From Candidatus Altimarinota bacterium (GTDB lineage Bacteria > Patescibacteriota > Gracilibacteria > BD1-5 > UBA2023), in the NCBI GenBank assembly GCA_041909865.1, contig JAYRRZ010000060.1, forward strand, positions 2,928 through 66,927: DNA of 64,000 bases, in the 5' to 3' direction. The notes beneath the pieces are model-generated. The model was given only the letters and a program-made list of their open reading frames with translations, was not told the DNA's origin and did not search any database. Within the stretch, counting starts at the first letter, position 1. Each line of letters starts with the position of its first letter. This document shows, one piece after another, positions 1 through 64,000 of this stretch. A program made the translations under genes and the position numbers.

Positions 1-20
1 TTTTTAGACAGTCACGCTCA

Positions 21-49
21 ACTATATCTCAAGTTCACGTTGTTGTCAA
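21..49 (-). promoter_or_regulatory. sigma70-type promoter reading leftwards out of the window
   Basis: minus strand TTGACA (49-44), 17-nt spacer, TATAGT (26-21); preceded by hairpin ATAACACA-GTAA-TGTGTTAT (108-89) just after the stop of the 119..1090 gene. Confidence 0.5.
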
Positions 50-118
50 TATGCCTTCGCGGGTTTCCAGCAATTAAAGGAGTTTGCAATAACACATTAC
101 TGTGTTATGGGACTAAAT

Positions 119-1090
119 TCAATCCAACCACTCACCAACCGCAACCTTTCCGCCCACCACAACACTCTTGCCAGCGATAGACTGATAGGTGCCGCCGTTC
201 TTCCCTTCGATATATCCAATCTCATCGGAAGTAAGGGAGTCGGCAGCTTGACCAACGATGGTTTTGTAGCACCAGACATTGCTACCCGGTTGAGCAGGGC
301 AATGATAGCCAGTGTAACCACATTCAAAAAAGTTGGTATCAGCATCACTCTTATAGACATATGCAGTATTGGCGTAGCCAAGAGCCTTCAACTGACTGAA
401 AATGTCGTTAGTGGCAGAAGTCTTAGTACCAGAAGATTGAGACGAGAAGATATACTTCTTGTTCACAGTTTCAATATACGCAGCCATTGCAAGAATATCG
501 GCATCAACATGAGATTCATAATTGACGATATACCAGCTATCATTCACGGCACGAACAGCCGCCATTGTGTCAGCAACCGTTTCCGTCACGGCAGCATTAG
601 CAGCAGACAGGTTGGCTGTAAATGCTGTAATAGCGTGCCCATTGGCAGAAGTGAGGATCAGCGTAGACGTACCAGAGGCAACGGGATCGGTGATAGAGGC
701 ACTAGACAGAGCAGCCTTCAAACCCGTCACAATGCTCGCTGCCGTGGCGCTAGAGCCGGACGTAAAGGTAATGAGGGTACCATCTACCTTAAACGAATAA
801 ACCGTGTTATCTGCCACCGTAGGGGTGATAGTGACGGACGGAACTTGACGCCGACCAACCACAATACTCTTGAGGCCACGGTTTTGCGAGAAGTAGGCAG
901 TAGCAGCCTTGTACACATTTGTAGTGGAGCCGAAATCAGCAGCCACTTCAGCGAGGGAATTGTAGCTCTTGGCACGAGCAGCAAAATTAGTGTGAGCAGC
1001 CAAGAACATCGGAATAGCGAAACTGGCTCGCTGGATAGTAGCATCTTCACGAGTAATCGTGACAGAGATAATGTCATTTAGAGTTGTCAT
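119..1090 (-). CDS. DUF3383-type tail sheath-like / major tail structural protein
   Basis: 323 aa; N-terminus MTTLNDIISVTITREDATIQRASFAIPMFLAAH fits my recollection of the DUF3383 N-terminal signature; last gene of the head-neck-tail array. Confidence 0.6.
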   Translation of the reverse strand: MTTLNDIISVTITREDATIQRASFAIPMFLAAHTNFAARAKSYNSLAEVAADFGSTTNVYKAATAYFSQNRGLKSIVVGRRQVPSVTITPTVADNTVYSFKVDGTLITFTSGSSATAASIVTGLKAALSSASITDPVASGTSTLILTSANGHAITAFTANLSAANAAVTETVADTMAAVRAVNDSWYIVNYESHVDADILAMAAYIETVNKKYIFSSQSSGTKTSATNDIFSQLKALGYANTAYVYKSDADTNFFECGYTGYHCPAQPGSNVWCYKTIVGQAADSLTSDEIGYIEGKNGGTYQSIAGKSVVVGGKVAVGEWLD

Positions 1091-1121
1091 TCTCTTTTAT
1101 TCTCCTAATTGGAATACCTTT

Positions 1122-1685
1122 TTAAAAGGCGAGGGTTGTCGTGAGAGGATCATTTTTAGCTTCCGTAAATGTCCCAATAATCTGTCCATGATCTATTGTT
1201 TCAAGATTGACAACTTCTTGCTTCTCATACGCCAATGTAACATCCATTGCATACGCAGCATACGTGTCATTTTCACGAGGGGCTTTACTTCTCCGCATTG
1301 TGGAGATACGCAAAACACTCAATCCATTGTCAGCGAAGATTTGACGAATTGAATGTTGACGAATTTTCATATTAAACTTGGCAGCATTATTCTGTGCTGT
1401 TTCAGAACTGCCTCCGTATTGAGCATCCTTACCAATGAATACAAACCTAGCATCCGCTGTCCATGTTTGACGCATCACCGTTTCACGAGTTGTACCATTT
1501 ACGAAGGTATTCTCTTCAGGTTGTCCTACTGGATTTTCTGTAATCAGATGAATAATGCAATACGGGTTGTGAGGTTCTACACCATTCTGAATATAGAAGT
1601 AGGCTTTTCCGCAGTCCATTTGTTCAAATGCAAGGATGATGCTATCCTCTACTCCGGTGAAGGAGTTATTTGCTACCTTTCCCAT
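1122..1685 (-). CDS. neck / tail-completion protein candidate (hypothetical)
   Basis: 187 aa, same-strand array between head-tail connector genes and the sheath-like gene; function by position only. Confidence 0.5.
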   Translation of the reverse strand: MGKVANNSFTGVEDSIILAFEQMDCGKAYFYIQNGVEPHNPYCIIHLITENPVGQPEENTFVNGTTRETVMRQTWTADARFVFIGKDAQYGGSSETAQNNAAKFNMKIRQHSIRQIFADNGLSVLRISTMRRSKAPRENDTYAAYAMDVTLAYEKQEVVNLETIDHGQIIGTFTEAKNDPLTTTLAF

Positions 1686-2053
1686 TATGCAGCCTCCATA
1701 CGAACAGCCAAGGCATCGTAATGGTCGAGTACGCCAGAGGAGTAGTGACGGACGGCATTCACTTCGTATTCAAACCCGTCAATCCACATGAACCTATCCC
1801 CTTTTGTCAAGGCATCCCCTTCAATAGGCATTTTGATAGGACATTGGGAAAAGACACGAAGGATAGGACGAGTTCGGTAGCCCTCAGGGAGAAGAAGCGC
1901 ATCATTTTTATTTCTTGAGGGCTGTACATGCGCCATAATTGTTATTGTTTTATACCCATTCTCTTTCCATCTTCCGTGGACATATTCCCCCGGATTGATT
2001 CGTTTGATTTGCAGCTTACGTTTACCTACTCCTAGAAAGCTCGGAACTGTCAT
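1685..2053 (-). CDS. head-tail joining protein candidate (hypothetical)
   Basis: 122 aa; start overlaps upstream stop (2050-2053), stop abuts next start; position in neck module. Confidence 0.5.
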   Translation of the reverse strand: MTVPSFLGVGKRKLQIKRINPGEYVHGRWKENGYKTITIMAHVQPSRNKNDALLLPEGYRTRPILRVFSQCPIKMPIEGDALTKGDRFMWIDGFEYEVNAVRHYSSGVLDHYDALAVRMEAA

Positions 2054-2574
2054 ATATTCACCTCCTTCTTTCTATTTCCATAGGCATCAGTGTTTACAAT
2101 CTTGGCTTCAACACTGTCGTACAACGTATCTGTTTCACGAAGTTGTTTGTCACTTCCTTTGTGGTTAATTGTATACTGAGAAAGGGGTGGGAATCCATTA
2201 GATTCCGCCTCATCAATACTCTGTTGGACACCCTCTTTCAACCACTTCCCTATCGTGACAAGGGTTTTTTCTCTTTTACCCATAAAGGTTAATTTATAAA
2301 TATCTGCTGCAAACCACTTTACAATTTGTTCAGCCTTTTTCACACTAAACGTGAAGAATGGCCTTGGAGGGACATGCCGTCCACTTTCTGTAATAAATCC
2401 AATCTCATTTTTGTAAGCTATCTCAGCAACAGGTATCCCTGCACGCCTATCCGGGGCTTCGTATGTTTTATCAAAATACCCGTATTGGATTTCTTTCTGA
2501 TTCAAGTCTTGCAGGCGTTTTTCAAGACCTTCCAGAACTTTTCTGTCTATCTCAATCTTGAAATCTTTAGCCAT
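2050..2574 (-). CDS. HK97 gp10-like head-tail connector / tail completion protein
   Basis: start taken at MAKDFKIE (TAATG overlap with upstream stop at 2574); motif HVPPRPFF resembles the conserved (A/P)RPF(L/F) of HK97 gp10-like proteins. Confidence 0.55.
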   Translation of the reverse strand: MAKDFKIEIDRKVLEGLEKRLQDLNQKEIQYGYFDKTYEAPDRRAGIPVAEIAYKNEIGFITESGRHVPPRPFFTFSVKKAEQIVKWFAADIYKLTFMGKREKTLVTIGKWLKEGVQQSIDEAESNGFPPLSQYTINHKGSDKQLRETDTLYDSVEAKIVNTDAYGNRKKEVNI

Positions 2575-3035
2575 TAGAATGTACTCCCACTCGTAGAAGG
2601 AGAATCCAACCAAATCATTTTATCCATGTAAGCAGGCTTACCACGTTGGAAACCCATGAAAATCGGTTTATCCACATTGTCAATATTGTTGGAATTGTTT
2701 TCCATGTCTTGACGGCTAATACCTCCGCAGAACGGGAAGGCAACAATATCCATGAGGAAAGGGTCTTTCAACATGAGTTTGAGAGCAGAAAGATAGTTCT
2801 CAAACATTTGATTGCCGTAGACCTCTACATCCGCAGCACGTTCTCTGGTCCTTCGCGCAAGGCTAAACATTATAGCCTTGATGATGTCCACTGTTGCCCG
2901 ACCCTCACGATTATTATTTTTCTGCAAATAATACTTGTAAGTCTCGTCATCTAAAAATTCATAATCAGGGTCTGCATCACCTACAGCAACCCTCAAGCGG
3001 TCAATAGGATTTCCGATTGGATTACCAGTGTACAT
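2574..3035 (-). CDS. head-tail adaptor candidate
   Basis: 153 aa directly downstream of the major capsid gene and its terminator; position typical of gp6-like adaptor. Confidence 0.45.
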   Translation of the reverse strand: MYTGNPIGNPIDRLRVAVGDADPDYEFLDDETYKYYLQKNNNREGRATVDIIKAIMFSLARRTRERAADVEVYGNQMFENYLSALKLMLKDPFLMDIVAFPFCGGISRQDMENNSNNIDNVDKPIFMGFQRGKPAYMDKMIWLDSPSTSGSTF

Positions 3036-3101
3036 TCTTATCTCCTATTGGTTTATTTCTTTAGAATGTGTTGTTTTTAAAATATTCAATGTAAATACGC
3101 T

Positions 3102-3131
3102 AAAAACAACACACCCTTTTGGGGTGTGTTG
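3102..3131 (-). terminator. rho-independent terminator after major capsid gene
   Basis: minus strand CAACACACCC-caaaa-GGGTGTGTTG followed by TTTTT. Confidence 0.75.
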
Positions 3132-3141
3132 CTATTGTCAA

Positions 3142-4182
3142 TTAGTTGCTAGAGTACAACTTGACAATGACTTGAGGCCTCCGGGCCACGTGGCAAATAT
3201 TTGATTCAGACTCGAACTCAATACCGTTCCCCTTCGGATCACGGTATTCAAACACATACGCTTCCATACCAACAGTGTTTACGAGATCCATCTTCTGAGC
3301 CGGAGCAGCATACGAACCGAAGATATCGAAGGCTTCAGTCGGAATAAGCCGCGCTTCTCCAGCCGGAACAAACGGATTGCCATCCGGCTTCAGACCACGA
3401 TATTCGATGTAGGTGATACCACCATAGTCGAACATACGAGTGCCACGCGGCAGAGCAGACGACAAACGCTGACGCAGCGGCTCTTGAGCACCAACACTGG
3501 TGTAGTATTGGTAGGCGGTCTTGGTGGTGGGATGCTTAATCAGATTAGCGAAGAAGGTCGGATGGCAAATAGCCACAAACCCGCTAATCGAAGTAGTACC
3601 GTTCAAGATGTTGTCATAGATGTGAGCAATACCTTCTTCACCCTTACCAAGCAGGTCAGAAGTGGAAGTACCAAAAGCGTAGTCAATTTCCTTACGGGAA
3701 ATGCCAAACTCGGTGTAGTAGTTGACAGAGACGGTGCCGTTCGGAGCGTACACGGTGCCGTCTTCCAGCAGCTTAGCGCGAGCAATTTCCATGAACATCG
3801 CATGAGAACGACGAATACGGGACAGCTTACGGGCAACAGCCAGACTCACTTGCTCTTCCATGTCATTCGTGCCATAGGCGGTCTTACCTTGGATGTCTTG
3901 CGGGGTGAGTGCATCGTCCAGCGGGAAGTGCGGAATCGGGAACGAATACAGCTTGCGGACGCTATCCTTGCTGTAGTTGTTCCGTTCGCCACGAATACGG
4001 TCCACCATGATAGCGGTGGTGTCAATGATTTGTTCCAGCGACACAGTGTTAGACATAACACCTTCGACAGCCGGGAAAATGTTCAACTGGTTGATAATAT
4101 CCCATTGGTTCGGGATAATCAGCAATTGCGGGGTGCGGTCAATAAACTCAAAATTATTGACATACGAGCGAATAATACCCAT
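3142..4182 (-). CDS. major capsid protein (lambda gpE-like family)
   Basis: 346 aa, size and position after a decoration protein and scaffold; followed by a strong terminator as expected for the most abundant late transcript; sequence recalls Phage_cap_E proteins. Confidence 0.75.
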   Translation of the reverse strand: MGIIRSYVNNFEFIDRTPQLLIIPNQWDIINQLNIFPAVEGVMSNTVSLEQIIDTTAIMVDRIRGERNNYSKDSVRKLYSFPIPHFPLDDALTPQDIQGKTAYGTNDMEEQVSLAVARKLSRIRRSHAMFMEIARAKLLEDGTVYAPNGTVSVNYYTEFGISRKEIDYAFGTSTSDLLGKGEEGIAHIYDNILNGTTSISGFVAICHPTFFANLIKHPTTKTAYQYYTSVGAQEPLRQRLSSALPRGTRMFDYGGITYIEYRGLKPDGNPFVPAGEARLIPTEAFDIFGSYAAPAQKMDLVNTVGMEAYVFEYRDPKGNGIEFESESNICHVARRPQVIVKLYSSN

Positions 4183-4199
4183 AGTTTTTTATCTCCTTA

Positions 4200-4889
4200 T
4201 TAGATTTGAGTTTCAGCCACAATCCCTTGGGCATCCAGTTGACGCACAAGAGTAGCAATTTCAGCATCCGTGTCCACAGACGAGTCATAGGACAGAGCTT
4301 GCTTGGCAACCACAACCGGACCCTTCACAATCGCGGTGACAGTGGTATCGGTGGAACCAGCAACAGCCAGCGAACCAGCATTACCAGTGGAATCGGCAAT
4401 GTAGATAGCCAGTTCAACATCGCTCACATCGGTAGCAGCATAGGTGCGATACTTCTCAGTACCAGTGACGGCGATGGTGAAAGTGTCGCCCACCACGAAG
4501 TCCGTAGCATCCGAAATGGTGAAGGACAGGCCACCACCAGTAAACACAACGCCAACGGAACCAGTTCCAACAACACGACCAGACGGACTAGTGACATAGA
4601 AATCACCAGCATTCGACACAGCCTTCGCGAAACGAACAGTGTAAGTACCGATCTTAGCGGTGGAGCCGACAGTGATAGTGCCGACAGTGCCAGTGCCAGT
4701 GTTGCCAGCACCGGCAGTAGCGGTCGCGCTACCAGAGGCGAGGAACTTGGTCAGGACTCGACCAACAGCAAAAGTTGCAGCACTGTCATAAACAGTGATA
4801 GTTTTACGGCAAAAGCCGATAGAGCGTTCGTACTCGTGCTTCAGGACTGCCCCGAGGCGTTGACCTTCCGTACTAATCAAAGCGGTCAT
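4200..4889 (-). CDS. head decoration protein with Gly/Thr-rich Ig-like insert
   Basis: 229 aa; N-terminus EGQRLGAVLKHEYERS and C-terminal LDAQGIV pattern recall head decoration (gpD-like) proteins; sits between scaffold and MCP. Confidence 0.6.
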   Translation of the reverse strand: MTALISTEGQRLGAVLKHEYERSIGFCRKTITVYDSAATFAVGRVLTKFLASGSATATAGAGNTGTGTVGTITVGSTAKIGTYTVRFAKAVSNAGDFYVTSPSGRVVGTGSVGVVFTGGGLSFTISDATDFVVGDTFTIAVTGTEKYRTYAATDVSDVELAIYIADSTGNAGSLAVAGSTDTTVTAIVKGPVVVAKQALSYDSSVDTDAEIATLVRQLDAQGIVAETQI

Positions 4890-4901
4890 ATTTTAATCTC
4901 C

Positions 4902-5786
4902 TTACTTAATACCAAATTGAGCCTTGAGAATGGCTTCCACTTTATCTTCCTTTTCAGGAGACTTACCTTCGCCATCAACACCCTTCGGGGCAAACGACTT
5001 TTCCACTTGAGCGTCCAGAGCCTTGTAGCCATCCAGCACAGCAGCCCAAGCTGCCTCCGGCAGATCAGCCACACCCTTGAACACATCTTCCAGCTTGTCA
5101 GCCGGGATCACTTCAGCCAGAGCAGCCTTACGCGCTTCAGCCTTCTTGGCCTTGGCATCAGCTTCAAAAGCCTCAATCTTGGCGATCAAACCCTTGTTCA
5201 CTTCAACAAGCGCGTCATGGGCCTTTTGGACCTCAGCGAGCGCATCTTTAGCTTTCTGGACTTCGGCCAGAGCTTCATCAATTTTCACATTGTTCTCCTT
5301 TGAACTTGTAAATGCTTTCTCAGCTTCTTTTTGTTTTTCTTCAAATCGTTGCTGCGTCTGCAAAACATTAAGGAAAGTCTTGGCGTCCAAATCTCCAAGA
5401 GAGATATCCCCATCCTTACAAGATTTCATAATCTCAACAGAGTTGATGAAATTCTGACGCTCTTGCTCTTGACAGGCTTTCCATTCTTCCCAAGACATAT
5501 CGCCTGTATCTTCAGGCTCCCCTTCTTCATCGGAGAATCCAAGAATCTCCGTTAGCGTGTCGGCATCTTCTTCCCACATGCCAAAGAACGTCTCGAGGAA
5601 GTCATCAAAAGGAAGGACCACCTTCACCATCGTTGCTTTCTCAAGATATTCGTCCGTAATATCGTTAGTTGATTTATAAATCAGAGTTGTATGCCCATTG
5701 GCTGCACCCTGATCCTTGTGCACTAGCGCCAAATGAGCGCCTTCTTTTTCAAATTTAATGTCAGTTAGACGCCTTTTCGCGTTCAT
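4902..5786 (-). CDS. capsid scaffolding protein
   Basis: 294 aa, acidic, coiled-coil repeats (ALAEVQKAKDALAEVQKAHDALVEVNKG); between protease and decoration/MCP. Confidence 0.65.
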   Translation of the reverse strand: MNAKRRLTDIKFEKEGAHLALVHKDQGAANGHTTLIYKSTNDITDEYLEKATMVKVVLPFDDFLETFFGMWEEDADTLTEILGFSDEEGEPEDTGDMSWEEWKACQEQERQNFINSVEIMKSCKDGDISLGDLDAKTFLNVLQTQQRFEEKQKEAEKAFTSSKENNVKIDEALAEVQKAKDALAEVQKAHDALVEVNKGLIAKIEAFEADAKAKKAEARKAALAEVIPADKLEDVFKGVADLPEAAWAAVLDGYKALDAQVEKSFAPKGVDGEGKSPEKEDKVEAILKAQFGIK

Positions 5787-6555
5787 TTAAAAACTCCAGA
5801 AATCTAGGATCAAGGTAAGGAACCCACCCATCATTGAAACGCTTAATCATTCCCTTGATAGTGGTGCTTCTAGGGATGCCGAGTTTACGGCTAAGGGCAC
5901 GACAACCGCACATATCTTCCAGCCACATTAAATAAATATCTTGAGATTTACTCCACAAATACTTATCCGCTTGGTGGTTGGCCCATGTTCCTCTTTCTTC
6001 AAAATACTTTCTCTTAGCTGCTGCTAATTTTTGAATATGCTCTGTTGAACGAGGTTGTCTAGGTTGTTTTTCTCGTAATTCCTTTTCTAGTTTTTTACGT
6101 TCTCTTTCCGCTTGCGCCTGTGGAGACTCCGTAAGAAGGCAATAAAACTTTCTCCAGTTTTTAATACCTCCTTGCCAATTTGGATGATTTGGACCTGACG
6201 TATCTTTTCTGGGTTTTGGTTCTTTTACCTTTTTCGGTGCACTAAAATATGGATTTGTTATACCGCCAACGGCAATATTCCAGCCTATATTTTTAGTCGG
6301 CCTAAGTTTGTTTTCCATTAAAAGAGCGTAGTCCTTATCGCAAATACAAATAGTAGTAAGAACTATATCCTCATACTTTTTCAATGCAGAGGAGAGATGT
6401 CTATTCAAATGCTGCCCAGATTTACTCTGGCGCAAGTGTCTTTGGAATCTACTCTCAACAGTCTCTCTTGTAATTCCAACATAGCCCTCAGTTTCAATAT
6501 CTGAATGAGATTTCCTGTGAATCCAATAAACTTTAAACTCACTCAAGATTCTCAA
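5761..6555 (-). CDS. free-standing GIY-YIG homing endonuclease
   Basis: VYWIH...GYVGIT...RFQRH...ENKLRP...NIAVGG = GIY, YIG, Arg, Glu, Asn motifs in canonical order; basic C-terminal DNA-binding half; non-ATG (TTG) start; overlaps both flanking genes. Confidence 0.8.
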   Translation of the reverse strand: MRILSEFKVYWIHRKSHSDIETEGYVGITRETVESRFQRHLRQSKSGQHLNRHLSSALKKYEDIVLTTICICDKDYALLMENKLRPTKNIGWNIAVGGITNPYFSAPKKVKEPKPRKDTSGPNHPNWQGGIKNWRKFYCLLTESPQAQAERERKKLEKELREKQPRQPRSTEHIQKLAAAKRKYFEERGTWANHQADKYLWSKSQDIYLMWLEDMCGCRALSRKLGIPRSTTIKGMIKRFNDGWVPYLDPRFLEFLNEREKASN

Positions 6556-7231
6556 CCCTTGCTAAAGCACCGATACTTACTCCAACAATGTCGCCTTCCT
6601 TGACCATTTTCCAGATTATCTCGCCAGTCTCCGTTTCAGGAAAAGTCATCCAAGCTAACCAAGTTCCTTTTTTAATCTCGCGCCCATCATCGGTAGTAAA
6701 TGTAGCAGGGGATATAAAAGACTGTTCAACCTTTGCGTCTTCTGTCATCATACGGTGAAAAAGATTAGCCTTCATACAATGCAAGTTGAAATTTGCACAT
6801 GCCTTCTCCACTTCCTCAGCAGAATATGTGTCTCCGTGCAAATCTACAACATCCGGTTCTAGGACTACAAACATAGCCCTCCGTTGCTCAACGTCCAACG
6901 CCTTAGTCACTTCCACTGTAGGCGCTACGTCCGTGTTTGTATCTCCAAATGCCTTGAACAGCCAATCTTTAAAGCCGTCTACAATTCCATCCAATTTGCT
7001 TTTAGCCACTGTTGCACTCCCTCCAACACCAACGCCAACAGCGGGCATCCCTTGCCCATCTGTGTCGTAAGCTCTAACACGTTGCGTTGTTTTCTTGCGC
7101 TTCTTCTTGACAGCATCCATTCCCATTTGAAGGTCCATTGTTGTCAATGGCTTTCCAGAGGCTTTGTTTACAGCTTGTTCAAAAACTTCCCGTTCTTCTT
7201 GAGAAAGGGATTCAACAATTTTAAATGTCAT
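6539..7231 (-). CDS. prohead serine protease, XkdF-like
   Basis: FVVLEPDVVDLHGDTYSAEEVEKACANFN resembles the XkdF-like phage protease core; directly after the portal gene. Confidence 0.65.
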   Translation of the reverse strand: MTFKIVESLSQEEREVFEQAVNKASGKPLTTMDLQMGMDAVKKKRKKTTQRVRAYDTDGQGMPAVGVGVGGSATVAKSKLDGIVDGFKDWLFKAFGDTNTDVAPTVEVTKALDVEQRRAMFVVLEPDVVDLHGDTYSAEEVEKACANFNLHCMKANLFHRMMTEDAKVEQSFISPATFTTDDGREIKKGTWLAWMTFPETETGEIIWKMVKEGDIVGVSIGALARVENLE

Positions 7232-7670
7232 CCTGTATTCTCCGAATTAAGGGAAGCTGTATCTGTTCCAGCTACGCTGTTTGAAGTGCCGTAAATGCCC
7301 CCCGTATCGGTCGAGAAAGATTTACCAGATTTAGTTTGATTTCCATCTTCAGCACCAGTGAGCTTTTTCACTTCCTCAAACGTGGCTTCAGGGTCAAACC
7401 TGTGTGGCAAATCCAAGACATCAGCAATGCGATTAACATTATCGGCAGTTTTGGCAATCATGCCAACAGCAGCAATCCGCTGAATAGCCTTACTGAATGC
7501 TTCAAGATCAGTTTCATCCAAATCGCCATAAACGAATTTCGGATAATCTGTTTCATCCCATCCGTTACGTTCAAACAGAGAAGGAATCAGGTCTTGATTA
7601 AGGACATCAGCAATTTCCATTAGACGTGCTTCGCACGCCATAGACAGGAGATTTGATTTTGAATCGGCTA
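7228..7670 (-). CDS. portal protein, exon 2
   Basis: reading frame continues exon 1 after removal of 7671-8206: ...GSYSL|ADSKSNLLSMACEARLMEIAD...; spliced product 499 aa. Confidence 0.75.
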
Positions 7671-8206
7671 CATTTATGTTCAAGGGCACTCGCTAGATGC
7701 CCTCCGCTTTATTCAAGCTGCTTTAAGTTTCCTTAAAGATCAGACTATATCACGCTCTTCTTGAGAGCCATACCATTTCCACTCGCTTGAGTGTACTTCC
7801 CGAAGGAATAGTCGTTGCACGGTCTAGTTAAAACACCCATATCAAAAACTGTAATCGCAAGTTATATGATGATAACCATTACGTCTTTGAATCGTTTTGA
7901 TGATACCTCTTGTCAATTTCTTACAAGTGGCTATCTTTAATATTTTTGAAGGTGTGAGTCCGTCCTCAAGACACCTACACACCCATCTCGCAGTTTCATC
8001 TGAGATAGATCGTCTACTGCAACTTCATAGGTTTTAACTAGCTTCGCTCAGGATTTCCCAATTCTTAATATTGTTACTATACCAAGCTGATTAGACTTGC
8101 CACTGAAATGTCACCACTTCAGTTTAGTAATTAAGACTCTAAGGGGTTTCCCTGAATTAGATATGTTTTTCCGTTTGTAATCACTTACAAAGGTCGCTAA
8201 CTTTTA
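7671..8206 (-). mobile_element. group I intron (ORF-less, 536 nt) in portal gene
   Basis: exon 1 ends in U (UCGU|UAAAAGUUAGCGA gives a P1 with G.U), intron ends in G (..AACAUAAAUG|); shares core blocks AAUUCAGGGAAAC, AUCCUGAGCNAAGC and about 130 nt of 3' sequence with the TerL intron. Confidence 0.8.
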
Positions 8207-9263
8207 ACGAATAACTGCCTACTTGATCTTGACCTAAACGCAAAATGTCGCTCAAAAGAGCGGTCAAGATTTTATTGTCGTAACGAGTGATTGCTTCTTT
8301 AATATGTTGAGCGCCACTATTGGGGACAGACAACAAACTAAACTTGAACAGAGGTTGCTTAGATTCAGGATCATACATCAACGGGGTGATTAGACCGGCT
8401 TGTTCGTTATTGTGCATATTCCGAATAATGTTCTGGTAATACGCAAACACACGCTTGTCATCGTCACTACCGTTTGGGTCCATGTACTTTGGGTGCAATT
8501 CCAAATGAGGGACACCAGACATATTCCGAGAATAGCCAATAGCTTCAATTTCTTCTAGTGCTACACGAACCTTCCACGGGCCGAAAACTGAAAGCAACGG
8601 AGAACGGCCCTCTGGATTGTCCTTATAAGCATCCGTTCTGAACAGCATGAAATTTTCACGAGGGATTGTGAGAGGTTGTTGTCCCCAATATGCGTCTGTG
8701 TAACGCATCTGGTCATTCATCAAACCAAGGGATTGTTTTACAGCAACCAAATCACGTCCATCGGGAGCATAAAGCCAACGATAAACCGTATCCTGAGAGC
8801 GGATAGGGAGCTTGCGCAGCCCCACCAACCCATCATTATACTTACTACCATTTCGCTTCCAGCGACGGCGATATACCTTTTCGTGAATACTAAATCCATA
8901 TGTGAATACAGAACATACTTCTTTCAAAAAATGAAACCAGCTATGTTCCATGTCGTGCATACATTCTTCTACATACTTGGCACGAGTCTTTTGTTTTTCT
9001 GTAGCTTGGGGAGGAGGCTCAACACTCCATTTCACCTTGCTAATCATCAATTCAATTGCTTTCAATGCCGCAGCAATTGTTGGATCGTGAGCCATTTCCT
9101 TGAAGGTTTTAATACTCTGAGGCCAACGCAAATCGCGTCTGGCCTCTTCGTAAATAATACCAGCACTCACTTTCAAGCCAGTGTAACCAACTTCAGTGAG
9201 AGACATTCTCGGAATAACGCTCCCATCCGATGACAAATGATCGTTTGGTACGTCTGTGGGCAT
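8207..9263 (-). CDS. portal protein, exon 1
   Basis: 352 codons + 1 nt; SD AGGAGAGG upstream of the ATG at 9263; follows TerL; the unspliced frame runs only 8 further codons into the intron (VSDLCK + stop). Confidence 0.75.
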
Positions 9264-9274
9264 TAGTTCCTCTC

Positions 9275-9946
9275 CTAAAATGTGCTTCCTACCGCGTAAG
9301 CGGATTGGTTATGGCTAAAATCAAATGTGCTTCCTACGGAAAGGTCAGGAGGAGCAAATGTGGGGATTTTGATGGATGAAGCCAACATCATAAACGCATC
9401 ACCCGATGCGTCCACTTGATCGTCTTTGTTTTTTCTGCTTCCATCAAATATTTCTAGTTCATGGAAATAGGCTTCATTCCATTCACCTTTTACAATTTTT
9501 ACACTTCCACTTTCGCTCGCCGCACAGAACGGGGCAAACCGTTGAACCTTTGATTTAGAGGCTTGCTTTGATTTAGCATAAAAGCCCCTCTCAGCGAGGT
9601 CACGGATTAGTGTTGAAGCATATTGCTTTCCGCTTGCTCCCGGATCACAAGGGACAACAATTAAGGTGTCGCTACCGTCCTGCTGAGCTACCTCGCACAT
9701 TCGTTCAAATACTTCACCATGCCGTGCCCGAAATCTCACTACGTCTTCAACATAATAGTTTCCATACTTATCTTTAGACATTAGCACACCAGCAGTCCAG
9801 TCGGGATTTGGAGAAAGCTCAGAGGGGAGTGTTCCACTAATATCCCAAGCTCTCACTTTCTTTTCGACAGCAAGAGGCGGAAGGTCAACTACTTCACACC
9901 ATTCCTTCTTCCAATATCCGGATGATTCCTCACTTACATTCCAGTT
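9275..9946 (-). CDS. terL: terminase large subunit, exon 2 (nuclease domain)
   Basis: frame open from 9946 (NWNVSEESSGYWKKEW..); joins exon 1 to give LLYG|NW, the conserved terminase motif; VVPCDPGASGK and DDQVDASGDAF are nuclease-domain acidic motifs. Confidence 0.85.
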   Translation of the reverse strand, partial: NWNVSEESSGYWKKEWCEVVDLPPLAVEKKVRAWDISGTLPSELSPNPDWTAGVLMSKDKYGNYYVEDVVRFRARHGEVFERMCEVAQQDGSDTLIVVPCDPGASGKQYASTLIRDLAERGFYAKSKQASKSKVQRFAPFCAASESGSVKIVKGEWNEAYFHELEIFDGSRKNKDDQVDASGDAFMMLASSIKIPTFAPPDLSVGSTFDFSHNQSAYAVGSTF

Positions 9947-10997
9947 CGTTTATGTTCAGGGGCATTCGCTAAATGCCCCCCGCTTTATTCAAGCTGCTAT
10001 ATGTTTCCATATAGACCAGACTATATCATCACCTCTTTAAGAAGAGGGCTGTGCGCTTCCACTACCAATAGCTTGTAGTGTACTCCCTTTAGGGATAGTC
10101 GTTGCACTTTCATTATAACTTTTAAAATTGTAAGAGGCGGAAATAGAAGTGTAAAACTTTCTATTCCTTATATTTCCTACAACCTTTCTATCAACTTCCA
10201 GTTCTTTTGAGATTTCTAAAACACCCTTGCCATTTTCAAGGAGTTCACAAATCTTAATAACTGTTTCAGGAGATGTCATTTCCTTTTTTCTCAGTTTAGA
10301 AAAATCATAACTTGTAGAAATATGTAACCATTGTGGCTTCTGGTTATCTTTTAAATGCTGGATAAACCTGCGATCAAATCCAGTCATCCTAGATACATCG
10401 CAAGCTCTATATCCCTCTGAAAGCATTTGACAGATTTTATGTACATCATCTTCAGTTATGGTTTTGTACCCTACAGGTACTTTCCAATCATGACATATTT
10501 CGTCTTCAGTTGGAATCTTATTTAATTCATGTAAAAATGTAGGCTTTCTGAGTCCATTTTCTATGGCGTGTATAGTGTTCTCTTGTGGTGTAGCCCATTC
10601 CAGATTTTCAACAGAGTTATTTAACTTGTTACCATCTTTATGATTAACTTGTTTCTTACCTTCAGGATTATCAATAAAAACTGTAGCCATAATTCTATGC
10701 AATTTACAGTTTTGATGTACTTTTCCGTGATCGTCTGTCAACGCGAAAATACGATATCCCTCTCTACATACCCATCCGCTAAGAAACCTATTACTCTTTA
10801 AGCTAAAGAGTTTTCCACAATTAGTTACACAATATCCACTAAACCCAATTTCACCTAAATTTTTCAAAATGACATCTCCTACTTATTTCGGAAGTTATAA
10901 TGCTTAGCTCAGGATTGTCTTTGCCATTACGCAGTAAGAGTTTCCCTGAATTCACACAGTTTTCTCACCATCATCGCTAATGGTGGCGGCTAAATTA
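9947..10997 (-). mobile_element. group I intron (1051 nt) with HNH homing endonuclease ORF, in terL
   Basis: 5' splice site CGGU|UAAUUUAGCCG (P1 with G.U), in-frame TAA immediately after the junction, 3' end ..CAUAAACG|AAC; block AGACAAUCCUGAGCUAAGC resembles the T4 td intron AGACAAUCCCGUGCUAAAU as I recall it. Confidence 0.85.
10037..10867 (-). CDS. intron-encoded HNH (HNH_3 / I-HmuI-like) homing endonuclease
   Basis: 276 aa; NHKDGNKLNNSVENLEWATPQENTIHA motif; TTG start with AGGAG 8 nt upstream; lies entirely inside the terL intron. Confidence 0.85.
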   Translation of the reverse strand: MKNLGEIGFSGYCVTNCGKLFSLKSNRFLSGWVCREGYRIFALTDDHGKVHQNCKLHRIMATVFIDNPEGKKQVNHKDGNKLNNSVENLEWATPQENTIHAIENGLRKPTFLHELNKIPTEDEICHDWKVPVGYKTITEDDVHKICQMLSEGYRACDVSRMTGFDRRFIQHLKDNQKPQWLHISTSYDFSKLRKKEMTSPETVIKICELLENGKGVLEISKELEVDRKVVGNIRNRKFYTSISASYNFKSYNESATTIPKGSTLQAIGSGSAQPSS

Positions 10998-12758
10998 ACC
11001 GTAGAGCAGTCTTGCTTTTTCAACGCGCCCAAGAGACTCCAACCAACCAATATATTCTGGTTGAGCTTCCATGAGAACAGGGTTATCCCGGCAAGTAGCA
11101 TTGATGAATGTAAAACTCATCACTACTTCGCGCTTTACGTTGAATTTCTCCATTAACTCTTCTGGAGTATCAGCATAGTGGTTTGTGTTGTCTCTGCGAA
11201 GAAAATAACGTACAACCCCACACCTTTCCTCAATGGGATACCCCTCTTCATCGAGCCACCATGAAATCCAGTTTTTAACCCAAGACTTTGAGTCAGGGTT
11301 CATGGTGCAGCGAACGCGAGGTTTTACTTCAGGGCAAGATGGATTACGCAAGCGGGAAAGAATATAAAGAAACATCTCTTCTTCATATTGAGCGCACTCG
11401 TCAATAAGGCACTCACTGATTTCCATCCCTTGCCAGTTGTCTTTATCCTTCAAATGCTCGAAGTGTCTCAAGTAAACTTCAGCACCAGAGGAGAAACAAA
11501 ACTTATTCTCCATTGACTTAAATCTTACTTTAGGGTCCACCTTTTTAAACATATCCAACGCCTTATCAAGTAGGCCACCCGGACCTTTCAATTGCGTTGT
11601 AGTTCTTCGTGTAAATACACCTCTAAAGTTTTTATGTCTAATGTGAGGCAGAAAGTCCATTACACCAAGGTAGCTTTTACCAGAATTGCCAGTAATCACT
11701 ACCTTGTTATTTCTTCGTGTAACAAACGCCCCAGTAGGGACAGTGAAGCAATATTTGAATCCGTCTTTACTTTTTACAAACTCAAAAACTGCTTTGTCAT
11801 TTATGTTTTCTAGTGTACTGGCAATATTACGGCTTGGTGTTACGTTGTACTCAATACTCTTACGAATATATTCATTATCTTTGTAACCAAGACCTCTACG
11901 ATCATTTATACCAATGCTGGCATGAATATTTTGAATATTATAGAGGTACTGAATACAATCTGCATCTTCTTTAATTGTCGTAGAAAATCTGCCTAGATGA
12001 TTACGACCTTTTGTGAATGATCCATCCCAATACATGATTTCATCGGTGATGTGCTTTGCATCTTCTTTAGAGCAAAGCATCCAGTCAGAAAATCTCTTTG
12101 AGCACCAAGGAGCGTACAAAGTAAAGACAACATAATCGTCTACAGAATTGGTTTCGGTATGAGGATAATTTAATTCCTTCAGAATCCAACGGAGACGCTC
12201 AATCTTACGTTGCTTTTTTAACCGCACAACATAACGTGAAGTTGCAGCAGAGGCGATATGTCCATCACATTTCAAGGCTACAGCGAGCTTGATTTCAAAC
12301 TCACTAAGACCTAGGCGGTTACCATCCTCATATTCATAGACTTTTCTAAAAAACCCTTTATGACCATTTGCAGAAGAATTGTGTTTTTGCATGAACTCCA
12401 TAAAAGGAACTTTGAACATAGTGCCTTTACGGTTTTCATAAACAATGTTATGATCTTCTGAAACCATGTGGTCCAGTTTGGTGTTTTTGATATGATAGAA
12501 GCCGTCACATTCTTTTTTTATGTAAGCAATCGGTGTAACCAGTGTTGCTTTTTTAGTGGAAAGATCAAACTGCATCACCATATCACCGGGGACATATTCA
12601 GAAATCTTTTTCCACCCGTATTGACTAAGGAACTCTGTATCCGCATCAACACATCCGGCTGCGCCGCCGAAAAATACTACATCTGCTGTGGATGTAATAA
12701 ACATTTGTTGTTTGCGAGACTTCGGTCCAATAATCTCTTGTTCTTTTTTCTGCCGCAT
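10998..12758 (-). CDS. terL: terminase large subunit, exon 1 (ATPase domain, contains intein)
   Basis: Walker A split as FFGGAAG|C..intein..N|SGKSY; Walker B CLIDECAQ; ends ..ARLLYG at the splice site. Confidence 0.85.
11685..12653 (-). mobile_element. intein (323 aa) with LAGLIDADG endonuclease, in the TerL P-loop
   Basis: starts CVDADTEFL (Cys1), ends VVITGN followed by Ser+1; internal LAVALKCDGH and DEIMYWDGS = two LAGLIDADG motifs; removal restores GGAAGSGKS. Confidence 0.8.
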
Positions 12759-12909
12759 ATTAAAATTCTCTCCTCTGTCATGGATGCGTCAAAAGATAAG
12801 ATGTAGGAAACCCCCTGACGAGGAGGGCTTATCGAGCGGCCACTCTATCCTACAAATTTGTGCAAATAAGAAATGGAACGGTTTGCTAAAACCGTCCCCT
12901 ACACTTTTA

Positions 12910-12938
12910 ATACTAAGGCATATATTCAGTTTTGTCAA
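12910..12938 (-). promoter_or_regulatory. promoter upstream of terL (conserved promoter-leader class)
   Basis: minus strand ATTGACAAAA (-35 at 12938-12933), 17 nt, TAGTAT (12915-12910), then AAGTGTAGGGGA + hairpin; near-identical architecture at 17660-17688. Confidence 0.65.
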
Positions 12939-12972
12939 TACCTTTTATTGCAAAAATGTTAATATTTTTGAT

Positions 12973-13452
12973 TCAAGGCTTGTTCTTTTGTAAATAGTCA
13001 TCCCATCCCGGAGGGGAGGGCGCTTTTATAAACGCCACCCTGAACACCTTTCCAAACAGTTTTAACCAGTAGAGGTAGTACCAACTGTCTCCTTTTTGAG
13101 TGAGATACCACTTATAAGGGGTAGAAATAGGGGGTAGGACATCTTCCGTGAGATTGTCCAGCACCCACCATTCGTTGCCATCGCGCACGCACAGGACGCA
13201 ATGGCCCTCGCCGGATGGTGTGGCGACGGTGCAGAGGCCGGTGTCAAACCCTGCGGCGGACAGTCTGGTCTGTTTTCCTAGCGCGATGGCTTTGCAGTCG
13301 CCCGTCCCGCCGATGTCGGCAGCCTCCCAGCGGTCAGGACTGGCGCGGTAGCCGATGCTGTTGTTGAGCGTCGTGTTGACGCTATTAAGAAGCGTATTCA
13401 CGAATCCACGCATCCCGAGCCGCGACGGTTGCTGCTTCGTCCCAGTCATCAC
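12973..13452 (-). CDS. BTLCP / LapG-like transglutaminase-fold cysteine protease
   Basis: DRWEAADIGGTGDCKAIALGK ... EGHCVLCV ... VLDN reproduces the Cys-His-Asp arrangement and spacing of bacterial transglutaminase-like cysteine proteinases; start may instead be Met14 (13413); no obvious signal peptide. Confidence 0.6.
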   Translation of the reverse strand: MMTGTKQQPSRLGMRGFVNTLLNSVNTTLNNSIGYRASPDRWEAADIGGTGDCKAIALGKQTRLSAAGFDTGLCTVATPSGEGHCVLCVRDGNEWWVLDNLTEDVLPPISTPYKWYLTQKGDSWYYLYWLKLFGKVFRVAFIKAPSPPGWDDYLQKNKP

Positions 13453-13543
13453 CGGCTTCGTTCAGAACTTGAAACACTTCGCCAGTTTCCATCGACAGGT
13501 GGGCAATTCCCGGAATGTACTCAATACCACGAACGTCTTGCAT
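13385..13543 (-). CDS. small hypothetical protein (52 aa, acidic)
   Basis: not in ORF track (<60 aa); ATG at 13543 preceded by TAAGGAGA; GC-rich coding-like composition; overlaps the start of the BTLCP ORF. Confidence 0.45.
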   Translation of the reverse strand: MQDVRGIEYIPGIAHLSMETGEVFQVLNEAGDDWDEAATVAARDAWIREYAS

Positions 13544-13553
13544 GCTTGTCTCC

Positions 13554-14810
13554 TTAGTTTGCCATCAGGATGCTGCCGCCGGTCGTGCGAGCCGCGTTGC
13601 TGCCGCCGTTGACGATGGCGTAGCGGTAGTAGCGCCACTTCGGGCTGACCACGGCTTCCGCAACATAGCCGCCCCCGGAAATGTTTGTCGCCGTGATGGA
13701 CTGGATAACCCGGAACGTCGAGTTGTCGCGGCTGGCCTGAATCTGAAGCGTAAACGCCACATCTTGCTCGGCCATCACGCGGAACTCCTTCGCGTTTGTC
13801 GATGCACTTGAAAACGCAGAACCTGACGATGTTGCCGTAACATCGCGGGCTGTGGATGTAAATGTGCTGTTAGCGGTAAGTGCCGCTGACGTGTCGTCAT
13901 ACCAGATGCCGGGGGCAAATACGCAACCAGCTCGCGATGTGCTTTGAGTCAATGCAGCAGTCGTAAATGCCGTTACCTGCGCGGCGGAATAGGCGAGCAA
14001 AACTCCGGCAGTACCCGAACCATATGTCGTGCATTTGACTTGAATATGGGTGACTCCCGGAGGGATGTCAAAAACGATCGGTTGGTTTGCTGTGGCAACA
14101 TTGGGCAAATAACCGCCAGTCGATAGGTTTTTCAAATAGCCGGGCGCGATCCACGTCGCGGCATTATCAAACGATATTTGCAACGTAGCGGTTTGCGAAA
14201 ATGTCCCGTAAATATAAAACGTACAGGAACGCGCCCAACCGGGCACAGCAAGTCCTGCACCGCCAGCAGGAAACGTGTCGTTTAGCGCGGCTAAAGCACT
14301 GGCGTTAGATGCTGAATACCCGTCCGGAGTACGGAAATACTGAATGCCCGTGTTATCCGTCAGCAATGTCCGCTTCAGCCCGCCCCCATCAACCCCACTC
14401 ACCCGCACCGCTTGATTTGTCGGTGCTACGCCGTCAGCGGACACGCCGCCGACATAGAACACCCCGTCGCTCGCCCCGGTGACGCTGAGCGAGTTTGCCG
14501 CCGTCTTGGTTCCCTTGAGCGACAGCCAGAAATCCCGCATCCAACGCAAGAACCCGTTCGTCGTGCTCGCCCCGGTGTCGCCAGCAGCCGCAGCAGATGC
14601 GCCGCCGATGCTCGCAAGTTCCGTCACGATGTCGGTGTTTGTCTTGCTCCCGCTCCCCCGCAACGCATCGCGCAATGCAGATAGCGCGATGTCCAAGTTG
14701 TCCGTTTTCGCCTTGATGAGTTCCTGCGTCGCCTCTCCAGCGACTTCGCTTCCGTCCGTGCGGGTAACAGGTATCGTGCGTCCGGTCATGTCATGCCTCC
14801 ACGGCAACAA
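13554..14810 (-). CDS. tail fibre / receptor-binding protein (two beta-sandwich-like repeats)
   Basis: 418 aa, Ala/Gly/Ser/Thr-rich, two similar C-terminal modules (..TATLQISFDNAATW.. and ..FTLQIQASRDNSTF..); high-GC; follows another fibre gene with a 20-nt overlap. Confidence 0.55.
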   Translation of the reverse strand: MLPWRHDMTGRTIPVTRTDGSEVAGEATQELIKAKTDNLDIALSALRDALRGSGSKTNTDIVTELASIGGASAAAAGDTGASTTNGFLRWMRDFWLSLKGTKTAANSLSVTGASDGVFYVGGVSADGVAPTNQAVRVSGVDGGGLKRTLLTDNTGIQYFRTPDGYSASNASALAALNDTFPAGGAGLAVPGWARSCTFYIYGTFSQTATLQISFDNAATWIAPGYLKNLSTGGYLPNVATANQPIVFDIPPGVTHIQVKCTTYGSGTAGVLLAYSAAQVTAFTTAALTQSTSRAGCVFAPGIWYDDTSAALTANSTFTSTARDVTATSSGSAFSSASTNAKEFRVMAEQDVAFTLQIQASRDNSTFRVIQSITATNISGGGYVAEAVVSPKWRYYRYAIVNGGSNAARTTGGSILMAN

Positions 14811-16017
14811 GCCACATCAGGGCCGCGCCGTCATATAGATATTGAGTTCGTTGGTTGGCGTTGGTCTCGTCCGCCGTGACGACATAAAGCCGTGGCTCAG
14901 CGAGGCCGGTCGTGTTGATGTCGGCGAAATGCGTGACGGTGACGGCCTCCAGCGAGGACGTGCCGGGATCGGCAGGGGTATCAACAATGATGAGGTTGGT
15001 CTTGCCGCTGATGAGCTTGACGTACTGCCCGGCCCGCGTGGTCTTGCCGTGGAAATAGCCCCCGGCGCTGACCTCGTACCAGTCGTTGTCGAGAGCGCCA
15101 ACCGGCAGGGTAGCGTTTGTTATCGTCCCAAAACCACTCCGCCCGCCTGTAGTATCTGAAAGGTTAAAGCTGACCGTCGAGGCAGCAAAAACCACCGTGC
15201 TGGAGGCGGATTGCGTCAACACCATCAACTTGATCGTGTCCCCCGGCGGGAATGATCCGACATCCAGCGTAAACGGGCCGACCGTGGTCGAGCCGACTTG
15301 TAGCGTGATGTCGTTTGTTGTTGGATCAAGGCGCAAGTAAGACACATCACCGGCAACCACCGCCCCCGCGTTTCCGCCGGTAATGGTCCCGCTGTTGTAG
15401 ATAACGAGGCCGGCGTACGGATACGCGAGCACGCCGGAGGCTTCGACGGCAATTGCTGCATATGTGGGGTTTGCTGGCGTATTGCCTGCGATAAAATCCC
15501 TGACATCCGAAATGGTTGCCGACGAGTTGCACAGAACGAGATAGTGCAAGTTGACGGTATCTCCCGGCGTGTACGCTGGCATCGGCATGGATGCCTGCAT
15601 GACATTTGTTCCGATGGTTAGCGCCGATGTTTCAACACCTGCTATGTACGGTATGCCGACGCCGGGAATTGTGCCGTCAGGCGTCATGGTCGTGGGCGTG
15701 TACGTTGCCGCTTGGGACGCTGATGGCGCGGCAGGAACAAACACGCCGGAGGACATGTCCCACTCTCCCTTATATTGCCCAGAATAAGCAATATCTACAG
15801 AAACATCTCCAGAAGAATCGGTTCCACTAATACCATCTCCAGTAAAATTCAAAGATTTAATATTAGCGGGAGAAGATAGATTAACCCCATTTTCTTTAAC
15901 TTGGATCAAACTTCCATCTTGACCGGCATCCCCTTTTGCTCCACTAGCAAATGTACTCGCTTGCGGGATTTCAAGCGTAATTTCTTGAGAAACAATATTC
16001 AGAATTGTCTTAGCCAT
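14791..16017 (-). CDS. tail fibre protein, mosaic (low-GC N-terminal anchor + high-GC distal part)
   Basis: 408 aa; N-terminus with a collagen-like GAKGDAGQDG triplet run; composition switches from AT-rich to GC-rich near 15770. Confidence 0.6.
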   Translation of the reverse strand: MAKTILNIVSQEITLEIPQASTFASGAKGDAGQDGSLIQVKENGVNLSSPANIKSLNFTGDGISGTDSSGDVSVDIAYSGQYKGEWDMSSGVFVPAAPSASQAATYTPTTMTPDGTIPGVGIPYIAGVETSALTIGTNVMQASMPMPAYTPGDTVNLHYLVLCNSSATISDVRDFIAGNTPANPTYAAIAVEASGVLAYPYAGLVIYNSGTITGGNAGAVVAGDVSYLRLDPTTNDITLQVGSTTVGPFTLDVGSFPPGDTIKLMVLTQSASSTVVFAASTVSFNLSDTTGGRSGFGTITNATLPVGALDNDWYEVSAGGYFHGKTTRAGQYVKLISGKTNLIIVDTPADPGTSSLEAVTVTHFADINTTGLAEPRLYVVTADETNANQRTQYLYDGAALMWLVAVEA

Positions 16018-16028
16018 TATTGCTCCCC

Positions 16029-16364
16029 TTATGTCTGTGTAACATCCTGCACAACTTTAATTTTAATTGTCTCTGTACTCTGTGTCACCCCATTGATAAT
16101 ATACTCAATATCCCAAATCAACGTGGCAATCGGCCAATCAGAGGTGGAGGCTTGCAGAGTGAATTTACCTTTTCCAGTGGTGGATTGACTTGCAGCTTTT
16201 GTCACAGTGAGAGAAGACACCAACTCCCCTTGCATATCTCTCACTTGGGAATTGATTGTATAATCTGTCAAATTTGTTGCATTTGTTCCATCAGCACAAT
16301 ATGTTGCTTCAACATAGAATGTATCTCCACGCTTTTGCGTGACTACTTCATAATCGCAAGACAT
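16029..16364 (-). CDS. hypothetical virion-associated protein
   Basis: 111 aa, SD GGAG upstream, immediately upstream of the fibre genes. Confidence 0.5.
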   Translation of the reverse strand: MSCDYEVVTQKRGDTFYVEATYCADGTNATNLTDYTINSQVRDMQGELVSSLTVTKAASQSTTGKGKFTLQASTSDWPIATLIWDIEYIINGVTQSTETIKIKVVQDVTQT

Positions 16365-16389
16365 GGAAATCTCCTAGAAATCGACCAAA

Positions 16390-16423
16390 TAAAAATCCCC
16401 GGAAAGCATCGCGCCGTCCGGGG
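16390..16423 (-). terminator. rho-independent terminator
   Basis: minus strand CCCCGGA-N13-TCCGGGG followed by ATTTTTATTT. Confidence 0.7.
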
Positions 16424-16508
16424 TTTGTGCTGACATTCAATTGATGTCATTGAATAAAATGCCGCTAGAGAGGGAGACGGCTATTTATTATTATACGTGT
16501 AAACAGAG

Positions 16509-16892
16509 TTACACAGCTTTGTTATTATCCACTACAAGAGAATATGTGAATTTGGCTGGAGCGGGAGAAAGATCATCACTTTCATCTTCATCGTTCTTAT
16601 TATCCACGCCAGCCTTTTCAAGCTGCTTGTCCAGCAATTCCAGCTTTTTAGCCAGTTCCGTTTGGCGATCCACTTCCTTAATCATATTCGATGTAGTTTG
16701 AACAATCCATGTAGCAGCTTTCATGCGAGACGTGGTGTCAGCCTCTTCATCCCGCATAACATCCTTGATAAAATTGATGGCGTATTCAGCCTCTTTACCA
16801 AGGATTTTAGCAAACTTCGTGAGGTCTGCCTTGCCCAACACTTTAGCACGTTTCACCGAAGGGACTTTATCGGCTACAATTGGAGCACTCAT
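16509..16892 (-). CDS. hypothetical protein (possible small terminase / DNA-binding; weak)
   Basis: 127 aa, basic N-terminus, coiled-coil, acidic tail; SD AGGAGAA; first ORF after the long leader; the TerS idea rests only on a SRMKAATWIV-type helix and is weak. Confidence 0.5.
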   Translation of the reverse strand: MSAPIVADKVPSVKRAKVLGKADLTKFAKILGKEAEYAINFIKDVMRDEEADTTSRMKAATWIVQTTSNMIKEVDRQTELAKKLELLDKQLEKAGVDNKNDEDESDDLSPAPAKFTYSLVVDNNKAV

Positions 16893-16966
16893 GCTATTCT
16901 CCTATTTATTTTTCTAATTTATTATTGTTACGTTTATACGTTAAATGTGAAGAAGTAACGTAGAAT

Positions 16967-17046
16967 TGGAACACTTCTTGAGGGACTCGAACCCACATTG
17001 CCAAGCGTCACGCTATAGGTATCCTACCGTTAGATGAAAGAAGTGT
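16967..17046 (-). ncRNA. tRNA-like element (acceptor, D and T arms, encoded CCA; no canonical anticodon arm)
   Basis: minus strand ACACTTC(TT)..ATCT-AACGGTA-GGAT..GTGGG-TTCGAGT-CCCTC..(AA)GAAGTGT-T-CCA; 7-9 bp acceptor stem, GG in D loop, TTCGAGT T-loop; the middle 23 nt only form AGCG-TGA-CGCT. Confidence 0.45.
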
Positions 17047-17659
17047 AATTATGTGCATAACTCTTCACCGCTACCTACGTTCGGGAGAGGATTCATGCTA
17101 ATAAGAAGGCCCAAAGATTTGCGCTTGCAGACAGAGGCGTATGGGCCAGATTCTTCAAAAACAATTAAACCTTAAAATTTTAGATAAATATACCACTTTT
17201 TCTAAAATTTTAATTAAAATAATCCCCACGTAAGCAGATGAGCCAAGAGGTGGGGGCCGTATTGTACGCGCAATACCCCAGTCTTACCGGCGACGAGGTG
17301 CTGCCATTCTTCTAGACCGTAGGTAAAGAAGAAACACCGCATGTAAAACTTTTAATAACCCCATGCTTGCTGCCCTATTAAGGATGAGCAGGAACTCCAA
17401 GTCCGCAGCGTTTGACAATACACCCATCCTGAGTGTAGCCTTGCTGAGCGGATCATTGCAAGGTCTTGAGTATTGTGCCACAGGATGCGAACCCTGCTTG
17501 CTGGCTTTACGACTCTCGCTAGGGAGAGTATCCAGCTTCTGTCACGCAGTAGTGTATCGCCTACACATTTTACACAATATTTGTGGGGTAGAACAATCGT
17601 CTAAAAATGTTAACAAACGTAACACTCAATGTTCGTCAGAACATTCCCCTACACTTCCA

Positions 17660-17688
17660 ATACTACTACACCTTTCTTATTTTGTCAA
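17660..17688 (-). promoter_or_regulatory. promoter of the conserved promoter-leader class, drives the 700-nt leader
   Basis: minus strand ATTGACAAAA (17688-17683), 17 nt, TAGTAT (17665-17660), then GGAAGTGTAGGGGA and hairpin AATGTTC-TGAC-GAACATT. Confidence 0.6.
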
Positions 17689-17692
17689 TAGC

Positions 17693-17920
17693 TTAATTGC
17701 ATAAATTCTTGAAATTATTTCCATATACGCTAAACAATGGGTCTGTCAAATGCTCCAATTGATATTCATGCCAATCCTTCGGATGTTCAGCAGCCTCAAC
17801 ACAAGAATTACACATATCCTCACGGATATAGATGAACTTATCCTTGCCAACGGCAATCTTGCGTTTACGCATCAATTCACTATGCGCCAATACAACATTA
17901 CAACATACACACCTACTCAT
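17693..17920 (-). CDS. small Cys-rich (zinc-finger-like) protein
   Basis: 75 aa, CVCC ... CNSC pairs. Confidence 0.5.
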   Translation of the reverse strand: MSRCVCCNVVLAHSELMRKRKIAVGKDKFIYIREDMCNSCVEAAEHPKDWHEYQLEHLTDPLFSVYGNNFKNLCN

Positions 17921-17951
17921 TTTTATTATTCTCCGTAATTATTTTTATAAT

Positions 17952-18308
17952 TTAATTGTTCAAATTAAACTCCCTCAACGTAAGAATGGTGGAATAAGTG
18001 TGCATTGCTTGTAATTGTGCAATAAGTAGAGCCTGATCTGTATAAGGAAGCATTTCAATTTTATCGCTATGCACAAACTTTTCCAGCTTTCCAATCTTTT
18101 CCTCTAACTGAGCAATTTCACCAATTATCCGCTGGTGAAACGGCGGCAAAGATTGTACATGACCGATAGGGATGTAGGTTTTTTCAAATACCTCTTTTGG
18201 ACTCCAACTGATATACCCATCTTCATACTTTACAGCATATCCTTCTTTACCGTCTTTTTCTTGCTCCCACGCAGTAACTTGCTTGGTGCCAATATATTCT
18301 TGTGTCAT
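17952..18308 (-). CDS. hypothetical protein
   Basis: 118 aa; YIGTKQVTAW..GYAVKYEDGYISWSPKEVFEKTY recalls a widespread phage N-terminal domain of unknown function. Confidence 0.55.
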   Translation of the reverse strand: MTQEYIGTKQVTAWEQEKDGKEGYAVKYEDGYISWSPKEVFEKTYIPIGHVQSLPPFHQRIIGEIAQLEEKIGKLEKFVHSDKIEMLPYTDQALLIAQLQAMHTYSTILTLREFNLNN

Positions 18309-18331
18309 ATCATTTTCCTCTGTAAATTAAT

Positions 18332-18643
18332 TTAATAGCTAGGAAGTTGTCCTCGCCTGTTAAGTTCCATTCTTGTAACAATTCTGGCCTCTTGGAATAT
18401 TAGCATACTCTGTTCCTCTCCAAGAGATTCTTCTAGCAGCAACAATACCTTCTCCTGAATATTTTCACTTGCTTCAGAATACATCATTCCAACATAATTT
18501 TCCATTACAGTGTTGAGGAATGTATCTAAATTTTCAGATTTAGTTGTATCTTTAATCAATTTTCCATTAGAATAATCAATATTCTTACTGATGTCATCCC
18601 ACAAACCAGACATTTCTTTTGTAATTTTATCAAACTCATTCAT
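18332..18643 (-). CDS. hypothetical protein
   Basis: start at MNEFDK (ATG 18643) overlapping the upstream stop. Confidence 0.5.
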   Translation of the reverse strand: MNEFDKITKEMSGLWDDISKNIDYSNGKLIKDTTKSENLDTFLNTVMENYVGMMYSEASENIQEKVLLLLEESLGEEQSMLIFQEARIVTRMELNRRGQLPSY

Positions 18644-18908
18644 TTGACATCTTCCTGTACGTGTCAACAATTTGTTCCAATTGTACACTGTAATTTATTA
18701 GCTGTTCTATCGTACCACGATAAAGTTTAACAACTTCGCCATCCGGCGTACTTGGACCAATTTGCTTCACTATCAATTCCGGCCTACTTACAGCAGGAGG
18801 AGAGGGGATTTTAGCTGCTACATATTGCGGCTTGCAAAAGAATCCCCCACAACCAGTGAGAATTGTAGTTCCGCAGCAAAACAAAACAACAAATTTAAAA
18901 TTTCGCAC
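18636..18908 (-). CDS. o-spanin (Rz1-like outer-membrane lipoprotein)
   Basis: 90 aa; signal + lipobox LTGC, Pro-rich mature part; lies after the i-spanin candidate. Confidence 0.6.
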   Translation of the reverse strand: MRNFKFVVLFCCGTTILTGCGGFFCKPQYVAAKIPSPPAVSRPELIVKQIGPSTPDGEVVKLYRGTIEQLINYSVQLEQIVDTYRKMSNE

Positions 18909-19056
18909 ATCATTCCTCCAACAGCAATCACCTATGCCGCTAAATCGCTTTCTAAGGGCCGTAGAAGCCCATTGTATGCCCGCCCCTACCCTTATGTACT
19001 ACTCAACACGCAGACAGGGCTTAAAACGCATTCTACGCGGTTTTAGCTATTCTCAG

Positions 19057-19398
19057 TCACTTTACATCAAAGCTGATATTACTAGCCTCATCCCGCAAAT
19101 ATTGCACGCTGGAAGGACAATCCTTTGGCTGTAAGCCAGAAAGAATCTTCCTCACCCTTTCTTCCCCTTGCTGATGCACAACAATAAGCTGTTTTGATAA
19201 TTCTCCAACAGCCTCTTGTTGCTTGACATACTCCCTGTGCCGTTCATCAAGGAGGGATTCATATCCCTGATTCTGCACAGACAACAACTTGTTGTCAAGT
19301 TCTAAATCCTTAACGTGTACATTCAAATACACAATCCAAGCTAGGAACACAGCAATACATCCGTATTGAATTAAACGTGTTATTGGAATTCCGTACAT
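19057..19398 (-). CDS. i-spanin (Rz-like)
   Basis: 113 aa; N-terminal TM helix IQYGCIAVFLAWIVYL followed by a coiled-coil periplasmic domain. Confidence 0.6.
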   Translation of the reverse strand: MYGIPITRLIQYGCIAVFLAWIVYLNVHVKDLELDNKLLSVQNQGYESLLDERHREYVKQQEAVGELSKQLIVVHQQGEERVRKILSGLQPKDCPSSVQYLRDEASNISFDVK

Positions 19399-19796
19399 GG
19401 AAGTTCTCCTGTCTCAATCCCTACCAACCACAAAGTTTCTTCCAGCGGGGAATAATCACTATACCAAGCGTCTTCATCCTTGAACTCGTAACGGAAGCCT
19501 TTTCTACTCTCATCCATTGTGTTCACCACAACAAGTTTTGAATAATATTCTGAATTTGCATGACCATCTACAATTCCAACAGAGATTGGTAAGCCAAGAT
19601 GATGTACTACATACTCAATCATATCCACAACAGCCGTGTGGTAGTAGTGCTCCTCGTCTCCGAGATAGAAAGAACCAGACAACGTATTTTGATCTTCCGT
19701 ATTCTCATAATGAAACACAAAGAAATTGTCTTCCACTTTGTACTTGAACACAGCTTTCTTCACTGGAACATTAAAATTCATCTTCATTTCTTCCAA
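19380..19796 (-). CDS. hypothetical protein
   Basis: 138 aa, same-strand array. Confidence 0.5.
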   Translation of the reverse strand: MEEMKMNFNVPVKKAVFKYKVEDNFFVFHYENTEDQNTLSGSFYLGDEEHYYHTAVVDMIEYVVHHLGLPISVGIVDGHANSEYYSKLVVVNTMDESRKGFRYEFKDEDAWYSDYSPLEETLWLVGIETGELPCTEFQ

Positions 19797-19966
19797 ATAA
19801 TAAATTGACCAATGTATCTATCTCCTTCGGAGACAATGTATTTCTTCTCCCACAACGTATCTTGTGATCCATACAAGCACACAATCTTGTGTTTTATATT
19901 GTCTTGACGAAGACCACTCTTATCCTCATCAAGAAAAAGAGAAGCAAATTGTTTGAATGTTAGCAT
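19784..19966 (-). CDS. hypothetical protein
   Basis: start taken at MLTFKQ (19966), 7-nt overlap with upstream stop. Confidence 0.45.
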   Translation of the reverse strand: MLTFKQFASLFLDEDKSGLRQDNIKHKIVCLYGSQDTLWEKKYIVSEGDRYIGQFIIWKK

Positions 19967-20226
19967 TCTTTCCTCTCCGCTTCCCATCTTTGCTTCGCAA
20001 ACAAGAAAATCAGCTTGTTGAAGAACAAGCATTCTTCATCACCAGAAATAGTTCCACACTCACAACATTCGTTGTAATACAATCCTTCTTCAACAGAATA
20101 CAATTCCTCTCCACAGGAGAGGTGTTCTTTCAAGTTGAGTGTGATGTTATCTACCTCATACACTCTAACTAAACTCTTGTGTCCGCACACAGGACACAAT
20201 GTATCCCTCTTTAATGGAAAGTTCAT
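19960..20226 (-). CDS. zinc-ribbon protein
   Basis: 88 aa, CPVCG ... CCECG; first gene after promoter 20257-20285. Confidence 0.5.
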   Translation of the reverse strand: MNFPLKRDTLCPVCGHKSLVRVYEVDNITLNLKEHLSCGEELYSVEEGLYYNECCECGTISGDEECLFFNKLIFLFAKQRWEAERKEC

Positions 20227-20256
20227 CTCTATTCCCTATACACAACACATATTCCT

Positions 20257-20285
20257 ACTGTATTACACACAACAATTGTTGTCAA
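20257..20285 (-). promoter_or_regulatory. sigma70-type promoter (leftward) with palindromic spacer
   Basis: minus strand TTGACA (20285-20280), 17 nt, TACAGT (20262-20257); spacer contains the perfect palindrome ACAACAATTGTTGT. Confidence 0.55.
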
Positions 20286-20318
20286 TAGGAAGTTACAAAG
20301 AATTACAATAGTATATAT

Positions 20319-20365
20319 TGTACAGCATGGTGCTGTACACAAGACACATGTTGTGCAAAGCACAA
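20319..20365. promoter_or_regulatory. conserved control element: TGTACAGCA-N3-TGCTGTACA palindrome + TTGTGCAAAGCACAA hairpin
   Basis: repeated with the same order and spacing at 40382-40426; the hairpin alone is also at 32410-32423. Confidence 0.6.
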
Positions 20366-20671
20366 AGAGCGATACAAGAACAACAGTGTTGTGTAGGGAA
20401 CTTTTCTTGAAGTAATCCTCGGCGAACTTCGTTCGTCGGAGAATTGTCTGACAAGAATAGTGGAGCTATGAATGTAACAAGAGATGTGTTTCTTTTATTT
20501 AATTTATAAAATAATTCTTATTGTCATGTTTGTATGTAGGGCGGTGAGCGGTAGCTCAGAAGGTATTCTTAAATTCTCTTCTCTCTACTTCTAAGAGGAG
20601 AGGCTGGAAAGCCTTGTCTCCCAAGGGTTTCAATTTTTGAGATATCTGAGTTCAGATACAACACTCCTCTA

Positions 20672-20700
20672 TTGACACATGTAAAACTTGATGTTATCAT
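20672..20700 (+). promoter_or_regulatory. sigma70-type early promoter (rightward)
   Basis: TTGACA (20672-20677), 17 nt, TATCAT (20695-20700); 43 nt upstream of the ATG at 20743 with SD AGGAGG. Confidence 0.65.
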
Positions 20701-20742
20701 AAAAAAAAAAAGCGACAGACAGGAACTACTCTAGGAGGAAAA

Positions 20743-21978
20743 ATGGCAGAATGTATTGAAGTTCTTGACAAGATTTGTGGTAGCGGAAAGAGTACAGAGT
20801 TGTTCAAGTGGATGAATAGCAATCCAAATGAAAGATGGATGTACATCACTCCACTCTTGTCCGAGATTGATGAGCGACTTCCCAAAGAAGTTCCAGATTT
20901 GGAGTTCTTTACTCCTCAAAGCTGGTACTACGGGAAAGAAGATAAGATGACCAAATCTGAGCATCTTTTAACTCTTTTGAATAGGGGTGTCAACGTTGCT
21001 TTCACTCATTCTTTGTTTAGATTACTAACTGAAGCTCACATGGAGGCTGTTAAGAAATGGGGATACACTCTTGTTATCGACGAAGAATGCAGTCTTATTG
21101 AATCGGCATCTAATGAATATACAAAAGGAGATATTGACCATCTTTTGAAATCGGGTTGCATTGAGATACAAGAAAACAATCTAGGAATGGTTGTTTGGAA
21201 AGACAACAGTATCACTCCAGATGGGGATTGGAAGTATAAGGAAATGAAGATGCTTGCCGATCTTCAAATGCTCTACTGCGCTAAACGAGATCATGGGATG
21301 ATTACTGTACATCTTCCGATTGCTCTCGTTGGTTGTGCAAAGCGAGTGATACTCTCTTCCTACCTGTTTGATGGTAGCACCATGTCCGCATTCGTACAAA
21401 TGAAGGGGATGATTGTTACACCTTTCCTAGATGTTGTCGTGAATGATTATGGAAAGAAGGAACGGTTGAAAGACCTGATAGAGATTGTTCGGCCACGCAA
21501 TGAAAAAGTGATAGACGAGATTGGTCTGTCTCACACACAGTCTAAATCTTTGTCTGAGAAGAATGTAGAAATCTTGCAAAAAGCGATGTATGCTGTTGCT
21601 CACTCCTGTAAAGCAAAAGCTAAAGATATCATGTGGACTTCTCGCAAGGACTTAGCTTTTCACGAGAAAGGTTTTCCAAAACTGAAGCCTCGGTGTATGC
21701 CTGCCGATGAATGTTTTGTTTCTTGCAATGCCAGAGCAACGAATGACTACGCTCACAAGTGGATGCTACTGCATGTCTATGACCGACACCCACATCAAGC
21801 GTTGAAGGCTTATCTGGAAGACTATGGTTTTCCTATTGACAAAGATCGCTATGCTTTGGCGGAAATGATTCAGTGGGTGTTTCGCAGTAGGGTTAGAAAG
21901 GGGGAAAAGATCAAGCTGTCAATCTTTTCGAAACGTATGCGTACAATTTTCTTGAATTGGTTGTACGAAACCCCTTGA
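20743..21978 (+). CDS. P-loop NTPase of unknown family
   Basis: 411 aa; Walker A CGSGKST, Walker B TLVIDEE; first gene of the rightward early operon. Confidence 0.6.
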   Translation: MAECIEVLDKICGSGKSTELFKWMNSNPNERWMYITPLLSEIDERLPKEVPDLEFFTPQSWYYGKEDKMTKSEHLLTLLNRGVNVAFTHSLFRLLTEAHMEAVKKWGYTLVIDEECSLIESASNEYTKGDIDHLLKSGCIEIQENNLGMVVWKDNSITPDGDWKYKEMKMLADLQMLYCAKRDHGMITVHLPIALVGCAKRVILSSYLFDGSTMSAFVQMKGMIVTPFLDVVVNDYGKKERLKDLIEIVRPRNEKVIDEIGLSHTQSKSLSEKNVEILQKAMYAVAHSCKAKAKDIMWTSRKDLAFHEKGFPKLKPRCMPADECFVSCNARATNDYAHKWMLLHVYDRHPHQALKAYLEDYGFPIDKDRYALAEMIQWVFRSRVRKGEKIKLSIFSKRMRTIFLNWLYETP

Positions 21979-22003
21979 CACCCCTCCCAAAAAGGAGTAC
22001 ATT
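21975..22003 (+). promoter_or_regulatory. promoter, TTGACACCCCTC class
   Basis: TTGACA 21975-21980 (contains the TGA stop of the preceding gene), 17 nt, TACATT 21998-22003. Confidence 0.5.
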
Positions 22004-22101
22004 GCAAAAACTAAGCCCTCTACACACATTGTTCACCCCTCAAATGTGATACTGGATGAAGTGGATTATGAGGAACAATGTCCGTTTTGAGGAGAAGGAA
22101 A

Positions 22102-22293
22102 ATGACCAAGCCAACAATTAACTCCATCTACAAAGAATGTAACATTCGTGTGTATAATGGAAGCTGGTATGTACAAAAGCATGTGTTGGATAGTGTGCTT
22201 GAGAAGGTGATTGAGAAGGCGTACAATGCTGGATATGTAGACGCCGACAAGGCTAATTGTGAACAGTTTGTAAACTTTGGAGAAGAGAAATGA
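22102..22293 (+). CDS. hypothetical protein
   Basis: start at MTKPT with SD AGGAG; ATGA overlap with next ORF. Confidence 0.5.
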   Translation: MTKPTINSIYKECNIRVYNGSWYVQKHVLDSVLEKVIEKAYNAGYVDADKANCEQFVNFGEEK

Positions 22294-22463
22294 ACCTCCG
22301 CAAACGATTGAAACAACGTGCTGTGAAGATTAAGTGTGACAGGGAAAAATGGAAAGAGATGTTGACAATCAATCGTGAAACTCATTCTTTCATTCGTGTT
22401 GATTGGAATTCAATTCATTATTGCTGGCATATTGCCGATTGCTATTGGAGCAAACCAAAATGA
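22290..22463 (+). CDS. hypothetical basic protein (57 aa)
   Basis: not in ORF track; ATGA overlaps at both ends. Confidence 0.4.
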   Translation: MNLRKRLKQRAVKIKCDREKWKEMLTINRETHSFIRVDWNSIHYCWHIADCYWSKPK

Positions 22464-22663
22464 CCCTCTACGCCTCTTGTGGACATGCCATTAAAGACGG
22501 AGAACACGATATTGTGTGCTCCATGAAAGCCCTCTCTCGTGAAGGGGATAGGTGCATTCATATTGGCTCTTTGTGTGAAGATTGTTATTCCATCTCTCTT
22601 GAGCTTGGCGAAATCCTTCGGACGGAAGGAGAAGAGATGAGTTGGTTGAGAGGGAAAGAATAA
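22460..22663 (+). CDS. small Cys-rich protein
   Basis: start at MTLYASCGH; TAATG overlap with the dam start. Confidence 0.45.
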   Translation: MTLYASCGHAIKDGEHDIVCSMKALSREGDRCIHIGSLCEDCYSISLELGEILRTEGEEMSWLRGKE

Positions 22664-23364
22664 TGCGGTATTTTGGTGGAAAGCAACGAATCAGTAAACC
22701 ATTGGCAGCATTCCTGAACAGTCAATTGAAACCTGAGCAGGCGTTCTATGACATGTTCTGTGGAAGCTGTAATGTTATCAGCAAGATTGATCCTAACCGA
22801 GACAGGATTGCTAATGATTTGCACAAAGAATTGATTGCAATGTGGCGATATGTACAACAAGGTGGGGAGTTGCCAGATGAAATCAGTGAAGAACAATATC
22901 AAGAGATTAAAGAGAGCGGTGAAGATTGGTTAAAAGGTTTTGTTGGATTTGGTTGCAGCTTTGCTGGTAAGTATTGGGGAGGATATGCTCGTGGTGGGGA
23001 TGGGCGTGACTATTGCCAGAATGCTAAAAATAGTACATTAAAGAAAATGAAATCCTTGCAAGATGTAATATTTACTAATCTTAATTATGAGGATTTGCAC
23101 ATCTCTCATAAGAGAGCAATGGTGTATTGTGATATCCCGTATAAAGACTCTGTTGGGTATAGTGTTGGAAATTTTGACCATGAAAAGTTTTATAAATGGG
23201 CGTCTTGGTGGTGGGGTCAAGGAAAACATGTAATTGTTAGTGAGTACAAGCACAATGTCCCTGAAGGATGGAAAATTGTGTGGGAATACGAAAGTAAGAA
23301 AGATATTCGTGATAAGAGTGGTATTCAGCAGCCTACTGTTGAAATTCTTATGACACCGTGTTGA
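22663..23364 (+). CDS. dam: DNA adenine methyltransferase, Dam (D12 class)
   Basis: MRYFGGKQRISKPL N-terminus, FCGSCNV (motif I), CDIPY (DPPY-type catalytic motif). Confidence 0.8.
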   Translation: MRYFGGKQRISKPLAAFLNSQLKPEQAFYDMFCGSCNVISKIDPNRDRIANDLHKELIAMWRYVQQGGELPDEISEEQYQEIKESGEDWLKGFVGFGCSFAGKYWGGYARGGDGRDYCQNAKNSTLKKMKSLQDVIFTNLNYEDLHISHKRAMVYCDIPYKDSVGYSVGNFDHEKFYKWASWWWGQGKHVIVSEYKHNVPEGWKIVWEYESKKDIRDKSGIQQPTVEILMTPC

Positions 23365-23389
23365 CACACCCTCTGTTGTTTGATATAGT
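23361..23389 (+). promoter_or_regulatory. promoter, TTGACAC class
   Basis: TTGACA 23361-23366 (embeds the dam TGA stop), 17 nt, TATAGT 23384-23389. Confidence 0.6.
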
Positions 23390-23421
23390 GCATGAAACTT
23401 AAATAGCTTTGGAACACAAAC

Positions 23422-23946
23422 ATGAACATCTTCGTCACCAATGAATGCCCTGTGCAAGCTGCTATTGAGCACTGTAACGTCCACCTTGTCAAAATGGCAA
23501 CTGAAAGCTGTCAAATTTTGTCAACTGTACATTACAATTTAACTGGAAAAGTTGTAGGTATGCAACCCACTCACCACTCGCACCCTTGTACAGTGTGGGC
23601 ATCTAAATGTTCAGGTAATTATTTATGGCTCTATGAGCACTATATTGAGTTATGTCACGAATACTATCGACGTTATGGAAAAGTTCATAATGCTTATCTT
23701 CATTCCGAGAAGTTAGTGCTTCCACCACAGAATATTCGAGCACATTCCCGCACATTCTTCGCCAAAGCCATGCCGGATGAGTTTAAAGCTATTCCAAATG
23801 CCGTGTTAGCCTATCAAGCCTATCTCAATCACAAGTTTGTTGGGTGGCGTACTCGCACAGACAAAAAGCAAATGCCGGTTGAGTGGACCAAGCGTAATGT
23901 GCCAAGTTGGGTGAATGTTGACAATATTTTTGGAGAATTGAAATGA
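23422..23946 (+). CDS. conserved phage protein, possibly pyrimidine-dimer DNA glycosylase-like
   Basis: MNIFVTNECPVQAAIEHCNVHLVKMATESCQILSTVH resembles an N-terminal signature often annotated this way; recollection only. Confidence 0.4.
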   Translation: MNIFVTNECPVQAAIEHCNVHLVKMATESCQILSTVHYNLTGKVVGMQPTHHSHPCTVWASKCSGNYLWLYEHYIELCHEYYRRYGKVHNAYLHSEKLVLPPQNIRAHSRTFFAKAMPDEFKAIPNAVLAYQAYLNHKFVGWRTRTDKKQMPVEWTKRNVPSWVNVDNIFGELK

Positions 23947-24131
23947 AGCTGTTCTTCCACACCCCTCCCTCTGGTGGTTGGACTGTTGTAAAAGATCAAG
24001 ATGGAAAACTTGTCTATGAAGGGCATAGCCGGTGTAGTGATCTTATTGAAGAAATTCTTTTCTTCGCGGGTATTCAATTTGAACGTATTGAATGGGAAAG
24101 TGACGAGTCTTTTGAAGAGGAGTTTTGCTAA
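23943..24131 (+). CDS. hypothetical protein
   Basis: 62 aa, ATGA overlap upstream. Confidence 0.45.
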   Translation: MKLFFHTPPSGGWTVVKDQDGKLVYEGHSRCSDLIEEILFFAGIQFERIEWESDESFEEEFC

Positions 24132-24389
24132 ATGACTCGCGAAGAATTTTATGAGAAGTACGGGGATGTGGTTGTAAAGTTTATAAGCTATTACAAGTAC
24201 ACGTTTACATATGGAGCTTCCTTTGCAGATGGTAAGCGCCTTCTCTGCCATTACGGTGGAAACTCAGACGAAATCTATCGTTTTGAAATGGTAGACGGAG
24301 AAGAAATCCTGTTGAAAAACCTTGAGCCATACTCTGGTGAGGTATATGATAGCAACCACAAATTGTTGGATGAATTTTATGACTACTAG
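24132..24389 (+). CDS. hypothetical protein
   Basis: 85 aa, abuts previous stop. Confidence 0.5.
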   Translation: MTREEFYEKYGDVVVKFISYYKYTFTYGASFADGKRLLCHYGGNSDEIYRFEMVDGEEILLKNLEPYSGEVYDSNHKLLDEFYDY

Positions 24390-24597
24390 CCTAATCAAAC
24401 TCACACCCCTTGAAACAAATTGTTTCTACATTTGGCGTGTCTTTGCGCCAGCTATCATTGGAAAGATATGGCGTGATAGTTTTGTTACAGACAACAAGTG
24501 GGAATATCAAGGATGGGGATGGACAAGTGTTACGCTGGAAGAGATGAAAGAAATTGTAACCAAGTTGGAGGAGATGAATAATGCCGGGGAAGAATAG
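24379..24597 (+). CDS. hypothetical protein
   Basis: start at MTTSLIK, 11-nt overlap. Confidence 0.45.
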   Translation: MTTSLIKLTPLETNCFYIWRVFAPAIIGKIWRDSFVTDNKWEYQGWGWTSVTLEEMKEIVTKLEEMNNAGEE

Positions 24598-24805
24598 GCC
24601 ATCCAAACTCATTCGCAGGAAAGCATATGAGGACGTATACTCTCGGAAAGGGATGCCGCCTCGTCCAGAGGACGTAGCTTTCTATGCTGATGCGAATCAT
24701 CAAGAGTTGTACGTCAAAGTGTACACACAAGTGATGAATATGTATTGGCATTTTGAGAGTGTGATTGAAGATATGAACATGATTTATGGAGAAAGTAATG
24801 CCTGA
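24581..24805 (+). CDS. hypothetical protein
   Basis: 74 aa. Confidence 0.45.
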   Translation: MPGKNRPSKLIRRKAYEDVYSRKGMPPRPEDVAFYADANHQELYVKVYTQVMNMYWHFESVIEDMNMIYGESNA

Positions 24806-25460
24806 TTTCAAGAATGAGCAGTTTTGGTTAATGCAAGGGGACTGTCTGGAACGGATGAAAGAAATTCCGGATGGCAGCGTGGATATGGTGTTGTCTGACA
24901 TACCCTACGGAGAGGTAAATCAAAAGAGCGGTGGACTTAGAAAACTAGACCGAGAAAAAGCAGATGAATGTAATATAAATCTTGAGACACTGATTCAAGA
25001 GTATTATAGAGTTTGTAACGGCAGTTTTTATGTCTTTTGTGGAACACAGCAAATTTCAGAAATTATTACACACTTTAAAGATTTCGGTTTGACTACAAGA
25101 CTGTGCGCTTGGGAAAAATCAAACCCTAGCCCCATGAATGGTGATAAAATGTGGTTGAGCGGACTGGAGTTTTGTGTCTTCGCAAGAAAGCCTAAATCAA
25201 TCTTCAACGAGCATTGTCAAAAAGGTTTGTGGAAGAACCCTGTAGGAAGATCGAAAATACACCCTACAGAAAAGCCAGCGGCCCTAATGCAAAGGCTTAT
25301 TTTAGCAAGCTCGAATAGTGGAGATACGGTCCTTGATTGCACAATGGGTAGCGGCAGTACAGGTGTGGCTTGCTTGAATACAGGTCGCAAATTTATCGGT
25401 ATTGAACTTGACGCAACTTATTTTGATATAGCTAAAAACAGGATTCTTGAAAATGTATAA
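24798..25460 (+). CDS. DNA methyltransferase, beta-class N6A/N4C (DPPY-first order)
   Basis: SDIPYGE catalytic motif near the N-terminus, TVLDCTMGSGSTGVA AdoMet motif near the C-terminus, HPTEKP. Confidence 0.8.
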   Translation: MPDFKNEQFWLMQGDCLERMKEIPDGSVDMVLSDIPYGEVNQKSGGLRKLDREKADECNINLETLIQEYYRVCNGSFYVFCGTQQISEIITHFKDFGLTTRLCAWEKSNPSPMNGDKMWLSGLEFCVFARKPKSIFNEHCQKGLWKNPVGRSKIHPTEKPAALMQRLILASSNSGDTVLDCTMGSGSTGVACLNTGRKFIGIELDATYFDIAKNRILENV

Positions 25461-25767
25461 TTCAATCTACAAAACATACATTTGTTCAATGTCGTATATT
25501 GACAAGGAATATTTGATCGAATATGATTTTTACAAGGGGTATCCACAGACACAATGGGAGCCTGAGGAGCCACCAGAAGTAGTCCCAAAATGCACAATTG
25601 ATGCAAGCGGACGCAAGATTGGATTGGAACATTACGATATGGAGTTTGTCCGAGAAGCTGAACAAGTGTGTTGGGAGGATGCTTGGTTGCGAGTGGAAAA
25701 GCAGAGGGATTTGGATGATGAGAAAAGGATTGAGGCGTTTCAAGAGAAACTTAATAGGGGTTGGTGA
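25447..25767 (+). CDS. hypothetical protein
   Basis: 106 aa; start uncertain (25447 or 25453). Confidence 0.45.
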   Translation: MKMYNSIYKTYICSMSYIDKEYLIEYDFYKGYPQTQWEPEEPPEVVPKCTIDASGRKIGLEHYDMEFVREAEQVCWEDAWLRVEKQRDLDDEKRIEAFQEKLNRGW

Positions 25768-25834
25768 TGTTCTCGTTTCTCTCGAACATTTGGTGTTTCA
25801 GCCTCTGGCTTCACACCTGCGATGGAGATTATAG

Positions 25835-26164
25835 ATGACTAAAACCATTCACGATGCAATGGTGGATAACATCTCTTTGCTTCGCAAAGCAAGAGATAGT
25901 ATTATGCGTAAGCGAGTGGGGAATAAGGATGTGAAAGCCATTGTTGATGGTGTAATCTCTTCCCAACAATATTCTCGTCTTGCAGAGGAATATTTTAACG
26001 AGTATGTTTCTTGTTCAAATATTTCTTTGTACAAATATGATTTGGTTGTGGACCTGATTGCCTTGGATTACATGCTGAGTGAGATTCAAGATTATGATGT
26101 GTTCCATGAAAATGTGATGAAACAAATTAAGAGTAAATTTAATTTACTACCTTTGGAGGAATAA
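25835..26164 (+). CDS. hypothetical protein
   Basis: 109 aa. Confidence 0.5.
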   Translation: MTKTIHDAMVDNISLLRKARDSIMRKRVGNKDVKAIVDGVISSQQYSRLAEEYFNEYVSCSNISLYKYDLVVDLIALDYMLSEIQDYDVFHENVMKQIKSKFNLLPLEE

Positions 26165-26168
26165 AACA

Positions 26169-26498
26169 ATGGAATTTCGTGAAATTGGGGAATATGGCTT
26201 TTTTCAATTCTGTGTCTCTCTTGAACAGGCGTTCAAGGATGGGTATGAGTTGGATTTGGAAAGTAATGACAATTGTCCTCAGCAGATTGGAGCATATTAT
26301 CATGCGATTATGAAGAAGAGTGAAGTAGTTGCAAAATCTGTGGTGGAGTTGACAGCTACATTGAATGCACAGAATGCGATTGAAGGGATTAATCCTATCA
26401 AGGAAGCCGTGAAAGAAGAAGATATTGCAGCTTTGATTGAAAAGAATTTGGCTGTTAATGCAAGTAAGCCAGCCCGTGGACGAGGGGTGAAGAAATAA
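26169..26498 (+). CDS. hypothetical protein
   Basis: 109 aa. Confidence 0.5.
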   Translation: MEFREIGEYGFFQFCVSLEQAFKDGYELDLESNDNCPQQIGAYYHAIMKKSEVVAKSVVELTATLNAQNAIEGINPIKEAVKEEDIAALIEKNLAVNASKPARGRGVKK

Positions 26499-26686
26499 TG
26501 CCAAGTGAATATACACAGAACCAACAACGGGTGAATGCCTTTGTTGAGAGTTTGCAAGATTGGCAGAAGGATTGTTTGCTGCGACAGCTTATGATGGAAA
26601 TGCTTAGTCTGGATGAGATTGGATTTGATGGAAGCGAGCCATTCTGGACAAGTTGTGGTGATAGGGTGATGGATATGTTTAAGTGA
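26498..26686 (+). CDS. hypothetical protein
   Basis: 62 aa, TAATG overlap. Confidence 0.45.
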   Translation: MPSEYTQNQQRVNAFVESLQDWQKDCLLRQLMMEMLSLDEIGFDGSEPFWTSCGDRVMDMFK

Positions 26687-26690
26687 TTAA

Positions 26691-26738
26691 ATCCAGAGGA
26701 GGAGTTGCCGTTGGGTGATTTCTTCTCTGGATTTTTTT
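26691..26738 (+). terminator. rho-independent terminator
   Basis: ATCCAGAG ... CTCTGGAT (8 bp stem, long loop) followed by TTTTTTT. Confidence 0.6.
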
Positions 26739-26748
26739 GCTTTAGGGG

Positions 26749-26777
26749 TTGTGATTCTTTAAAGAGTGTGGTATAAA
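26749..26777 (+). promoter_or_regulatory. sigma70-type promoter
   Basis: TTGTGA, 17 nt, TATAAA; upstream of 26814 with SD AAGGGGAAGG. Confidence 0.45.
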
Positions 26778-26813
26778 TGAAGAACGAAACAACTTAAGGG
26801 GAAGGTAAACCTT

Positions 26814-27059
26814 ATGAAGAAATACCTTGTAGTAGCTTGGGATACATACTACCCCGGGGCCGGGCTAGATAATATTGTGGCAGACTATTCAACAGTGGAA
26901 GAGTGTCTTGAGTATATCTATAAAAACTTAAAGTCTGATTCTAAGCTGTATGGTCCTTGGATGTGTGACTACATAGAAATCATAGACCAAGACACAATGC
27001 GAGAAGTGTGGAATCAAACAATGTACAACCCGGAGAAAGAAGAAGATGCAAACACTTGA
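26814..27059 (+). CDS. hypothetical protein
   Basis: 81 aa. Confidence 0.5.
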   Translation: MKKYLVVAWDTYYPGAGLDNIVADYSTVEECLEYIYKNLKSDSKLYGPWMCDYIEIIDQDTMREVWNQTMYNPEKEEDANT

Positions 27060-27252
27060 CCTAGAGTTGCGCGTTAACAATATTGTCGTTGTCCCTGCCA
27101 ATAGCGGAGCTATTGACATTTGCTTTAAAGCTCGAAAGGAGGACGTTTTGAATCATTTTGAAGTGCAAGATGTACTGGATCATTTTGGAATGGATGATTT
27201 GTTGCGTTGGATGGATGACGAACAAGTGAAGGCTTATTATGGGTGGGAATGA
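27046..27252 (+). CDS. hypothetical protein
   Basis: 68 aa. Confidence 0.45.
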   Translation: MQTLDLELRVNNIVVVPANSGAIDICFKARKEDVLNHFEVQDVLDHFGMDDLLRWMDDEQVKAYYGWE

Positions 27253-27449
27253 AAATGAGTGTTGAGTTTGATGAGTTGTCTCGGGGTTGCATTTGTGTTT
27301 ATCTTAATGAGGTTTATCAAGGGGACATTTTGCGACTAGAAGATGGGTTTAAGGTACAATTTGAATCAAGTGGGGATTGTTTTAACTCGGAAGAACTAGA
27401 ACAAATTGTAGCCAAGTTGAAAGAATTGAATGGAGAGGAAACAGTATGA
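27249..27449 (+). CDS. hypothetical protein
   Basis: start uncertain (GTG 27243, ATG 27249 or 27255). Confidence 0.45.
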   Translation: MKMSVEFDELSRGCICVYLNEVYQGDILRLEDGFKVQFESSGDCFNSEELEQIVAKLKELNGEETV

Positions 27450-28207
27450 GTAGGAACGCCAGTCGTTACAACCAAAAGGCAAAACAAAGTGGCCCTTCCC
27501 GTCAAGAAAGGGGTAATCAGCTCATTGCACAAGATCAGATGAATGGGAATGATGATTTCAATCTTGGATGGTTCAAGCCAACAGCGTCACAGCAACAAAT
27601 TGTACGAAGCATTCAGCATTGTTCTTTGACAGCAGTACAGGCTTCATCGGGGACGGGAAAATCAACTACAGCAATTTGGTCTGCTTTGAAGTTGCTGAAG
27701 GAAGGACGATTCAAGCATATTGTTTTTGTCAAAACAGCCTGCGAGTATGGTGATGACCCGATTGGATTCCTTGAAGGTGGAAAGGATGCAAAACTCTCAT
27801 ATCACTTTGAAGTGATGCGTTCAATCTTCCATGACTTTATGTCACCCTCTAAGTTAGAATACGAAGAAAAACGAAAACGTATTCAATTTACAACCCCCAA
27901 TTTTATTGCGGGGAAGACCTTTTACGACAGTGTAATTATTATTGACGAGGCACAGACTCTATCCCCTACAACAATGAAGATGATGTTGGAACGGGCAAGC
28001 GACAGCAGCATTTATGTAGTCCTTGGGGATAAGAAACAAACTTACGCACATAAGAAGCGTCCAGATGGGTTTTCTGACCTGATTTCCCGGATTACGGATA
28101 AGGATGGGTGTTGCGTTGAGGATGATATGAATGTTGTAGTGCTTACTTCCAAAGACAATATGCGTAGCAAGCTGAGTAAGCGCATTCTTGAAGTGTATGG
28201 AGGGTGA
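27446..28207 (+). CDS. phoH: PhoH-like ATPase
   Basis: 253 aa; Walker A ASSGTGKST, Walker B VIIIDEAQ; typical phage PhoH size. Confidence 0.8.
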   Translation: MSRNASRYNQKAKQSGPSRQERGNQLIAQDQMNGNDDFNLGWFKPTASQQQIVRSIQHCSLTAVQASSGTGKSTTAIWSALKLLKEGRFKHIVFVKTACEYGDDPIGFLEGGKDAKLSYHFEVMRSIFHDFMSPSKLEYEEKRKRIQFTTPNFIAGKTFYDSVIIIDEAQTLSPTTMKMMLERASDSSIYVVLGDKKQTYAHKKRPDGFSDLISRITDKDGCCVEDDMNVVVLTSKDNMRSKLSKRILEVYGG

Positions 28208-28208
28208 T

Positions 28209-29147
28209 ATGGAAAATATTATGAACAAAACAGAAAAGCAAACCAAGACAATCAAAGCTGGTGTCCGCATGGATGAGGAGACAATCCCCTTCCCTGTAGT
28301 GGCTAGTGTAAAACAGCTTGTCAACTATCGAATATTTTTGTACGGGGAAACCTCTTCAGCATTTGATTTTGTAGAAGCAATCAATGCTATTGACAACGCT
28401 GAAGAACATGACAGCATCACAATCTACTTGTCTGGTGGAGGCGGGTGTGTCTCTTCAACAGATGCCTTCCTTCATGCTATTGAAACAGCACAATCTCGCG
28501 GGGTGCATGTACATTGCGTAGCCAGTGGGCTTGTGGCTAGTGCTCACACATTCATCATTCTTGCTTGTTCAAGCTATGAATGTGCTGCTGGCACGCATTT
28601 CTTGATTCATAATGGTAGTTTGGGGGATGGCGGCAGCTACAACCAATTTAAGGCATCCAGCCAATTCTTCTTGAAATATATGGAAACACGTTTCCGTGAA
28701 GTGTATCATCATTTCTTGAGTGAGGAAGAGTTGGATGACGTTCTGGAAGGGAAGGATTTGTGGCTCACGGCACAGCAATTTTCTGATCGTTACCAAAAAA
28801 GAAATGAACTCCTCCAAGCTGAGATTGAAGCTGAGCAGAATGAAAATGGAGTCGCTAATGACAATTCAATTCCACCTATTACAACAGAACAAATCAAAGC
28901 TGCGGCCAAGGTAGGGGATGAACAGTTTAAGGAATACTGTGTTACGAAAGATGGATTTCCTATTGGAAAGTGGATCGAGTGGGAAGGTGGGGAACAGCCT
29001 GTAGGAGATAATATCGCTGTGCAGGTGATATTCGCAGACGGATTGGATGACGAAGGGCTTGCTGTAGACTGGGAATGGAGTAGTGGGAACGGTTGCGCGG
29101 ATATTGTTAATTTCCGTATTATTCCACAAGATGAACTAGAAGAGTAA
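28209..29147 (+). CDS. ClpP-like (S14-type) serine protease with C-terminal extension
   Basis: IYLSGGGGCVSSTDAFLHAI...HCVASGLVASAHTFIILAC...HFLIHNG parallels the ClpP pattern I.I.SPGG....G.AAS....IHQP; SD GGAGGG. Confidence 0.6.
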   Translation: MENIMNKTEKQTKTIKAGVRMDEETIPFPVVASVKQLVNYRIFLYGETSSAFDFVEAINAIDNAEEHDSITIYLSGGGGCVSSTDAFLHAIETAQSRGVHVHCVASGLVASAHTFIILACSSYECAAGTHFLIHNGSLGDGGSYNQFKASSQFFLKYMETRFREVYHHFLSEEELDDVLEGKDLWLTAQQFSDRYQKRNELLQAEIEAEQNENGVANDNSIPPITTEQIKAAAKVGDEQFKEYCVTKDGFPIGKWIEWEGGEQPVGDNIAVQVIFADGLDDEGLAVDWEWSSGNGCADIVNFRIIPQDELEE

Positions 29148-29212
29148 TTTCGACAATCACGAAATCTTGCCACGGATGGCTTTATTTTGAAAATTAAATG
29201 AGGTAGAGTATC

Positions 29213-29512
29213 ATGGGTATGAGTTATTGGGCTGAAATTGTTGTTGGACTTCCTTATGAGGAAGTGGGTAAAGATTTGAAAGAGAAGGTACAAGAGGAAG
29301 AGTTTTATCAACAAGACATTGAAGATAAGTCCCCATATTACGATGGTGGAGGACAAGGGTTGTTTGGTATCACTGTCAAATCTAGTGATGACTTTAGCTA
29401 TGATGAAATCAACTTTGATAAGTTGACATTGAAAATCAATGAAGCCCGCTATACATTCAAACAAAATATTGGAATTGAGCCGAAGGTGTATATTACAACG
29501 CGAGGTTGTTAA
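29213..29512 (+). CDS. hypothetical protein
   Basis: 99 aa, SD GAGG. Confidence 0.5.
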   Translation: MGMSYWAEIVVGLPYEEVGKDLKEKVQEEEFYQQDIEDKSPYYDGGGQGLFGITVKSSDDFSYDEINFDKLTLKINEARYTFKQNIGIEPKVYITTRGC

Positions 29513-29514
29513 TT

Positions 29515-29760
29515 ATGCGACGACTTGACTACGAGAAAACAGAAGGGGGTTATAACGTCTATTACAACTCCCTCACTTTTTGTGGGGAAATCCTTGTCAA
29601 AGAGGATGGATTCTATGATTTCTGGCCTAATATGAATAGGAACGGATATTGGGATAGTTGGGTGATGCGGAGCATAGCAGATAAGCTGGATGAGTTGAAT
29701 AAACAGTGGCAAGAGAATATTAATGTGTATTTTGGAGAAAGTAATGACCAAACCTCTTGA
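29515..29760 (+). CDS. hypothetical protein
   Basis: ATG at 29515 right after the upstream stop. Confidence 0.5.
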   Translation: MRRLDYEKTEGGYNVYYNSLTFCGEILVKEDGFYDFWPNMNRNGYWDSWVMRSIADKLDELNKQWQENINVYFGESNDQTS

Positions 29761-30082
29761 AACATTGACAATCGGCTATACGCAAATTGCTCAAATCCTT
29801 GCATATCATGCGGATGAAGATTGGAAACTTCCAGAAGGGGTTCCACCATTGTCAACTATTCCCAAGTATTATTTCCAGAATGCCTTAGGCGACTATGTAT
29901 TCATCCGTACACGAGACAGAGGGAAGGCACAGAAATATCTTGACGAGGAATACGGGGGAAGATACACTCTGCGTACATGGACTCTTGAGAAGGGGAATGG
30001 AAAGGGATGTAAAGCTACAGAGACAAGAAAAGGGCAGCATGTGCGGAATGAATCGTTTGGACTGTTTAGAGGATTGAAATGA
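29744..30082 (+). CDS. hypothetical protein
   Basis: start at MTKPLE with SD GGAG. Confidence 0.5.
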   Translation: MTKPLETLTIGYTQIAQILAYHADEDWKLPEGVPPLSTIPKYYFQNALGDYVFIRTRDRGKAQKYLDEEYGGRYTLRTWTLEKGNGKGCKATETRKGQHVRNESFGLFRGLK

Positions 30083-30261
30083 AGGATAAATTGCTTATGT
30101 GGGTGTCGGGAGTGTTGCTAGTCCTCTCAATGATTGCCGCCCTCTACCAAGAAAATGTCAAGATGCAAGAATGTTCTGGCAAAGGTGGGGTGTTGGTGAG
30201 AGGAACTGTTGCAGAGGGGATGGTTTGTGTTCCGGGGATAGAATTGAAGGAGAACAAGTGA
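30079..30261 (+). CDS. small membrane protein
   Basis: 60 aa, one TM helix WVSGVLLVLSMIAALY. Confidence 0.5.
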   Translation: MKDKLLMWVSGVLLVLSMIAALYQENVKMQECSGKGGVLVRGTVAEGMVCVPGIELKENK

Positions 30262-30515
30262 TGAACAGTGAAAACACAATCAAGCTAGACAAGCGTTATC
30301 AATATTTTAAGAAGGATGTCCTCACTGGCAAGAAAGAGAATGTTACAGAATATTTTGAACAAGTGTACAATGGCTTGAAAATTGCTTCCACTCATGTCCA
30401 GAAAATGACGGATGTGTTGATGAGTATTGAAGAGGAAGCTGAGAAGAATGATGTTGTAGTGAGTGATACAATTAAGCGTTTGTTGGATAGTTTGGTGGAG
30501 AAAGAGAGTGAGTGA
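30261..30515 (+). CDS. hypothetical protein
   Basis: start at MNSENT (TGATG overlap). Confidence 0.5.
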   Translation: MNSENTIKLDKRYQYFKKDVLTGKKENVTEYFEQVYNGLKIASTHVQKMTDVLMSIEEEAEKNDVVVSDTIKRLLDSLVEKESE

Positions 30516-30792
30516 AACCTTCAAACATTTATACATCCCAGAACACATCAAACATTGGGCTATTGAGGGGGCTGTCCACTATCTTGAAACGTATTGTCGG
30601 CATTGGGCAAGCAAATCAAAAGATAAGCTGACAATTGAACATCTGGATCAAGCCAAGAAAGAAATGTGTCTTAGAGCTATTGCAATCCTCAAGGAATTTG
30701 ATATGATTGATGGACCAGAACGGCGAGAGAGCTACATCATCAAGCCGGAGGCTAAAATGTATTTAGAACAGAAGAGGGGACTTGGACAGTGA
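30508..30792 (+). CDS. hypothetical protein
   Basis: GTG start proposed at 30508; start uncertain. Confidence 0.4.
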   Translation: MSETFKHLYIPEHIKHWAIEGAVHYLETYCRHWASKSKDKLTIEHLDQAKKEMCLRAIAILKEFDMIDGPERRESYIIKPEAKMYLEQKRGLGQ

Positions 30793-31076
30793 ACACAGAA
30801 AGTGTTGTACGAATGCAGCGGAAGCTGTGTGAATTGCAAGAATCTCTTGCGAGAGTGCAAGAGGAGAAAGAACATTTAATGTCTGCGCTACATGGCGTTA
30901 TGGATGATATTCAGGGGTTGATTAGTGAGAGCTACGGTGTTTCCGGATTACACCTGAATGGAGATGTAGCCCCTTGGGACGAGATACTTCCCGGTGGAAG
31001 GTTTGAGCGATTGACGCATATGATTGATGCAGATTGTATTCTTACAGTGATTGAGAATGGAACACAAAATGTCTGA
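30789..31076 (+). CDS. hypothetical protein
   Basis: 95 aa, GTGA overlap. Confidence 0.45.
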   Translation: MNTESVVRMQRKLCELQESLARVQEEKEHLMSALHGVMDDIQGLISESYGVSGLHLNGDVAPWDEILPGGRFERLTHMIDADCILTVIENGTQNV

Positions 31077-31356
31077 ACATCCTTCCACATATTACACAAC
31101 GAAAGTGTTGGCATCCTTGCATGAACAATTCACCCTTGCAAAAGAGATGGCTTATTACGGAGGATTTGCTGGAGCAGAACACTCTCGCAAAGCCTTCCAT
31201 CTACGTCTAGCTATGCGTCATGTAGCTTTCATGTTGTGTACGCCAGAACAGAGGGAAATCATGTTGCAATACCACACGACACAGGAGAGGTTGGAAGAGA
31301 CGCTAGACAAGCTAATTGAATACAAGCTGAAGTTTGCAGAAGGAGAGAAGGGTTGA
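31069..31356 (+). CDS. hypothetical protein
   Basis: start at MSEHPS. Confidence 0.45.
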   Translation: MSEHPSTYYTTKVLASLHEQFTLAKEMAYYGGFAGAEHSRKAFHLRLAMRHVAFMLCTPEQREIMLQYHTTQERLEETLDKLIEYKLKFAEGEKG

Positions 31357-31619
31357 ATATTTACATCTACACAGCCATTTTTGGACTGTACATCCTTGGA
31401 GCAGCCTATTTTGAAGGGAAATTGAAAGAATGGATTGAATTGAGTATTCGAGTGGATAGCAAGTTTAGGGAACAATATGGATATGAGTATGGGAAAATAT
31501 CCGGGGTGATTACGTCGTTTTTGTGGGGGCCAATTGTCATTCTGACAATTTTGTACACAGTTGGGAAAGGGATTATGAGAGGGATTAAAGGGGTGATTGT
31601 GAATTGGATTAAGAAGTAA
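31353..31619 (+). CDS. membrane protein
   Basis: 88 aa, two hydrophobic helices; TTG start. Confidence 0.45.
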   Translation: MNIYIYTAIFGLYILGAAYFEGKLKEWIELSIRVDSKFREQYGYEYGKISGVITSFLWGPIVILTILYTVGKGIMRGIKGVIVNWIKK

Positions 31620-31646
31620 AAGATGTAAAACATATCAAGTATTCAG

Positions 31647-31679
31647 CCAGCATTCTGAAAATGGATGTTGGGTTTTTTT
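31647..31679 (+). terminator. rho-independent terminator
   Basis: CCAGCAT-N11-ATGTTGG (one G.U) followed by GTTTTTTT. Confidence 0.55.
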
Positions 31680-31784
31680 GTGCCTTAAAAAATGTGTCCT
31701 AGCGGACACAATATTGCACATTAACGTGGAATTTGAGGCTTAAGGGATACAATAGTGGATATTATGACTGATGGTGGAGGGTAT

Positions 31785-32284
31785 ATGAACAAAGTATATG
31801 CTGGAGTTGGGAGCAGGGAGACACCCCTCATGTCTTGGAGAAGATGAGGAAGATAGGGAAATATCTTGCAGAGCAAGGATGGGTGTTGCGTAGTGGAGGG
31901 GCTATAGGAGCAGATAGCGCCTTTGAGCAAGGTTGTGACAGTGGAAGGGGGAAGAAAGAAATCTTCTATGCTAGTAATAACAAGGGAAAGATTGTTACAG
32001 ATAAAAATGTATGGGAAGAAGCAGCGAAGCTGGCAGAGGGGATACATCCCGCACGGGAGAAGTGTAATGAGTATGCTAGGAAACTACACAGCAGGAATTG
32101 TTTTCAAGTGATGGGAGGGGATTTATGTTCTCCAGTATCCCTCCTCATTTGTTGGACAAAGAATGGGAAAGCCAGTGGAGGGACAGCAACTGCAATTAAT
32201 CTTGCTTTAAGAAACAATATCCCTGTGTACAACTTATTCTTCGATAACACCCTTCAAGAACTTAGAAATATTTTATTAAAATAA
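31785..32284 (+). pseudogene. DprA/Smf-like SLOG (Rossmann) protein, interrupted by a -1 frameshift at a C4 run
   Basis: ATG 31785 with SD GGAGGG gives MNKVYAGVGSRETP then a stop after 20 codons; the -1 frame continues PHVLEKMRKIGKYLAEQGWVLRSGGAIGADSAFEQG to 32284; joined at CCCC (31824-31827) they give the full GSR...SGGA.G.D signature. Confidence 0.6.
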
Positions 32285-32294
32285 TTATTTTGTA

Positions 32295-32315
32295 TCCTCA
32301 AGGATGAGGGATTTT
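32295..32315 (+). terminator. rho-independent terminator closing the rightward early operon
   Basis: TCCTCA-AGGA-TGAGG(G) followed by ATTTT. Confidence 0.5.
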
Positions 32316-32349
32316 CCGCCGAAAGCAGGGCTTTCATTTCAAATATCTC

Positions 32350-33087
32350 TTTCAACGCAAGTTGAAATATCTGTACTCATTGAAACGTCAACGTTTCATG
32401 TCATCTCTTTTGTGCGAAGCACAGCATGTATGTTCTTGTGTGGGCGTTATTAGGGATGGGTGATACCTTTTAAGGGGTGTGCAAAATGAGCCGTTGGCTC
32501 AAGTGGTGATAAGCACGAAGGGATGGCGGCATCTCTCACTCTTCTGTGATCCTAAAATATCCTGACTACCTACCCTCTCCAATGCCCCTCATTCACGCGC
32601 CAGCGCGTCATTTACCCTGTCCATTGGCTGTGCCAATACATTCCCCCATCCTAGACGTGGTTACGTCTAAAACGGCCTTTTCTGAGCGTTTCCTCGCTTG
32701 GCGTAGTGCTCAATGGCATCATATGCCAGCGAAGGGAATACTTTGACGTTTCACGTCAGAATTGTGACATTCCATTGCAAAGCAATGGGGTTGGCATACT
32801 CTTTGCCATGCTGGCATGAGGGGAGGAATTGATAGCGAAGCTGTCGGGGAGAGTGTTCCACGTGAAACAATGAGGCCTTTCGGCTGGCTTGAATGATATA
32901 TAGGGTGCGATGCTTAACACTACCCACAAACCGGGGTACCCCTCCCTGTTAATCCACTCTGTCCTACGGACATCAATTACCTATCTCAGCCCATTAGCCT
33001 GCACACTATTTCTAATGCTATCGTTGACGATAGCGGCATTCCCTTTCAGTCCTACGGACTAACATTCTCCCCTACATGCTACGCATG
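32350..33087. other. array of about 18 unrelated short perfect hairpins / palindromes in ORF-free DNA
   Basis: 4-7 bp stems with 3-4 nt loops at 32350, 32381, 32411, 32487, 32595, 32623, 32652, 32714, 32744, 32772, 32804, 32831, 32874, 32961, 33017, 33048, 33075 (details in findings). Confidence 0.8.
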
Positions 33088-33135
33088 AAGTGATTACATG
33101 CCAAACATTTACACCACACAATGACACACTCAACA

Positions 33136-33227
33136 CTGTAACATCCATTACAATAATGTAACACCCACTACATAACACCCATTACAGAATGAGACAATGG
33201 GTAATGTAACATTCTATAATGTAACAC
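33136..33227 (+). repeat. iteron cluster (A)ATGTAACA(C/T) x4 with interleaved CCATTACA repeats
   Basis: CTGTAACAT 33136, AATGTAACAC 33155, AATGTAACAT 33203, AATGTAACAC 33218; CCATTACA at 33145, 33179, 33264. Confidence 0.7.
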
Positions 33228-33289
33228 TATTTTCTTGTATCCCTAGCATTGACCGTTTTTTAACCATTACAAAACATCGAAAGAAACTG

Positions 33290-33318
33290 TTGACATAGGG
33301 AAAGGGATATTCCATACT
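33290..33318 (+). promoter_or_regulatory. possible promoter antisense to the end of the leftward island
   Basis: TTGACA 33290-33295, 17 nt, CATACT 33313-33318; no ORF downstream, faces terminator 33381-33409. Confidence 0.35.
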
Positions 33319-33380
33319 AGCTTTAAGACGGAAATCCGGGGAGACAATCACTACCCATGCGTGATTGTTATGGAATACAA

Positions 33381-33409
33381 GAAAAGAAAAAGCCGGATGT
33401 TAGTCCGGC
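33381..33409 (-). terminator. rho-independent terminator closing the leftward island
   Basis: minus strand GCCGGA-CTAACA-TCCGGC followed by TTTTTCTTTTC. Confidence 0.7.
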
Positions 33410-33433
33410 CTTCTCTCTCTCTTTCCCCCTCCC

Positions 33434-33628
33434 TTATTCCCAAATTCCTACCTGAATCTTAGCAGCGTAAATCGCCGCCTTGAGGGTCAGGTAGAACCCT
33501 TCGACGGTTCCATAACCATAACTGCCGTAAAAGCCATCCATCTTGATCACTTCGTAGCCTTCGCCAGATGTGACAACAATGACCAAGCTGCTATTGTTTT
33601 CAATCGTGAAGATCACATCCATTTTCAT
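33434..33628 (-). CDS. hypothetical protein (64 aa)
   Basis: SD GGGGGG/AATG region, terminator downstream. Confidence 0.5.
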   Translation of the reverse strand: MKMDVIFTIENNSSLVIVVTSGEGYEVIKMDGFYGSYGYGTVEGFYLTLKAAIYAAKIQVGIWE

Positions 33629-33839
33629 TTCCCCCCTATCGGCTCATGCCGTGTTGTTGATAGCTCTAATCCTAGGCGATAGCTAAAAGCATGTCAAACA
33701 CTCTTCTCAATTTTCTTGCATGGCGTTTAAACGCTCAGAAAGGCCCATTCCTGCCTTGCATCGCTACGGATGGGCCAATGTACTAGCACAAATGACAAAG
33801 CCACTAAAAAGGGGCTTGTAAGCGTTTCTAGACGTGTTT

Positions 33840-34001
33840 CTAATGCCATTCTTCCATGTAATGCTCTCGCATTTGCTGGAAGTCTTTCTCAATCTCCATT
33901 AACTCCCTTTCTAATGATTCCATGTCGGCTTGAATAACATCCTCGCCCAGAATTCTAGGTGTATCACTGGGACAATGACGGATGAATTTATCAGGCATCA
34001 T
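33840..34001 (-). CDS. hypothetical protein (53 aa)
   Basis: not in ORF track; ATGATG at 34001 overlaps the upstream stop; coiled-coil-like. Confidence 0.4.
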   Translation of the reverse strand: MMPDKFIRHCPSDTPRILGEDVIQADMESLERELMEIEKDFQQMREHYMEEWH

Positions 34002-34230
34002 ATTGTCTAACCTCCCAAGTTCCTTTTCCGTAAATCATTCCCATTATTTCCTCCCTCCCTGAGCACTCTTTTAATCTATCCGCTTTCCATTCGTGAAACA
34101 TGGAAATTGCAGTATTGTCATCCTTTGCCCAAAATGTTTTCTGCTTTCTCCCGCTGGGGGAGATGATTGCATAGGGGAGCATCATTTCCCCGATGATTTC
34201 CCCGTTAACATCGTCAAAATGTCTTAACAT
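33991..34230 (-). CDS. hypothetical protein
   Basis: start at MLRHFDD (ATGTTAA overlap with upstream stop). Confidence 0.45.
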   Translation of the reverse strand: MLRHFDDVNGEIIGEMMLPYAIISPSGRKQKTFWAKDDNTAISMFHEWKADRLKECSGREEIMGMIYGKGTWEVRQYDA

Positions 34231-34514
34231 AACACTCTCCCCATAATCACTTTGTCGCAATCGACAATCTTTATCAGGATAGCACAAAAGGCATTCATTC
34301 CATAGTATCCGCCCCACCCCGCTTTTTTCTCTTCACTGTCATCCGACAATCGCAAAAAGTCTCCAATATGAAAAACAATCCCCTGATAGCGAATGAAGTT
34401 TTCGCTATCAATATCATCCAGATAATCAAAATCCGCTTTCTCTTTTTCGGACAATTCATATCCGAAAACCATGTTGCGAGGAACGTGATTAGAGATAAAC
34501 TTCAAATCAGACAT
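34224..34514 (-). CDS. hypothetical protein
   Basis: start at MSDLKFIS; acidic middle part. Confidence 0.5.
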   Translation of the reverse strand: MSDLKFISNHVPRNMVFGYELSEKEKADFDYLDDIDSENFIRYQGIVFHIGDFLRLSDDSEEKKAGWGGYYGMNAFCAILIKIVDCDKVIMGRVLC

Positions 34515-34731
34515 TTTGTGTCTCCTGATTATCAAACGACAAAACCAAACAAAACCCAAACAGAATCCCCGGAAGCAATAACCACGAATTACCGCTTACA
34601 AGGGCATAACCAAGCCCGAGACACGTAGCAATCGCTAAGATTGCATTCCCTGCCTTACTCTCTAATGCCTTGAAAAGAGCATTAAAGATAATGGTACTGG
34701 CGGCCATGATATATAAAACGGATGATAGCAT
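34507..34731 (-). CDS. small membrane protein (2 TM)
   Basis: start at MLSSVLYIMAAS with SD GGAGAG. Confidence 0.5.
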   Translation of the reverse strand: MLSSVLYIMAASTIIFNALFKALESKAGNAILAIATCLGLGYALVSGNSWLLLPGILFGFCLVLSFDNQETQNV

Positions 34732-34732
34732 T

Positions 34733-34915
34733 TTACTCTCCCTTTCCCCTGTATTGCAGCGCCAGAAAATCATCCTTATCCTGCCCAAACAATGGCATAT
34801 TATAACTCCAATGATTCGGGTCTGATTCAGGAATGGCGGATTTGTTGCGCGTTTCCTTTCGGGAATTTAATTCCCGCATTACTGAATCACGCATTTTCTT
34901 TGGAAGCTCATACAT
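34733..34915 (-). CDS. hypothetical protein (60 aa)
   Basis: same-strand array. Confidence 0.45.
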   Translation of the reverse strand: MYELPKKMRDSVMRELNSRKETRNKSAIPESDPNHWSYNMPLFGQDKDDFLALQYRGKGE

Positions 34916-34917
34916 GA

Positions 34918-35196
34918 TTATTCCCCATCTTCAAAATTGACGGCTTTATAACACGCCTTATGTTCAGCCTTCATATCCTGTGCCCACTCAATTTCATAGA
35001 ATGCCGTACAACCTGAGCGGGAAACATATTTAATTCCGTCATATCGGAATCCCCCCACGCCAATATGGCGTGAAAGGATATTCACCGCACCCCGCAGGGT
35101 AGTCGCCTTTACCTTTAGGCGCGTTACCCATGAATAATTCAACACCCCGCCATATAAATCAGTGTAATCGAAATAAAACACTTGCTTGGTTTTCAT
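34918..35196 (-). CDS. hypothetical protein
   Basis: start at MKTKQVFYF, 2 nt after the upstream stop. Confidence 0.5.
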   Translation of the reverse strand: MKTKQVFYFDYTDLYGGVLNYSWVTRLKVKATTLRGAVNILSRHIGVGGFRYDGIKYVSRSGCTAFYEIEWAQDMKAEHKACYKAVNFEDGE

Positions 35197-35197
35197 G

Positions 35198-35431
35198 TCA
35201 TTCCTCTCTCGCATCCACCATAATAATGTTATAGCCAGCATCGGCTGGCAAGGATTGATGCATATCTAAACGATATTCCTTTGCCCCCATTCGCCGGGCG
35301 GTTTCCTTTGCGCTTGCAAGCATTCGCTTGAAATCAGGCTGATATTCTGTCTCAGTGTCCACCATTCCAGCAACATTGACACTATACCCATATTGATTCC
35401 CTACCTTGAAAAACTGAATAATCGCCTTCAT
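35198..35431 (-). CDS. hypothetical protein (77 aa)
   Basis: same-strand array. Confidence 0.5.
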   Translation of the reverse strand: MKAIIQFFKVGNQYGYSVNVAGMVDTETEYQPDFKRMLASAKETARRMGAKEYRLDMHQSLPADAGYNIIMVDAREE

Positions 35432-35443
35432 GTCATTATCCCC

Positions 35444-35722
35444 TCAAAGTACATAACATTTTTGAACGGGCGCAATAATCCCGCACAATTTGGTCTGTGT
35501 TGCGGGAGAGATATTAGCTCCCATCTTCCGCAACTCATACGCCACACACTGGGCATATTGCAAGCTATCGCTTTTCCCCGTTTGGGCATAGTGGCGCAAG
35601 GCGCGGCCCATAGCCAATGTAAGACGTTGCCGCTTTTCGGCTTTTGTCTCCCAGTCAAACCCGGACGGCTGGAGAGCCAGAACCAAACAAGCAAAAGCCA
35701 CAACAAAACAGAAAATAATCAT
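35444..35722 (-). CDS. secreted or membrane-anchored small protein
   Basis: N-terminal hydrophobic MIIFCFVVAFACLVLAL. Confidence 0.5.
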   Translation of the reverse strand: MIIFCFVVAFACLVLALQPSGFDWETKAEKRQRLTLAMGRALRHYAQTGKSDSLQYAQCVAYELRKMGANISPATQTKLCGIIAPVQKCYVL

Positions 35723-35734
35723 TTTCTTTTCCCC

Positions 35735-35953
35735 TTAACGGTTATCAACTGTAGCGGAAACATCCCCGCTAGTAATATGGCAAGTAGCCAGCCAATTTTG
35801 GCCGTCTTCATCCGCCTCGATAAACGGGACATAAACATATTGCCCCTGTACAAAAGCCGCGCCCATATCAATCTCGCAAGAAATCCCCTTTTCCGTGAAA
35901 CGCTTCGCTGCGCGGGAGAGGGCCAATTCTTCATGGTTAAATTTAACAATCAT
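35735..35953 (-). CDS. hypothetical protein
   Basis: start at MIVKFNHEE. Confidence 0.5.
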   Translation of the reverse strand: MIVKFNHEELALSRAAKRFTEKGISCEIDMGAAFVQGQYVYVPFIEADEDGQNWLATCHITSGDVSATVDNR

Positions 35954-36072
35954 TTTCTTTCTCCCCTTGCGCCTATGGCGCGTTAACAATTCACTTTAGC
36001 GATTGTTCGCCAGAACAATTCTCTTTATTGCTAACCCTCCTTTTGTGGGAAGGCTAGCTAAAAGGGAATTGA

Positions 36073-36258
36073 TTAAACTGAGTATTCCGAAAGGGTTTTA
36101 AACCCCTCCAATAATTCCACAGTTGTCACATGCGCGTGCCCTTTTTCCTTTGTTATGAACTGACACCACGACTTATATATAGCAATTGCTTGTTCGAAAG
36201 ACCTACCACTATAGACAGTACCAACTGTCCCATTAGTAACCACAGAAAATTGACGCAT
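36073..36258 (-). CDS. hypothetical protein
   Basis: start at MRQFSVV with SD AAGGGGA; first gene after non-coding block 36330-36960. Confidence 0.45.
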   Translation of the reverse strand: MRQFSVVTNGTVGTVYSGRSFEQAIAIYKSWCQFITKEKGHAHVTTVELLEGFKTLSEYSV

Positions 36259-36889
36259 CTTCTTTCCCCTTGTCGGCTTGTGCCGTGTTTTGATGATTTG
36301 CATTGTAGGGGAGGGGGAAAGGGGAGTCAATAACCTATCTTGTCAATTTGGGCCAATGTAACTTTTTTCTCTCTCCCCTCCCTTGCTAGGGCGAAGCAGA
36401 CAAGGGCGCAAGCCTGGCAAGCGATTTTTCCTTCTATATGCTGGCTTTTGTCGGCTGGCTATCTGGCATAGCCTAAAGCTATCAAAATTTGCATATGCAG
36501 ATAGCATGCCAACAATTCAAAAACCCGCGATCTTTATTTTTATAGGCTAGGGTACTGCCTGACGCCAGAACGCCTAAAAAGGGCCGTAGAACGCGTTTAA
36601 ACGCATATTGTTAAATGATGACAGAATGATACTTGGCATGGATGCTGCATAACGTGAATGGATGACACTAACAATTGTACCATTGTGCAATGTCATATAG
36701 GAAACGGATAGCTAGGGATAAAATAATATAGCTGGAATGGATGCAATGAGGGAGTGAATAGCTAGCTTGCTATCAAATCAGGGACATTAGGGACGAAAGC
36801 TGGACCATTTAACATGCCGCGCCACTAGCTAGGTGTCTATCTATCATGTTCCGGCTAATTTGATTTTCCTTTGTTTTTAAAAAGTGCTT

Positions 36890-36950
36890 GTGTCAAAAAT
36901 TTTCTAGGATTTTGAGTGAGTGGAAAACACGAACGAAAAATCATCCCCCC
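36890..36950 (+). repeat. 61-bp direct repeat, copy 1
   Basis: GTGTCAAAAATTTTCTAGGATTTTGAGTGAGTGGAAAACACGAACGAAAAATCATCCCCCC; 60/61 identical to 39990-40050. Confidence 0.9.
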
Positions 36951-36967
36951 CCTAGTCTTAAAATTCC

Positions 36968-37180
36968 TTATTTCCCCTTTTCCTTTGAATCTCTTTCAAT
37001 CATATATTCAATATGTTCCTTTGCGCGATTTATCCCTTTTTCGCCAAGATAACCGATAATGCCAACACGTGTTGAGTGCGTTATCCCTATTTTGTAAACC
37101 TCAAACCCTTTTTCTTTCTTATCTAATACCCAATAATATCCTTTTTCAAAAACAATTTCACTTTCTTTATAGCTTGACAT
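36968..37180 (-). CDS. hypothetical protein (70 aa)
   Basis: same-strand array, SD GAGGAAGG. Confidence 0.5.
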   Translation of the reverse strand: MSSYKESEIVFEKGYYWVLDKKEKGFEVYKIGITHSTRVGIIGYLGEKGINRAKEHIEYMIERDSKEKGK

Positions 37181-37266
37181 TTCTCGCCTTCCTCAATAAT
37201 CAAGATTCAAAAAAAGGGCCGACAAAATATTTAGCATAGAAATATCGGCCCTAGAAATATGACTAC

Positions 37267-37782
37267 TCAAAAATCATGCGGATTTGTCACATAAACATCC
37301 AGTGCAATTTCAACAATATCCCCGTTATACACCATGTCCCGGCCGAGTGCGTCATAATCGAAATAACACGCAAGATTTCCCATCATCTTCTCAATGTTAT
37401 AACAATCTGACACGAATTCTTCCGCATACTCCCCCGGCGTCCCCTCAAAAATGCACACTTCATCAACCTTGTCGAACACTTCATCACAAAAAACATCTTG
37501 CCAAAGCGTAGCATCACACAAGAATTGAAAGGCGTATTGTTCACGGCTATCAAGCCCTGCGTACTTATCCGCCCACTCAATCCACTGTTCCAGATTGCAC
37601 TGACTGGGAGGCACAATTTTGGCAAAATCGCTAGCTTCCTCATCAATCGCTTGAATCTCATACTCTTCGACAGGCTGGCCAGAAGAGTTAAGGTTAGCCT
37701 CTGCTTTTTCTGCATACTCTTCAAAAGAGTCAAAATAGAAGCCTTGGGCGGAAACATCGTAAGGTTGGGCGAACAGTTGCAT
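37267..37782 (-). CDS. ardA: ArdA-like antirestriction protein
   Basis: 171 aa, very acidic; C-terminal AEEFVSDCYNIEKMMGNLACYFDYDALGRDMVYNGDIVEI parallels the ArdA ...YIDY.AYGRDL...G.F.. region (Tn916 Orf18 as I remember it). Confidence 0.6.
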   Translation of the reverse strand: MQLFAQPYDVSAQGFYFDSFEEYAEKAEANLNSSGQPVEEYEIQAIDEEASDFAKIVPPSQCNLEQWIEWADKYAGLDSREQYAFQFLCDATLWQDVFCDEVFDKVDEVCIFEGTPGEYAEEFVSDCYNIEKMMGNLACYFDYDALGRDMVYNGDIVEIALDVYVTNPHDF

Positions 37783-37859
37783 AATCTTGTCTCTCTTGAT
37801 GTTGAGGCACTACCATTAGCGCCTTGTATGATTGATGATATAGCCTATCGGCTAAGGTG

Positions 37860-38204
37860 TCAAGCCCTTACAAAATAAAAATCAGTAGACTTTTCATCTT
37901 GCCATTTTTCAGACTTCAAAAATTTCCATTTTCCCTTGATTCCTTGATTCTTTCTTGCCACTTGTAAAATTTCCTCATGCGAAGGTTCGCCAAGATTACA
38001 CAAATGGTCAACCCGGCAATATAGCCCTTCGCTGTCCGGCTGGAATGCCACTACCCTATCATGCTTTCCATAGTTAGTGATGACAGAATCTTGATCTAGT
38101 TTCAAAAGGTTTAAATGACCAAAACATCCATGCCATTTATCACCCCAAGCGTTAACATAGTGAAGTTTTTCATCTTTCCACTGTTCACCTGTACAGAGCT
38201 TCAT
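37860..38204 (-). CDS. hypothetical protein (114 aa)
   Basis: same-strand array. Confidence 0.5.
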   Translation of the reverse strand: MKLCTGEQWKDEKLHYVNAWGDKWHGCFGHLNLLKLDQDSVITNYGKHDRVVAFQPDSEGLYCRVDHLCNLGEPSHEEILQVARKNQGIKGKWKFLKSEKWQDEKSTDFYFVRA

Positions 38205-38280
38205 AATTCTGTCCTCTTGTGCGTTTCAATGTACCAATTATTGCATGATATAGTGGAACATGCAATAAGGGAGTGTAAAG

Positions 38281-38302
38281 AAATGTAACATCCTTGTTAC
38301 AT
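38281..38302. promoter_or_regulatory. inverted pair of the AATGTAACA motif (operator or hairpin)
   Basis: AATGTAACA-TCCT-TGTTACATT, 8-9 bp arms, intergenic. Confidence 0.6.
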
Positions 38303-38304
38303 TG

Positions 38305-38622
38305 TCATTTCAAAAAGCCACAATGCCGCAAGGCTTTTTCCCAATAACGCATAGTGCGGGCATTTCCTCGCTTGGGATGCAAAGAATAGCTAACCTCCTC
38401 GCAAGTAGAATAATCTTCAATTTGTGGATAGGTGGATAACCAAGAATCAGCACAAGCGGGATAATCGCTTGTTTGGCTATATCCCTTGCTTTCAATATAA
38501 TCCACTAACTCGCGTAAAGTGAATTCCCTATCTTCAAAAGTGAAGCCCCTTTCTTCAGCCTCCCCATTTTCAGCACTTTCCGGAGTGACAATTTTGTAAC
38601 ATTCAGAAATAATCAAAGGCAT
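38305..38622 (-). CDS. hypothetical acidic protein
   Basis: start at MPLIISE, 2 nt after the upstream small-ORF stop. Confidence 0.5.
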   Translation of the reverse strand: MPLIISECYKIVTPESAENGEAEERGFTFEDREFTLRELVDYIESKGYSQTSDYPACADSWLSTYPQIEDYSTCEEVSYSLHPKRGNARTMRYWEKALRHCGFLK

Positions 38623-38624
38623 TC

Positions 38625-38792
38625 TCAATTCCCCAATTGTGCAAGCCATTGCTTAAACGCTTGCGTGACGTTGTCAAGCCTTTCCAGCTTAGTCAACAAT
38701 ATTTTATCCGCTTCCTTCTCAGGATTAAAGCGGATAATAATCTGTTTCACTTTGCTGGCGTACTGCTTTTGTGAGGGGCCATATGTTGACAT
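38625..38792 (-). CDS. small hypothetical protein (55 aa), possibly RHH-like
   Basis: not in ORF track; TAAATG junction with the upstream gene; KVKQIIIRFNPEKEADKILLTKLE suggests a beta-strand + helix DNA-binding fold (weak). Confidence 0.4.
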   Translation of the reverse strand: MSTYGPSQKQYASKVKQIIIRFNPEKEADKILLTKLERLDNVTQAFKQWLAQLGN

Positions 38793-39098
38793 TTAATTTT
38801 CCTCCTCTTCCGTTTCATCACCATTTTTAGCAATTGGTGGGAGGCTTTTCCAGTATAACACATTATCATATCTGAGCGAATCTTCCCAAGGGGAATTTAT
38901 CTCTAAAAATACCCGTAAGTCATGGTCATTTCGACGACAAGCGAACTCCATAAGGGTACAAGCAATTCGGAAAACATCCCCCGTAACTGCTAGGCAGTAT
39001 TCCCCATACATTCCTCGCCCGGAATAATTCATAACATCAAATCCGCCCAAGGATTCCGAGCATTCGATGATAGATTCCGCAATGGCTTGACAGTTCAT
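38793..39098 (-). CDS. hypothetical acidic protein (101 aa)
   Basis: YSGRGMYGEYCLAV motif seen in other phage/plasmid small proteins (recollection); acidic tail. Confidence 0.5.
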   Translation of the reverse strand: MNCQAIAESIIECSESLGGFDVMNYSGRGMYGEYCLAVTGDVFRIACTLMEFACRRNDHDLRVFLEINSPWEDSLRYDNVLYWKSLPPIAKNGDETEEEEN

Positions 39099-39113
39099 TT
39101 TTCATTTCCTCGC

Positions 39114-39290
39114 TTACAGTTCAATAAAATCAGAATCAATATCTGGAGCATAACACACTTCAATCCGGTCATCCCTTGTTAGCAGATTGCGTGCCTTTTC
39201 CTTCACTTGTTCTTCATTCTCTCCCTTGATAAGCCAGCGGGAATAGTTATTAGCCCTCCAATGGTAAATCACCACATAAAAAATCTTCAT
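39114..39290 (-). CDS. small hypothetical protein (58 aa)
   Basis: not in ORF track; MKIFYVVIYHW..., fills the gap between flanking genes. Confidence 0.4.
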   Translation of the reverse strand: MKIFYVVIYHWRANNYSRWLIKGENEEQVKEKARNLLTRDDRIEVCYAPDIDSDFIEL

Positions 39291-39364
39291 CTTGACACCT
39301 CTTCACATTTCTATTACGTTGCCGCCTATCTTATGATAAGCGCCTTAGACACATGATAGCTATA

Positions 39365-39574
39365 TCACTTGAGAGTGTCAAGTGATTTCATCCACCACTC
39401 AAGAGCTAATTTCAATGCGAATGTATCCACATAGTGAACGGATTGTTGCAGGAAGTAACCACAAGTCCGCATCCACCACTTATAATTTGCAATCGCTTCA
39501 TTTTCAGGAAAAAGCAATTCCAGTAATTCATCATCGGTTGCAGGGGGAAAGACAAAATCTTTAAAGCTAGTCAT
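39365..39574 (-). CDS. hypothetical protein (69 aa)
   Basis: start at MTSFKDF with SD GAGGA; first gene after non-coding block 39700-40050. Confidence 0.45.
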   Translation of the reverse strand: MTSFKDFVFPPATDDELLELLFPENEAIANYKWWMRTCGYFLQQSVHYVDTFALKLALEWWMKSLDTLK

Positions 39575-39989
39575 CTTGTGTTCCTCGCTTGTGCGTTGTG
39601 TTGATAAGCGAATGATATAGCCCTTCCCTTGATATAGCAAGCGGAAAGCACAAGCTAGAATGTAACAGATTGTAAACGATAAAACAGGGTTAGGCATATA
39701 TAGAAGAAATTGCCCGCCTAGCGTCCAATACGCTTAAACGCTCAGAAATGCGATTTAAGCCTGTTTGATAGGGGAAAGGCTACAAGGGTAGGGGGAAGGA
39801 GGAGAAAAGGGCAGGAAAGGCCCATAGAAGCGATTTTAGAGCTATTCCGCTATGGCTGGCGGTAGCATTGTCTGGAGCAACACACATTAGGGATGATTTC
39901 TCAAAGAATTTAACATTCCCCGCCACCCTCTTTCCTTGTCGCCGCCCCTTGCGGCTGATTTGAAATCCCCTCTTTTCAAAAAATCCCTC

Positions 39990-40050
39990 GTGTCAAAAAT
40001 TTCCTAGGATTTTGAGTGAGTGGAAAACACGAACGAAAAATCATCCCCCC
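39990..40050 (+). repeat. 61-bp direct repeat, copy 2
   Basis: 60/61 identical to 36890-36950, exactly 3100 bp to the right. Confidence 0.9.
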
Positions 40051-40381
40051 TATAAGAGAAATTCCCTCTTGTCCTCACGGACAAAACACAACATTCTTGC
40101 TGTTCCAGCAAAGCTACACACAAAACAACAAATGTAAAAGCATTACAAGAAACACAACACAAAGCGACAGCTTTAAAAGCAATACACAAAACCATTGATA
40201 CAACAAACAATGAAATGTGTATGTATTATTGACAAGCATTGCTTGTCAGCAGAACACAAGCATTCCTACGGAATGAATTGTACACATCTTTAATTCAGGG
40301 ATTTGAAAATCTTTCCTCAAAAATATCTGGTATTAAAATATCCCTAAAAATATCCCACATGAAATATTGAATGGGATATAT

Positions 40382-40426
40382 TGTACAGCATGTGCTGTAC
40401 ATGGGAGGATGTTGTGCGAAGCACAA
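40382..40426. promoter_or_regulatory. conserved control element: TGTACAGCA-N2-TGCTGTACA palindrome + TTGTGCGAAGCACAA hairpin
   Basis: second copy of the element at 20319-20365; preceded by the TGACAAGCA-T-TGCTTGTCA palindrome (40231-40249) and the CATTCC-TAC-GGAATG hairpin (40261-40275). Confidence 0.6.
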
Positions 40427-40641
40427 AATATACTCTTCTTTAAAAGAAGGGTCTTCGTGCGGCTTTCCGCACAAGTGGGGACAACGTATGCGGAGCATAC
40501 AATGTAACATGATTGAAATTTGTTGTGAATTTCAACTAAGGGTTGAATTTGTTAGATAGGATGTAATCAAGAAAGGTTGTGTTTGTTCTTCTTTATTTAT
40601 ATATTTTCTGTTCTATTATCTAATAACTAACCTTTAATGGT

Positions 40642-40702
40642 GTGCAACTATTGCACCATGCCTAAGTGCAACCATTGCACTATGAACGTGCAGGATTTGC
40701 AC
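40642..40702. promoter_or_regulatory. three tandem palindromic operators GTGCAA-N3-TTGCAC
   Basis: GTGCAACTATTGCAC 40642, GTGCAACCATTGCAC 40666, GTGCAGGATTTGCAC 40688; spacing 24 and 22 bp; just upstream of promoter 40740. Confidence 0.7.
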
Positions 40703-40739
40703 TATGCCCCGTTCTTTACTTTGTGTTACAAAGTACTTC

Positions 40740-40768
40740 TTGCTTTATTTCATATACAGCTTTATACT
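40740..40768 (+). promoter_or_regulatory. sigma70-type promoter of the rightward replication module
   Basis: TTGCTT, 17 nt, TATACT; preceded by palindrome TACTTTGT-GTT-ACAAAGTA (40715-40733). Confidence 0.55.
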
Positions 40769-40802
40769 GAATGTAGGAGGGGAATTATACGGAGATACAA
40801 CA

Positions 40803-41051
40803 ATGCTTGACAACCAGAAAAAGTTCAACTATCGTGATGCTTCTGAGCAAGAAGTATTGGACCATGTGCTGCAATCCACACACCAAGCCGTACAAGCGGC
40901 TAAGGCATACTACACTAGACAAGGGGAAAGAGATGTTGTAAAACGCATCAACGATGCTCGTGATAAGGCTAAGATGATTAGGCTTCAACTTAAAATAGAG
41001 GAATCCCGCAATGAAGTTGATGGTGGAAATACCAACATCTATGGTGAGTAA
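40803..41051 (+). CDS. hypothetical protein
   Basis: start at MLDNQKK downstream of the promoter, SD GGAG. Confidence 0.5.
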   Translation: MLDNQKKFNYRDASEQEVLDHVLQSTHQAVQAAKAYYTRQGERDVVKRINDARDKAKMIRLQLKIEESRNEVDGGNTNIYGE

Positions 41052-41223
41052 GATTGACGAAGTGAGAGGAGAGATGAGTAGGGCAGCATATTTATTTAAC
41101 AGCTTAAAAATTAAGCTGGACAAAGACAGAGAAACATTAAACGAATCCGCCACGCAAAGGGGAGAACAACATGAAGCAGAAAAAGGAAATAATTACAATT
41201 TCCAGTCAATTCGAGTTGACTAA
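41011..41223 (+). CDS. ribbon-helix-helix (Arc/CopG-like) DNA-binding protein
   Basis: MVEIPTSMVSKIDEVRGEMSRAAYLFNSLKIKL fits the beta-strand + two-helix RHH pattern with conserved SR; SD GAGGA. Confidence 0.5.
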   Translation: MKLMVEIPTSMVSKIDEVRGEMSRAAYLFNSLKIKLDKDRETLNESATQRGEQHEAEKGNNYNFQSIRVD

Positions 41224-41602
41224 ATACATCTTCAACTCTATCAAGAAAAATCACTTGTCCCAATCTGAACGTGATGTGCTATTGGCTATTGTCAATTTCA
41301 TGTCTCCAAAAAATGATTGGACAAGTTATCCCTCCTACGAAAAGATAGCCGATCTAGCTCTAGTCAGTGTACGCACAGCAAAATCGGCTGTCAAAGTTCT
41401 CAAAGAAAAGAAATTAATCTCTTACAAACAAGGAAGAAGTGGTGTTTCTAATGCCTATTCTTTTTCTTTTGATGGCATATCTTCTTTGACAGAAATCCCT
41501 GTTAAATATTCTAAAACAAACAATGCAAATAGTAAGGAATCAAATGTGTCTACTTACTACGGCATAGACGACGATGAATTTTTGAAGGATGCTCCCTTCT
41601 AG
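41171..41602 (+). CDS. winged-helix DNA-binding protein (replication initiator or regulator candidate)
   Basis: SYPSYEKIADLALVSVRTAKSAVKVLKEKKLISY is a typical wHTH of phage Rep/DnaD-like or MarR-like proteins. Confidence 0.5.
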   Translation: MKQKKEIITISSQFELTKYIFNSIKKNHLSQSERDVLLAIVNFMSPKNDWTSYPSYEKIADLALVSVRTAKSAVKVLKEKKLISYKQGRSGVSNAYSFSFDGISSLTEIPVKYSKTNNANSKESNVSTYYGIDDDEFLKDAPF

Positions 41603-41605
41603 GAC

Positions 41606-41634
41606 TTGACACCCCTCTCACAACATGCCACAAT
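41606..41634 (+). promoter_or_regulatory. promoter, TTGACACCCCTC class
   Basis: TTGACA, 17 nt, CACAAT. Confidence 0.4.
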
Positions 41635-41659
41635 GCACACATTGAAACGGAGAACTGCC

Positions 41660-41818
41660 ATGAAAACCTTCTACAAAGTAACAAAACACTTCACCTCTGG
41701 CCCACTTGAAGGGATGACTATTACAGAAGTGACGACTGTCAAGATGGAGACTGGTAAAGAGTATTCTTCTTGCGACAATAAAACCAAATACACTGTAACA
41801 GCTTGTGAGGAAGCATGA
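41660..41818 (+). CDS. hypothetical protein (52 aa)
   Basis: start at MKTFYKV with SD GGAG. Confidence 0.45.
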   Translation: MKTFYKVTKHFTSGPLEGMTITEVTTVKMETGKEYSSCDNKTKYTVTACEEA

Positions 41819-42210
41819 TGGCTAAAGACAGAGTTAAAGCTATAGCAAATGTCCGAGGAGGGTGGATGTGTGCTTGGGTATATGTTGACCGCAGGTATAT
41901 GTATAATGGTGCTGGAGCATTTGAGGTCACGTTGCATAATTCTCTTGAATGTTGTGATGCTCTTGAAAAAGCTGTAGAGATGTGCAATGAAAGTATTTAC
42001 AATGGGAATGGATACAACAAAGAAGGACATTGGAAGTGCGGAGAAATCGATGTTTACAAATGTGTTGGTGATAGCATTACAATGATCGTAAATAAGAGAC
42101 GTGTCTTGTTCAATGGAGATAAAGAGCAAGCAAAAGCAATCATAAAAGCTACAAGAGCCGCACACGATATTGCAGATAAGGAATATGAAAAGGAAATGCG
42201 GAAATGGTGA
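41815..42210 (+). CDS. hypothetical protein
   Basis: 131 aa, ATGA overlap. Confidence 0.5.
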   Translation: MMAKDRVKAIANVRGGWMCAWVYVDRRYMYNGAGAFEVTLHNSLECCDALEKAVEMCNESIYNGNGYNKEGHWKCGEIDVYKCVGDSITMIVNKRRVLFNGDKEQAKAIIKATRAAHDIADKEYEKEMRKW

Positions 42211-42569
42211 GTAAGAAAACAGATATTAAAGTTGGTCAGATTTGCTGGACAACTGGTGGGCATGTCATGGATTTCCTAAATGGAAGACTTGTTAAAGTTA
42301 CAAAGGTTTCCAAGAACGGAAGTGTGGAAGTGAGGCTGCTAAATCCGACAGCACAAGATGTTATTGCTCTTGGCAAGGATTGTAGTTTTGGGTATTCAAA
42401 TTCTTTTTGGTTATTCACATCTCCTGAAGATTGGCGAGACTGGATGGAGGGAGGTCCAGACAGTGTTACTCAACCCGTTGAGCAAAAGAAAGAGTTGACA
42501 TGCCATTCTTGTTCTAGTAAGATTACATCCAAGATGAAGTTTTGTGCTGAGTGTGGTGCAAAACTTTAA
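42204..42569 (+). CDS. hypothetical protein with C-terminal zinc ribbon
   Basis: CHSC...CAEC at the C-terminus; N-terminal KVGQ SH3/KOW-like start. Confidence 0.5.
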   Translation: MVSKKTDIKVGQICWTTGGHVMDFLNGRLVKVTKVSKNGSVEVRLLNPTAQDVIALGKDCSFGYSNSFWLFTSPEDWRDWMEGGPDSVTQPVEQKKELTCHSCSSKITSKMKFCAECGAKL

Positions 42570-42589
42570 ACCCAAATCCGGAGAACATC

Positions 42590-42808
42590 ATGGGAACACG
42601 GTATAACATCACTCTTTCTGACATCACTGAAAAGATGGGAAGAGAGGTTGAATATGATAGCATTACAGGGTTGCGTCATGTTGTAGGGGGAATTTGTGGA
42701 TGGGATTTCTCCTCTTTTGGTGGACATACTTTTTCTGGCCCTAATATCGGTAAGCCGGAATTGGATGAAATCTTCCGCCAATATAATGTAAAGCCTGAGT
42801 ATTATTGA
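42590..42808 (+). CDS. hypothetical protein
   Basis: start at MGTRYN, SD GGAG. Confidence 0.5.
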   Translation: MGTRYNITLSDITEKMGREVEYDSITGLRHVVGGICGWDFSSFGGHTFSGPNIGKPELDEIFRQYNVKPEYY

Positions 42809-42835
42809 CATTGTGTTGCTATTTGGAGAAATGAA

Positions 42836-43000
42836 ATGACTAAGTACAACGTGCGTATCAGCTTCAATGGGGACTTCTTCTATACCGAAGTGAATGCCTC
42901 TTGTCGCAATGAAGCTATCAAGAAGGGGCGCAAGAAGTTCCGTGCTTCCTCTTGTGGGAATATGAAGATTGACGCAATTCATGCTGTGCAAGTGATTTGA
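42836..43000 (+). CDS. small hypothetical protein (54 aa)
   Basis: not in ORF track; SD GGAG; fills an intergenic gap. Confidence 0.4.
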   Translation: MTKYNVRISFNGDFFYTEVNASCRNEAIKKGRKKFRASSCGNMKIDAIHAVQVI

Positions 43001-43010
43001 GAAAACAGAA

Positions 43011-43244
43011 ATGACCATGCTAGAATGTCTTTCCCTTCTTCTCTTGCCACAACACTCTGAAATGTGGATGCGTCCTAAGCGTTGGAAGGGATGTAAGATG
43101 GCGTATTGTTTGAGCTTTGATAAGCTGAATACAGAGCTTGTCCCCGGAAGACGAGGTGGAGAGGCAGCAATGACATGTTGTGTATATTCCCTCCTTGAAG
43201 AGTGGGAAATTGTTTCTCCTGATACTGTTTTGAATGGTGAATGA
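43011..43244 (+). CDS. hypothetical protein
   Basis: 77 aa. Confidence 0.45.
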   Translation: MTMLECLSLLLLPQHSEMWMRPKRWKGCKMAYCLSFDKLNTELVPGRRGGEAAMTCCVYSLLEEWEIVSPDTVLNGE

Positions 43245-43245
43245 T

Positions 43246-43386
43246 ATGATCCTCGCAGAGGAGTCCCTTGAACAACGTCTTTATCGTTATGCAGAAGGGA
43301 TGCTTCATCATCCTAACCCTATAACACGTTGGGTACATCGGAAGATGTATTTTGAACTTTACTTCAGTGAATATTTGGTGAATTGA
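43246..43386 (+). CDS. small hypothetical protein (46 aa)
   Basis: not in ORF track; abuts both neighbours. Confidence 0.35.
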   Translation: MILAEESLEQRLYRYAEGMLHHPNPITRWVHRKMYFELYFSEYLVN

Positions 43387-43387
43387 A

Positions 43388-43651
43388 ATGAACCTCGTAG
43401 AAGCAATCCTTGAATTGCAAAAGCCTGAAAATGTCGAGACAAAGTGTATCCGCCCCCAGAGTTGGAAGGATTGTTATGACCATTTTACAATTGAAGACTA
43501 TAACATTGGAAGCAGCCCGCTTCTTGTCTATCAACGTGTGGAGTATGATCCTTACGAAGACCCCGGTTTTTACATCCCGTATCATGTTGACGAGTTGACA
43601 GGGGAGTGGGTGATGTGTGACATTCCTAAAGAAGAGGATTTTCAAGCATGA
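43388..43651 (+). CDS. hypothetical protein
   Basis: 87 aa. Confidence 0.5.
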   Translation: MNLVEAILELQKPENVETKCIRPQSWKDCYDHFTIEDYNIGSSPLLVYQRVEYDPYEDPGFYIPYHVDELTGEWVMCDIPKEEDFQA

Positions 43652-43833
43652 ACCCCATCCTCCTCACCCTCATCATTGCATCCACTAACACACGCTCCCC
43701 TGCATTTACGAGTGTTACACAAGAGTACAACAACATCATTTCTTGTATGGAAGCTAAATCAGCTATGCTGAAAGAGATTAAGGCTTCCATCAGCATCCCT
43801 GTTGATGTTGTTGCAACGTGTACGCAGAAATAA
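43648..43833 (+). CDS. small hydrophobic N-terminus protein
   Basis: 61 aa, MNPILLTLIIAS. Confidence 0.45.
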   Translation: MNPILLTLIIASTNTRSPAFTSVTQEYNNIISCMEAKSAMLKEIKASISIPVDVVATCTQK

Positions 43834-43918
43834 ATAGGATTTCACGAAATCCGCTATTGCACATGAGAGAAAAGTGTGCAAGAATACAAGCATTCAATGA
43901 ACAACGAGGTAGAAAGAA

Positions 43919-44533
43919 ATGAGTAAGTTTAAAGTTGGGGATAAGGTAAGGCGTATTCAATCAGGTCTTAGTCTCCTGCCCGTGGGCTATGTCGGGATGG
44001 TTACAAAGGTATCTGAAACCGGGAATTGGATTTCTGTAGATAATCTTTCTAATGAGGGAGACAATGTTCCCTTCATTGCGGATTCTTTTGAGCTTGTTGA
44101 ATCTTCAGCGACAGATGTTTCACCCCCTCTTGGCCTCATGCCCAAGAATATTTGGAATGACAAGCTGAAAGAAGCTCTTGACAACTTGGAAAGTTCTTTC
44201 CTCGCTGAACGTAAGGAAGAAGTGCGTCAAGCTATGGCTCGCTATATCCAAGCTGGAATGGATATTCCTAAAGAGTGGGTGGAAGAGTTGTTGGAGTTGA
44301 GTGGAGGAGAGGCGAAGGGAGACACCAAATCTAACTCGGGGGAATGGATTGAAAACACCCAAACGATAAATTGTCATCCAGCATCTCTTACAAGGAAAGA
44401 ATTGATTGAAGTTGAGTATCGCAATGGAGAGCGGGAAAAAGAGATTGCCTCAAGGTGGACATACGGGTGGAACCAAACAGACTACGAGAATTATGATATC
44501 GTTCGCTACAGAATTATTGGAGAAAACAAATGA
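43919..44533 (+). CDS. hypothetical protein with N-terminal FKVGDKV (SH3/KOW-like) module
   Basis: MSKFKVGDKVRR...FELVES, paralogous to the N-termini at 56874 and 58232. Confidence 0.55.
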   Translation: MSKFKVGDKVRRIQSGLSLLPVGYVGMVTKVSETGNWISVDNLSNEGDNVPFIADSFELVESSATDVSPPLGLMPKNIWNDKLKEALDNLESSFLAERKEEVRQAMARYIQAGMDIPKEWVEELLELSGGEAKGDTKSNSGEWIENTQTINCHPASLTRKELIEVEYRNGEREKEIASRWTYGWNQTDYENYDIVRYRIIGENK

Positions 44534-44865
44534 AACTTCTTATTGCTGCAATGTTTTGTGCTGGAATTGCACATGCAGAATTCACCCCCATTCCGTTATG
44601 TGATACTCTTGTCAGCTACAGTATGAAGGGGTACTCCACTAACGTGGACATCATCCTGAAAGAAAAGGACCAGCAAAAGCGCATGCTAATGCTATATGGG
44701 AATGCTTTGCGTGAACGTGGAATGAAGAAGAGTGAGGTGTATTTGATGCTGATGAACACTTGTCGGGAACACAATGCTGTACAACAGCAAGAGAATCCGG
44801 CTCAGGAAGCTATCCCGGAACAGCAACCAGCATTCCCTGTTGAAAAGTTTCAGGCTAATAGCTAA
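44530..44865 (+). CDS. secreted protein
   Basis: signal peptide MKLLIAAMFCAGIAHA. Confidence 0.5.
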   Translation: MKLLIAAMFCAGIAHAEFTPIPLCDTLVSYSMKGYSTNVDIILKEKDQQKRMLMLYGNALRERGMKKSEVYLMLMNTCREHNAVQQQENPAQEAIPEQQPAFPVEKFQANS

Positions 44866-44886
44866 AAGTTATTGAGGAAAAGTAAA

Positions 44887-45162
44887 ATGCTTTCTGAAAA
44901 GTTACAAATGAAAATTAGTTTAGCTGTTTATGCTATGGTAACGACTAATTTTTCGATGATGTGCAATCCTTTTTACCGTGGAGAACTGTTTGAATGGTAT
45001 AAATTTAAGGAGATGTGCGTCAGCAGAGTGAGGTCTGAACTTTTTATTTATTTCCGAGAAAAGACTAAGATTACATCTGAAATGTTAGATTTTGCACAGA
45101 CTGAATGTGAATTTATTTGTGATAAAATGCTACAAAATTCTGGATTTCTTGAGGAAGAGTAA
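44887..45162 (+). CDS. hypothetical protein
   Basis: start at MLSEKL with SD GAGGA. Confidence 0.45.
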   Translation: MLSEKLQMKISLAVYAMVTTNFSMMCNPFYRGELFEWYKFKEMCVSRVRSELFIYFREKTKITSEMLDFAQTECEFICDKMLQNSGFLEEE

Positions 45163-45411
45163 ATGTTTAAGAAACACATCACCATGTCTTCCCTCTCCAT
45201 CGGAGAGGATGGAAAATGGACAGCTTCGCTGCAAGAACGTATCACATTCATTCCACTCCCTTTGTACAAGAATACGATCATTGCAAGTGGGAAATGTGTA
45301 GGGAAGCAACTTGTGCAACCGCACAAGATTGGGTATTCTTCTTCACATCCAGTGAAGCGAGAGAATGTTGTGAATGCGATTGAACAGCAATGGGCCGTGT
45401 TTGCGAATTGA
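45163..45411 (+). CDS. hypothetical protein
   Basis: 82 aa. Confidence 0.45.
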   Translation: MFKKHITMSSLSIGEDGKWTASLQERITFIPLPLYKNTIIASGKCVGKQLVQPHKIGYSSSHPVKRENVVNAIEQQWAVFAN

Positions 45412-45421
45412 GGAAGGTAAA

Positions 45422-45703
45422 ATGTCAACTAAGTTCCTAGCTGCACAAGTGGTGGAATACGAGACTTCTTTTGGGGAAATTAGTCATTACTATGTTTCCT
45501 CTATTGACCGTGAATGTTCTTCTGGAATTGGTGGAGAATATACAGAAACTCTCGTTTGGACTTGGAATGTTGAAGATCAGAAACGTGAGAAATTGATCTA
45601 CCAAACAGGTGCATTCACTCCAAACAATTTGTACAAGCATAAGCGTGTGATTGAAGTGCTAAGTGAATTTGGCGAAGAGGGGTTATTGGAGAAAGAGATT
45701 TAA
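45422..45703 (+). CDS. hypothetical protein
   Basis: start at MSTKFLAA, SD GAGGAAGG. Confidence 0.5.
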   Translation: MSTKFLAAQVVEYETSFGEISHYYVSSIDRECSSGIGGEYTETLVWTWNVEDQKREKLIYQTGAFTPNNLYKHKRVIEVLSEFGEEGLLEKEI

Positions 45704-47410
45704 ATGGCATACCAGAAAGGAAAAGTTATGAAGCAGGCTGTGAAATATTCTAAGAATGAAGTGGAAACTGTGGAGGATGTTCTAAAGTACGGAATCCTTG
45801 AAATTCCAGAGCGGGGAATTTCTTTAAAAACCGCAGAACATTTTGGTGTTCGTACCGCAGTTAGTGAGGCTGATGGAAAAACCCCTATCGCTCACTATTT
45901 CCCTTATTATTTGGATGGGAAACTGGTTGGCTTTAAAAAGCGTGACCTCACTGTCCCTAAATACTCCGAGTCTCACTTCAGTGTGGTCGGGTTTCAGGGG
46001 ACGAAGTGCGACTTGTTTGGTATGATCGCGGGAAATAAAACTGGCGGTAAAAAGGTATGGATTACAGAGGGAGAGTATGATGCCCTAGTTCTCTGGCAAG
46101 TGCTGAAGAACAAGTACCCGTCTGCCAACCCTACAGTGATGAGCATTAGTAGTGGTACAGCCAATGCTGTTAAGAATATTGGTCAAAAACAGAATCAGCA
46201 ATACCTTTCCAAGTTTTCAGAAATCATTCTTGCTTTTGATGCCGATAAGGCAACACAAGAAGAACGAGAGAAAGAGCGTATTGTGAAGGGTAAGGATGCA
46301 ATGGCTGCTGTATATGGCCTAATGCCCGATATTAAATACGTAGACATGCCAGAGGATTATGACCCCTGCGATATGGTGGAAGAGGGGCTGGATGAGCAAC
46401 TTTATTGGCTTGCCATGAAGCCAAAGAGTTATGTCCCCGATGGATTTGTTAAATATGAGACATTCCAAGATAAGGCCAAAGAGCTTCCCCAACTTGGAAA
46501 GCCTTGGCCGTGGCCTACGATGACAAAACTTTCTCTGGGGCGACGGCTTGGAGAGGGGCATTATATCGGTGCAGGGGTTAAGATTGGCAAGTCCGAGTTT
46601 GTCAATGTCTTGACAGAGCATGTTATTTCTCACGAGGGGAATAAGATTGCTTTGTTTAAGTTCGAGGAAGAACCTGAAATTACTTGTAAAAAGATTGCGG
46701 GTAAGATGTATCATAAGGATTTTACAAACCCTGAGAAAGTGATATTTATTCAAGAAGATGGAAGTTTGAAGAACATTTATGGAGAATTGATCCAAGACAA
46801 AACGGGGATGTTTACTCAAGAACTTCTTACTCAAGCTGTAGATGCTGTTGGGGACAATGTGATTTATTACAACAACTACGGGGCTTGCTCGTGGGATGTT
46901 GTAAAGGGGGCTATCCGTCATGCTGTTCTTGTGGAAGGGTGTCAGGATGTAGTTATTGATCCTATCTCCCGCATGGTGCAAGGATTGACAGCAGCAGAGG
47001 CTAATACGGCCCTTGAAAAGTTTGCGGATGAGCTTAGTAAAATGGCAAAAGACTTGGGATTTACCTATTATTGCTTTTGTCATTTGAAATCCCCAGAATC
47101 CGGCCCCGCACATGAACGAGGCGGAAAAGTGCTGAGTCATCAATTTACAGGGAGTCGTGCGATGATGCGCTCCACCTATTATATGTGGGGAATTGAGCGC
47201 AACAAAGACCCGGACCTTGATGAGAAAGAGCGCAACACATCCACCATTGTTCTTCTTGAGGACCGGAAGTATGGGAGAAGCGGGTATTTCAAGGTTTACT
47301 ATAACCCCAAGACAGGAGATTATAAAGAACCTCCAGAGGGATTTTTGGAATCAAGTATTGAAACTTTGGAGGAATATGAGAGGCTGATGGCCGGTGGTGC
47401 AGGTTTCTAA
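45704..47410 (+). CDS. bifunctional primase-helicase (T7 gp4-like: TOPRIM + DnaB/RecA-type helicase)
   Basis: TOPRIM VWITEGEYDAL and AFDADKA; helicase Walker A GAGVKIGKSEF, Walker B VVIDPIS; 568 aa. Confidence 0.85.
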   Translation: MAYQKGKVMKQAVKYSKNEVETVEDVLKYGILEIPERGISLKTAEHFGVRTAVSEADGKTPIAHYFPYYLDGKLVGFKKRDLTVPKYSESHFSVVGFQGTKCDLFGMIAGNKTGGKKVWITEGEYDALVLWQVLKNKYPSANPTVMSISSGTANAVKNIGQKQNQQYLSKFSEIILAFDADKATQEEREKERIVKGKDAMAAVYGLMPDIKYVDMPEDYDPCDMVEEGLDEQLYWLAMKPKSYVPDGFVKYETFQDKAKELPQLGKPWPWPTMTKLSLGRRLGEGHYIGAGVKIGKSEFVNVLTEHVISHEGNKIALFKFEEEPEITCKKIAGKMYHKDFTNPEKVIFIQEDGSLKNIYGELIQDKTGMFTQELLTQAVDAVGDNVIYYNNYGACSWDVVKGAIRHAVLVEGCQDVVIDPISRMVQGLTAAEANTALEKFADELSKMAKDLGFTYYCFCHLKSPESGPAHERGGKVLSHQFTGSRAMMRSTYYMWGIERNKDPDLDEKERNTSTIVLLEDRKYGRSGYFKVYYNPKTGDYKEPPEGFLESSIETLEEYERLMAGGAGF

Positions 47411-47443
47411 ATTAGTTATCACGCTTGACAACGCCCCTTCTAT

Positions 47444-47474
47444 GCCCGACAATGCGTTCGGGCTTTTTATTTTC
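47444..47474 (+). terminator. rho-independent terminator / attenuator
   Basis: GCCCGA-N8-TCGGGC followed by TTTTTATTTT. Confidence 0.6.
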
Positions 47475-47485
47475 TGGAGAGATGT

Positions 47486-49555
47486 GTGGATAAGATCAAA
47501 CAAGATTTTTCAAACCCGCAAGGATTCTGCTATGATGTGGAGTCTAATGGATTTTATTTTGAGGCAACTGAAATCTGGATGATCCACATTAAAGACTTGC
47601 ACAATCCAGCGAAAAAGCTAACTATCTACCCTTTTCGAGATGGCAAGGAAAAATGCAAACAACAGTTTGTAGACTTCTTCGAGCAATATGAGAATCCATT
47701 TATTGTATTCCATTTTGGTCTTGGGTTTGATGCTTTTATTACAAGAAAGTTTCTTGATATTGAATTCAGTGTTGGACCGGACACATTCAATGGTTCTCCG
47801 TGTGTCTATTGGGACTCCTTTTACGCAAGCCAATACATTGACCCTGACTTGAATGGTCATGGCTTGGAGCCTTGGGGCGAGCGACTTGGATTGAATAAGA
47901 TTGAGTTTGATGACTTCAGTCAGTACTCTGAAGAGTTAGATATTTATTGCCAAAGGGATGTGGATTTGAATATCAAGGTTTTCTGGAGAGAGTGGGAAGC
48001 CTTTCGTCAAATGTATGATTGCTCTAAGGAACTCCCTGAGCATTTTCGTGTTGGTCAGAAGTCTCACTATCTAATGTCTTGTCAGGAATATACAGGTTGG
48101 CAATTTGATATTGAAGCAGCGATTGCTTTGAAGCCAAAGATTGAAGCTATGATGCAAGAGATTGAGCAGGACGTTGAGCCTTCCCTTCCTCCTCGCAAGT
48201 TGAAAAAGGGAGAAGAGAAAGAGTACACAATGCCTGCAAAACCATTCAAGAAGGACGGTAGCATTTCAGCATCTATGATTAAGTGGGCAGAGAAACACAA
48301 TGCAACCATTGATGGAAACAATGTGATTGCTTACGGAAAAGAGTACAAAATCGAAGCAGGGAAGCTACTGGATATTCAAATGCCCATGCGACTTGGTAAT
48401 CAAGAGGATTTGAAAGATTGGTTCTTGGAGCAAGGGTGGGAACCTACTTTGTGGAATTATAAAAAGGACGAGCGTGGAAAACCGATCCGGGACGAGAAGG
48501 GTAAATTGATTCCAACCACCCCGAAGATTCAGGAGACAGGAAAGGTTTGTCCTAATCTTGAGAAGTTGCAGGGGGATTTACCTAAAAAGGTTGTTAAATG
48601 GTTGTCATTGCGTAATCGGCATTCTGTGTTGAATGGGTGGCTTGAATACCCCCGTTTGAAAATGGACGGGAGGCTCCCCGCTTGTCGGACTGGAATAACC
48701 CCCACACATAGGCAACGGCACGCGATTTTGGTTAATCTGCCAAAAGCAAGCGATAAGGTGTTACTTGGTAAGGAGTTTCGCAGCCTGTTTATTGCGAATA
48801 AGCTCGTATCTGTTGATATGGCAGCATTGGAAGGGAGATGTCAAGCTCATTACACATACAAATATGATGACGGCGCAACAGCAAGGGAATTGTTAGATGG
48901 GGATGTTCATTCAAAAAATGCCAAGGCTTTCTATCCAGAAGAGACAAAAGAGTTTGACCCTTCTTCTCCTGATTTTGACAAAGAGGCTCCGGGATTTAAG
49001 CCCTATCGTGATAGAAGTAAGAATGGGTATTATGCTGTTCTCTATGGAAGCGGACCTCCCAAGCTGGCACAAGTGCTTGGCAAGCCTATCAAGGATGGAG
49101 AAAGGTTGTACAATGCGTTTTGGGAAGCAAACCCTGCGACAGCAGCTTTGAAAGACAATGTAGAGAAGTTCTGGAATACAACCGGGCAAAAGAAGTGGCT
49201 TCCGGCTATTGACGGAAGAAGGCTTATGACTCGTAAAAAGAACGCCCTTTTGAATATGATTTTCCAAGCGGCAGGCGCAATAAGCATGGACTATGCTATT
49301 TGCTTTCTAGACAAGTGGTTAGGTGGAATTAAATTTGATGAGATGGGGCGTCCGTACTATTTGTACAAAGGAAAGGCTGTAAAGCGAGTGGGATATATGC
49401 ACGATCAGACAGACTGGGAATGTCCTGAAGAGTTGGCAGAGGATTTAAAAGAGTTGATTGAAAAGTCCTATGCTTCGGCGGGGAAATACTTGAAGTTTAC
49501 CGTCCCTCTTGTTGGAGATGGTAAGGTGGGAAATAATTTGAAAGAGGTACATTGA
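47486..49555 (+). CDS. DNA polymerase, family A (T7 gp5-like) with 3'-5' exonuclease domain
   Basis: Exo I YDVESNG; motif B RDRSKNGYYAVLYGSG; motif C VGYMHDQ; 689 aa; GTG start with SD GGAGAG. Confidence 0.85.
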   Translation: MDKIKQDFSNPQGFCYDVESNGFYFEATEIWMIHIKDLHNPAKKLTIYPFRDGKEKCKQQFVDFFEQYENPFIVFHFGLGFDAFITRKFLDIEFSVGPDTFNGSPCVYWDSFYASQYIDPDLNGHGLEPWGERLGLNKIEFDDFSQYSEELDIYCQRDVDLNIKVFWREWEAFRQMYDCSKELPEHFRVGQKSHYLMSCQEYTGWQFDIEAAIALKPKIEAMMQEIEQDVEPSLPPRKLKKGEEKEYTMPAKPFKKDGSISASMIKWAEKHNATIDGNNVIAYGKEYKIEAGKLLDIQMPMRLGNQEDLKDWFLEQGWEPTLWNYKKDERGKPIRDEKGKLIPTTPKIQETGKVCPNLEKLQGDLPKKVVKWLSLRNRHSVLNGWLEYPRLKMDGRLPACRTGITPTHRQRHAILVNLPKASDKVLLGKEFRSLFIANKLVSVDMAALEGRCQAHYTYKYDDGATARELLDGDVHSKNAKAFYPEETKEFDPSSPDFDKEAPGFKPYRDRSKNGYYAVLYGSGPPKLAQVLGKPIKDGERLYNAFWEANPATAALKDNVEKFWNTTGQKKWLPAIDGRRLMTRKKNALLNMIFQAAGAISMDYAICFLDKWLGGIKFDEMGRPYYLYKGKAVKRVGYMHDQTDWECPEELAEDLKELIEKSYASAGKYLKFTVPLVGDGKVGNNLKEVH

Positions 49556-50115
49556 TGGAAGAGTGGAGAGATATCCTTTGTTGTGAAGAATGGAAAGGGG
49601 TTTATGTAGTTAGTTCGTCGGGTGTAGTAAAACGGATTGGCGATGAGTCTGGCCGTCTAGTACGGAAAATTATTGGACCTGATGGAGAGATACCTGAACG
49701 CGACAATGGAAATGGATACAAAATGGTGCAACTCAGGCTAAACGGGAAAATGAAGAATATGTATATCCATCGACTCGTAGCTATGGCATTTATACCAAAC
49801 CCTGAAAACAAGCCTTGCGTTGGGCACAAAGATCACAACAAAGCTAATAACACTGTGGAGAATTTGTATTGGTGTACACATGCAGAAAATACACAACATG
49901 GTGTAAGGGATGGGAAGATTAACGCAAAGAAGAGGGGAACAACTAAGAAGTTATCTTTTCAAGAGGTTTGTCAAGCTGCAATCCTTGCAAACAAGGGAGA
50001 AGGGATTGCTGCAATTGCTCAAATCCTTGGCTTTCCTAGAACAACCATCTCAAGTTTATTCAATGGAAGGAGTAATGCGGAACTTTTTCAATTTGCTTTG
50101 CAAGAATTGAAATAA
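49552..50115 (+). CDS. free-standing HNH (HNH_3) homing endonuclease
   Basis: GHKDHNKANNTVENLYWCTHAENTQHG; N-terminal NUMOD4-like WRDI...YVVSSSG; ATGA overlap with the polymerase stop. Confidence 0.8.
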   Translation: MMEEWRDILCCEEWKGVYVVSSSGVVKRIGDESGRLVRKIIGPDGEIPERDNGNGYKMVQLRLNGKMKNMYIHRLVAMAFIPNPENKPCVGHKDHNKANNTVENLYWCTHAENTQHGVRDGKINAKKRGTTKKLSFQEVCQAAILANKGEGIAAIAQILGFPRTTISSLFNGRSNAELFQFALQELK

Positions 50116-50119
50116 TCTC

Positions 50120-50149
50120 TTGACACCCCGCACAAGGATGTGCCATACT
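50120..50149 (+). promoter_or_regulatory. promoter, TTGACACCCC class
   Basis: TTGACA, 18 nt, CATACT. Confidence 0.45.
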
Positions 50150-50182
50150 TCTCCCATCTTGAACACACAAGCGAGAAATGAA

Positions 50183-50506
50183 ATGTCCCTAGATGTCACT
50201 CTTACAGAAGTGAAGCCAACTGAAGTCTATTGGCGAAACATTACACACAATTTGAATACAATGGCTAAGGAGGCTGGAATTTACATGGAACTCTGGCGTC
50301 CAGAGGAGATTGGTATTACGAAGGCTCATCAACTGATTGGCCCGTTGACGGAAGGGTTGAAACTTCTTACAATGCGTCCAGAGCATTACAAACAATTCAA
50401 CCCCTCGAATGGATGGGGAAGTTATGAAGGGTTGGTGGACTTTGTGAAAGAGTATTTGAAAGCGTGTATTGACAATCCGCAAGCGGATGTTCATACTTGT
50501 CGTTGA
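50183..50506 (+). CDS. hypothetical protein
   Basis: start at MSLDVT downstream of the promoter. Confidence 0.5.
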   Translation: MSLDVTLTEVKPTEVYWRNITHNLNTMAKEAGIYMELWRPEEIGITKAHQLIGPLTEGLKLLTMRPEHYKQFNPSNGWGSYEGLVDFVKEYLKACIDNPQADVHTCR

Positions 50507-50528
50507 CATTTATTTTCACAAATAAATT

Positions 50529-50556
50529 GTTGACACCCTTATACAGTGTGATATGC
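50529..50556 (+). promoter_or_regulatory. promoter, TTGACACCC class
   Basis: TTGACA, 16 nt, TATGCT. Confidence 0.45.
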
Positions 50557-50593
50557 TAGAGAGACAAGCTACTTTTTAGAGAGAGGTGAACAG

Positions 50594-50794
50594 ATGACTA
50601 CTTCCAAAGTGACAGAAGGAATGTACATCCGAACTATTGTCCATGAACCCGGCTATTTTGAGCTTGGACAGCGTGGACAATGTATTGCGTATGCAGAAGA
50701 TGAAGACAGCGTAGATGGATACGCTTATTACATCAAGTTTGATGACGAGGTGTATTGGTATCTTGAGGCGGATGAATTTGAGTTGGAGCAATAA
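50594..50794 (+). CDS. hypothetical protein
   Basis: 66 aa, SD GAGAGG. Confidence 0.5.
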   Translation: MTTSKVTEGMYIRTIVHEPGYFELGQRGQCIAYAEDEDSVDGYAYYIKFDDEVYWYLEADEFELEQ

Positions 50795-51006
50795 TGGACT
50801 TCCATTCTGTTATTTCCCAATTGAAAACTCTTGACGAGGAAATGCTTTCCCTTCCAATCAAGAATATTTCAAATGAGGATTTGAAAAAGCTATATTCTCT
50901 TGTGGCTGAAATTCGAGAGAGTAGCAATCTATTGTGGCGTGTTCCATTTCTTGAAATGTGTGCGCGTGATTTGTTTAATTCTGGCAATACGCCAGATGCA
51001 GCTTGA
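50794..51006 (+). CDS. hypothetical protein
   Basis: 70 aa, TAATG overlap. Confidence 0.5.
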   Translation: MDFHSVISQLKTLDEEMLSLPIKNISNEDLKKLYSLVAEIRESSNLLWRVPFLEMCARDLFNSGNTPDAA

Positions 51007-51118
51007 GAGAGAGGAATAATGAACGCACTTGTATAAACAGCTTTATAAGATTTACCCCATTAAATAGTTCTTATGAACTAAAAACACATTCATTGACAAA
51101 CAAAAGAGGATTCACTCT

Positions 51119-52141
51119 ATGAACTTTAAATTTAATGTAACGAAAACCACCACCACTGAAGGTGGCAGCAAGAAGGAAGTGGATTGGGATAAGCTGCACG
51201 AACACATCATTTCTGCTGCTGGAACGGAAAAGAAGGCACGCTCCATCCCCGGTGCTATTTCTGGTATTTATGATCTTGGTGAGCAAAATCGTGGGGATGC
51301 AGAGATTGACGTGGATGATGCTGAATTTCGCAAGAAGTTCCCTGAATATGATGGCTCTGACTCTTCCAAGAAGCTGATTGCATCCAAGCGGAATGGCAGC
51401 TATTTCAAGGATGAAGCTGGAAAGACGTTCTATTGCTATCCGCAAAAAGCTGTACAGCAAGTGGCTATTGCTGTTGACTTCCCACAAATCCTTGTTGATA
51501 AGGGTCAATTCTTTGGCAAGAGTAACAAGCTCCCGCTGCGTATGCTCTTGAATGGAGAATTCAGCATCAACAAGGAACGCATTGTTGGCAAACCCTTCTC
51601 CATTGTGGAGAAGAAGTATGACGATGGCGTGTGGGCTTTTGCCAAGAATAATGGCCTTCACAAGCTGGCTGATGCGGCAGATATTCTGGACGAGCGTGGC
51701 TATTTTACAAAGGACCGTATTGGAGAGTTGCTTGGCAAGGTTGCGCTATTCAAGATGCGTGTCTGGATGAAGCCTGCCAAGACAGGGGATAAGAAGTTCT
51801 TCACGGAAGAGATTTCTTTGAGTGGTCCTATCCCCGAGGGCGTGAATGTGCCGGAATATGATGAGAGTATTCTGCACGGTGTTAACCTGTATGGGGAGAA
51901 TGACGAAGAAAGTGTCAAGCAGCTTCGTTTGTGCGTTAAAAACACAATTGCTCGCGCAAATAATTTTGAGGGAAGTGACATTCAAAAGATGTTGGAAAAG
52001 CTGAGCGGGAATTCTGGCAGTAGTGGGGGTTCGCAGAACCATTCTCCCAAGCCAGCGGCTTCTAATGTTGCTGTGAAGCAAGAGAAGCAGGAAGAGGTGG
52101 AGCAAGAGGATGAGGACTTTTCAAGTGAATGCCCCTTCTGA
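51119..52141 (+). CDS. putative ssDNA-binding protein (gp2.5-like acidic C-terminal tail)
   Basis: 340 aa; C-terminus QEEVEQEDEDFSSECPF (acidic, terminal Phe as in T7 gp2.5); position within the T7-like replication module; body similarity not verifiable. Confidence 0.4.
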   Translation: MNFKFNVTKTTTTEGGSKKEVDWDKLHEHIISAAGTEKKARSIPGAISGIYDLGEQNRGDAEIDVDDAEFRKKFPEYDGSDSSKKLIASKRNGSYFKDEAGKTFYCYPQKAVQQVAIAVDFPQILVDKGQFFGKSNKLPLRMLLNGEFSINKERIVGKPFSIVEKKYDDGVWAFAKNNGLHKLADAADILDERGYFTKDRIGELLGKVALFKMRVWMKPAKTGDKKFFTEEISLSGPIPEGVNVPEYDESILHGVNLYGENDEESVKQLRLCVKNTIARANNFEGSDIQKMLEKLSGNSGSSGGSQNHSPKPAASNVAVKQEKQEEVEQEDEDFSSECPF

Positions 52142-52163
52142 TAATTAACAATATGGGGCTGTA

Positions 52164-52463
52164 ATGGCCCCTTTTTATTGGATAGAGAGTATGAACTTCA
52201 AAATTAGCTACGACGATGTTATGTATCTTGCAGCCCGTATCACTGACACAGGTTGTGCTCAAGGCGATATTGACATCCGAGAATTGGAAGAAAATCTACA
52301 AGATAAGTTTGGAATTGATTTTGATAACTTCTACGATTTAATTGGGGAATTGGCTCCAATGTGCGGTTCAAGCGTATCTGAACGAAATGGCAAGAATTGT
52401 TGTGGGTTTGCAGATAAGAAGAATGGATTTTATATGGTAAAAGTTGAAGAGGAGAATGAATGA
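52164..52463 (+). CDS. hypothetical protein
   Basis: 99 aa; start may be 52191. Confidence 0.45.
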   Translation: MAPFYWIESMNFKISYDDVMYLAARITDTGCAQGDIDIRELEENLQDKFGIDFDNFYDLIGELAPMCGSSVSERNGKNCCGFADKKNGFYMVKVEEENE

Positions 52464-52464
52464 T

Positions 52465-52782
52465 ATGAGTAATATCCCTGAACAAAAACGTGGTCGAGGA
52501 GCGCCTAAAAAGAATGATCGAGAGGCATTGGATGCTATTTTGAAGAATGACGCCTCTCGTCAAAAGTTCAAGGAAGTAGTGGATAATTTGGTGGATAGCA
52601 AGGTTTCTCTCACATTCAAGCAAGAAACACATACATCAGATATTAATGGAGCGAGTGAAACATTCAAGCTCAGTAAGGGGTATTTGAATGCCTTGGTGAA
52701 TGGTATTGCTGCTGACAAGATTAAGGAAGTGGCAGAGAAGGGAAGTTTGATTGCTGAAACTGTGGAAATTTTGGGGTATTGA
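52465..52782 (+). CDS. hypothetical basic protein
   Basis: start at MSNIPEQKRGRGAPKK, SD GAGGAG. Confidence 0.5.
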   Translation: MSNIPEQKRGRGAPKKNDREALDAILKNDASRQKFKEVVDNLVDSKVSLTFKQETHTSDINGASETFKLSKGYLNALVNGIAADKIKEVAEKGSLIAETVEILGY

Positions 52783-52784
52783 TT

Positions 52785-53084
52785 ATGTGTGAAATTATCA
52801 AGTGGTCTTCTCTTTCTGAAGAGTTGCAAGAAGGTTTTGAATATTGTGAAGTAGACGAGGAGAGTGGTTTCATTGTAGTTCAAGAGGGAGATTGGATTAG
52901 CCAAGGAAAGTATGAATACTGCACTAACGTCTTTCAACGAATTTCAGATGGTAAATATTTTGCTCAAGACAGGTCTCGGTCTGGAAGTTATTTCTCTGAT
53001 TATTATTATAGAGATGCTGAAAATCTTTATGAAGTTGAGAAAAAAGAAGTAATCGTAATTGAGTGGAATAAAAAAGGAGAGTAA
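52785..53084 (+). CDS. hypothetical protein
   Basis: start at MCEIIKW. Confidence 0.5.
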   Translation: MCEIIKWSSLSEELQEGFEYCEVDEESGFIVVQEGDWISQGKYEYCTNVFQRISDGKYFAQDRSRSGSYFSDYYYRDAENLYEVEKKEVIVIEWNKKGE

Positions 53085-53086
53085 TT

Positions 53087-54118
53087 ATGCCCCGTCTCTG
53101 CTTCGATTATGACAGCGTGTGCTATGCCGTAGGATTTGCTGCTGAAACTCGCTCAATTGTAGCCACCCACAAGAACAGCAAGGATAGCTGGACATTTGCT
53201 AATCGGACAGAGTTTTATGGACGAGATAAGAAGGGCGGGTGGCTTGAGGAAATGAACCTTCTACGCGACTCCCCTTGGCTTCCAGAAGAGTTTGAAATTC
53301 AAGATATCCAAGAGGCAAAACCTCTCTCCTTGGCAAGGGAAATTCTCAATTACAAAATCCGAAGTGTTGTAAAGCATCTTCATGCCAAGGAGTACTATGG
53401 TTGGCTAGGGAAGGAGAAGTCATTCCGACACAATGTAGCCACAATCCTTGAATACAAGGGAGGGAAGCGTAAGGAGAACTTGAAACCTCTTTTGCTTCCG
53501 CAAATCACGGAAATGATTTTGCAAGAGCACAACGGGAAAGTAGCTACTCATCGCCTTGAGGCAGATGATTGGCTCTCCATTGATAGCTATGAAGCGTGGA
53601 AGGATTGGAGCAAGACAAAGAGTGACCGCCATCGCCTGATTGCCATTACAGAAGACAAGGATCATTTGCAATGTACGGGGCATTTCTTTAACCCGGATAA
53701 GATGGTGTTGCCGGAAAGTGTGCAAGGATTTGGGAAATTGTTTTGGCGTGATGATACGGCAAAACCGATGTTAAGTGGAAGAGGTAGAATTTGGCTCTAC
53801 TCAATGACACTTTGTGGCGATAAATGTGATAATTTTAAGCCTAGCGAATTGGCTCAGAATGCGCGTTTTGGCGATACAGCCACCTACAAGCTCCTATCCC
53901 ATTGCCAGAACGACAAAGAGGCTTTAACGGCCCTTGTAACGCAATACAAGGCATGGTATCCATCCCCTGTAGAGTATGTTTCTTGGCGTGGAGAAAAGAT
54001 GGTGAAAAATTGGCTTGACATTGCCGAAGAAATGTGGCAACTTGCTAGGATGAAGAGATGGGTGGGGGATGACATTCCCCTTCAAGAAGTGTTGAATGCT
54101 GTGGGTGTTCCCTACTGA
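53087..54118 (+). CDS. 5'-3' exonuclease (T7 gp6-like, FEN/PIN fold)
   Basis: colinear matches to T7 gp6 as I remember it: FDYDS / MDGDW, YKGGKRK / YKANRK, LEADDWLSI / LEGDDVMGV, ITEDKDHLQ / ISCDKDFKT, CGDKCDNF / KGDITDGY. Confidence 0.65.
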   Translation: MPRLCFDYDSVCYAVGFAAETRSIVATHKNSKDSWTFANRTEFYGRDKKGGWLEEMNLLRDSPWLPEEFEIQDIQEAKPLSLAREILNYKIRSVVKHLHAKEYYGWLGKEKSFRHNVATILEYKGGKRKENLKPLLLPQITEMILQEHNGKVATHRLEADDWLSIDSYEAWKDWSKTKSDRHRLIAITEDKDHLQCTGHFFNPDKMVLPESVQGFGKLFWRDDTAKPMLSGRGRIWLYSMTLCGDKCDNFKPSELAQNARFGDTATYKLLSHCQNDKEALTALVTQYKAWYPSPVEYVSWRGEKMVKNWLDIAEEMWQLARMKRWVGDDIPLQEVLNAVGVPY

Positions 54119-54128
54119 CGAGGAAATT

Positions 54129-54359
54129 ATGACAATTAAATGCCTTAACGTGTGGACAGCTATTCATGCTGAAAGTGGGGACATGTTCTTAGCCATCAAC
54201 CACAATGGAGAGTTTTGGATAGCTAATTATCACATTCAACTCTTCCCTTTCAATTTCATCAAGGATGAACCTCAATACTTGGACTGGATGTTGGAAGGGA
54301 GTATGAAGAAAATGTTGTTGACGATTGGGTTGGAAGAGGTGGAGGAATCGGATGACTAA
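54129..54359 (+). CDS. hypothetical protein
   Basis: start at MTIKCLN, SD GAGGAA. Confidence 0.5.
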   Translation: MTIKCLNVWTAIHAESGDMFLAINHNGEFWIANYHIQLFPFNFIKDEPQYLDWMLEGSMKKMLLTIGLEEVEESDD

Positions 54360-54924
54360 AAAGAAAGAAAACACATATTATTATGAACCTTGGAAAGATT
54401 TGCCGCATGTATGGAAAACAAAGTCAGCATTTTTCAATTATATTCGAGGGGCATTGCGATGGCAATGGAAGCGTTACCCCTTGAAGTTGGACTTCAAGAA
54501 TGAAAAAGCTATTCCAAACTTTTCCGGAAGTGGAGTGACAAATCCAAAAGTGAAGAAAGTGGTTCAATGTGAAGTTTGCGAAACATGGATTCCACAATCA
54601 TCCGCCGAAATTGACCATCGTGTTCCATGTGGCACAATCAAGGATTGGGAAACAGCAGGACAATTCATTCATAATATGTTTTGTGACAAGAGTAATTTGC
54701 GCTGCGTCTGTTCTCCATGTCATCAGACGATCACTTATAGTGAGCGAATGGGATTAAGTTTTGAAGACGCAATCATTGAAAAGCAGGTGGTAGCATTCGG
54801 GAAACTCTCCGCAGATGAACAAATCACAAAGATCAAGGAAATTGGCTTGTCGCCAGACCGATACCCAAACAAGGACAAACGTAAGGATGTATTCCGTGAA
54901 TATTTGAAACTGAAGAGGGAATAA
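54352..54924 (+). CDS. HNH (His-Me finger) nuclease with CxxC zinc site
   Basis: CEVCETW...EIDHRVPCG...N...CSPCH; SD GGAGG; could be a junction-resolving or homing enzyme. Confidence 0.6.
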   Translation: MTKKKENTYYYEPWKDLPHVWKTKSAFFNYIRGALRWQWKRYPLKLDFKNEKAIPNFSGSGVTNPKVKKVVQCEVCETWIPQSSAEIDHRVPCGTIKDWETAGQFIHNMFCDKSNLRCVCSPCHQTITYSERMGLSFEDAIIEKQVVAFGKLSADEQITKIKEIGLSPDRYPNKDKRKDVFREYLKLKRE

Positions 54925-54926
54925 AT

Positions 54927-55145
54927 ATGAAATTGTTGTCCCAAACAGAGCTTGATGACAAGCATTTCCGTAACCCTAAAACACAATTGTTCTATCCACA
55001 TTCTGAAATTACAGCAAAGATTATTGCTATTCTTGGATATTCAGACCCTTTCCCAAAAGAGTTGGAAATGCACTATTATGCTCTAGCTGGAAAGAATAAA
55101 TTGGTTGTGGAAGTGTATCAAAAAGATATGGAGAAAGAAGAGTGA
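54927..55145 (+). CDS. hypothetical protein
   Basis: 72 aa. Confidence 0.5.
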   Translation: MKLLSQTELDDKHFRNPKTQLFYPHSEITAKIIAILGYSDPFPKELEMHYYALAGKNKLVVEVYQKDMEKEE

Positions 55146-55369
55146 CACGCTTTAAAACAGAAGCTACGGAATGGATTGATGGTGCAAGTATTACTCTCCG
55201 AGAGGATGGGGTTGGAACTGGGTATATTTTTCAACGAACACCCTGTAAAGCTATGTATCTTTTTGTTCCCGATACTGCTAAACATTATTTAGGACTTTCC
55301 CCAGACGATTTAAGAGAAATTGCCGATACATTAGAAGCATTAAACAAAGAGGTTCTAAAACATGCTTAA
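55142..55369 (+). CDS. hypothetical protein
   Basis: 75 aa, GTG start overlapping the upstream TGA. Confidence 0.45.
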   Translation: MTRFKTEATEWIDGASITLREDGVGTGYIFQRTPCKAMYLFVPDTAKHYLGLSPDDLREIADTLEALNKEVLKHA

Positions 55370-56303
55370 CACACCAGAATGGCTTGACCATTACAAAGAA
55401 TTGATCGCTTCCGGCCAGAGTCAGCGCCAAGCCTGTGCAATTTTGAATATTGCTCGCTCCACTGTACAAGATACGTTGAAACGGATTGAACAGAAGGAGG
55501 AAATGATTAGCGGAAAGAAGCCGAAAGGGATGCGCGTGTTGCTGTTTGATATTGAATCTGCCCCACACCTTGGGTATTTCTGGCAACGCTGGAAACAGAA
55601 CATTGGCAGTAATCAGATCGAGAAGGAAGGTGGGTATATATTGACAGCCGCATGGAAGTGGCTTGGTGAAGACGAAGTGCATCATGTTTGTGCTGCTGAT
55701 CCTATCAACGGAGATGACTCAAACATTTGTGCTACACTTTATGAGGTAATTGAAGAGGCGGACGCTATTGTAGCTCACAACAACTCAGCTTTTGATTATC
55801 CCATGTTGAATGCTCGCCTTGTACAAAATGGATTCCGTCCTTTGAAATCTGTCAAGAAGATTGATACGTTGCAAATTGCAAAGAAGAATTTTCGATTTGC
55901 TTCAAACAGACTGGATGACTTGGGGAAGTTCCTTGGTGTTGGACGAAAGATTGATACAGGTGGTTTTGAACTGTGGCACCGTGTTATCAAAGGAGAGAAG
56001 GCAGCAATGCTGGAAATGGTTGAGTACAATAAGCAAGATGTACTCCTCCTTGAGAAAGTGTATCTCAAACTCCGTGCTTTTGATTCAAACCTACAAGCAA
56101 ATGCAGGTCACTACTACCACGACAATCTTTCTCGTTGCCCTTGCTGTGGAAGCAGCGATGTAACAGAGAGTGGAAATTTTGCTTACACCCCTGTATCCAT
56201 CTTCGTTGAGATGGTGTGTACGGATTGTGGGCATCGTTCTCGCAAACGTCAGGCTATCAATGACAAAGAGAAGCGAGCTAACATGCTTGTCACGCCAAAA
56301 TAA
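55362..56303 (+). CDS. DEDD-family 3'-5' exonuclease with N-terminal HTH and C-terminal zinc ribbon
   Basis: Exo I LLFDIESAP, Exo II AHNNSAFDYPML, Exo III YNKQDVLLLE; HTH QRQACAILNIARSTVQDTLKRI; CPCC...CTDC. Confidence 0.65.
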   Translation: MLNTPEWLDHYKELIASGQSQRQACAILNIARSTVQDTLKRIEQKEEMISGKKPKGMRVLLFDIESAPHLGYFWQRWKQNIGSNQIEKEGGYILTAAWKWLGEDEVHHVCAADPINGDDSNICATLYEVIEEADAIVAHNNSAFDYPMLNARLVQNGFRPLKSVKKIDTLQIAKKNFRFASNRLDDLGKFLGVGRKIDTGGFELWHRVIKGEKAAMLEMVEYNKQDVLLLEKVYLKLRAFDSNLQANAGHYYHDNLSRCPCCGSSDVTESGNFAYTPVSIFVEMVCTDCGHRSRKRQAINDKEKRANMLVTPK

Positions 56304-56320
56304 TTTGTGCTGTACATATG

Positions 56321-56357
56321 CCCCAACAGCTTCGGCTGTTGGGGCTTTTTTCTTTTT
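56321..56357 (+). terminator. rho-independent terminator
   Basis: CCCCAACAGC-TTCG-GCTGTTGGGG followed by CTTTTTTCTTTTT. Confidence 0.85.
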
Positions 56358-56372
56358 GTGGAAGAAAAAGTG

Positions 56373-56402
56373 TTGACAGATGGAAGGTGGGTTTGGTAAG
56401 AT
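56373..56402 (+). promoter_or_regulatory. sigma70-type promoter
   Basis: TTGACA, 18 nt, TAAGAT. Confidence 0.5.
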
Positions 56403-56432
56403 GAGTCATCAATAAACAACGAGGACTTTCTA

Positions 56433-56549
56433 ATGACTCCAGCTTTCACATATATGGTGATTGGCTTCGCTCTAGGTGCTGCATTTGGGGCAGGGATGAT
56501 GATAGAATCTCACAATGTTCAATGCAGTTATCAAGCAACAGGGAAATAA
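56433..56549 (+). CDS. tiny membrane protein (38 aa)
   Basis: not in ORF track; SD GAGGA; TM helix YMVIGFALGAAFGAGMMI. Confidence 0.4.
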   Translation: MTPAFTYMVIGFALGAAFGAGMMIESHNVQCSYQATGK

Positions 56550-56550
56550 A

Positions 56551-56877
56551 ATGACCACTCTCATTACATTCAAAGCCTCTTTTCCACAGGAGCTTGCCCA
56601 TGAAATTCGTACAATCCTTGCTGTTGATGGAATGTCTTGGAGCAATATCCCCGGACATTCCTTGTCTATTTGGCAGAGTATGGCTTTTAGACGACTTGCT
56701 AATTCGATTGAAAGCAAATACATTGATGGGAATGTTGAAACAAATTGGGATGGAAACACATTGAAAATGGTGAGTAGAATCTCTTGCGGAAGCTCAAGTC
56801 ATTTGGTATTCTTGTTGAAGCAGATGTTGGACGGTTGTAGCGAGTTATTTGAGATTGATGTGGAGGAAGAGGAATGA
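56551..56877 (+). CDS. hypothetical protein
   Basis: start at MTTLITF one nt after the upstream stop. Confidence 0.5.
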   Translation: MTTLITFKASFPQELAHEIRTILAVDGMSWSNIPGHSLSIWQSMAFRRLANSIESKYIDGNVETNWDGNTLKMVSRISCGSSSHLVFLLKQMLDGCSELFEIDVEEEE

Positions 56878-57491
56878 ACAATTTTAAAGTTGGTGATTGG
56901 GTTAAAATTAAAGATAGTGTTTGGGACTACTGTAATTGGGAAGCAGATGGTTTTAAAAAGGACGCCCCTGAAAAGGTTGTTGATACTGATGGGGAGTATG
57001 TCTACATCCGTAAAGGACATCAGCGGTATTGTATTCATTATACAAATATTGAGAAAGTTGAAATGAAGCCAGAAGAAACCAAATACGCCACTATCCCCTT
57101 CTCTGTTGAAGCATGGGAGAAGTGGAAAGTGGATGAGCGGACGAAGGTGTTTTATAAGTCCATCCCTGTCACACAGCTTACAATGTTTGATTGCAAAGGT
57201 GGATTCGTTGCGGCTGGAGTAATGTGGGTGGATTATGGTAAAGAATTAGTGAAGTTTCATGTTGATGACTTTAAAAATATGAAGCTCTGTATCCCCGTCA
57301 CAACAAAGCGCATTCCATTCAATCCTGAGTTGAAAGATGCAAAAGTGTTTTATGGAAATACAGAGTTGATTGACTGGCATCAAATGAAGAGTGGCGTTGT
57401 TTGTGGTACTCGGGAATTGAATGATGGATTTAATGGACAAGATACCAACCTCTATCACCCCAACGATCTCACAATGGAAATTGAAGAATGA
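56874..57491 (+). CDS. hypothetical protein with N-terminal FKVGDWV (SH3/KOW-like) module
   Basis: MNNFKVGDWVKIKD; paralogous N-terminus. Confidence 0.55.
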   Translation: MNNFKVGDWVKIKDSVWDYCNWEADGFKKDAPEKVVDTDGEYVYIRKGHQRYCIHYTNIEKVEMKPEETKYATIPFSVEAWEKWKVDERTKVFYKSIPVTQLTMFDCKGGFVAAGVMWVDYGKELVKFHVDDFKNMKLCIPVTTKRIPFNPELKDAKVFYGNTELIDWHQMKSGVVCGTRELNDGFNGQDTNLYHPNDLTMEIEE

Positions 57492-57730
57492 AGAAACGCA
57501 GCAAACATTTACCAAAGCACACATTTTCCCCATTCAAAAAAGGAGATAGTGTTGTATTGAAAAAGACAGCATTCACCCAACTCTATTTGAAAGATTGGGG
57601 GATTACATCTGACAATGTGTACTCCGTTCATAACGTGTATGACAGTATTATCTATATTATGAATGACCATGACAAAGAGATGGGCTTTCATTTTGAACAT
57701 TTTGAGGGAGTTGCGGAGAAGAAGGCATGA
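57488..57730 (+). CDS. hypothetical protein (FKKGDSVVLKK module)
   Basis: 80 aa. Confidence 0.5.
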   Translation: MKKRSKHLPKHTFSPFKKGDSVVLKKTAFTQLYLKDWGITSDNVYSVHNVYDSIIYIMNDHDKEMGFHFEHFEGVAEKKA

Positions 57731-57942
57731 TGTCTCTAGCTTTGATTCACCACTACTCCTACGACTATGGAAATGGTGGAACGTGTTACATTCGCGATAC
57801 AATTACAGCGGAATTAGCCGGTAGTATGATATTGGATGATGAGACAAATGAGCCAAGGAAGTTTTCTTCTGTTGGGGATGTGTATCGCTTTCTGTTGAAG
57901 AGGGCGGATATTGAAATTGATGAAGTGCATGTGGTGAGATGA
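57727..57942 (+). CDS. hypothetical protein
   Basis: 71 aa. Confidence 0.5.
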   Translation: MMSLALIHHYSYDYGNGGTCYIRDTITAELAGSMILDDETNEPRKFSSVGDVYRFLLKRADIEIDEVHVVR

Positions 57943-58235
57943 ACCTAAAGAGGAAAGACATTATGAAAAAGCTATCCCCTAAAAACCATGATTGGGTGTA
58001 TTTGAATGAAGAATATGAAGTGTGTAGCACCAACGGATGTTGCATAATTGGTAGGATTTATCTTGATTTGTCAGAGGATGAGTGGGTGTTTGACAATTCT
58101 TCACGTGAAGACGATGGAGTGATGTATGCTGGTGAAGTGGAACAAATCAGTTATTTGTTGAATACGTTGAACAAACGTGATAAATTGGGAAAGTATAAGG
58201 TTTCCCCTAAGAGTTCAAACGGAGAAGAGAAATGA
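57939..58235 (+). CDS. hypothetical protein
   Basis: 98 aa; start may be 57963. Confidence 0.5.
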   Translation: MNLKRKDIMKKLSPKNHDWVYLNEEYEVCSTNGCCIIGRIYLDLSEDEWVFDNSSREDDGVMYAGEVEQISYLLNTLNKRDKLGKYKVSPKSSNGEEK

Positions 58236-58642
58236 ACAAGTTTAATCCGGGGGATAAGGTGAGATGTTTAAAGAAAGATGAAGCCAGTGGTTGGGATATT
58301 GGAGATGAGTTTGAAATCAAATCCATTGACTCCTACGATTGTTTCCATTTTAATGACAGCCAAGGGTGTTCTCGCGTAAGGGCAGATTATGAGAATTTTG
58401 AACTCGTGGAGTCTTCACCACCTCAAGAGCAAGATGATGTAAACTCCCCTGCACATTACCAATCTGAAAGTGGGATTGAGTGTATTGACGCCATTAAGGC
58501 ACAACTCTCTCCAGAGGAATATCGTGGATATCTTCGTGGAAATGTTGTGAAGTATGTATGGCGTTATCAGCAGAAGGGTGGAAAGCAATCTCTTGAGAAA
58601 GCTCGCTGGTATTTAAATAAATTGATTAATGAGACAGAATGA
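58232..58642 (+). CDS. DUF3310-domain protein with N-terminal FNPGDKV module
   Basis: NSPAHYQSESGIECIDAIKA...GNVVKYVWRYQQKGG...LEKARWYLNKL is the DUF3310 signature as I recall it. Confidence 0.7.
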   Translation: MNKFNPGDKVRCLKKDEASGWDIGDEFEIKSIDSYDCFHFNDSQGCSRVRADYENFELVESSPPQEQDDVNSPAHYQSESGIECIDAIKAQLSPEEYRGYLRGNVVKYVWRYQQKGGKQSLEKARWYLNKLINETE

Positions 58643-58911
58643 TGCTCCCTATCTATCACAAACAATTTCCAATTGATACACCCAAAGAAGTGCGAAACAA
58701 GCACAACGTTGGTGATATCTTTTGGAACAAAGCGAAGTGTCTCAAATGCGGAGAAACCATTTCCTCTGGACACGTTCACGATTTTGTGCGATGCTCTTGT
58801 GGAAATTTAGCCGTAGATGGTGGGAGCTTTTATGCTAAACGTATGTTTATGGAAGCCGGAACTTGGGAAGAGATGAGTGAGAATTATGCTGACTGTGAAT
58901 TGAACTATTGA
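58639..58911 (+). CDS. zinc-ribbon protein
   Basis: CLKCGE...CSCG. Confidence 0.5.
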   Translation: MMLPIYHKQFPIDTPKEVRNKHNVGDIFWNKAKCLKCGETISSGHVHDFVRCSCGNLAVDGGSFYAKRMFMEAGTWEEMSENYADCELNY

Positions 58912-58922
58912 GGAATTGAACA

Positions 58923-58951
58923 ATTGACTACTCAATGTAAAAATGTTATCC
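58923..58951 (+). promoter_or_regulatory. sigma70-type promoter upstream of dut
   Basis: TTGACT, 17 nt, TATCCT. Confidence 0.5.
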
Positions 58952-58987
58952 TAATTGTCTGTCTGGAGAACTTGTGTGGACACAAAA

Positions 58988-59416
58988 ATGAACATTAAGA
59001 TTAAGAAGCTGCACCCCGATGCAATCATTCCCAAGTATGCTACGAAGGGAAGTGCATGTTTTGATTTACATGCTGATAGTGACGCAATTGTGGAAGAAGA
59101 CTCGCCTTCAGTATTGCACACCGGAATTGCTGTAGAAATCCCCGATGGATACGCAATGATGATTTATAGCCGAAGTGGCCACGGTTTCAAAAATGATACT
59201 CGGTTAGCTAACTGCGTGGGAATTCTGGACAGTGACTACCGTGGGGAGATTTTGGTAAAATTGACAGCGGATAAAGGGGGACAGCTAGTTGTGCAGCCCG
59301 GCGACCGCATTGCACAAGCAATGATAGTACCAATCAACCAAGTAAAGTTTGAAGAGGTAAATGAATTGTCTGAAACAGAACGTGGACAAGGTGGATTTGG
59401 GAGTACGGGGAAATGA
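58988..59416 (+). CDS. dut: dUTP diphosphatase (trimeric dUTPase)
   Basis: motifs GSACFDL, SRSG, GILDSDYRGE, GDRIAQ, RGQGGFGSTG in canonical order. Confidence 0.9.
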   Translation: MNIKIKKLHPDAIIPKYATKGSACFDLHADSDAIVEEDSPSVLHTGIAVEIPDGYAMMIYSRSGHGFKNDTRLANCVGILDSDYRGEILVKLTADKGGQLVVQPGDRIAQAMIVPINQVKFEEVNELSETERGQGGFGSTGK

Positions 59417-59823
59417 CCGCTCTTAAAATTACCCCTCAAAATTGGAAGCAATGGGATTGCGTCACTGAACGATATGACCGCAGGTGGAATGAGTGTATGG
59501 ATATCATGCTTTCATTGAATAATTATTTAGATGAAAAACTAGGTACTAGAAATGATTGGGGCGGAATATATGCAAGTTGGTTAGAGTCATTTGGGTTTCC
59601 TTCTAACTCCGAAAACGGTTGGTGGAGTTGGCAAGCAGTACAGCCCGAGAATATTGAACTTTTTATCAACGATAATACCGACCCAGAGGGAGAAGATATT
59701 CGGTTGGAAAAACTTAGGAGTAAGATGCGACAAATTCGGAAATTAAATAAGGGGTGGGGGATTATTTTTAGCCCTAAGTATGACACTATCCTTGAATGTA
59801 TTGAACATAGTGAGATGGACTGA
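59413..59823 (+). CDS. hypothetical protein
   Basis: 136 aa, ATGA overlap. Confidence 0.5.
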   Translation: MTALKITPQNWKQWDCVTERYDRRWNECMDIMLSLNNYLDEKLGTRNDWGGIYASWLESFGFPSNSENGWWSWQAVQPENIELFINDNTDPEGEDIRLEKLRSKMRQIRKLNKGWGIIFSPKYDTILECIEHSEMD

Positions 59824-59826
59824 TAA

Positions 59827-59970
59827 ATGGGACGCACCATTCGTAAAAATGAAGATGATGAATACCTTTCTGAGAATGAAGCCCGTAAGCAGGCTAAATT
59901 GCGTAAGCAGAAAGAGAAGGAAGATAGGCGTAAACGGAAAGAGCGGGATAATTACGAGGAACCTGCATGA
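59827..59970 (+). CDS. small highly basic protein (47 aa)
   Basis: not in ORF track; KQAKLRKQKEKEDRRKRKER; ATGA overlap downstream. Confidence 0.4.
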   Translation: MGRTIRKNEDDEYLSENEARKQAKLRKQKEKEDRRKRKERDNYEEPA

Positions 59971-60185
59971 CTAGGAAAGTATTCAAGAAGTTCTCTGTCC
60001 CTGTGTGGAAAGACTATAATGGATTGGAATGGTATACAGTGAAGTGGGTGTGGCATGTTCAGATTCCACATTACCAAGAACATTGTATTGTTGATGTAAA
60101 TGCCATACCAAGAACGTATTGGAAAGAATGTACACTTTGGGACGTGCTAGTTGGGAAGCTGAGTAATTTGTTTAAAGGAGAATAA
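59967..60185 (+). CDS. hypothetical protein
   Basis: 72 aa. Confidence 0.45.
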   Translation: MTRKVFKKFSVPVWKDYNGLEWYTVKWVWHVQIPHYQEHCIVDVNAIPRTYWKECTLWDVLVGKLSNLFKGE

Positions 60186-60187
60186 CG

Positions 60188-61831
60188 TTGTTTGATTTTA
60201 TCAAAGTAAGAGCTATTGGCGTAACGCAGCCGTTGATTGATGAGATTCCAGATAGCGAAGGGATTCTGTCCTTCGCCGCAAGAGTGAGCAACCAAAGTAA
60301 TCAAACTAATTTTGATACAGCAGATAAACTGCTTGGGTATTGTGCAAAACATTCACATTGGAGTGTTTTTGAGACGTGTAGCATTACAATGGAGATTGAA
60401 GCCCCACGTGATATTTGTCGTCAAATCTTGCGTCATCGAAGTTTTAGTTTTCAAGAGTTCTGTGTGGCCAGTGGTACGAAAATATCTACAGTTGTAGGGG
60501 GAACAGTAAAGAAAGTTAAAATAGAAGACCTATATAAGAGGTTCAAATCAAAGCAGTACTGGTCTAAATCGGAGAATTTAGTAAGAGTTTTTGATGAAAA
60601 TACTGGGATGCTCACTTCTGCAAAAATCAAGGAGGTCTTCGACACAGGTATTAAGCCAGTTTATCGGCTAACATTAGACAACGGAAAGACCATTGATGCT
60701 ACCGCCGAGCATAAGTTTTTAACAAAAGAGGGATTTAAAAGGTTAGCAGACATTACAGACAACGATTTTGTGGGATGCAATGGTGTTCCTATCTATCAGA
60801 CGCTTGAGTGGTTATATGAGGCCAAGATGGAGGCTATCGAGAATGGTACAGGGGTGCAAGGAATGGCAGAAAAAGCCGGGGTCAGTTACCATACTATTCG
60901 TAAATGGTTGCGTAAAAACAACCTACAATTTACAAAGGCGCAAGTGGCAATGTATACAGACGCATGGAACAATGGCGCTTCTAGAGAATCTCAACCCCGT
61001 TACGGAAAAACCGTAAGTGAGTCTACACGCGACAGAATGCGCTTTTCATCTAAAAAGGGAGAGAATTGTGTATTGTTTTCGTCTGGCAAGCGCAGACCTT
61101 TTGCCTTAGAGGTTCGTGACTACTGGTATAAGCGGAAGAATTATCTCTTCAAGAAGTTTAAGGGGGTTTGTGCAGAAACCGGAAAGGTTTGCGAGTATAA
61201 TGACATCTCTATAGACCATATTCTTCCTTTGTCTAAGTTTCCTGAAAAGGCTTATGATGAGGATAATATACAGATTCTTTCTAAGAAAGAGCATTTTGCA
61301 AAATCCGCTAAGGAGACATCTGTCCGTGGGTTGACAGCAAGTTGGCATAAGGTTGTTTCGGTTGAATTTGTAGGTGAGATTCAAACATATGATATGGAGA
61401 TTGAGCATTCCTCCCACAACTACGTTGCTAACGGAATCATCACACACAATAGTCAGCGATATGCTGAAGCTACTGATTTTTGTTACCGCAGCCCCAGATT
61501 TCAAGACCACAAAAACAGACAAAACAGTATTCCAACAGACGATCTAGACATCTCTGCATGGTGGGCAAGGCAGCAAAAACAAGTAATAGATGTCGTGCTT
61601 GGTGCATATCAGGATGCCTTGAGTAAAGGTATTGCAAAAGAAGTTGCGCGAGCGCTGTTGCCAGAAGGGCTGACAATGAGTAAGATGTATATGCAAGGAA
61701 GTGTTCGTAGCTGGATGCACTATATTCAACTACGCTCTGAAAATGGAACTCAATTAGAACATCAAGATGTAGCATTGAAATGTCGGGAGGAGTTTATCAA
61801 GCTATTCCCTTCTTTGGAGAAGTATGTATGA
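60188..61831 (+). CDS. thyX: flavin-dependent thymidylate synthase ThyX (precursor containing an intein)
   Basis: ThyX signature split as RHRSFSFQEF|intein|SQRY; mature extein about 217 aa; TTG start. Confidence 0.85.
   Translation: MFDFIKVRAIGVTQPLIDEIPDSEGILSFAARVSNQSNQTNFDTADKLLGYCAKHSHWSVFETCSITMEIEAPRDICRQILRHRSFSFQEFCVASGTKISTVVGGTVKKVKIEDLYKRFKSKQYWSKSENLVRVFDENTGMLTSAKIKEVFDTGIKPVYRLTLDNGKTIDATAEHKFLTKEGFKRLADITDNDFVGCNGVPIYQTLEWLYEAKMEAIENGTGVQGMAEKAGVSYHTIRKWLRKNNLQFTKAQVAMYTDAWNNGASRESQPRYGKTVSESTRDRMRFSSKKGENCVLFSSGKRRPFALEVRDYWYKRKNYLFKKFKGVCAETGKVCEYNDISIDHILPLSKFPEKAYDEDNIQILSKKEHFAKSAKETSVRGLTASWHKVVSVEFVGEIQTYDMEIEHSSHNYVANGIITHNSQRYAEATDFCYRSPRFQDHKNRQNSIPTDDLDISAWWARQQKQVIDVVLGAYQDALSKGIAKEVARALLPEGLTMSKMYMQGSVRSWMHYIQLRSENGTQLEHQDVALKCREEFIKLFPSLEKYV
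60461..61450 (+). mobile_element. intein (330 aa) with HNH endonuclease and HTH, in the ThyX active-site motif
   Basis: starts CVASGTKI, block B TAEHKFLT, ends NGIITHN followed by Ser+1; internal DISIDHILPLSKF...NIQILSKKEH (HNH) and GVSYHTIRKWLRKN (HTH). Confidence 0.85.
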
Positions 61832-62229
61832 GTAAGGTTGCGGTGTTTAAGAATATTTCACACTCGGATATCGAATATCTTGGGTGGGATGGAACAGAAA
61901 ATCAATTGATGGAAATGCTGTATAAACTTGGTTGTGACATTACAAAACCTATTGAGAAAGCAAATGTGATTCACCGTAATCTACGAAATCAAGTTGTAGA
62001 GGGGCTATATTATATTTGCCATGAACGTCTTGATCGTGCATACATTAAATCTGGTCATGCCTCAATTGAAGCTATTTACGCTTCTACAGGGGATAATAGC
62101 TTGGTGAAAGACCTTACACAAATGTCAAAACGTATGACGCATGACACTACGTTTGGTCTTCCCCCCTCTCTCGTTGTACGAGATGATGGGCAACGATTTG
62201 GAAATGTAAGCGTGGCGAGTGTGGAATAA
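61828..62229 (+). CDS. hypothetical protein
   Basis: start at MSKVAVF (ATGA overlap with the thyX stop). Confidence 0.5.
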   Translation: MSKVAVFKNISHSDIEYLGWDGTENQLMEMLYKLGCDITKPIEKANVIHRNLRNQVVEGLYYICHERLDRAYIKSGHASIEAIYASTGDNSLVKDLTQMSKRMTHDTTFGLPPSLVVRDDGQRFGNVSVASVE

Positions 62230-62242
62230 TAAGGAGAAAATA

Positions 62243-63193
62243 ATGCAAAACGTGGCAAAACTTACGAATGAGATTCTTTCTGATATCACTGTATACATGA
62301 AATATGCTCGGTATATTCCAGAGATTCAGCGTCGTGAAACTTGGGAAGAATTGTGTGAGCGGAATATGGCTATGCACATTCGTAAATACCCTGAAATTCG
62401 TGAAGAGATTAAACGGGTCTATCGCGAGTATGTAATCCCAAAGAAAGTGTTACCGAGTATGCGTAGTTTGCAGTTTGCTGGTAAGCCAATTGAAACTGCA
62501 CCAAACAGAATTTTTAATTGCTGCTTCCTCCCGGTGGATAGTGTTCATGCTTTTGCTGAAACAATGTTTCTGCTGTTAGGTGGGACAGGAGTTGGGTATT
62601 CAGTGCAGCGGCATCATGTAGAGAAGTTGCCGATTATTAAAGGCACTCTGAAATCAAACCGACGCTTCTTAGTGGCTGATAACATCGAAGGTTGGAGCGA
62701 AACAATCAGAATTTTGCTGGAATCCTATTTTCATGGGAAGAGTAATCCGGTTTTTGATTATCGCGATATCCGACCTAAAGGAGCAGCATTGATTACTTCT
62801 GGTGGGAAAGCTCCGGGGCCGCAACCTTTGAAGGATGCCGTCCACAATATTCGTAAAGTATTGGACACCAAGGAGCCGGGTAGTAAACTTACTACGCTAG
62901 AGGCACATGACATCATGTGTTATATTGCGGATGCTGTCCTTGCTGGAGGTATTCGTCGCGCAGCATTGATTTGTTTGTTCAGCATGGACGACAATGAAAT
63001 GTTAACGAGTAAATACGGAAGTTGGTGGGAACTAAACCCTCAACGAGGACGAGCAAACAACAGTGCAGTTATCTTGCGACACAAAGTAACTGAGGAGGAC
63101 TTTAAGGAATTATGGGGAAAGGTAGTTAACTCCGGGAGCGGAGAACCCGGTGTATATTTTTCCAATGATAAAGATTGGGGTACAAACCCGTGC
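62243..63193 (+). CDS. nrdJ: class II (adenosylcobalamin-dependent) ribonucleotide reductase NrdJ, exon 1
   Basis: SD AAGGAG; VLPSMRSLQFAG, GGTGVGYS, ADNIEGW, RPKGAALITSGGKAPGPQPL, AGGIRRAA, GEPGVYF, and ends at active-site TNPC; exact splice point +/- a few nt. Confidence 0.8.
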
Positions 63194-64000
63194 TGTTTGG
63201 TAGACCTTGCAGCCTAATAGAGTGATCTGTTAGTAAAATCTATGCGAACTGCTGGAAACCTGTTAAAATACTTGAGCTACAACGTACTTGGAAACGAGAA
63301 GCGTGAATGCTAAAAATCAAGTGTGTTGGGCAATCAGCATCCGAGCCTCTAAGTGAAAATAAGAGGAAGGTTCACAGACTAAATGTGCATAGCACTTTGT
63401 ATGATGAGGAATGATTAATGATTGAAGATTTCAAGAAAATTGTAGAGGAAGGGATTGCTTCCAAAGATGTAAATGTTTTCGGAAAAGAAGCATTGTTACT
63501 GTCGAAGAAGTATGGAGTATGCGAGAAAACAGTATATAACCGTTTCAAAAGTATGTTTGGCACAGACCCCCGTTCGTACATCAGTGATCGAATTATGCCA
63601 ACATACGAACAAGCTGCGAGTCTTATTCTTTGTACAGACTCAACAGAGGAGTTTCAACAAAAACTTGGATTGTCAGGTAGAGCTTTCCGTGGTTTTTATG
63701 ATAAATATTTTGGTGTGTCTACTCATCAAAAGGCAAAAGTGAAACTTCTTTTTGAGAAGCAGCCTGTTAAGTATGAGCCAAATATTTTTGATAATTACTC
63801 TCTGCTGGCATCCCAGATTTTAGGGGACGGTTATTATAATGTTAAGCGACACTCCCTGCGAGTATCACACGGTATCAAGCAAGCAGAATATTTAAAATGG
63901 AAAGTGTCCTTGATAAACAAAGCGTACCCCAATACCTCACCAGAGGTGGTTATCCGGGAACATGCTCAAGGACATCAGTATGCAGATTGGTACAGCCGAA
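63194..64000 (+). mobile_element. group I intron (partial, runs off window) with LAGLIDADG ORF, in nrdJ after TNPC
   Basis: the frame hits TAATAG 8 codons after TNPC instead of the conserved GEI; 220 nt of structured non-coding RNA (..CTGCTGGAAACC.., ..ATCCGAGCCTCTAAG..) precede an endonuclease ORF. Confidence 0.65.
63418..64000 (+). CDS. intron-encoded LAGLIDADG homing endonuclease (3' partial)
   Basis: open frame from ATG 63418 to the window end; NYSLLASQILGDGYY = LAGLIDADG motif; N-terminal HTH-like GVCEKTVYNRFK. Confidence 0.65.
   Translation, partial: MIEDFKKIVEEGIASKDVNVFGKEALLLSKKYGVCEKTVYNRFKSMFGTDPRSYISDRIMPTYEQAASLILCTDSTEEFQQKLGLSGRAFRGFYDKYFGVSTHQKAKVKLLFEKQPVKYEPNIFDNYSLLASQILGDGYYNVKRHSLRVSHGIKQAEYLKWKVSLINKAYPNTSPEVVIREHAQGHQYADWYSR

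What the first reader, a model, noticed from the sequence alone, without database searches (positions are those of the whole stretch)
33434..39697. Leftward island of about 20 tiny genes around ArdA: candidate anti-defence / host-takeover cassette array
This 6.3 kb block is transcribed against both flanking rightward modules. It holds about 20 ORFs of 46-171 aa with translational coupling and almost no recognisable domains. The exception is an ArdA-like DNA-mimic antirestriction protein (37267-37782). There are also several very acidic small proteins (38305, 38793), two small membrane proteins and a possible RHH.

The block divides into three sub-operons:
- 39574 to 36968
- 36258 to 33840
- 33628 to 33434

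Each is preceded by 200-600 bp of non-coding DNA built from the same motif set: GGGCCAATGTA, GCGTTTAAACGC(TCAGAAA), AAGGGCCGTAGAA and the 61-bp repeat. In known phages and plasmid leading regions, such arrays next to ardA are enriched for inhibitors of host immunity. Most members here are unassignable and could be new inhibitors.
Basis: partly seen in the sequence, partly recalled or inferred. Interest (0 to 1): 0.65.

Follow-up and report, generated by a model that had tools for sequence, protein, structure and literature searches.

The report
ArdA-anchored variable small-gene region of a phage
This is the fast-changing accessory gene block of a previously undescribed wastewater phage. It contains one genuine ArdA anti-restriction (DNA-mimic) gene and 18 real but unassignable tiny genes that differ from strain to strain, which makes it a reasonable but unproven place to look for new immunity inhibitors.

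Summary
The core observation holds. Window 33434-39697 is a leftward array of 19 small genes (53-171 aa) between two rightward modules, and it ends in an intrinsic terminator.

**ArdA is real:**
- Pfam PF07275 scores 40.4 bits against a cut-off of 27.
- A family profile hits PDB 2W82 at E 6.7e-8.
- The AlphaFold model (pLDDT 86) has 2W82 as its only significant Foldseek match.
- Net charge is -31.

**The other 18 genes** look like real genes: ATG starts, ribosome-binding sites, and dN/dS of 0.09-0.36. None matches anything in Pfam, PHROGs (function), NCBIfam, PADLOC or the PDB.

**Relatives:** related wastewater phages (contigs of about 82 kb) carry the same island in the same place. ArdA, with its own conserved promoter, is the only gene present in all of them. 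Neighbouring genes are deleted, inserted or replaced one at a time, even between strains about 93-96% identical.

**Motifs:** The real shared features are promoter-leader modules and a conserved three-box DNA element in two fixed positions.

**Verdict:** an ArdA-anchored hyperplastic accessory region, probably early, resembling T4 hyperplastic regions with PeSL cassettes. The claim that most members are anti-defence genes remains guilt by association. It is a new member of a known kind, of moderate interest.

The parts
33434..39697 (-). Whole leftward island: 19 small genes in clusters, with internal non-coding regions
   Evidence: ORF layout and GC skew. The same island sits in the same genomic position in relatives L012, L016, L036-L040.
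37267..37782 (-). g7, ArdA antirestriction protein (171 aa, net charge -31, pI 4.05)
   Evidence: Pfam PF07275 40.4 bits against cut-off 27. phrog_2059. Profile hit to PDB 2W82 at E 6.7e-8. AF2 pLDDT 86.2. Foldseek 2w82 at E 7.5e-4, prob 1.00, TM 0.47-0.49, with the next hit at E 0.5. Present in 7 of 7 related loci.
37835..37863 (-). ArdA's own promoter, TTGACA-17-TATCAT, with a 5-bp stem-loop (TAGCC/GGCTA) in the spacer
   Evidence: 11/12 match. The -35 and -10 boxes and the spacer stem are kept in L012, L016, L036 and L038. The outer stem pair changes T-A to C-G.
39365..39574 (-). g1 (69 aa), first gene of sub-operon 1
   Evidence: ATG plus ribosome-binding site. Same call on the Logan contig. 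100% identical in strain L012.
39114..39290 (-). g2 (58 aa)
   Evidence: dN/dS 0.18.
38793..39098 (-). g3 (101 aa, net -11, acidic C-terminal tail); strain-variable cassette
   Evidence: phrog_14658, function unknown. Deleted exactly from the g2 stop to the g4 start in runs X2 and X4 and in L012. A homologue is present in L036.
38625..38792 (-). g4 (55 aa, pI 9.7); possible ribbon-helix-helix protein, untested
   Evidence: 78% identical in L012 with dS 0.52. No Pfam hit.
38305..38622 (-). g5 (105 aa, net -7); present only in some strains of the window's lineage
   Evidence: 52% identical to a hypothetical protein inside a small-gene array of Pseudomonas phage SS2019XI. Absent from L012.
37860..38204 (-). 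g6 (114 aa); occupies the slot directly upstream of ArdA
   Evidence: Homologues sit in the same slot in L036 and L037. An unrelated 144-145-aa gene replaces it in L012, L016, L038 and L040. Distant homologue in Vibrio phage 1.170.O.
36968..37180 (-). g8 (70 aa), last gene of sub-operon 1
   Evidence: phrog_20712, function unknown. 98.5% identical in L012.
36073..36258 (-). g9 (61 aa); window-specific
   Evidence: Replaced in L012.
35735..35953 (-). g10 (72 aa); window-specific
   Evidence: Precisely deleted in run X11, skipping 35722 to 36016.
35444..35722 (-). g11 (92 aa); N-terminal hydrophobic segment, likely a membrane protein
   Evidence: Maximum Kyte-Doolittle hydropathy over a 19-residue window, 2.56. 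Found in 4 loci. dN/dS 0.09.
35198..35431 (-). g12 (77 aa); window-specific
   Evidence: Deleted in X4 and L012, skipping 35178 to 35439.
34918..35196 (-). g13 (92 aa); second most conserved island gene, family phrog_22729
   Evidence: Found in 5 loci. 95 clusters (50% identity) in 1.84 billion proteins. 34 of 48 aligned members match phrog_22729. AF2 pLDDT 91.6. No PDB or BFVD fold match at E <= 0.001.
34733..34915 (-). g14 (60 aa)
   Evidence: 100% identical in L012.
34507..34731 (-). g15 (74 aa); hydrophobic, likely a membrane protein
   Evidence: Maximum Kyte-Doolittle hydropathy over a 19-residue window, 1.79. 95% identical in L012.
34224..34514 (-). g16 (96 aa), family phrog_1845
   Evidence: Homologues in Vibrio, Edwardsiella and Pseudomonas phages. 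The gene body is replaced by a different allele in L012.
33991..34230 (-). g17 (79 aa from ATG 34230; the ORF is open from 34317)
   Evidence: 97.5% identical over 80 aa in L012, which aa.
33840..34001 (-). g18 (53 aa, net -8)
33434..33628 (-). g19 (64 aa), the single gene of sub-operon 3
   Evidence: 67% identical in L012, where a 176-aa T4 Y05D-like gene is inserted between the promoter and g19.
33382..33419 (-). Intrinsic terminator closing the island
   Evidence: 16-pair stem plus a T run. Local fold z -5.0.
39612..39640 (-). P1, promoter-like site upstream of g1 (TTGCTA-17-TATCAT)
   Evidence: Aligns with P2, P3 and the homologous sites of L016, L037 and L038.
39353..39381 (-). Promoter-like site upstream of g2 (TTGACA-17-TATCAT), with a stem overlapping the -35 box
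   Evidence: 11/12 match.
36302..36330 (-). P2, promoter of sub-operon 2 (TTGACT-17-TACAAT), followed by the leader ATCAAAACACGGCACAAGCCGACAAGGGG
   Evidence: The -35 and -10 positions are kept in L016, L035 and L038 while the spacers differ. The leader is repeated at 33629-33655 (family D14).
33669..33697 (-). P3, promoter of sub-operon 3 (TTGACA-17-TAGGAT), with the same leader
39949..40050 (-). Repeat A: a three-box A/T-tract element (GGAAATTTTTGACAC / GGGATTTTTTGAAAAG / GGGGATTTCAAATCAGCCG), about 300 nt upstream of P1
   Evidence: The homologous element lies in the same place in every relative, as a tandem 2 x 66 nt unit in L016, L035, L036, L040, L041 and L042. It has no stable fold, z +0.2.
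36849..36950 (-). Repeat B: second copy of the element, directly after g8 and about 520 nt upstream of P2. Its first 61 nt match copy A with one mismatch.
   Evidence: In strain L012 the same 5' part differs from copy A, which indicates A-to-B gene conversion in the window's lineage. It has no stable fold, z +0.96.
36593..36604 (.). Palindrome GCGTTTAAACGC, copy in non-coding region B
   Evidence: 2 exact copies against 0.05 expected.
33723..33734 (.). Palindrome GCGTTTAAACGC, copy upstream of P3
   Evidence: A degenerate third copy lies at 39722-39741 (family D7).

Best explanation
**What it is.** The block is the hyperplastic accessory gene region, probably early-expressed, of an undescribed phage lineage from wastewater and activated sludge. 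Related contigs are about 82 kb. The region is anchored by a genuine ArdA gene.

**How it is expressed.** Nineteen real small genes are read leftward from at least five sigma-70-type promoters and closed by one intrinsic terminator. Three of the promoters share a promoter-leader module. Two carry a stem-loop in or over the promoter, like T4 PeSL cassettes.

**What ArdA does.** From established knowledge of the family (Tn916 ORF18, PDB 2W82), ArdA is an acidic DNA mimic. It occupies the DNA-binding groove of type I restriction-modification enzymes, so unmodified phage DNA escapes cleavage. ArdA with its own promoter is the one element kept in every lineage.

**What the rest does.** The other 18 genes are dispensable accessory genes that are gained, lost or replaced one gene at a time. 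The breakpoints lie at gene boundaries and at the repeated promoter modules. Some probably act on the host, through counter-defence, shut-off, exclusion or regulation, but none can be assigned.

**Shown here:**
- the genes are real;
- ArdA homology, fold and charge;
- conserved position of the island;
- gene-by-gene flux between strains;
- conserved promoter geometry.

**Inferred:**
- early timing;
- ArdA's target;
- recombination at the repeated modules;
- any function for the other genes.
For: **Phage context**
- The primase/helicase is 63% identical to those of Vequintavirinae-type phages. The window also carries DNA polymerase A, terminase, PhoH and ClpP.
- The source is activated sludge and wastewater runs.

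**Gene reality**
- All 19 ORFs have ATG starts, ribosome-binding sites and tight spacing.
- An independent gene caller made identical calls for g1-g8.
- dN/dS against strain L012 is 0.09-0.36 for 9 genes.

**ArdA**
- Evidence comes, with net charge -31.
- It is present in 7 of 7 related loci.
- Its promoter and spacer stem are conserved, with one compensatory pair.

**Hypervariability**
- Contigs from four other runs show gene-precise skips of g3, g10 and g12 and replacement of g5/g6.
- By my sum of the blastn segments, about 69% of the island aligns with strain L012. The breaks lie at gene boundaries and at PardA, P2 and P3.
- Clustering shows that g5, g9, g10 and g12 are unique to the window.
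- dS varies from 0 to 0.66 between neighbouring genes, so the island is a mosaic.
- tblastn against GenBank phages finds only scattered single-gene homologues in unrelated phages. The g5 homologue inspected lies in a small-gene array.

**Promoters**
- The five best minus-strand matches all sit directly upstream of genes or in non-coding DNA.
- P2 and PardA keep their -35 and -10 positions in lineages whose ArdA is only 52-60% identical.

**Closest precedent**
- T4-type hyperplastic regions with PeSL promoter/stem-loop cassettes (PMC2839356).
Against: - There are no expression data. No RNA run could be listed for the region, so 'early' rests on promoter sequence alone.
- Promoter-pattern matches are not enriched overall: 25 found against 21.4 expected.
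- Only about 3 of roughly 14 strain breakpoints coincide with promoter modules. The rest are at plain gene boundaries. PeSL-type recombination can therefore be only part of the story.
- The host is unknown, so the presence of type I R-M systems in it is assumed.
- ArdA is only 18-19% identical to the solved structure, and TM is 0.47-0.49. Dimerisation and activity were not tested.
- The anti-defence HMM sets (AntiDefenseFinder, dbAPIS) were not available, so known inhibitors could have been missed.
Confidence: 0.62

Rival explanations
1. The block is a dedicated anti-defence island, and most of the unassigned genes are inhibitors of host immune systems expressed immediately after infection.
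For: - ArdA is genuine and is the conserved anchor.
- Rapid gene-by-gene turnover between near-identical strains is what arms-race genes are expected to show.
- The proteins are small, and several are acidic.
- Anti-defence genes are known to cluster in some phages and in plasmid leading regions (PMC11724313, PMC11541004).
- The ORFs have no known non-defence role.
Against: - No second known anti-defence family was detected with Pfam, PHROGs, NCBIfam or PDB sequence search.
- The g13 model matches no solved structure, and solved inhibitors are part of the PDB library searched.
- In phages only about 18% of known anti-defence systems lie within 1 kb of another, and about two thirds stand alone (PMC11724313).
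- Hyperplastic early regions of T4-type phages are just as variable, and most of their genes are of unknown function (PMC2839356).
- Two members are probably membrane proteins and one a possible DNA-binding regulator. These types are more typical of exclusion or regulation.
Confidence: 0.22
2. The non-coding parts are the primary feature. The three-box elements A and B and the adjacent hairpin chain form replication origins or another DNA-level site next to the HTH_36/primase/polymerase module. On this view the small genes are incidental passengers.
For: - The A/T-tract boxes of about 20-22 bp resemble iterons. They occur as one or two 66-nt units and are conserved in position in all relatives, although the surrounding DNA is unalignable.
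- The element has no RNA or single-strand fold, which suggests it acts as double-stranded DNA.
- It lies about 1.1 kb from an HTH_36 gene and a primase/helicase.
- A hairpin-rich stretch lies at 40060-40560, z -5.5.
Against: - There are two copies per genome, and one sits in the middle of the island after g8.
- The cumulative GC-skew minimum is near 19-20 kb, not here.
- The small genes are under purifying selection and have their own promoters.
- This reading would not explain ArdA or the gene turnover.
Confidence: 0.1
3. Most of the tiny ORFs are not genes. The block is degenerate or non-coding DNA around a single real ArdA gene.
For: - Eighteen ORFs have no functional annotation, and four are unique to this window.
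- The island contains long non-coding stretches.
Against: - Every ORF has an ATG, a ribosome-binding site and operon-like spacing.
- All ORFs lie on one strand, with matching GC skew.
- dN/dS is 0.09-0.36.
- Homologues exist in unrelated phages for g3, g5, g6, g8, g13 and g16.
- The g13 model is confident.
- Indels between strains respect gene boundaries.
Confidence: 0.04

Closest known systems
ArdA antirestriction protein (Tn916 ORF18, PDB 2W82; Pfam PF07275; AntiDefenseFinder family ArdA/ArdU)
   Same: - Pfam hit above the family threshold.
- A profile-level hit to the 2W82 sequence.
- The full-length predicted fold matches 2W82 as the only significant PDB hit.
- Similar length (171 aa against 165 aa) and an extreme negative charge.
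   Different: - Only 18-19% identical to 2W82, with a modest TM of 0.47-0.49.
- Encoded by a phage rather than a conjugative element.
- It forms a distinct metagenomic subfamily of 25 clusters, none carrying a functional name from its source.
- It has its own conserved sigma-70-type promoter.
- Dimerisation and activity were not tested.
Hyperplastic regions with PeSL (promoter-early stem-loop) cassettes of T4-type phages (PMC2839356, PMC4122927)
   Same: - Arrays of small orphan genes in a variable region between conserved modules.
- Repeated strong sigma-70-like promoters directly upstream of these genes.
- Stem-loops between or over the -35 and -10 boxes (PardA and the g2 promoter).
- Insertions, deletions and replacements that distinguish about 95%-identical phages.
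- Some breakpoints at the repeated modules.
- Signs of recombination between repeats (conversion of copy B by copy A).
   Different: - The phage is not T4-like.
- Only 5-6 modules were seen here, against about 50 per T4-type genome.
- Most breakpoints are at plain gene boundaries.
- Terminator function of the stems, and mini-circles, were not tested.
- The three promoters P1-P3 share a leader sequence rather than a strong stem-loop.
Anti-defence islands of phages (T4, lambda) and of plasmid leading regions (PMC11724313, PMC11541004)
   Same: - A known anti-restriction gene embedded in a cluster of small, fast-evolving genes of unknown function.
- Repeated non-coding elements upstream of the operons.
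   Different: - Only one known anti-defence gene is detectable, so the defining co-localisation is not shown.
- The upstream repeats do not fold, unlike what a single-strand promoter hairpin would require.
- The element is a phage, whose DNA I assume enters double-stranded.
Ocr (gp0.3) of phage T7
   Same: By my own knowledge, not tested here: Ocr is a phage-encoded acidic DNA mimic against type I R-M, expressed from a host-RNA-polymerase promoter at the start of infection. This is the same strategy as inferred here.
   Different: The fold and family are unrelated. The protein here is an ArdA, not an Ocr.

Membership tests
ArdA (PF07275) | Sequence match to the family model above the curated threshold | tested here: met
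   40.4 bits against a gathering cut-off of 27, covering model positions 29-149 of 155. phrog_2059 'anti-restriction protein' at E 7.9e-8. A profile of 25 homologues hits 2W82 at E 6.7e-8.
ArdA (PF07275) | Elongated three-domain ArdA fold, as in PDB 2W82 | tested here: met
   AF2 pLDDT 86.2, pTM 0.70. Foldseek finds 2w82_B and 2w82_A at E 7.5e-4, prob 1.00, TM 0.47-0.49 over 177-178 columns. The next hit is at E 0.5.
ArdA (PF07275) | Strongly negative surface charge (DNA mimicry) | tested here: met
   Net charge -31 in 171 aa, pI 4.05. The spatial pattern of charges was not analysed.
ArdA (PF07275) | Head-to-head dimer that mimics about 42 bp of bent DNA | not tested
   No multimer prediction was available.
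ArdA (PF07275) | Inhibits type I restriction-modification enzymes | not testable with these tools
   This needs an in vivo restriction-alleviation assay or in vitro binding.
Anti-defence island (co-localised anti-defence genes, PMC11724313) | Two or more known anti-defence genes within 1-10 kb | tested here: not met
   Only ArdA was detected with Pfam, PHROGs, NCBIfam and PDB sequence search. The dedicated AntiDefenseFinder and dbAPIS models were not available, so this negative is not final.
Anti-defence island (co-localised anti-defence genes, PMC11724313) | Located in a variable accessory region of a mobile element | tested here: met
   Gene-precise flux between strains and lineages.
PeSL-type regulatory cassettes (PMC2839356) | Repeated sigma-70 consensus-like promoters immediately upstream of orphan genes | tested here: met
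   TTGACA-17-TATCAT upstream of g2 and ArdA, plus P1, P2 and P3. Positions are conserved in distant relatives. This is sequence evidence only.
PeSL-type regulatory cassettes (PMC2839356) | Stem-loop within or overlapping the promoter | tested here: inconclusive
   A 5-bp stem lies in the spacer of PardA and is kept with one compensatory change. A 6-bp stem overlaps the -35 box of the g2 promoter. P1-P3 have only a 4-bp stem in the leader. Terminator activity is untested.
PeSL-type regulatory cassettes (PMC2839356) | Breakpoints of strain differences lie at the cassettes | tested here: inconclusive
   Breakpoints at 37865 (PardA), 36262 (P2 leader) and 33628-33634 (P3 leader) fit. About 11 others lie at plain gene boundaries.
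Plasmid leading-region single-strand promoters (Frpo/ssi type, PMC11541004) | Non-coding element that folds into a long hairpin as a single strand | tested here: not met
   Repeats A and B fold no better than shuffled sequence as RNA, z +0.20 and +0.96. DNA energy parameters were not tried. That Frpo-type elements need such a hairpin is my own knowledge; I did not open PMC11541004.

The most novel reading that the evidence does not exclude
The island is a gene-exchange platform built on conserved non-coding scaffolds.

- **The scaffolds:** the scaffolds would be the 66-nt three-box units at two fixed positions, the paralogous promoter-leader modules, and promoters carrying stem-loops.
- **What they do:** through these scaffolds a whole clade of wastewater phages swaps single-gene cassettes.
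- **What the pool holds:** the cassette pool would hold several new classes of immunity inhibitors. One candidate is the widespread g13/phrog_22729 family, whose confident predicted fold matches no solved structure.
- **The three-box element:** it would be a new kind of protein-binding control or recombination site shared by all members.
Probability: 0.15. Interest if true: 0.65.

Novelty: new member of a known kind. Interest (0 to 1): 0.36.

Why it matters
**If the cautious reading is right,** this is a well-documented example outside the T4 group of a hyperplastic region organised around an anti-restriction gene. It also defines a new ArdA subfamily carried by phages.

**Practical value:**
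- It gives a short, ranked candidate list for anti-defence screens. First come the genes that recur with ArdA across lineages (g13, g11, g6, g16). Next come the strain-specific cassettes (g3, g5, g9, g10, g12).
- The many wastewater runs that hold variants could give a population-level view of cassette turnover.

**Limit:** it does not open a new question by itself. ArdA, anti-defence clustering and hyperplastic regions are all established.

Tried and rejected
**Searches that found nothing**
- Megablast of the island against GenBank phages and PLSDB plasmids found no match.
- Single-sequence search of ArdA in IMG/VR found none. Profile search found only distant ArdAs in unrelated contigs.
- Single-sequence ArdA against the PDB found nothing meaningful. 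The profile was needed.
- Rfam found nothing at gathering thresholds. At E <= 1 it gave only two sub-threshold chance hits. No tRNAs were found.
- Pfam, PHROGs (function), NCBIfam and PADLOC gave nothing for the 18 other ORFs. A concatenated phmmer search against the PDB gave nothing.
- No RNA-seq run could be listed for the region.

**g13 family**
- No member matches any Pfam family, and the profile has no PDB match.
- Foldseek against the PDB and BFVD gave nothing at E <= 0.001.
- The family is absent from plasmids, and in GenBank phages it appears only in Burkholderia podophages.

**Ideas rejected**
- The 102-nt repeats are plasmid-like single-strand promoters or small RNAs. They have no fold.
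- The TTGACA inside the repeat is a promoter. There is no -10 box, and the hexamer reads GGGACT in other lineages.
Its second copy lies at 18954, outside the island.

**Technical failures**
- The g19 dN/dS value is invalid, because the two alleles differ in length.

Full report
**1. Context**

The window is phage DNA. It encodes a primase/helicase 63% identical to those of Certrevirus/Vequintavirinae-type phages such as phiTE, CR3 and Hena1. It also encodes a family A DNA polymerase, PhoH, a ClpP-like protease, an HTH_36 protein and a terminase. The terminase is only about 35% identical to any GenBank phage.

The island has no near-identical DNA in GenBank phages or PLSDB plasmids. Sampled 31-mers of the island occur in activated-sludge and wastewater metagenomes. 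One run holds 99% of them, and about twenty others hold 15-38%. Contigs of relatives are 81.5-83.5 kb long. The phage therefore belongs to an undescribed lineage. Its host is unknown.

**2. The observation**

Positions 33434-39697 are coding on the minus strand only. They lie between plus-strand modules that end at 32284 (a DprA-like/SLOG gene, phrog_768) and resume at about 40704-41171. GC skew is negative across the block and positive on both sides.

I count 19 genes of 53-171 aa:
- Every one starts with ATG 5-10 nt behind a GAGG/GGAG-type ribosome-binding site.
- Inside the clusters, spacing runs from an 11-nt overlap to a 15-nt gap.
- A Logan assembly's gene caller produced the same eight calls for g1-g8.
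- Against the orthologues of a 93-96%-identical strain (L012), dN/dS is 0.09-0.36 for nine genes.
- A 16-pair intrinsic terminator follows the last gene.

These are therefore real genes. By hydropathy, g11 and g15 are likely membrane proteins. g3 (net -11) and g5 (net -7) are acidic but far from ArdA's -31. The suggested ribbon-helix-helix protein (g4, 55 aa, pI 9.7) is plausible from its sequence pattern but was not tested.

**3. ArdA**

- The 171-aa product of 37267-37782 scores 40.4 bits on Pfam PF07275 against a threshold of 27. It also matches phrog_2059, 'anti-restriction protein'.
- Alone it finds nothing meaningful in the PDB. A profile of 25 metagenomic homologues hits the Tn916 ORF18 ArdA, 2W82, at E 6.7e-8.
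- The AlphaFold2 model has pLDDT 86.2 and pTM 0.70.
- Foldseek returns the two chains of 2W82 as the only significant matches: E 7.5e-4, probability 1.00, TM 0.47-0.49 over the full length. The next hit is at E 0.5.

Dimerisation and activity remain untested.

**4. The other 18 genes**

Pfam, NCBIfam and PADLOC give nothing meaningful. PHROGs gives only families of unknown function: g3 matches phrog_14658, g8 matches phrog_20712 and g16 matches phrog_1845. A concatenated phmmer search against all PDB sequences finds nothing.

A concatenated tblastn against GenBank phages finds scattered single-gene homologues:
- g5 in Pseudomonas phages;
- g16 in Vibrio, Edwardsiella and Pseudomonas phages;
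- g6 in a Vibrio phage;
- g8 in a Klebsiella phage.

The g5 homologue lies in a similar array of 14 tiny hypothetical genes.

I examined g13 more closely because it is the second most conserved island gene:
- It belongs to a widespread phage family, with 95 clusters (50% identity) in 1.84 billion proteins. Of 48 aligned members, 34 match phrog_22729.
- No member has a Pfam hit.
- Its model is confident, with pLDDT 91.6 and pTM 0.81.
- It has no PDB match (best E 1.3). In BFVD it has only weak matches to uncharacterised phage proteins (best E 0.087).
- The family is absent from plasmids.

Nothing links any of these genes to a known immunity inhibitor.

**5. Comparative evidence**

ArdA homologues led to contigs of a close strain (L012-L015, ArdA 96% identical). 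They also led to more distant lineages (L016-L019, L035, L036/L037, L038-L040, ArdA 52-60% identical). Where the contig reaches far enough (L012, L016), the island sits between the PhoH/ClpP module and the HTH_36/primase module and is read away from the latter.

Clustering the island proteins across seven loci gives these counts:

| Gene | Loci (of 7) | Note |
|---|---|---|
| ArdA | 7 | the only universal gene |
| g13 | 5 | |
| g11 | 4 | |
| g6 | 3 | always directly upstream of ArdA |
| g16 | 3 | |
| g3 | 2 | |
| g5, g9, g10, g12 | 1 | window only |

Differences between the window and L012:
- g3 is missing exactly from the g2 stop to the g4 start.
- Most of g5 is absent, and g6 is replaced by an unrelated 144-aa gene.
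- g9 and g10 are replaced by a 66-aa gene.
- g12 is deleted.
- The body of g16 is swapped for another allele.
- A 62-aa gene and a 176-aa T4 Y05D-like gene are inserted.

Contigs from four further runs show the same kind of gene-precise skips. All of them keep 36327-37865, which holds ArdA, g8 and non-coding region B. Synonymous divergence between adjacent genes ranges from 0 (g1, g14) to 0.5-0.66 (g4, g11), so the island is a recombinational mosaic. By my sum of the aligned segments, about 69% of the island aligns with L012.

**6. Regulatory anatomy**

The five best sigma-70-type matches on the coding strand all lie directly upstream of genes or in non-coding DNA:

| Site | Coordinates | Hexamers |
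|---|---|---|
| upstream of g2 | 39381-39353 | TTGACA-17-TATCAT |
| upstream of ArdA | 37863-37835 | TTGACA-17-TATCAT |
| P2 | 36330-36302 | TTGACT-17-TACAAT |
| P3 | 33697-33669 | TTGACA-17-TAGGAT |
| leftward site inside the divergent region | 40813-40784 | TTGTCA-18-TATAAT |

- P1 (39640-39612) is a weaker match.
- P1, P2 and P3 align with each other and with the homologous sites of L016, L037 and L038. They continue into a shared leader, ATCAA-ACACGGCA-YR-AGCCGA-YA-AGGGG, that runs up to the start codon.
- P2 and PardA keep their hexamer positions in lineages whose surrounding DNA is unalignable.
- PardA has a 5-bp stem in its spacer, which is preserved through a T-A to C-G change. A 6-bp stem overlaps the -35 box of the g2 promoter.

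This matches the description of PeSL cassettes in T4-type hyperplastic regions (PMC2839356). However, pattern matches are not enriched overall (25 against 21.4 expected), and no transcript data exist. Early expression is therefore an inference.

**7.

- GGGCCAATGTA (two copies) is the complement of a GTTACATTGGCCC box 25-70 nt upstream of P2 and P3. Relatives have TGTTACAAT at that place.
- GTTACAWT occurs 14 times in the window against 5.4 expected, and 8 of these occurrences lie within 33155-40508.
- GCGTTTAAACGC occurs twice against 0.05 expected, plus a degenerate third copy.
- AAGGGCCGTAGAA has its second copy outside the island, at 18954.
- The '61-bp repeat' is the identical 5' part of a 102-nt direct repeat at 39949-40050 and 36849-36950.

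The 102-nt repeat is the most interesting non-coding feature:
- It consists of three A/T-tract boxes about 18-22 nt apart.
- About 70 nt further on comes a conserved YCCTAATG.
- It is found at the same two positions, upstream of operon 1 and just after the ArdA operon, in every relative.
- In six other loci (L016, L035, L036, L040, L041, L042) the upstream copy is a tandem pair of 66-nt units.
- It occurs nowhere else in the 64-kb window.
- It folds no better than shuffled sequence, z +0.2 and +0.96. It therefore probably acts as double-stranded DNA, and it does not resemble a plasmid single-strand promoter.
- In L012 the 5' part of copy B differs from copy A, whereas in the window the two are identical. 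This points to recent conversion between the copies.

Its function is unknown. It could be a protein-binding array or an origin-like site.

**8. Interpretation**

The best-supported reading is a hyperplastic accessory region, probably early, anchored by a functional-looking ArdA gene with its own promoter. Around it, dispensable single-gene cassettes turn over quickly.

By family knowledge, ArdA mimics DNA and blocks type I restriction-modification enzymes. An incoming phage would need it immediately, which fits host-polymerase promoters.

Whether the neighbours are immunity inhibitors is open. Clustering of anti-defence genes is real but far from universal: about 18% of known systems in phages lie within 1 kb of another, and about two thirds stand alone (PMC11724313). 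Equally variable T4 regions consist mostly of genes without known homologues (PMC2839356).

Noticed in passing
window 39949-40050 and 36849-36950; L016 7300-7425 and 11400-11490; also L035, L036, L037, L038-L042: A conserved three-box A/T-tract DNA element lies at two fixed positions of the island in every related phage. The unit is about 66 nt and is tandemly doubled in several lineages. About 70 nt downstream comes YCCTAATG. It has no predicted fold, is absent elsewhere in the window, and its function is unknown.
   Followed up: partly
window 40060-40560 (minus strand): This stretch is a chain of about 12 short perfect hairpins with UUCG, GAAA and GUAG-type loops, z -5.5. Compared with strain L012, loops change while stems are kept. 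There is one compensatory C-G to T-A change, and one whole hairpin is deleted. L016 is also hairpin-rich at the same place.
   Followed up: partly
window 40642-40706: Three tandem palindromes GTGCAAC-N-ATTGCAC, spaced 24 and 22 nt apart, lie at the divergent junction between the island and the replication module. L016 has different repeated palindromes at the same place. This suggests lineage-specific operators for a small regulator encoded next door.
   Followed up: no
window 32285-33433: This is 1.15 kb of non-coding DNA between the convergent DprA-like gene and the island terminator. It holds three GTTACATT repeats at 33155-33225, a UUCG-loop hairpin at 32410-32430 and a strongly structured stretch at 32600-32840 (z -3.5 to -4.5). 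It is partly replaced in other strains.
   Followed up: partly
window 13000-16000: This segment has 54-58% GC against about 41% elsewhere. Its ORFs at 12973-13452, 13554-14810 and 14791-16017 (minus strand) have no PHROG hit, and the two larger ones no Pfam hit (the 159-aa ORF was not scanned against Pfam). It may be a foreign insertion.
   Followed up: partly
window 7673-12758: The terminase ORF 10995-12758 carries the Terminase_6N domain only in residues 359-587. Its N-terminal 385 residues resemble ORFs annotated as PhoH-like in Acinetobacter phages. The next ORF, 10037-10867, is an HNH endonuclease, and an 80-nt direct repeat (89% identical) lies at 7673-7752 and 9949-10028. The terminase locus may be interrupted by a homing endonuclease.
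   Followed up: no
window 31835-32284; L012 16473-17351: The DprA-like/SLOG gene (phrog_768) flanking the island is replaced in strain L012, and in run X4, by a 292-aa gene with a weak PAPS-reductase-like Pfam hit. Gene replacement therefore extends beyond the island.
   Followed up: no
window 22642-23364: This ORF matches a D12-class N6-adenine DNA methyltransferase, but only in its first 84 residues. It could be a second, methylation-based route around restriction.
   Followed up: no
window 16500-20250, especially 18935-19056: This is another leftward block of small ORFs. One of its intergenic gaps carries relatives of the island motifs (AAGGGCCGTAGAA, GGGCTTAAAACGCATTCTACGCGG). The motif family is therefore not specific to the ArdA island.
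   Followed up: partly
L016 8809-9929, L038 3-1154, L040 1445-2569, L012 9522-9956: In the L016, L038 and L040 loci the slot upstream of ArdA holds a conserved pair: a 204-213-aa protein and a 144-145-aa protein with a weak DUF7222 hit. Strain L012 instead has a single, unrelated 144-aa gene there. The window has g5 and g6 in this slot. These ArdA neighbours may be worth testing together with ArdA.
   Followed up: no
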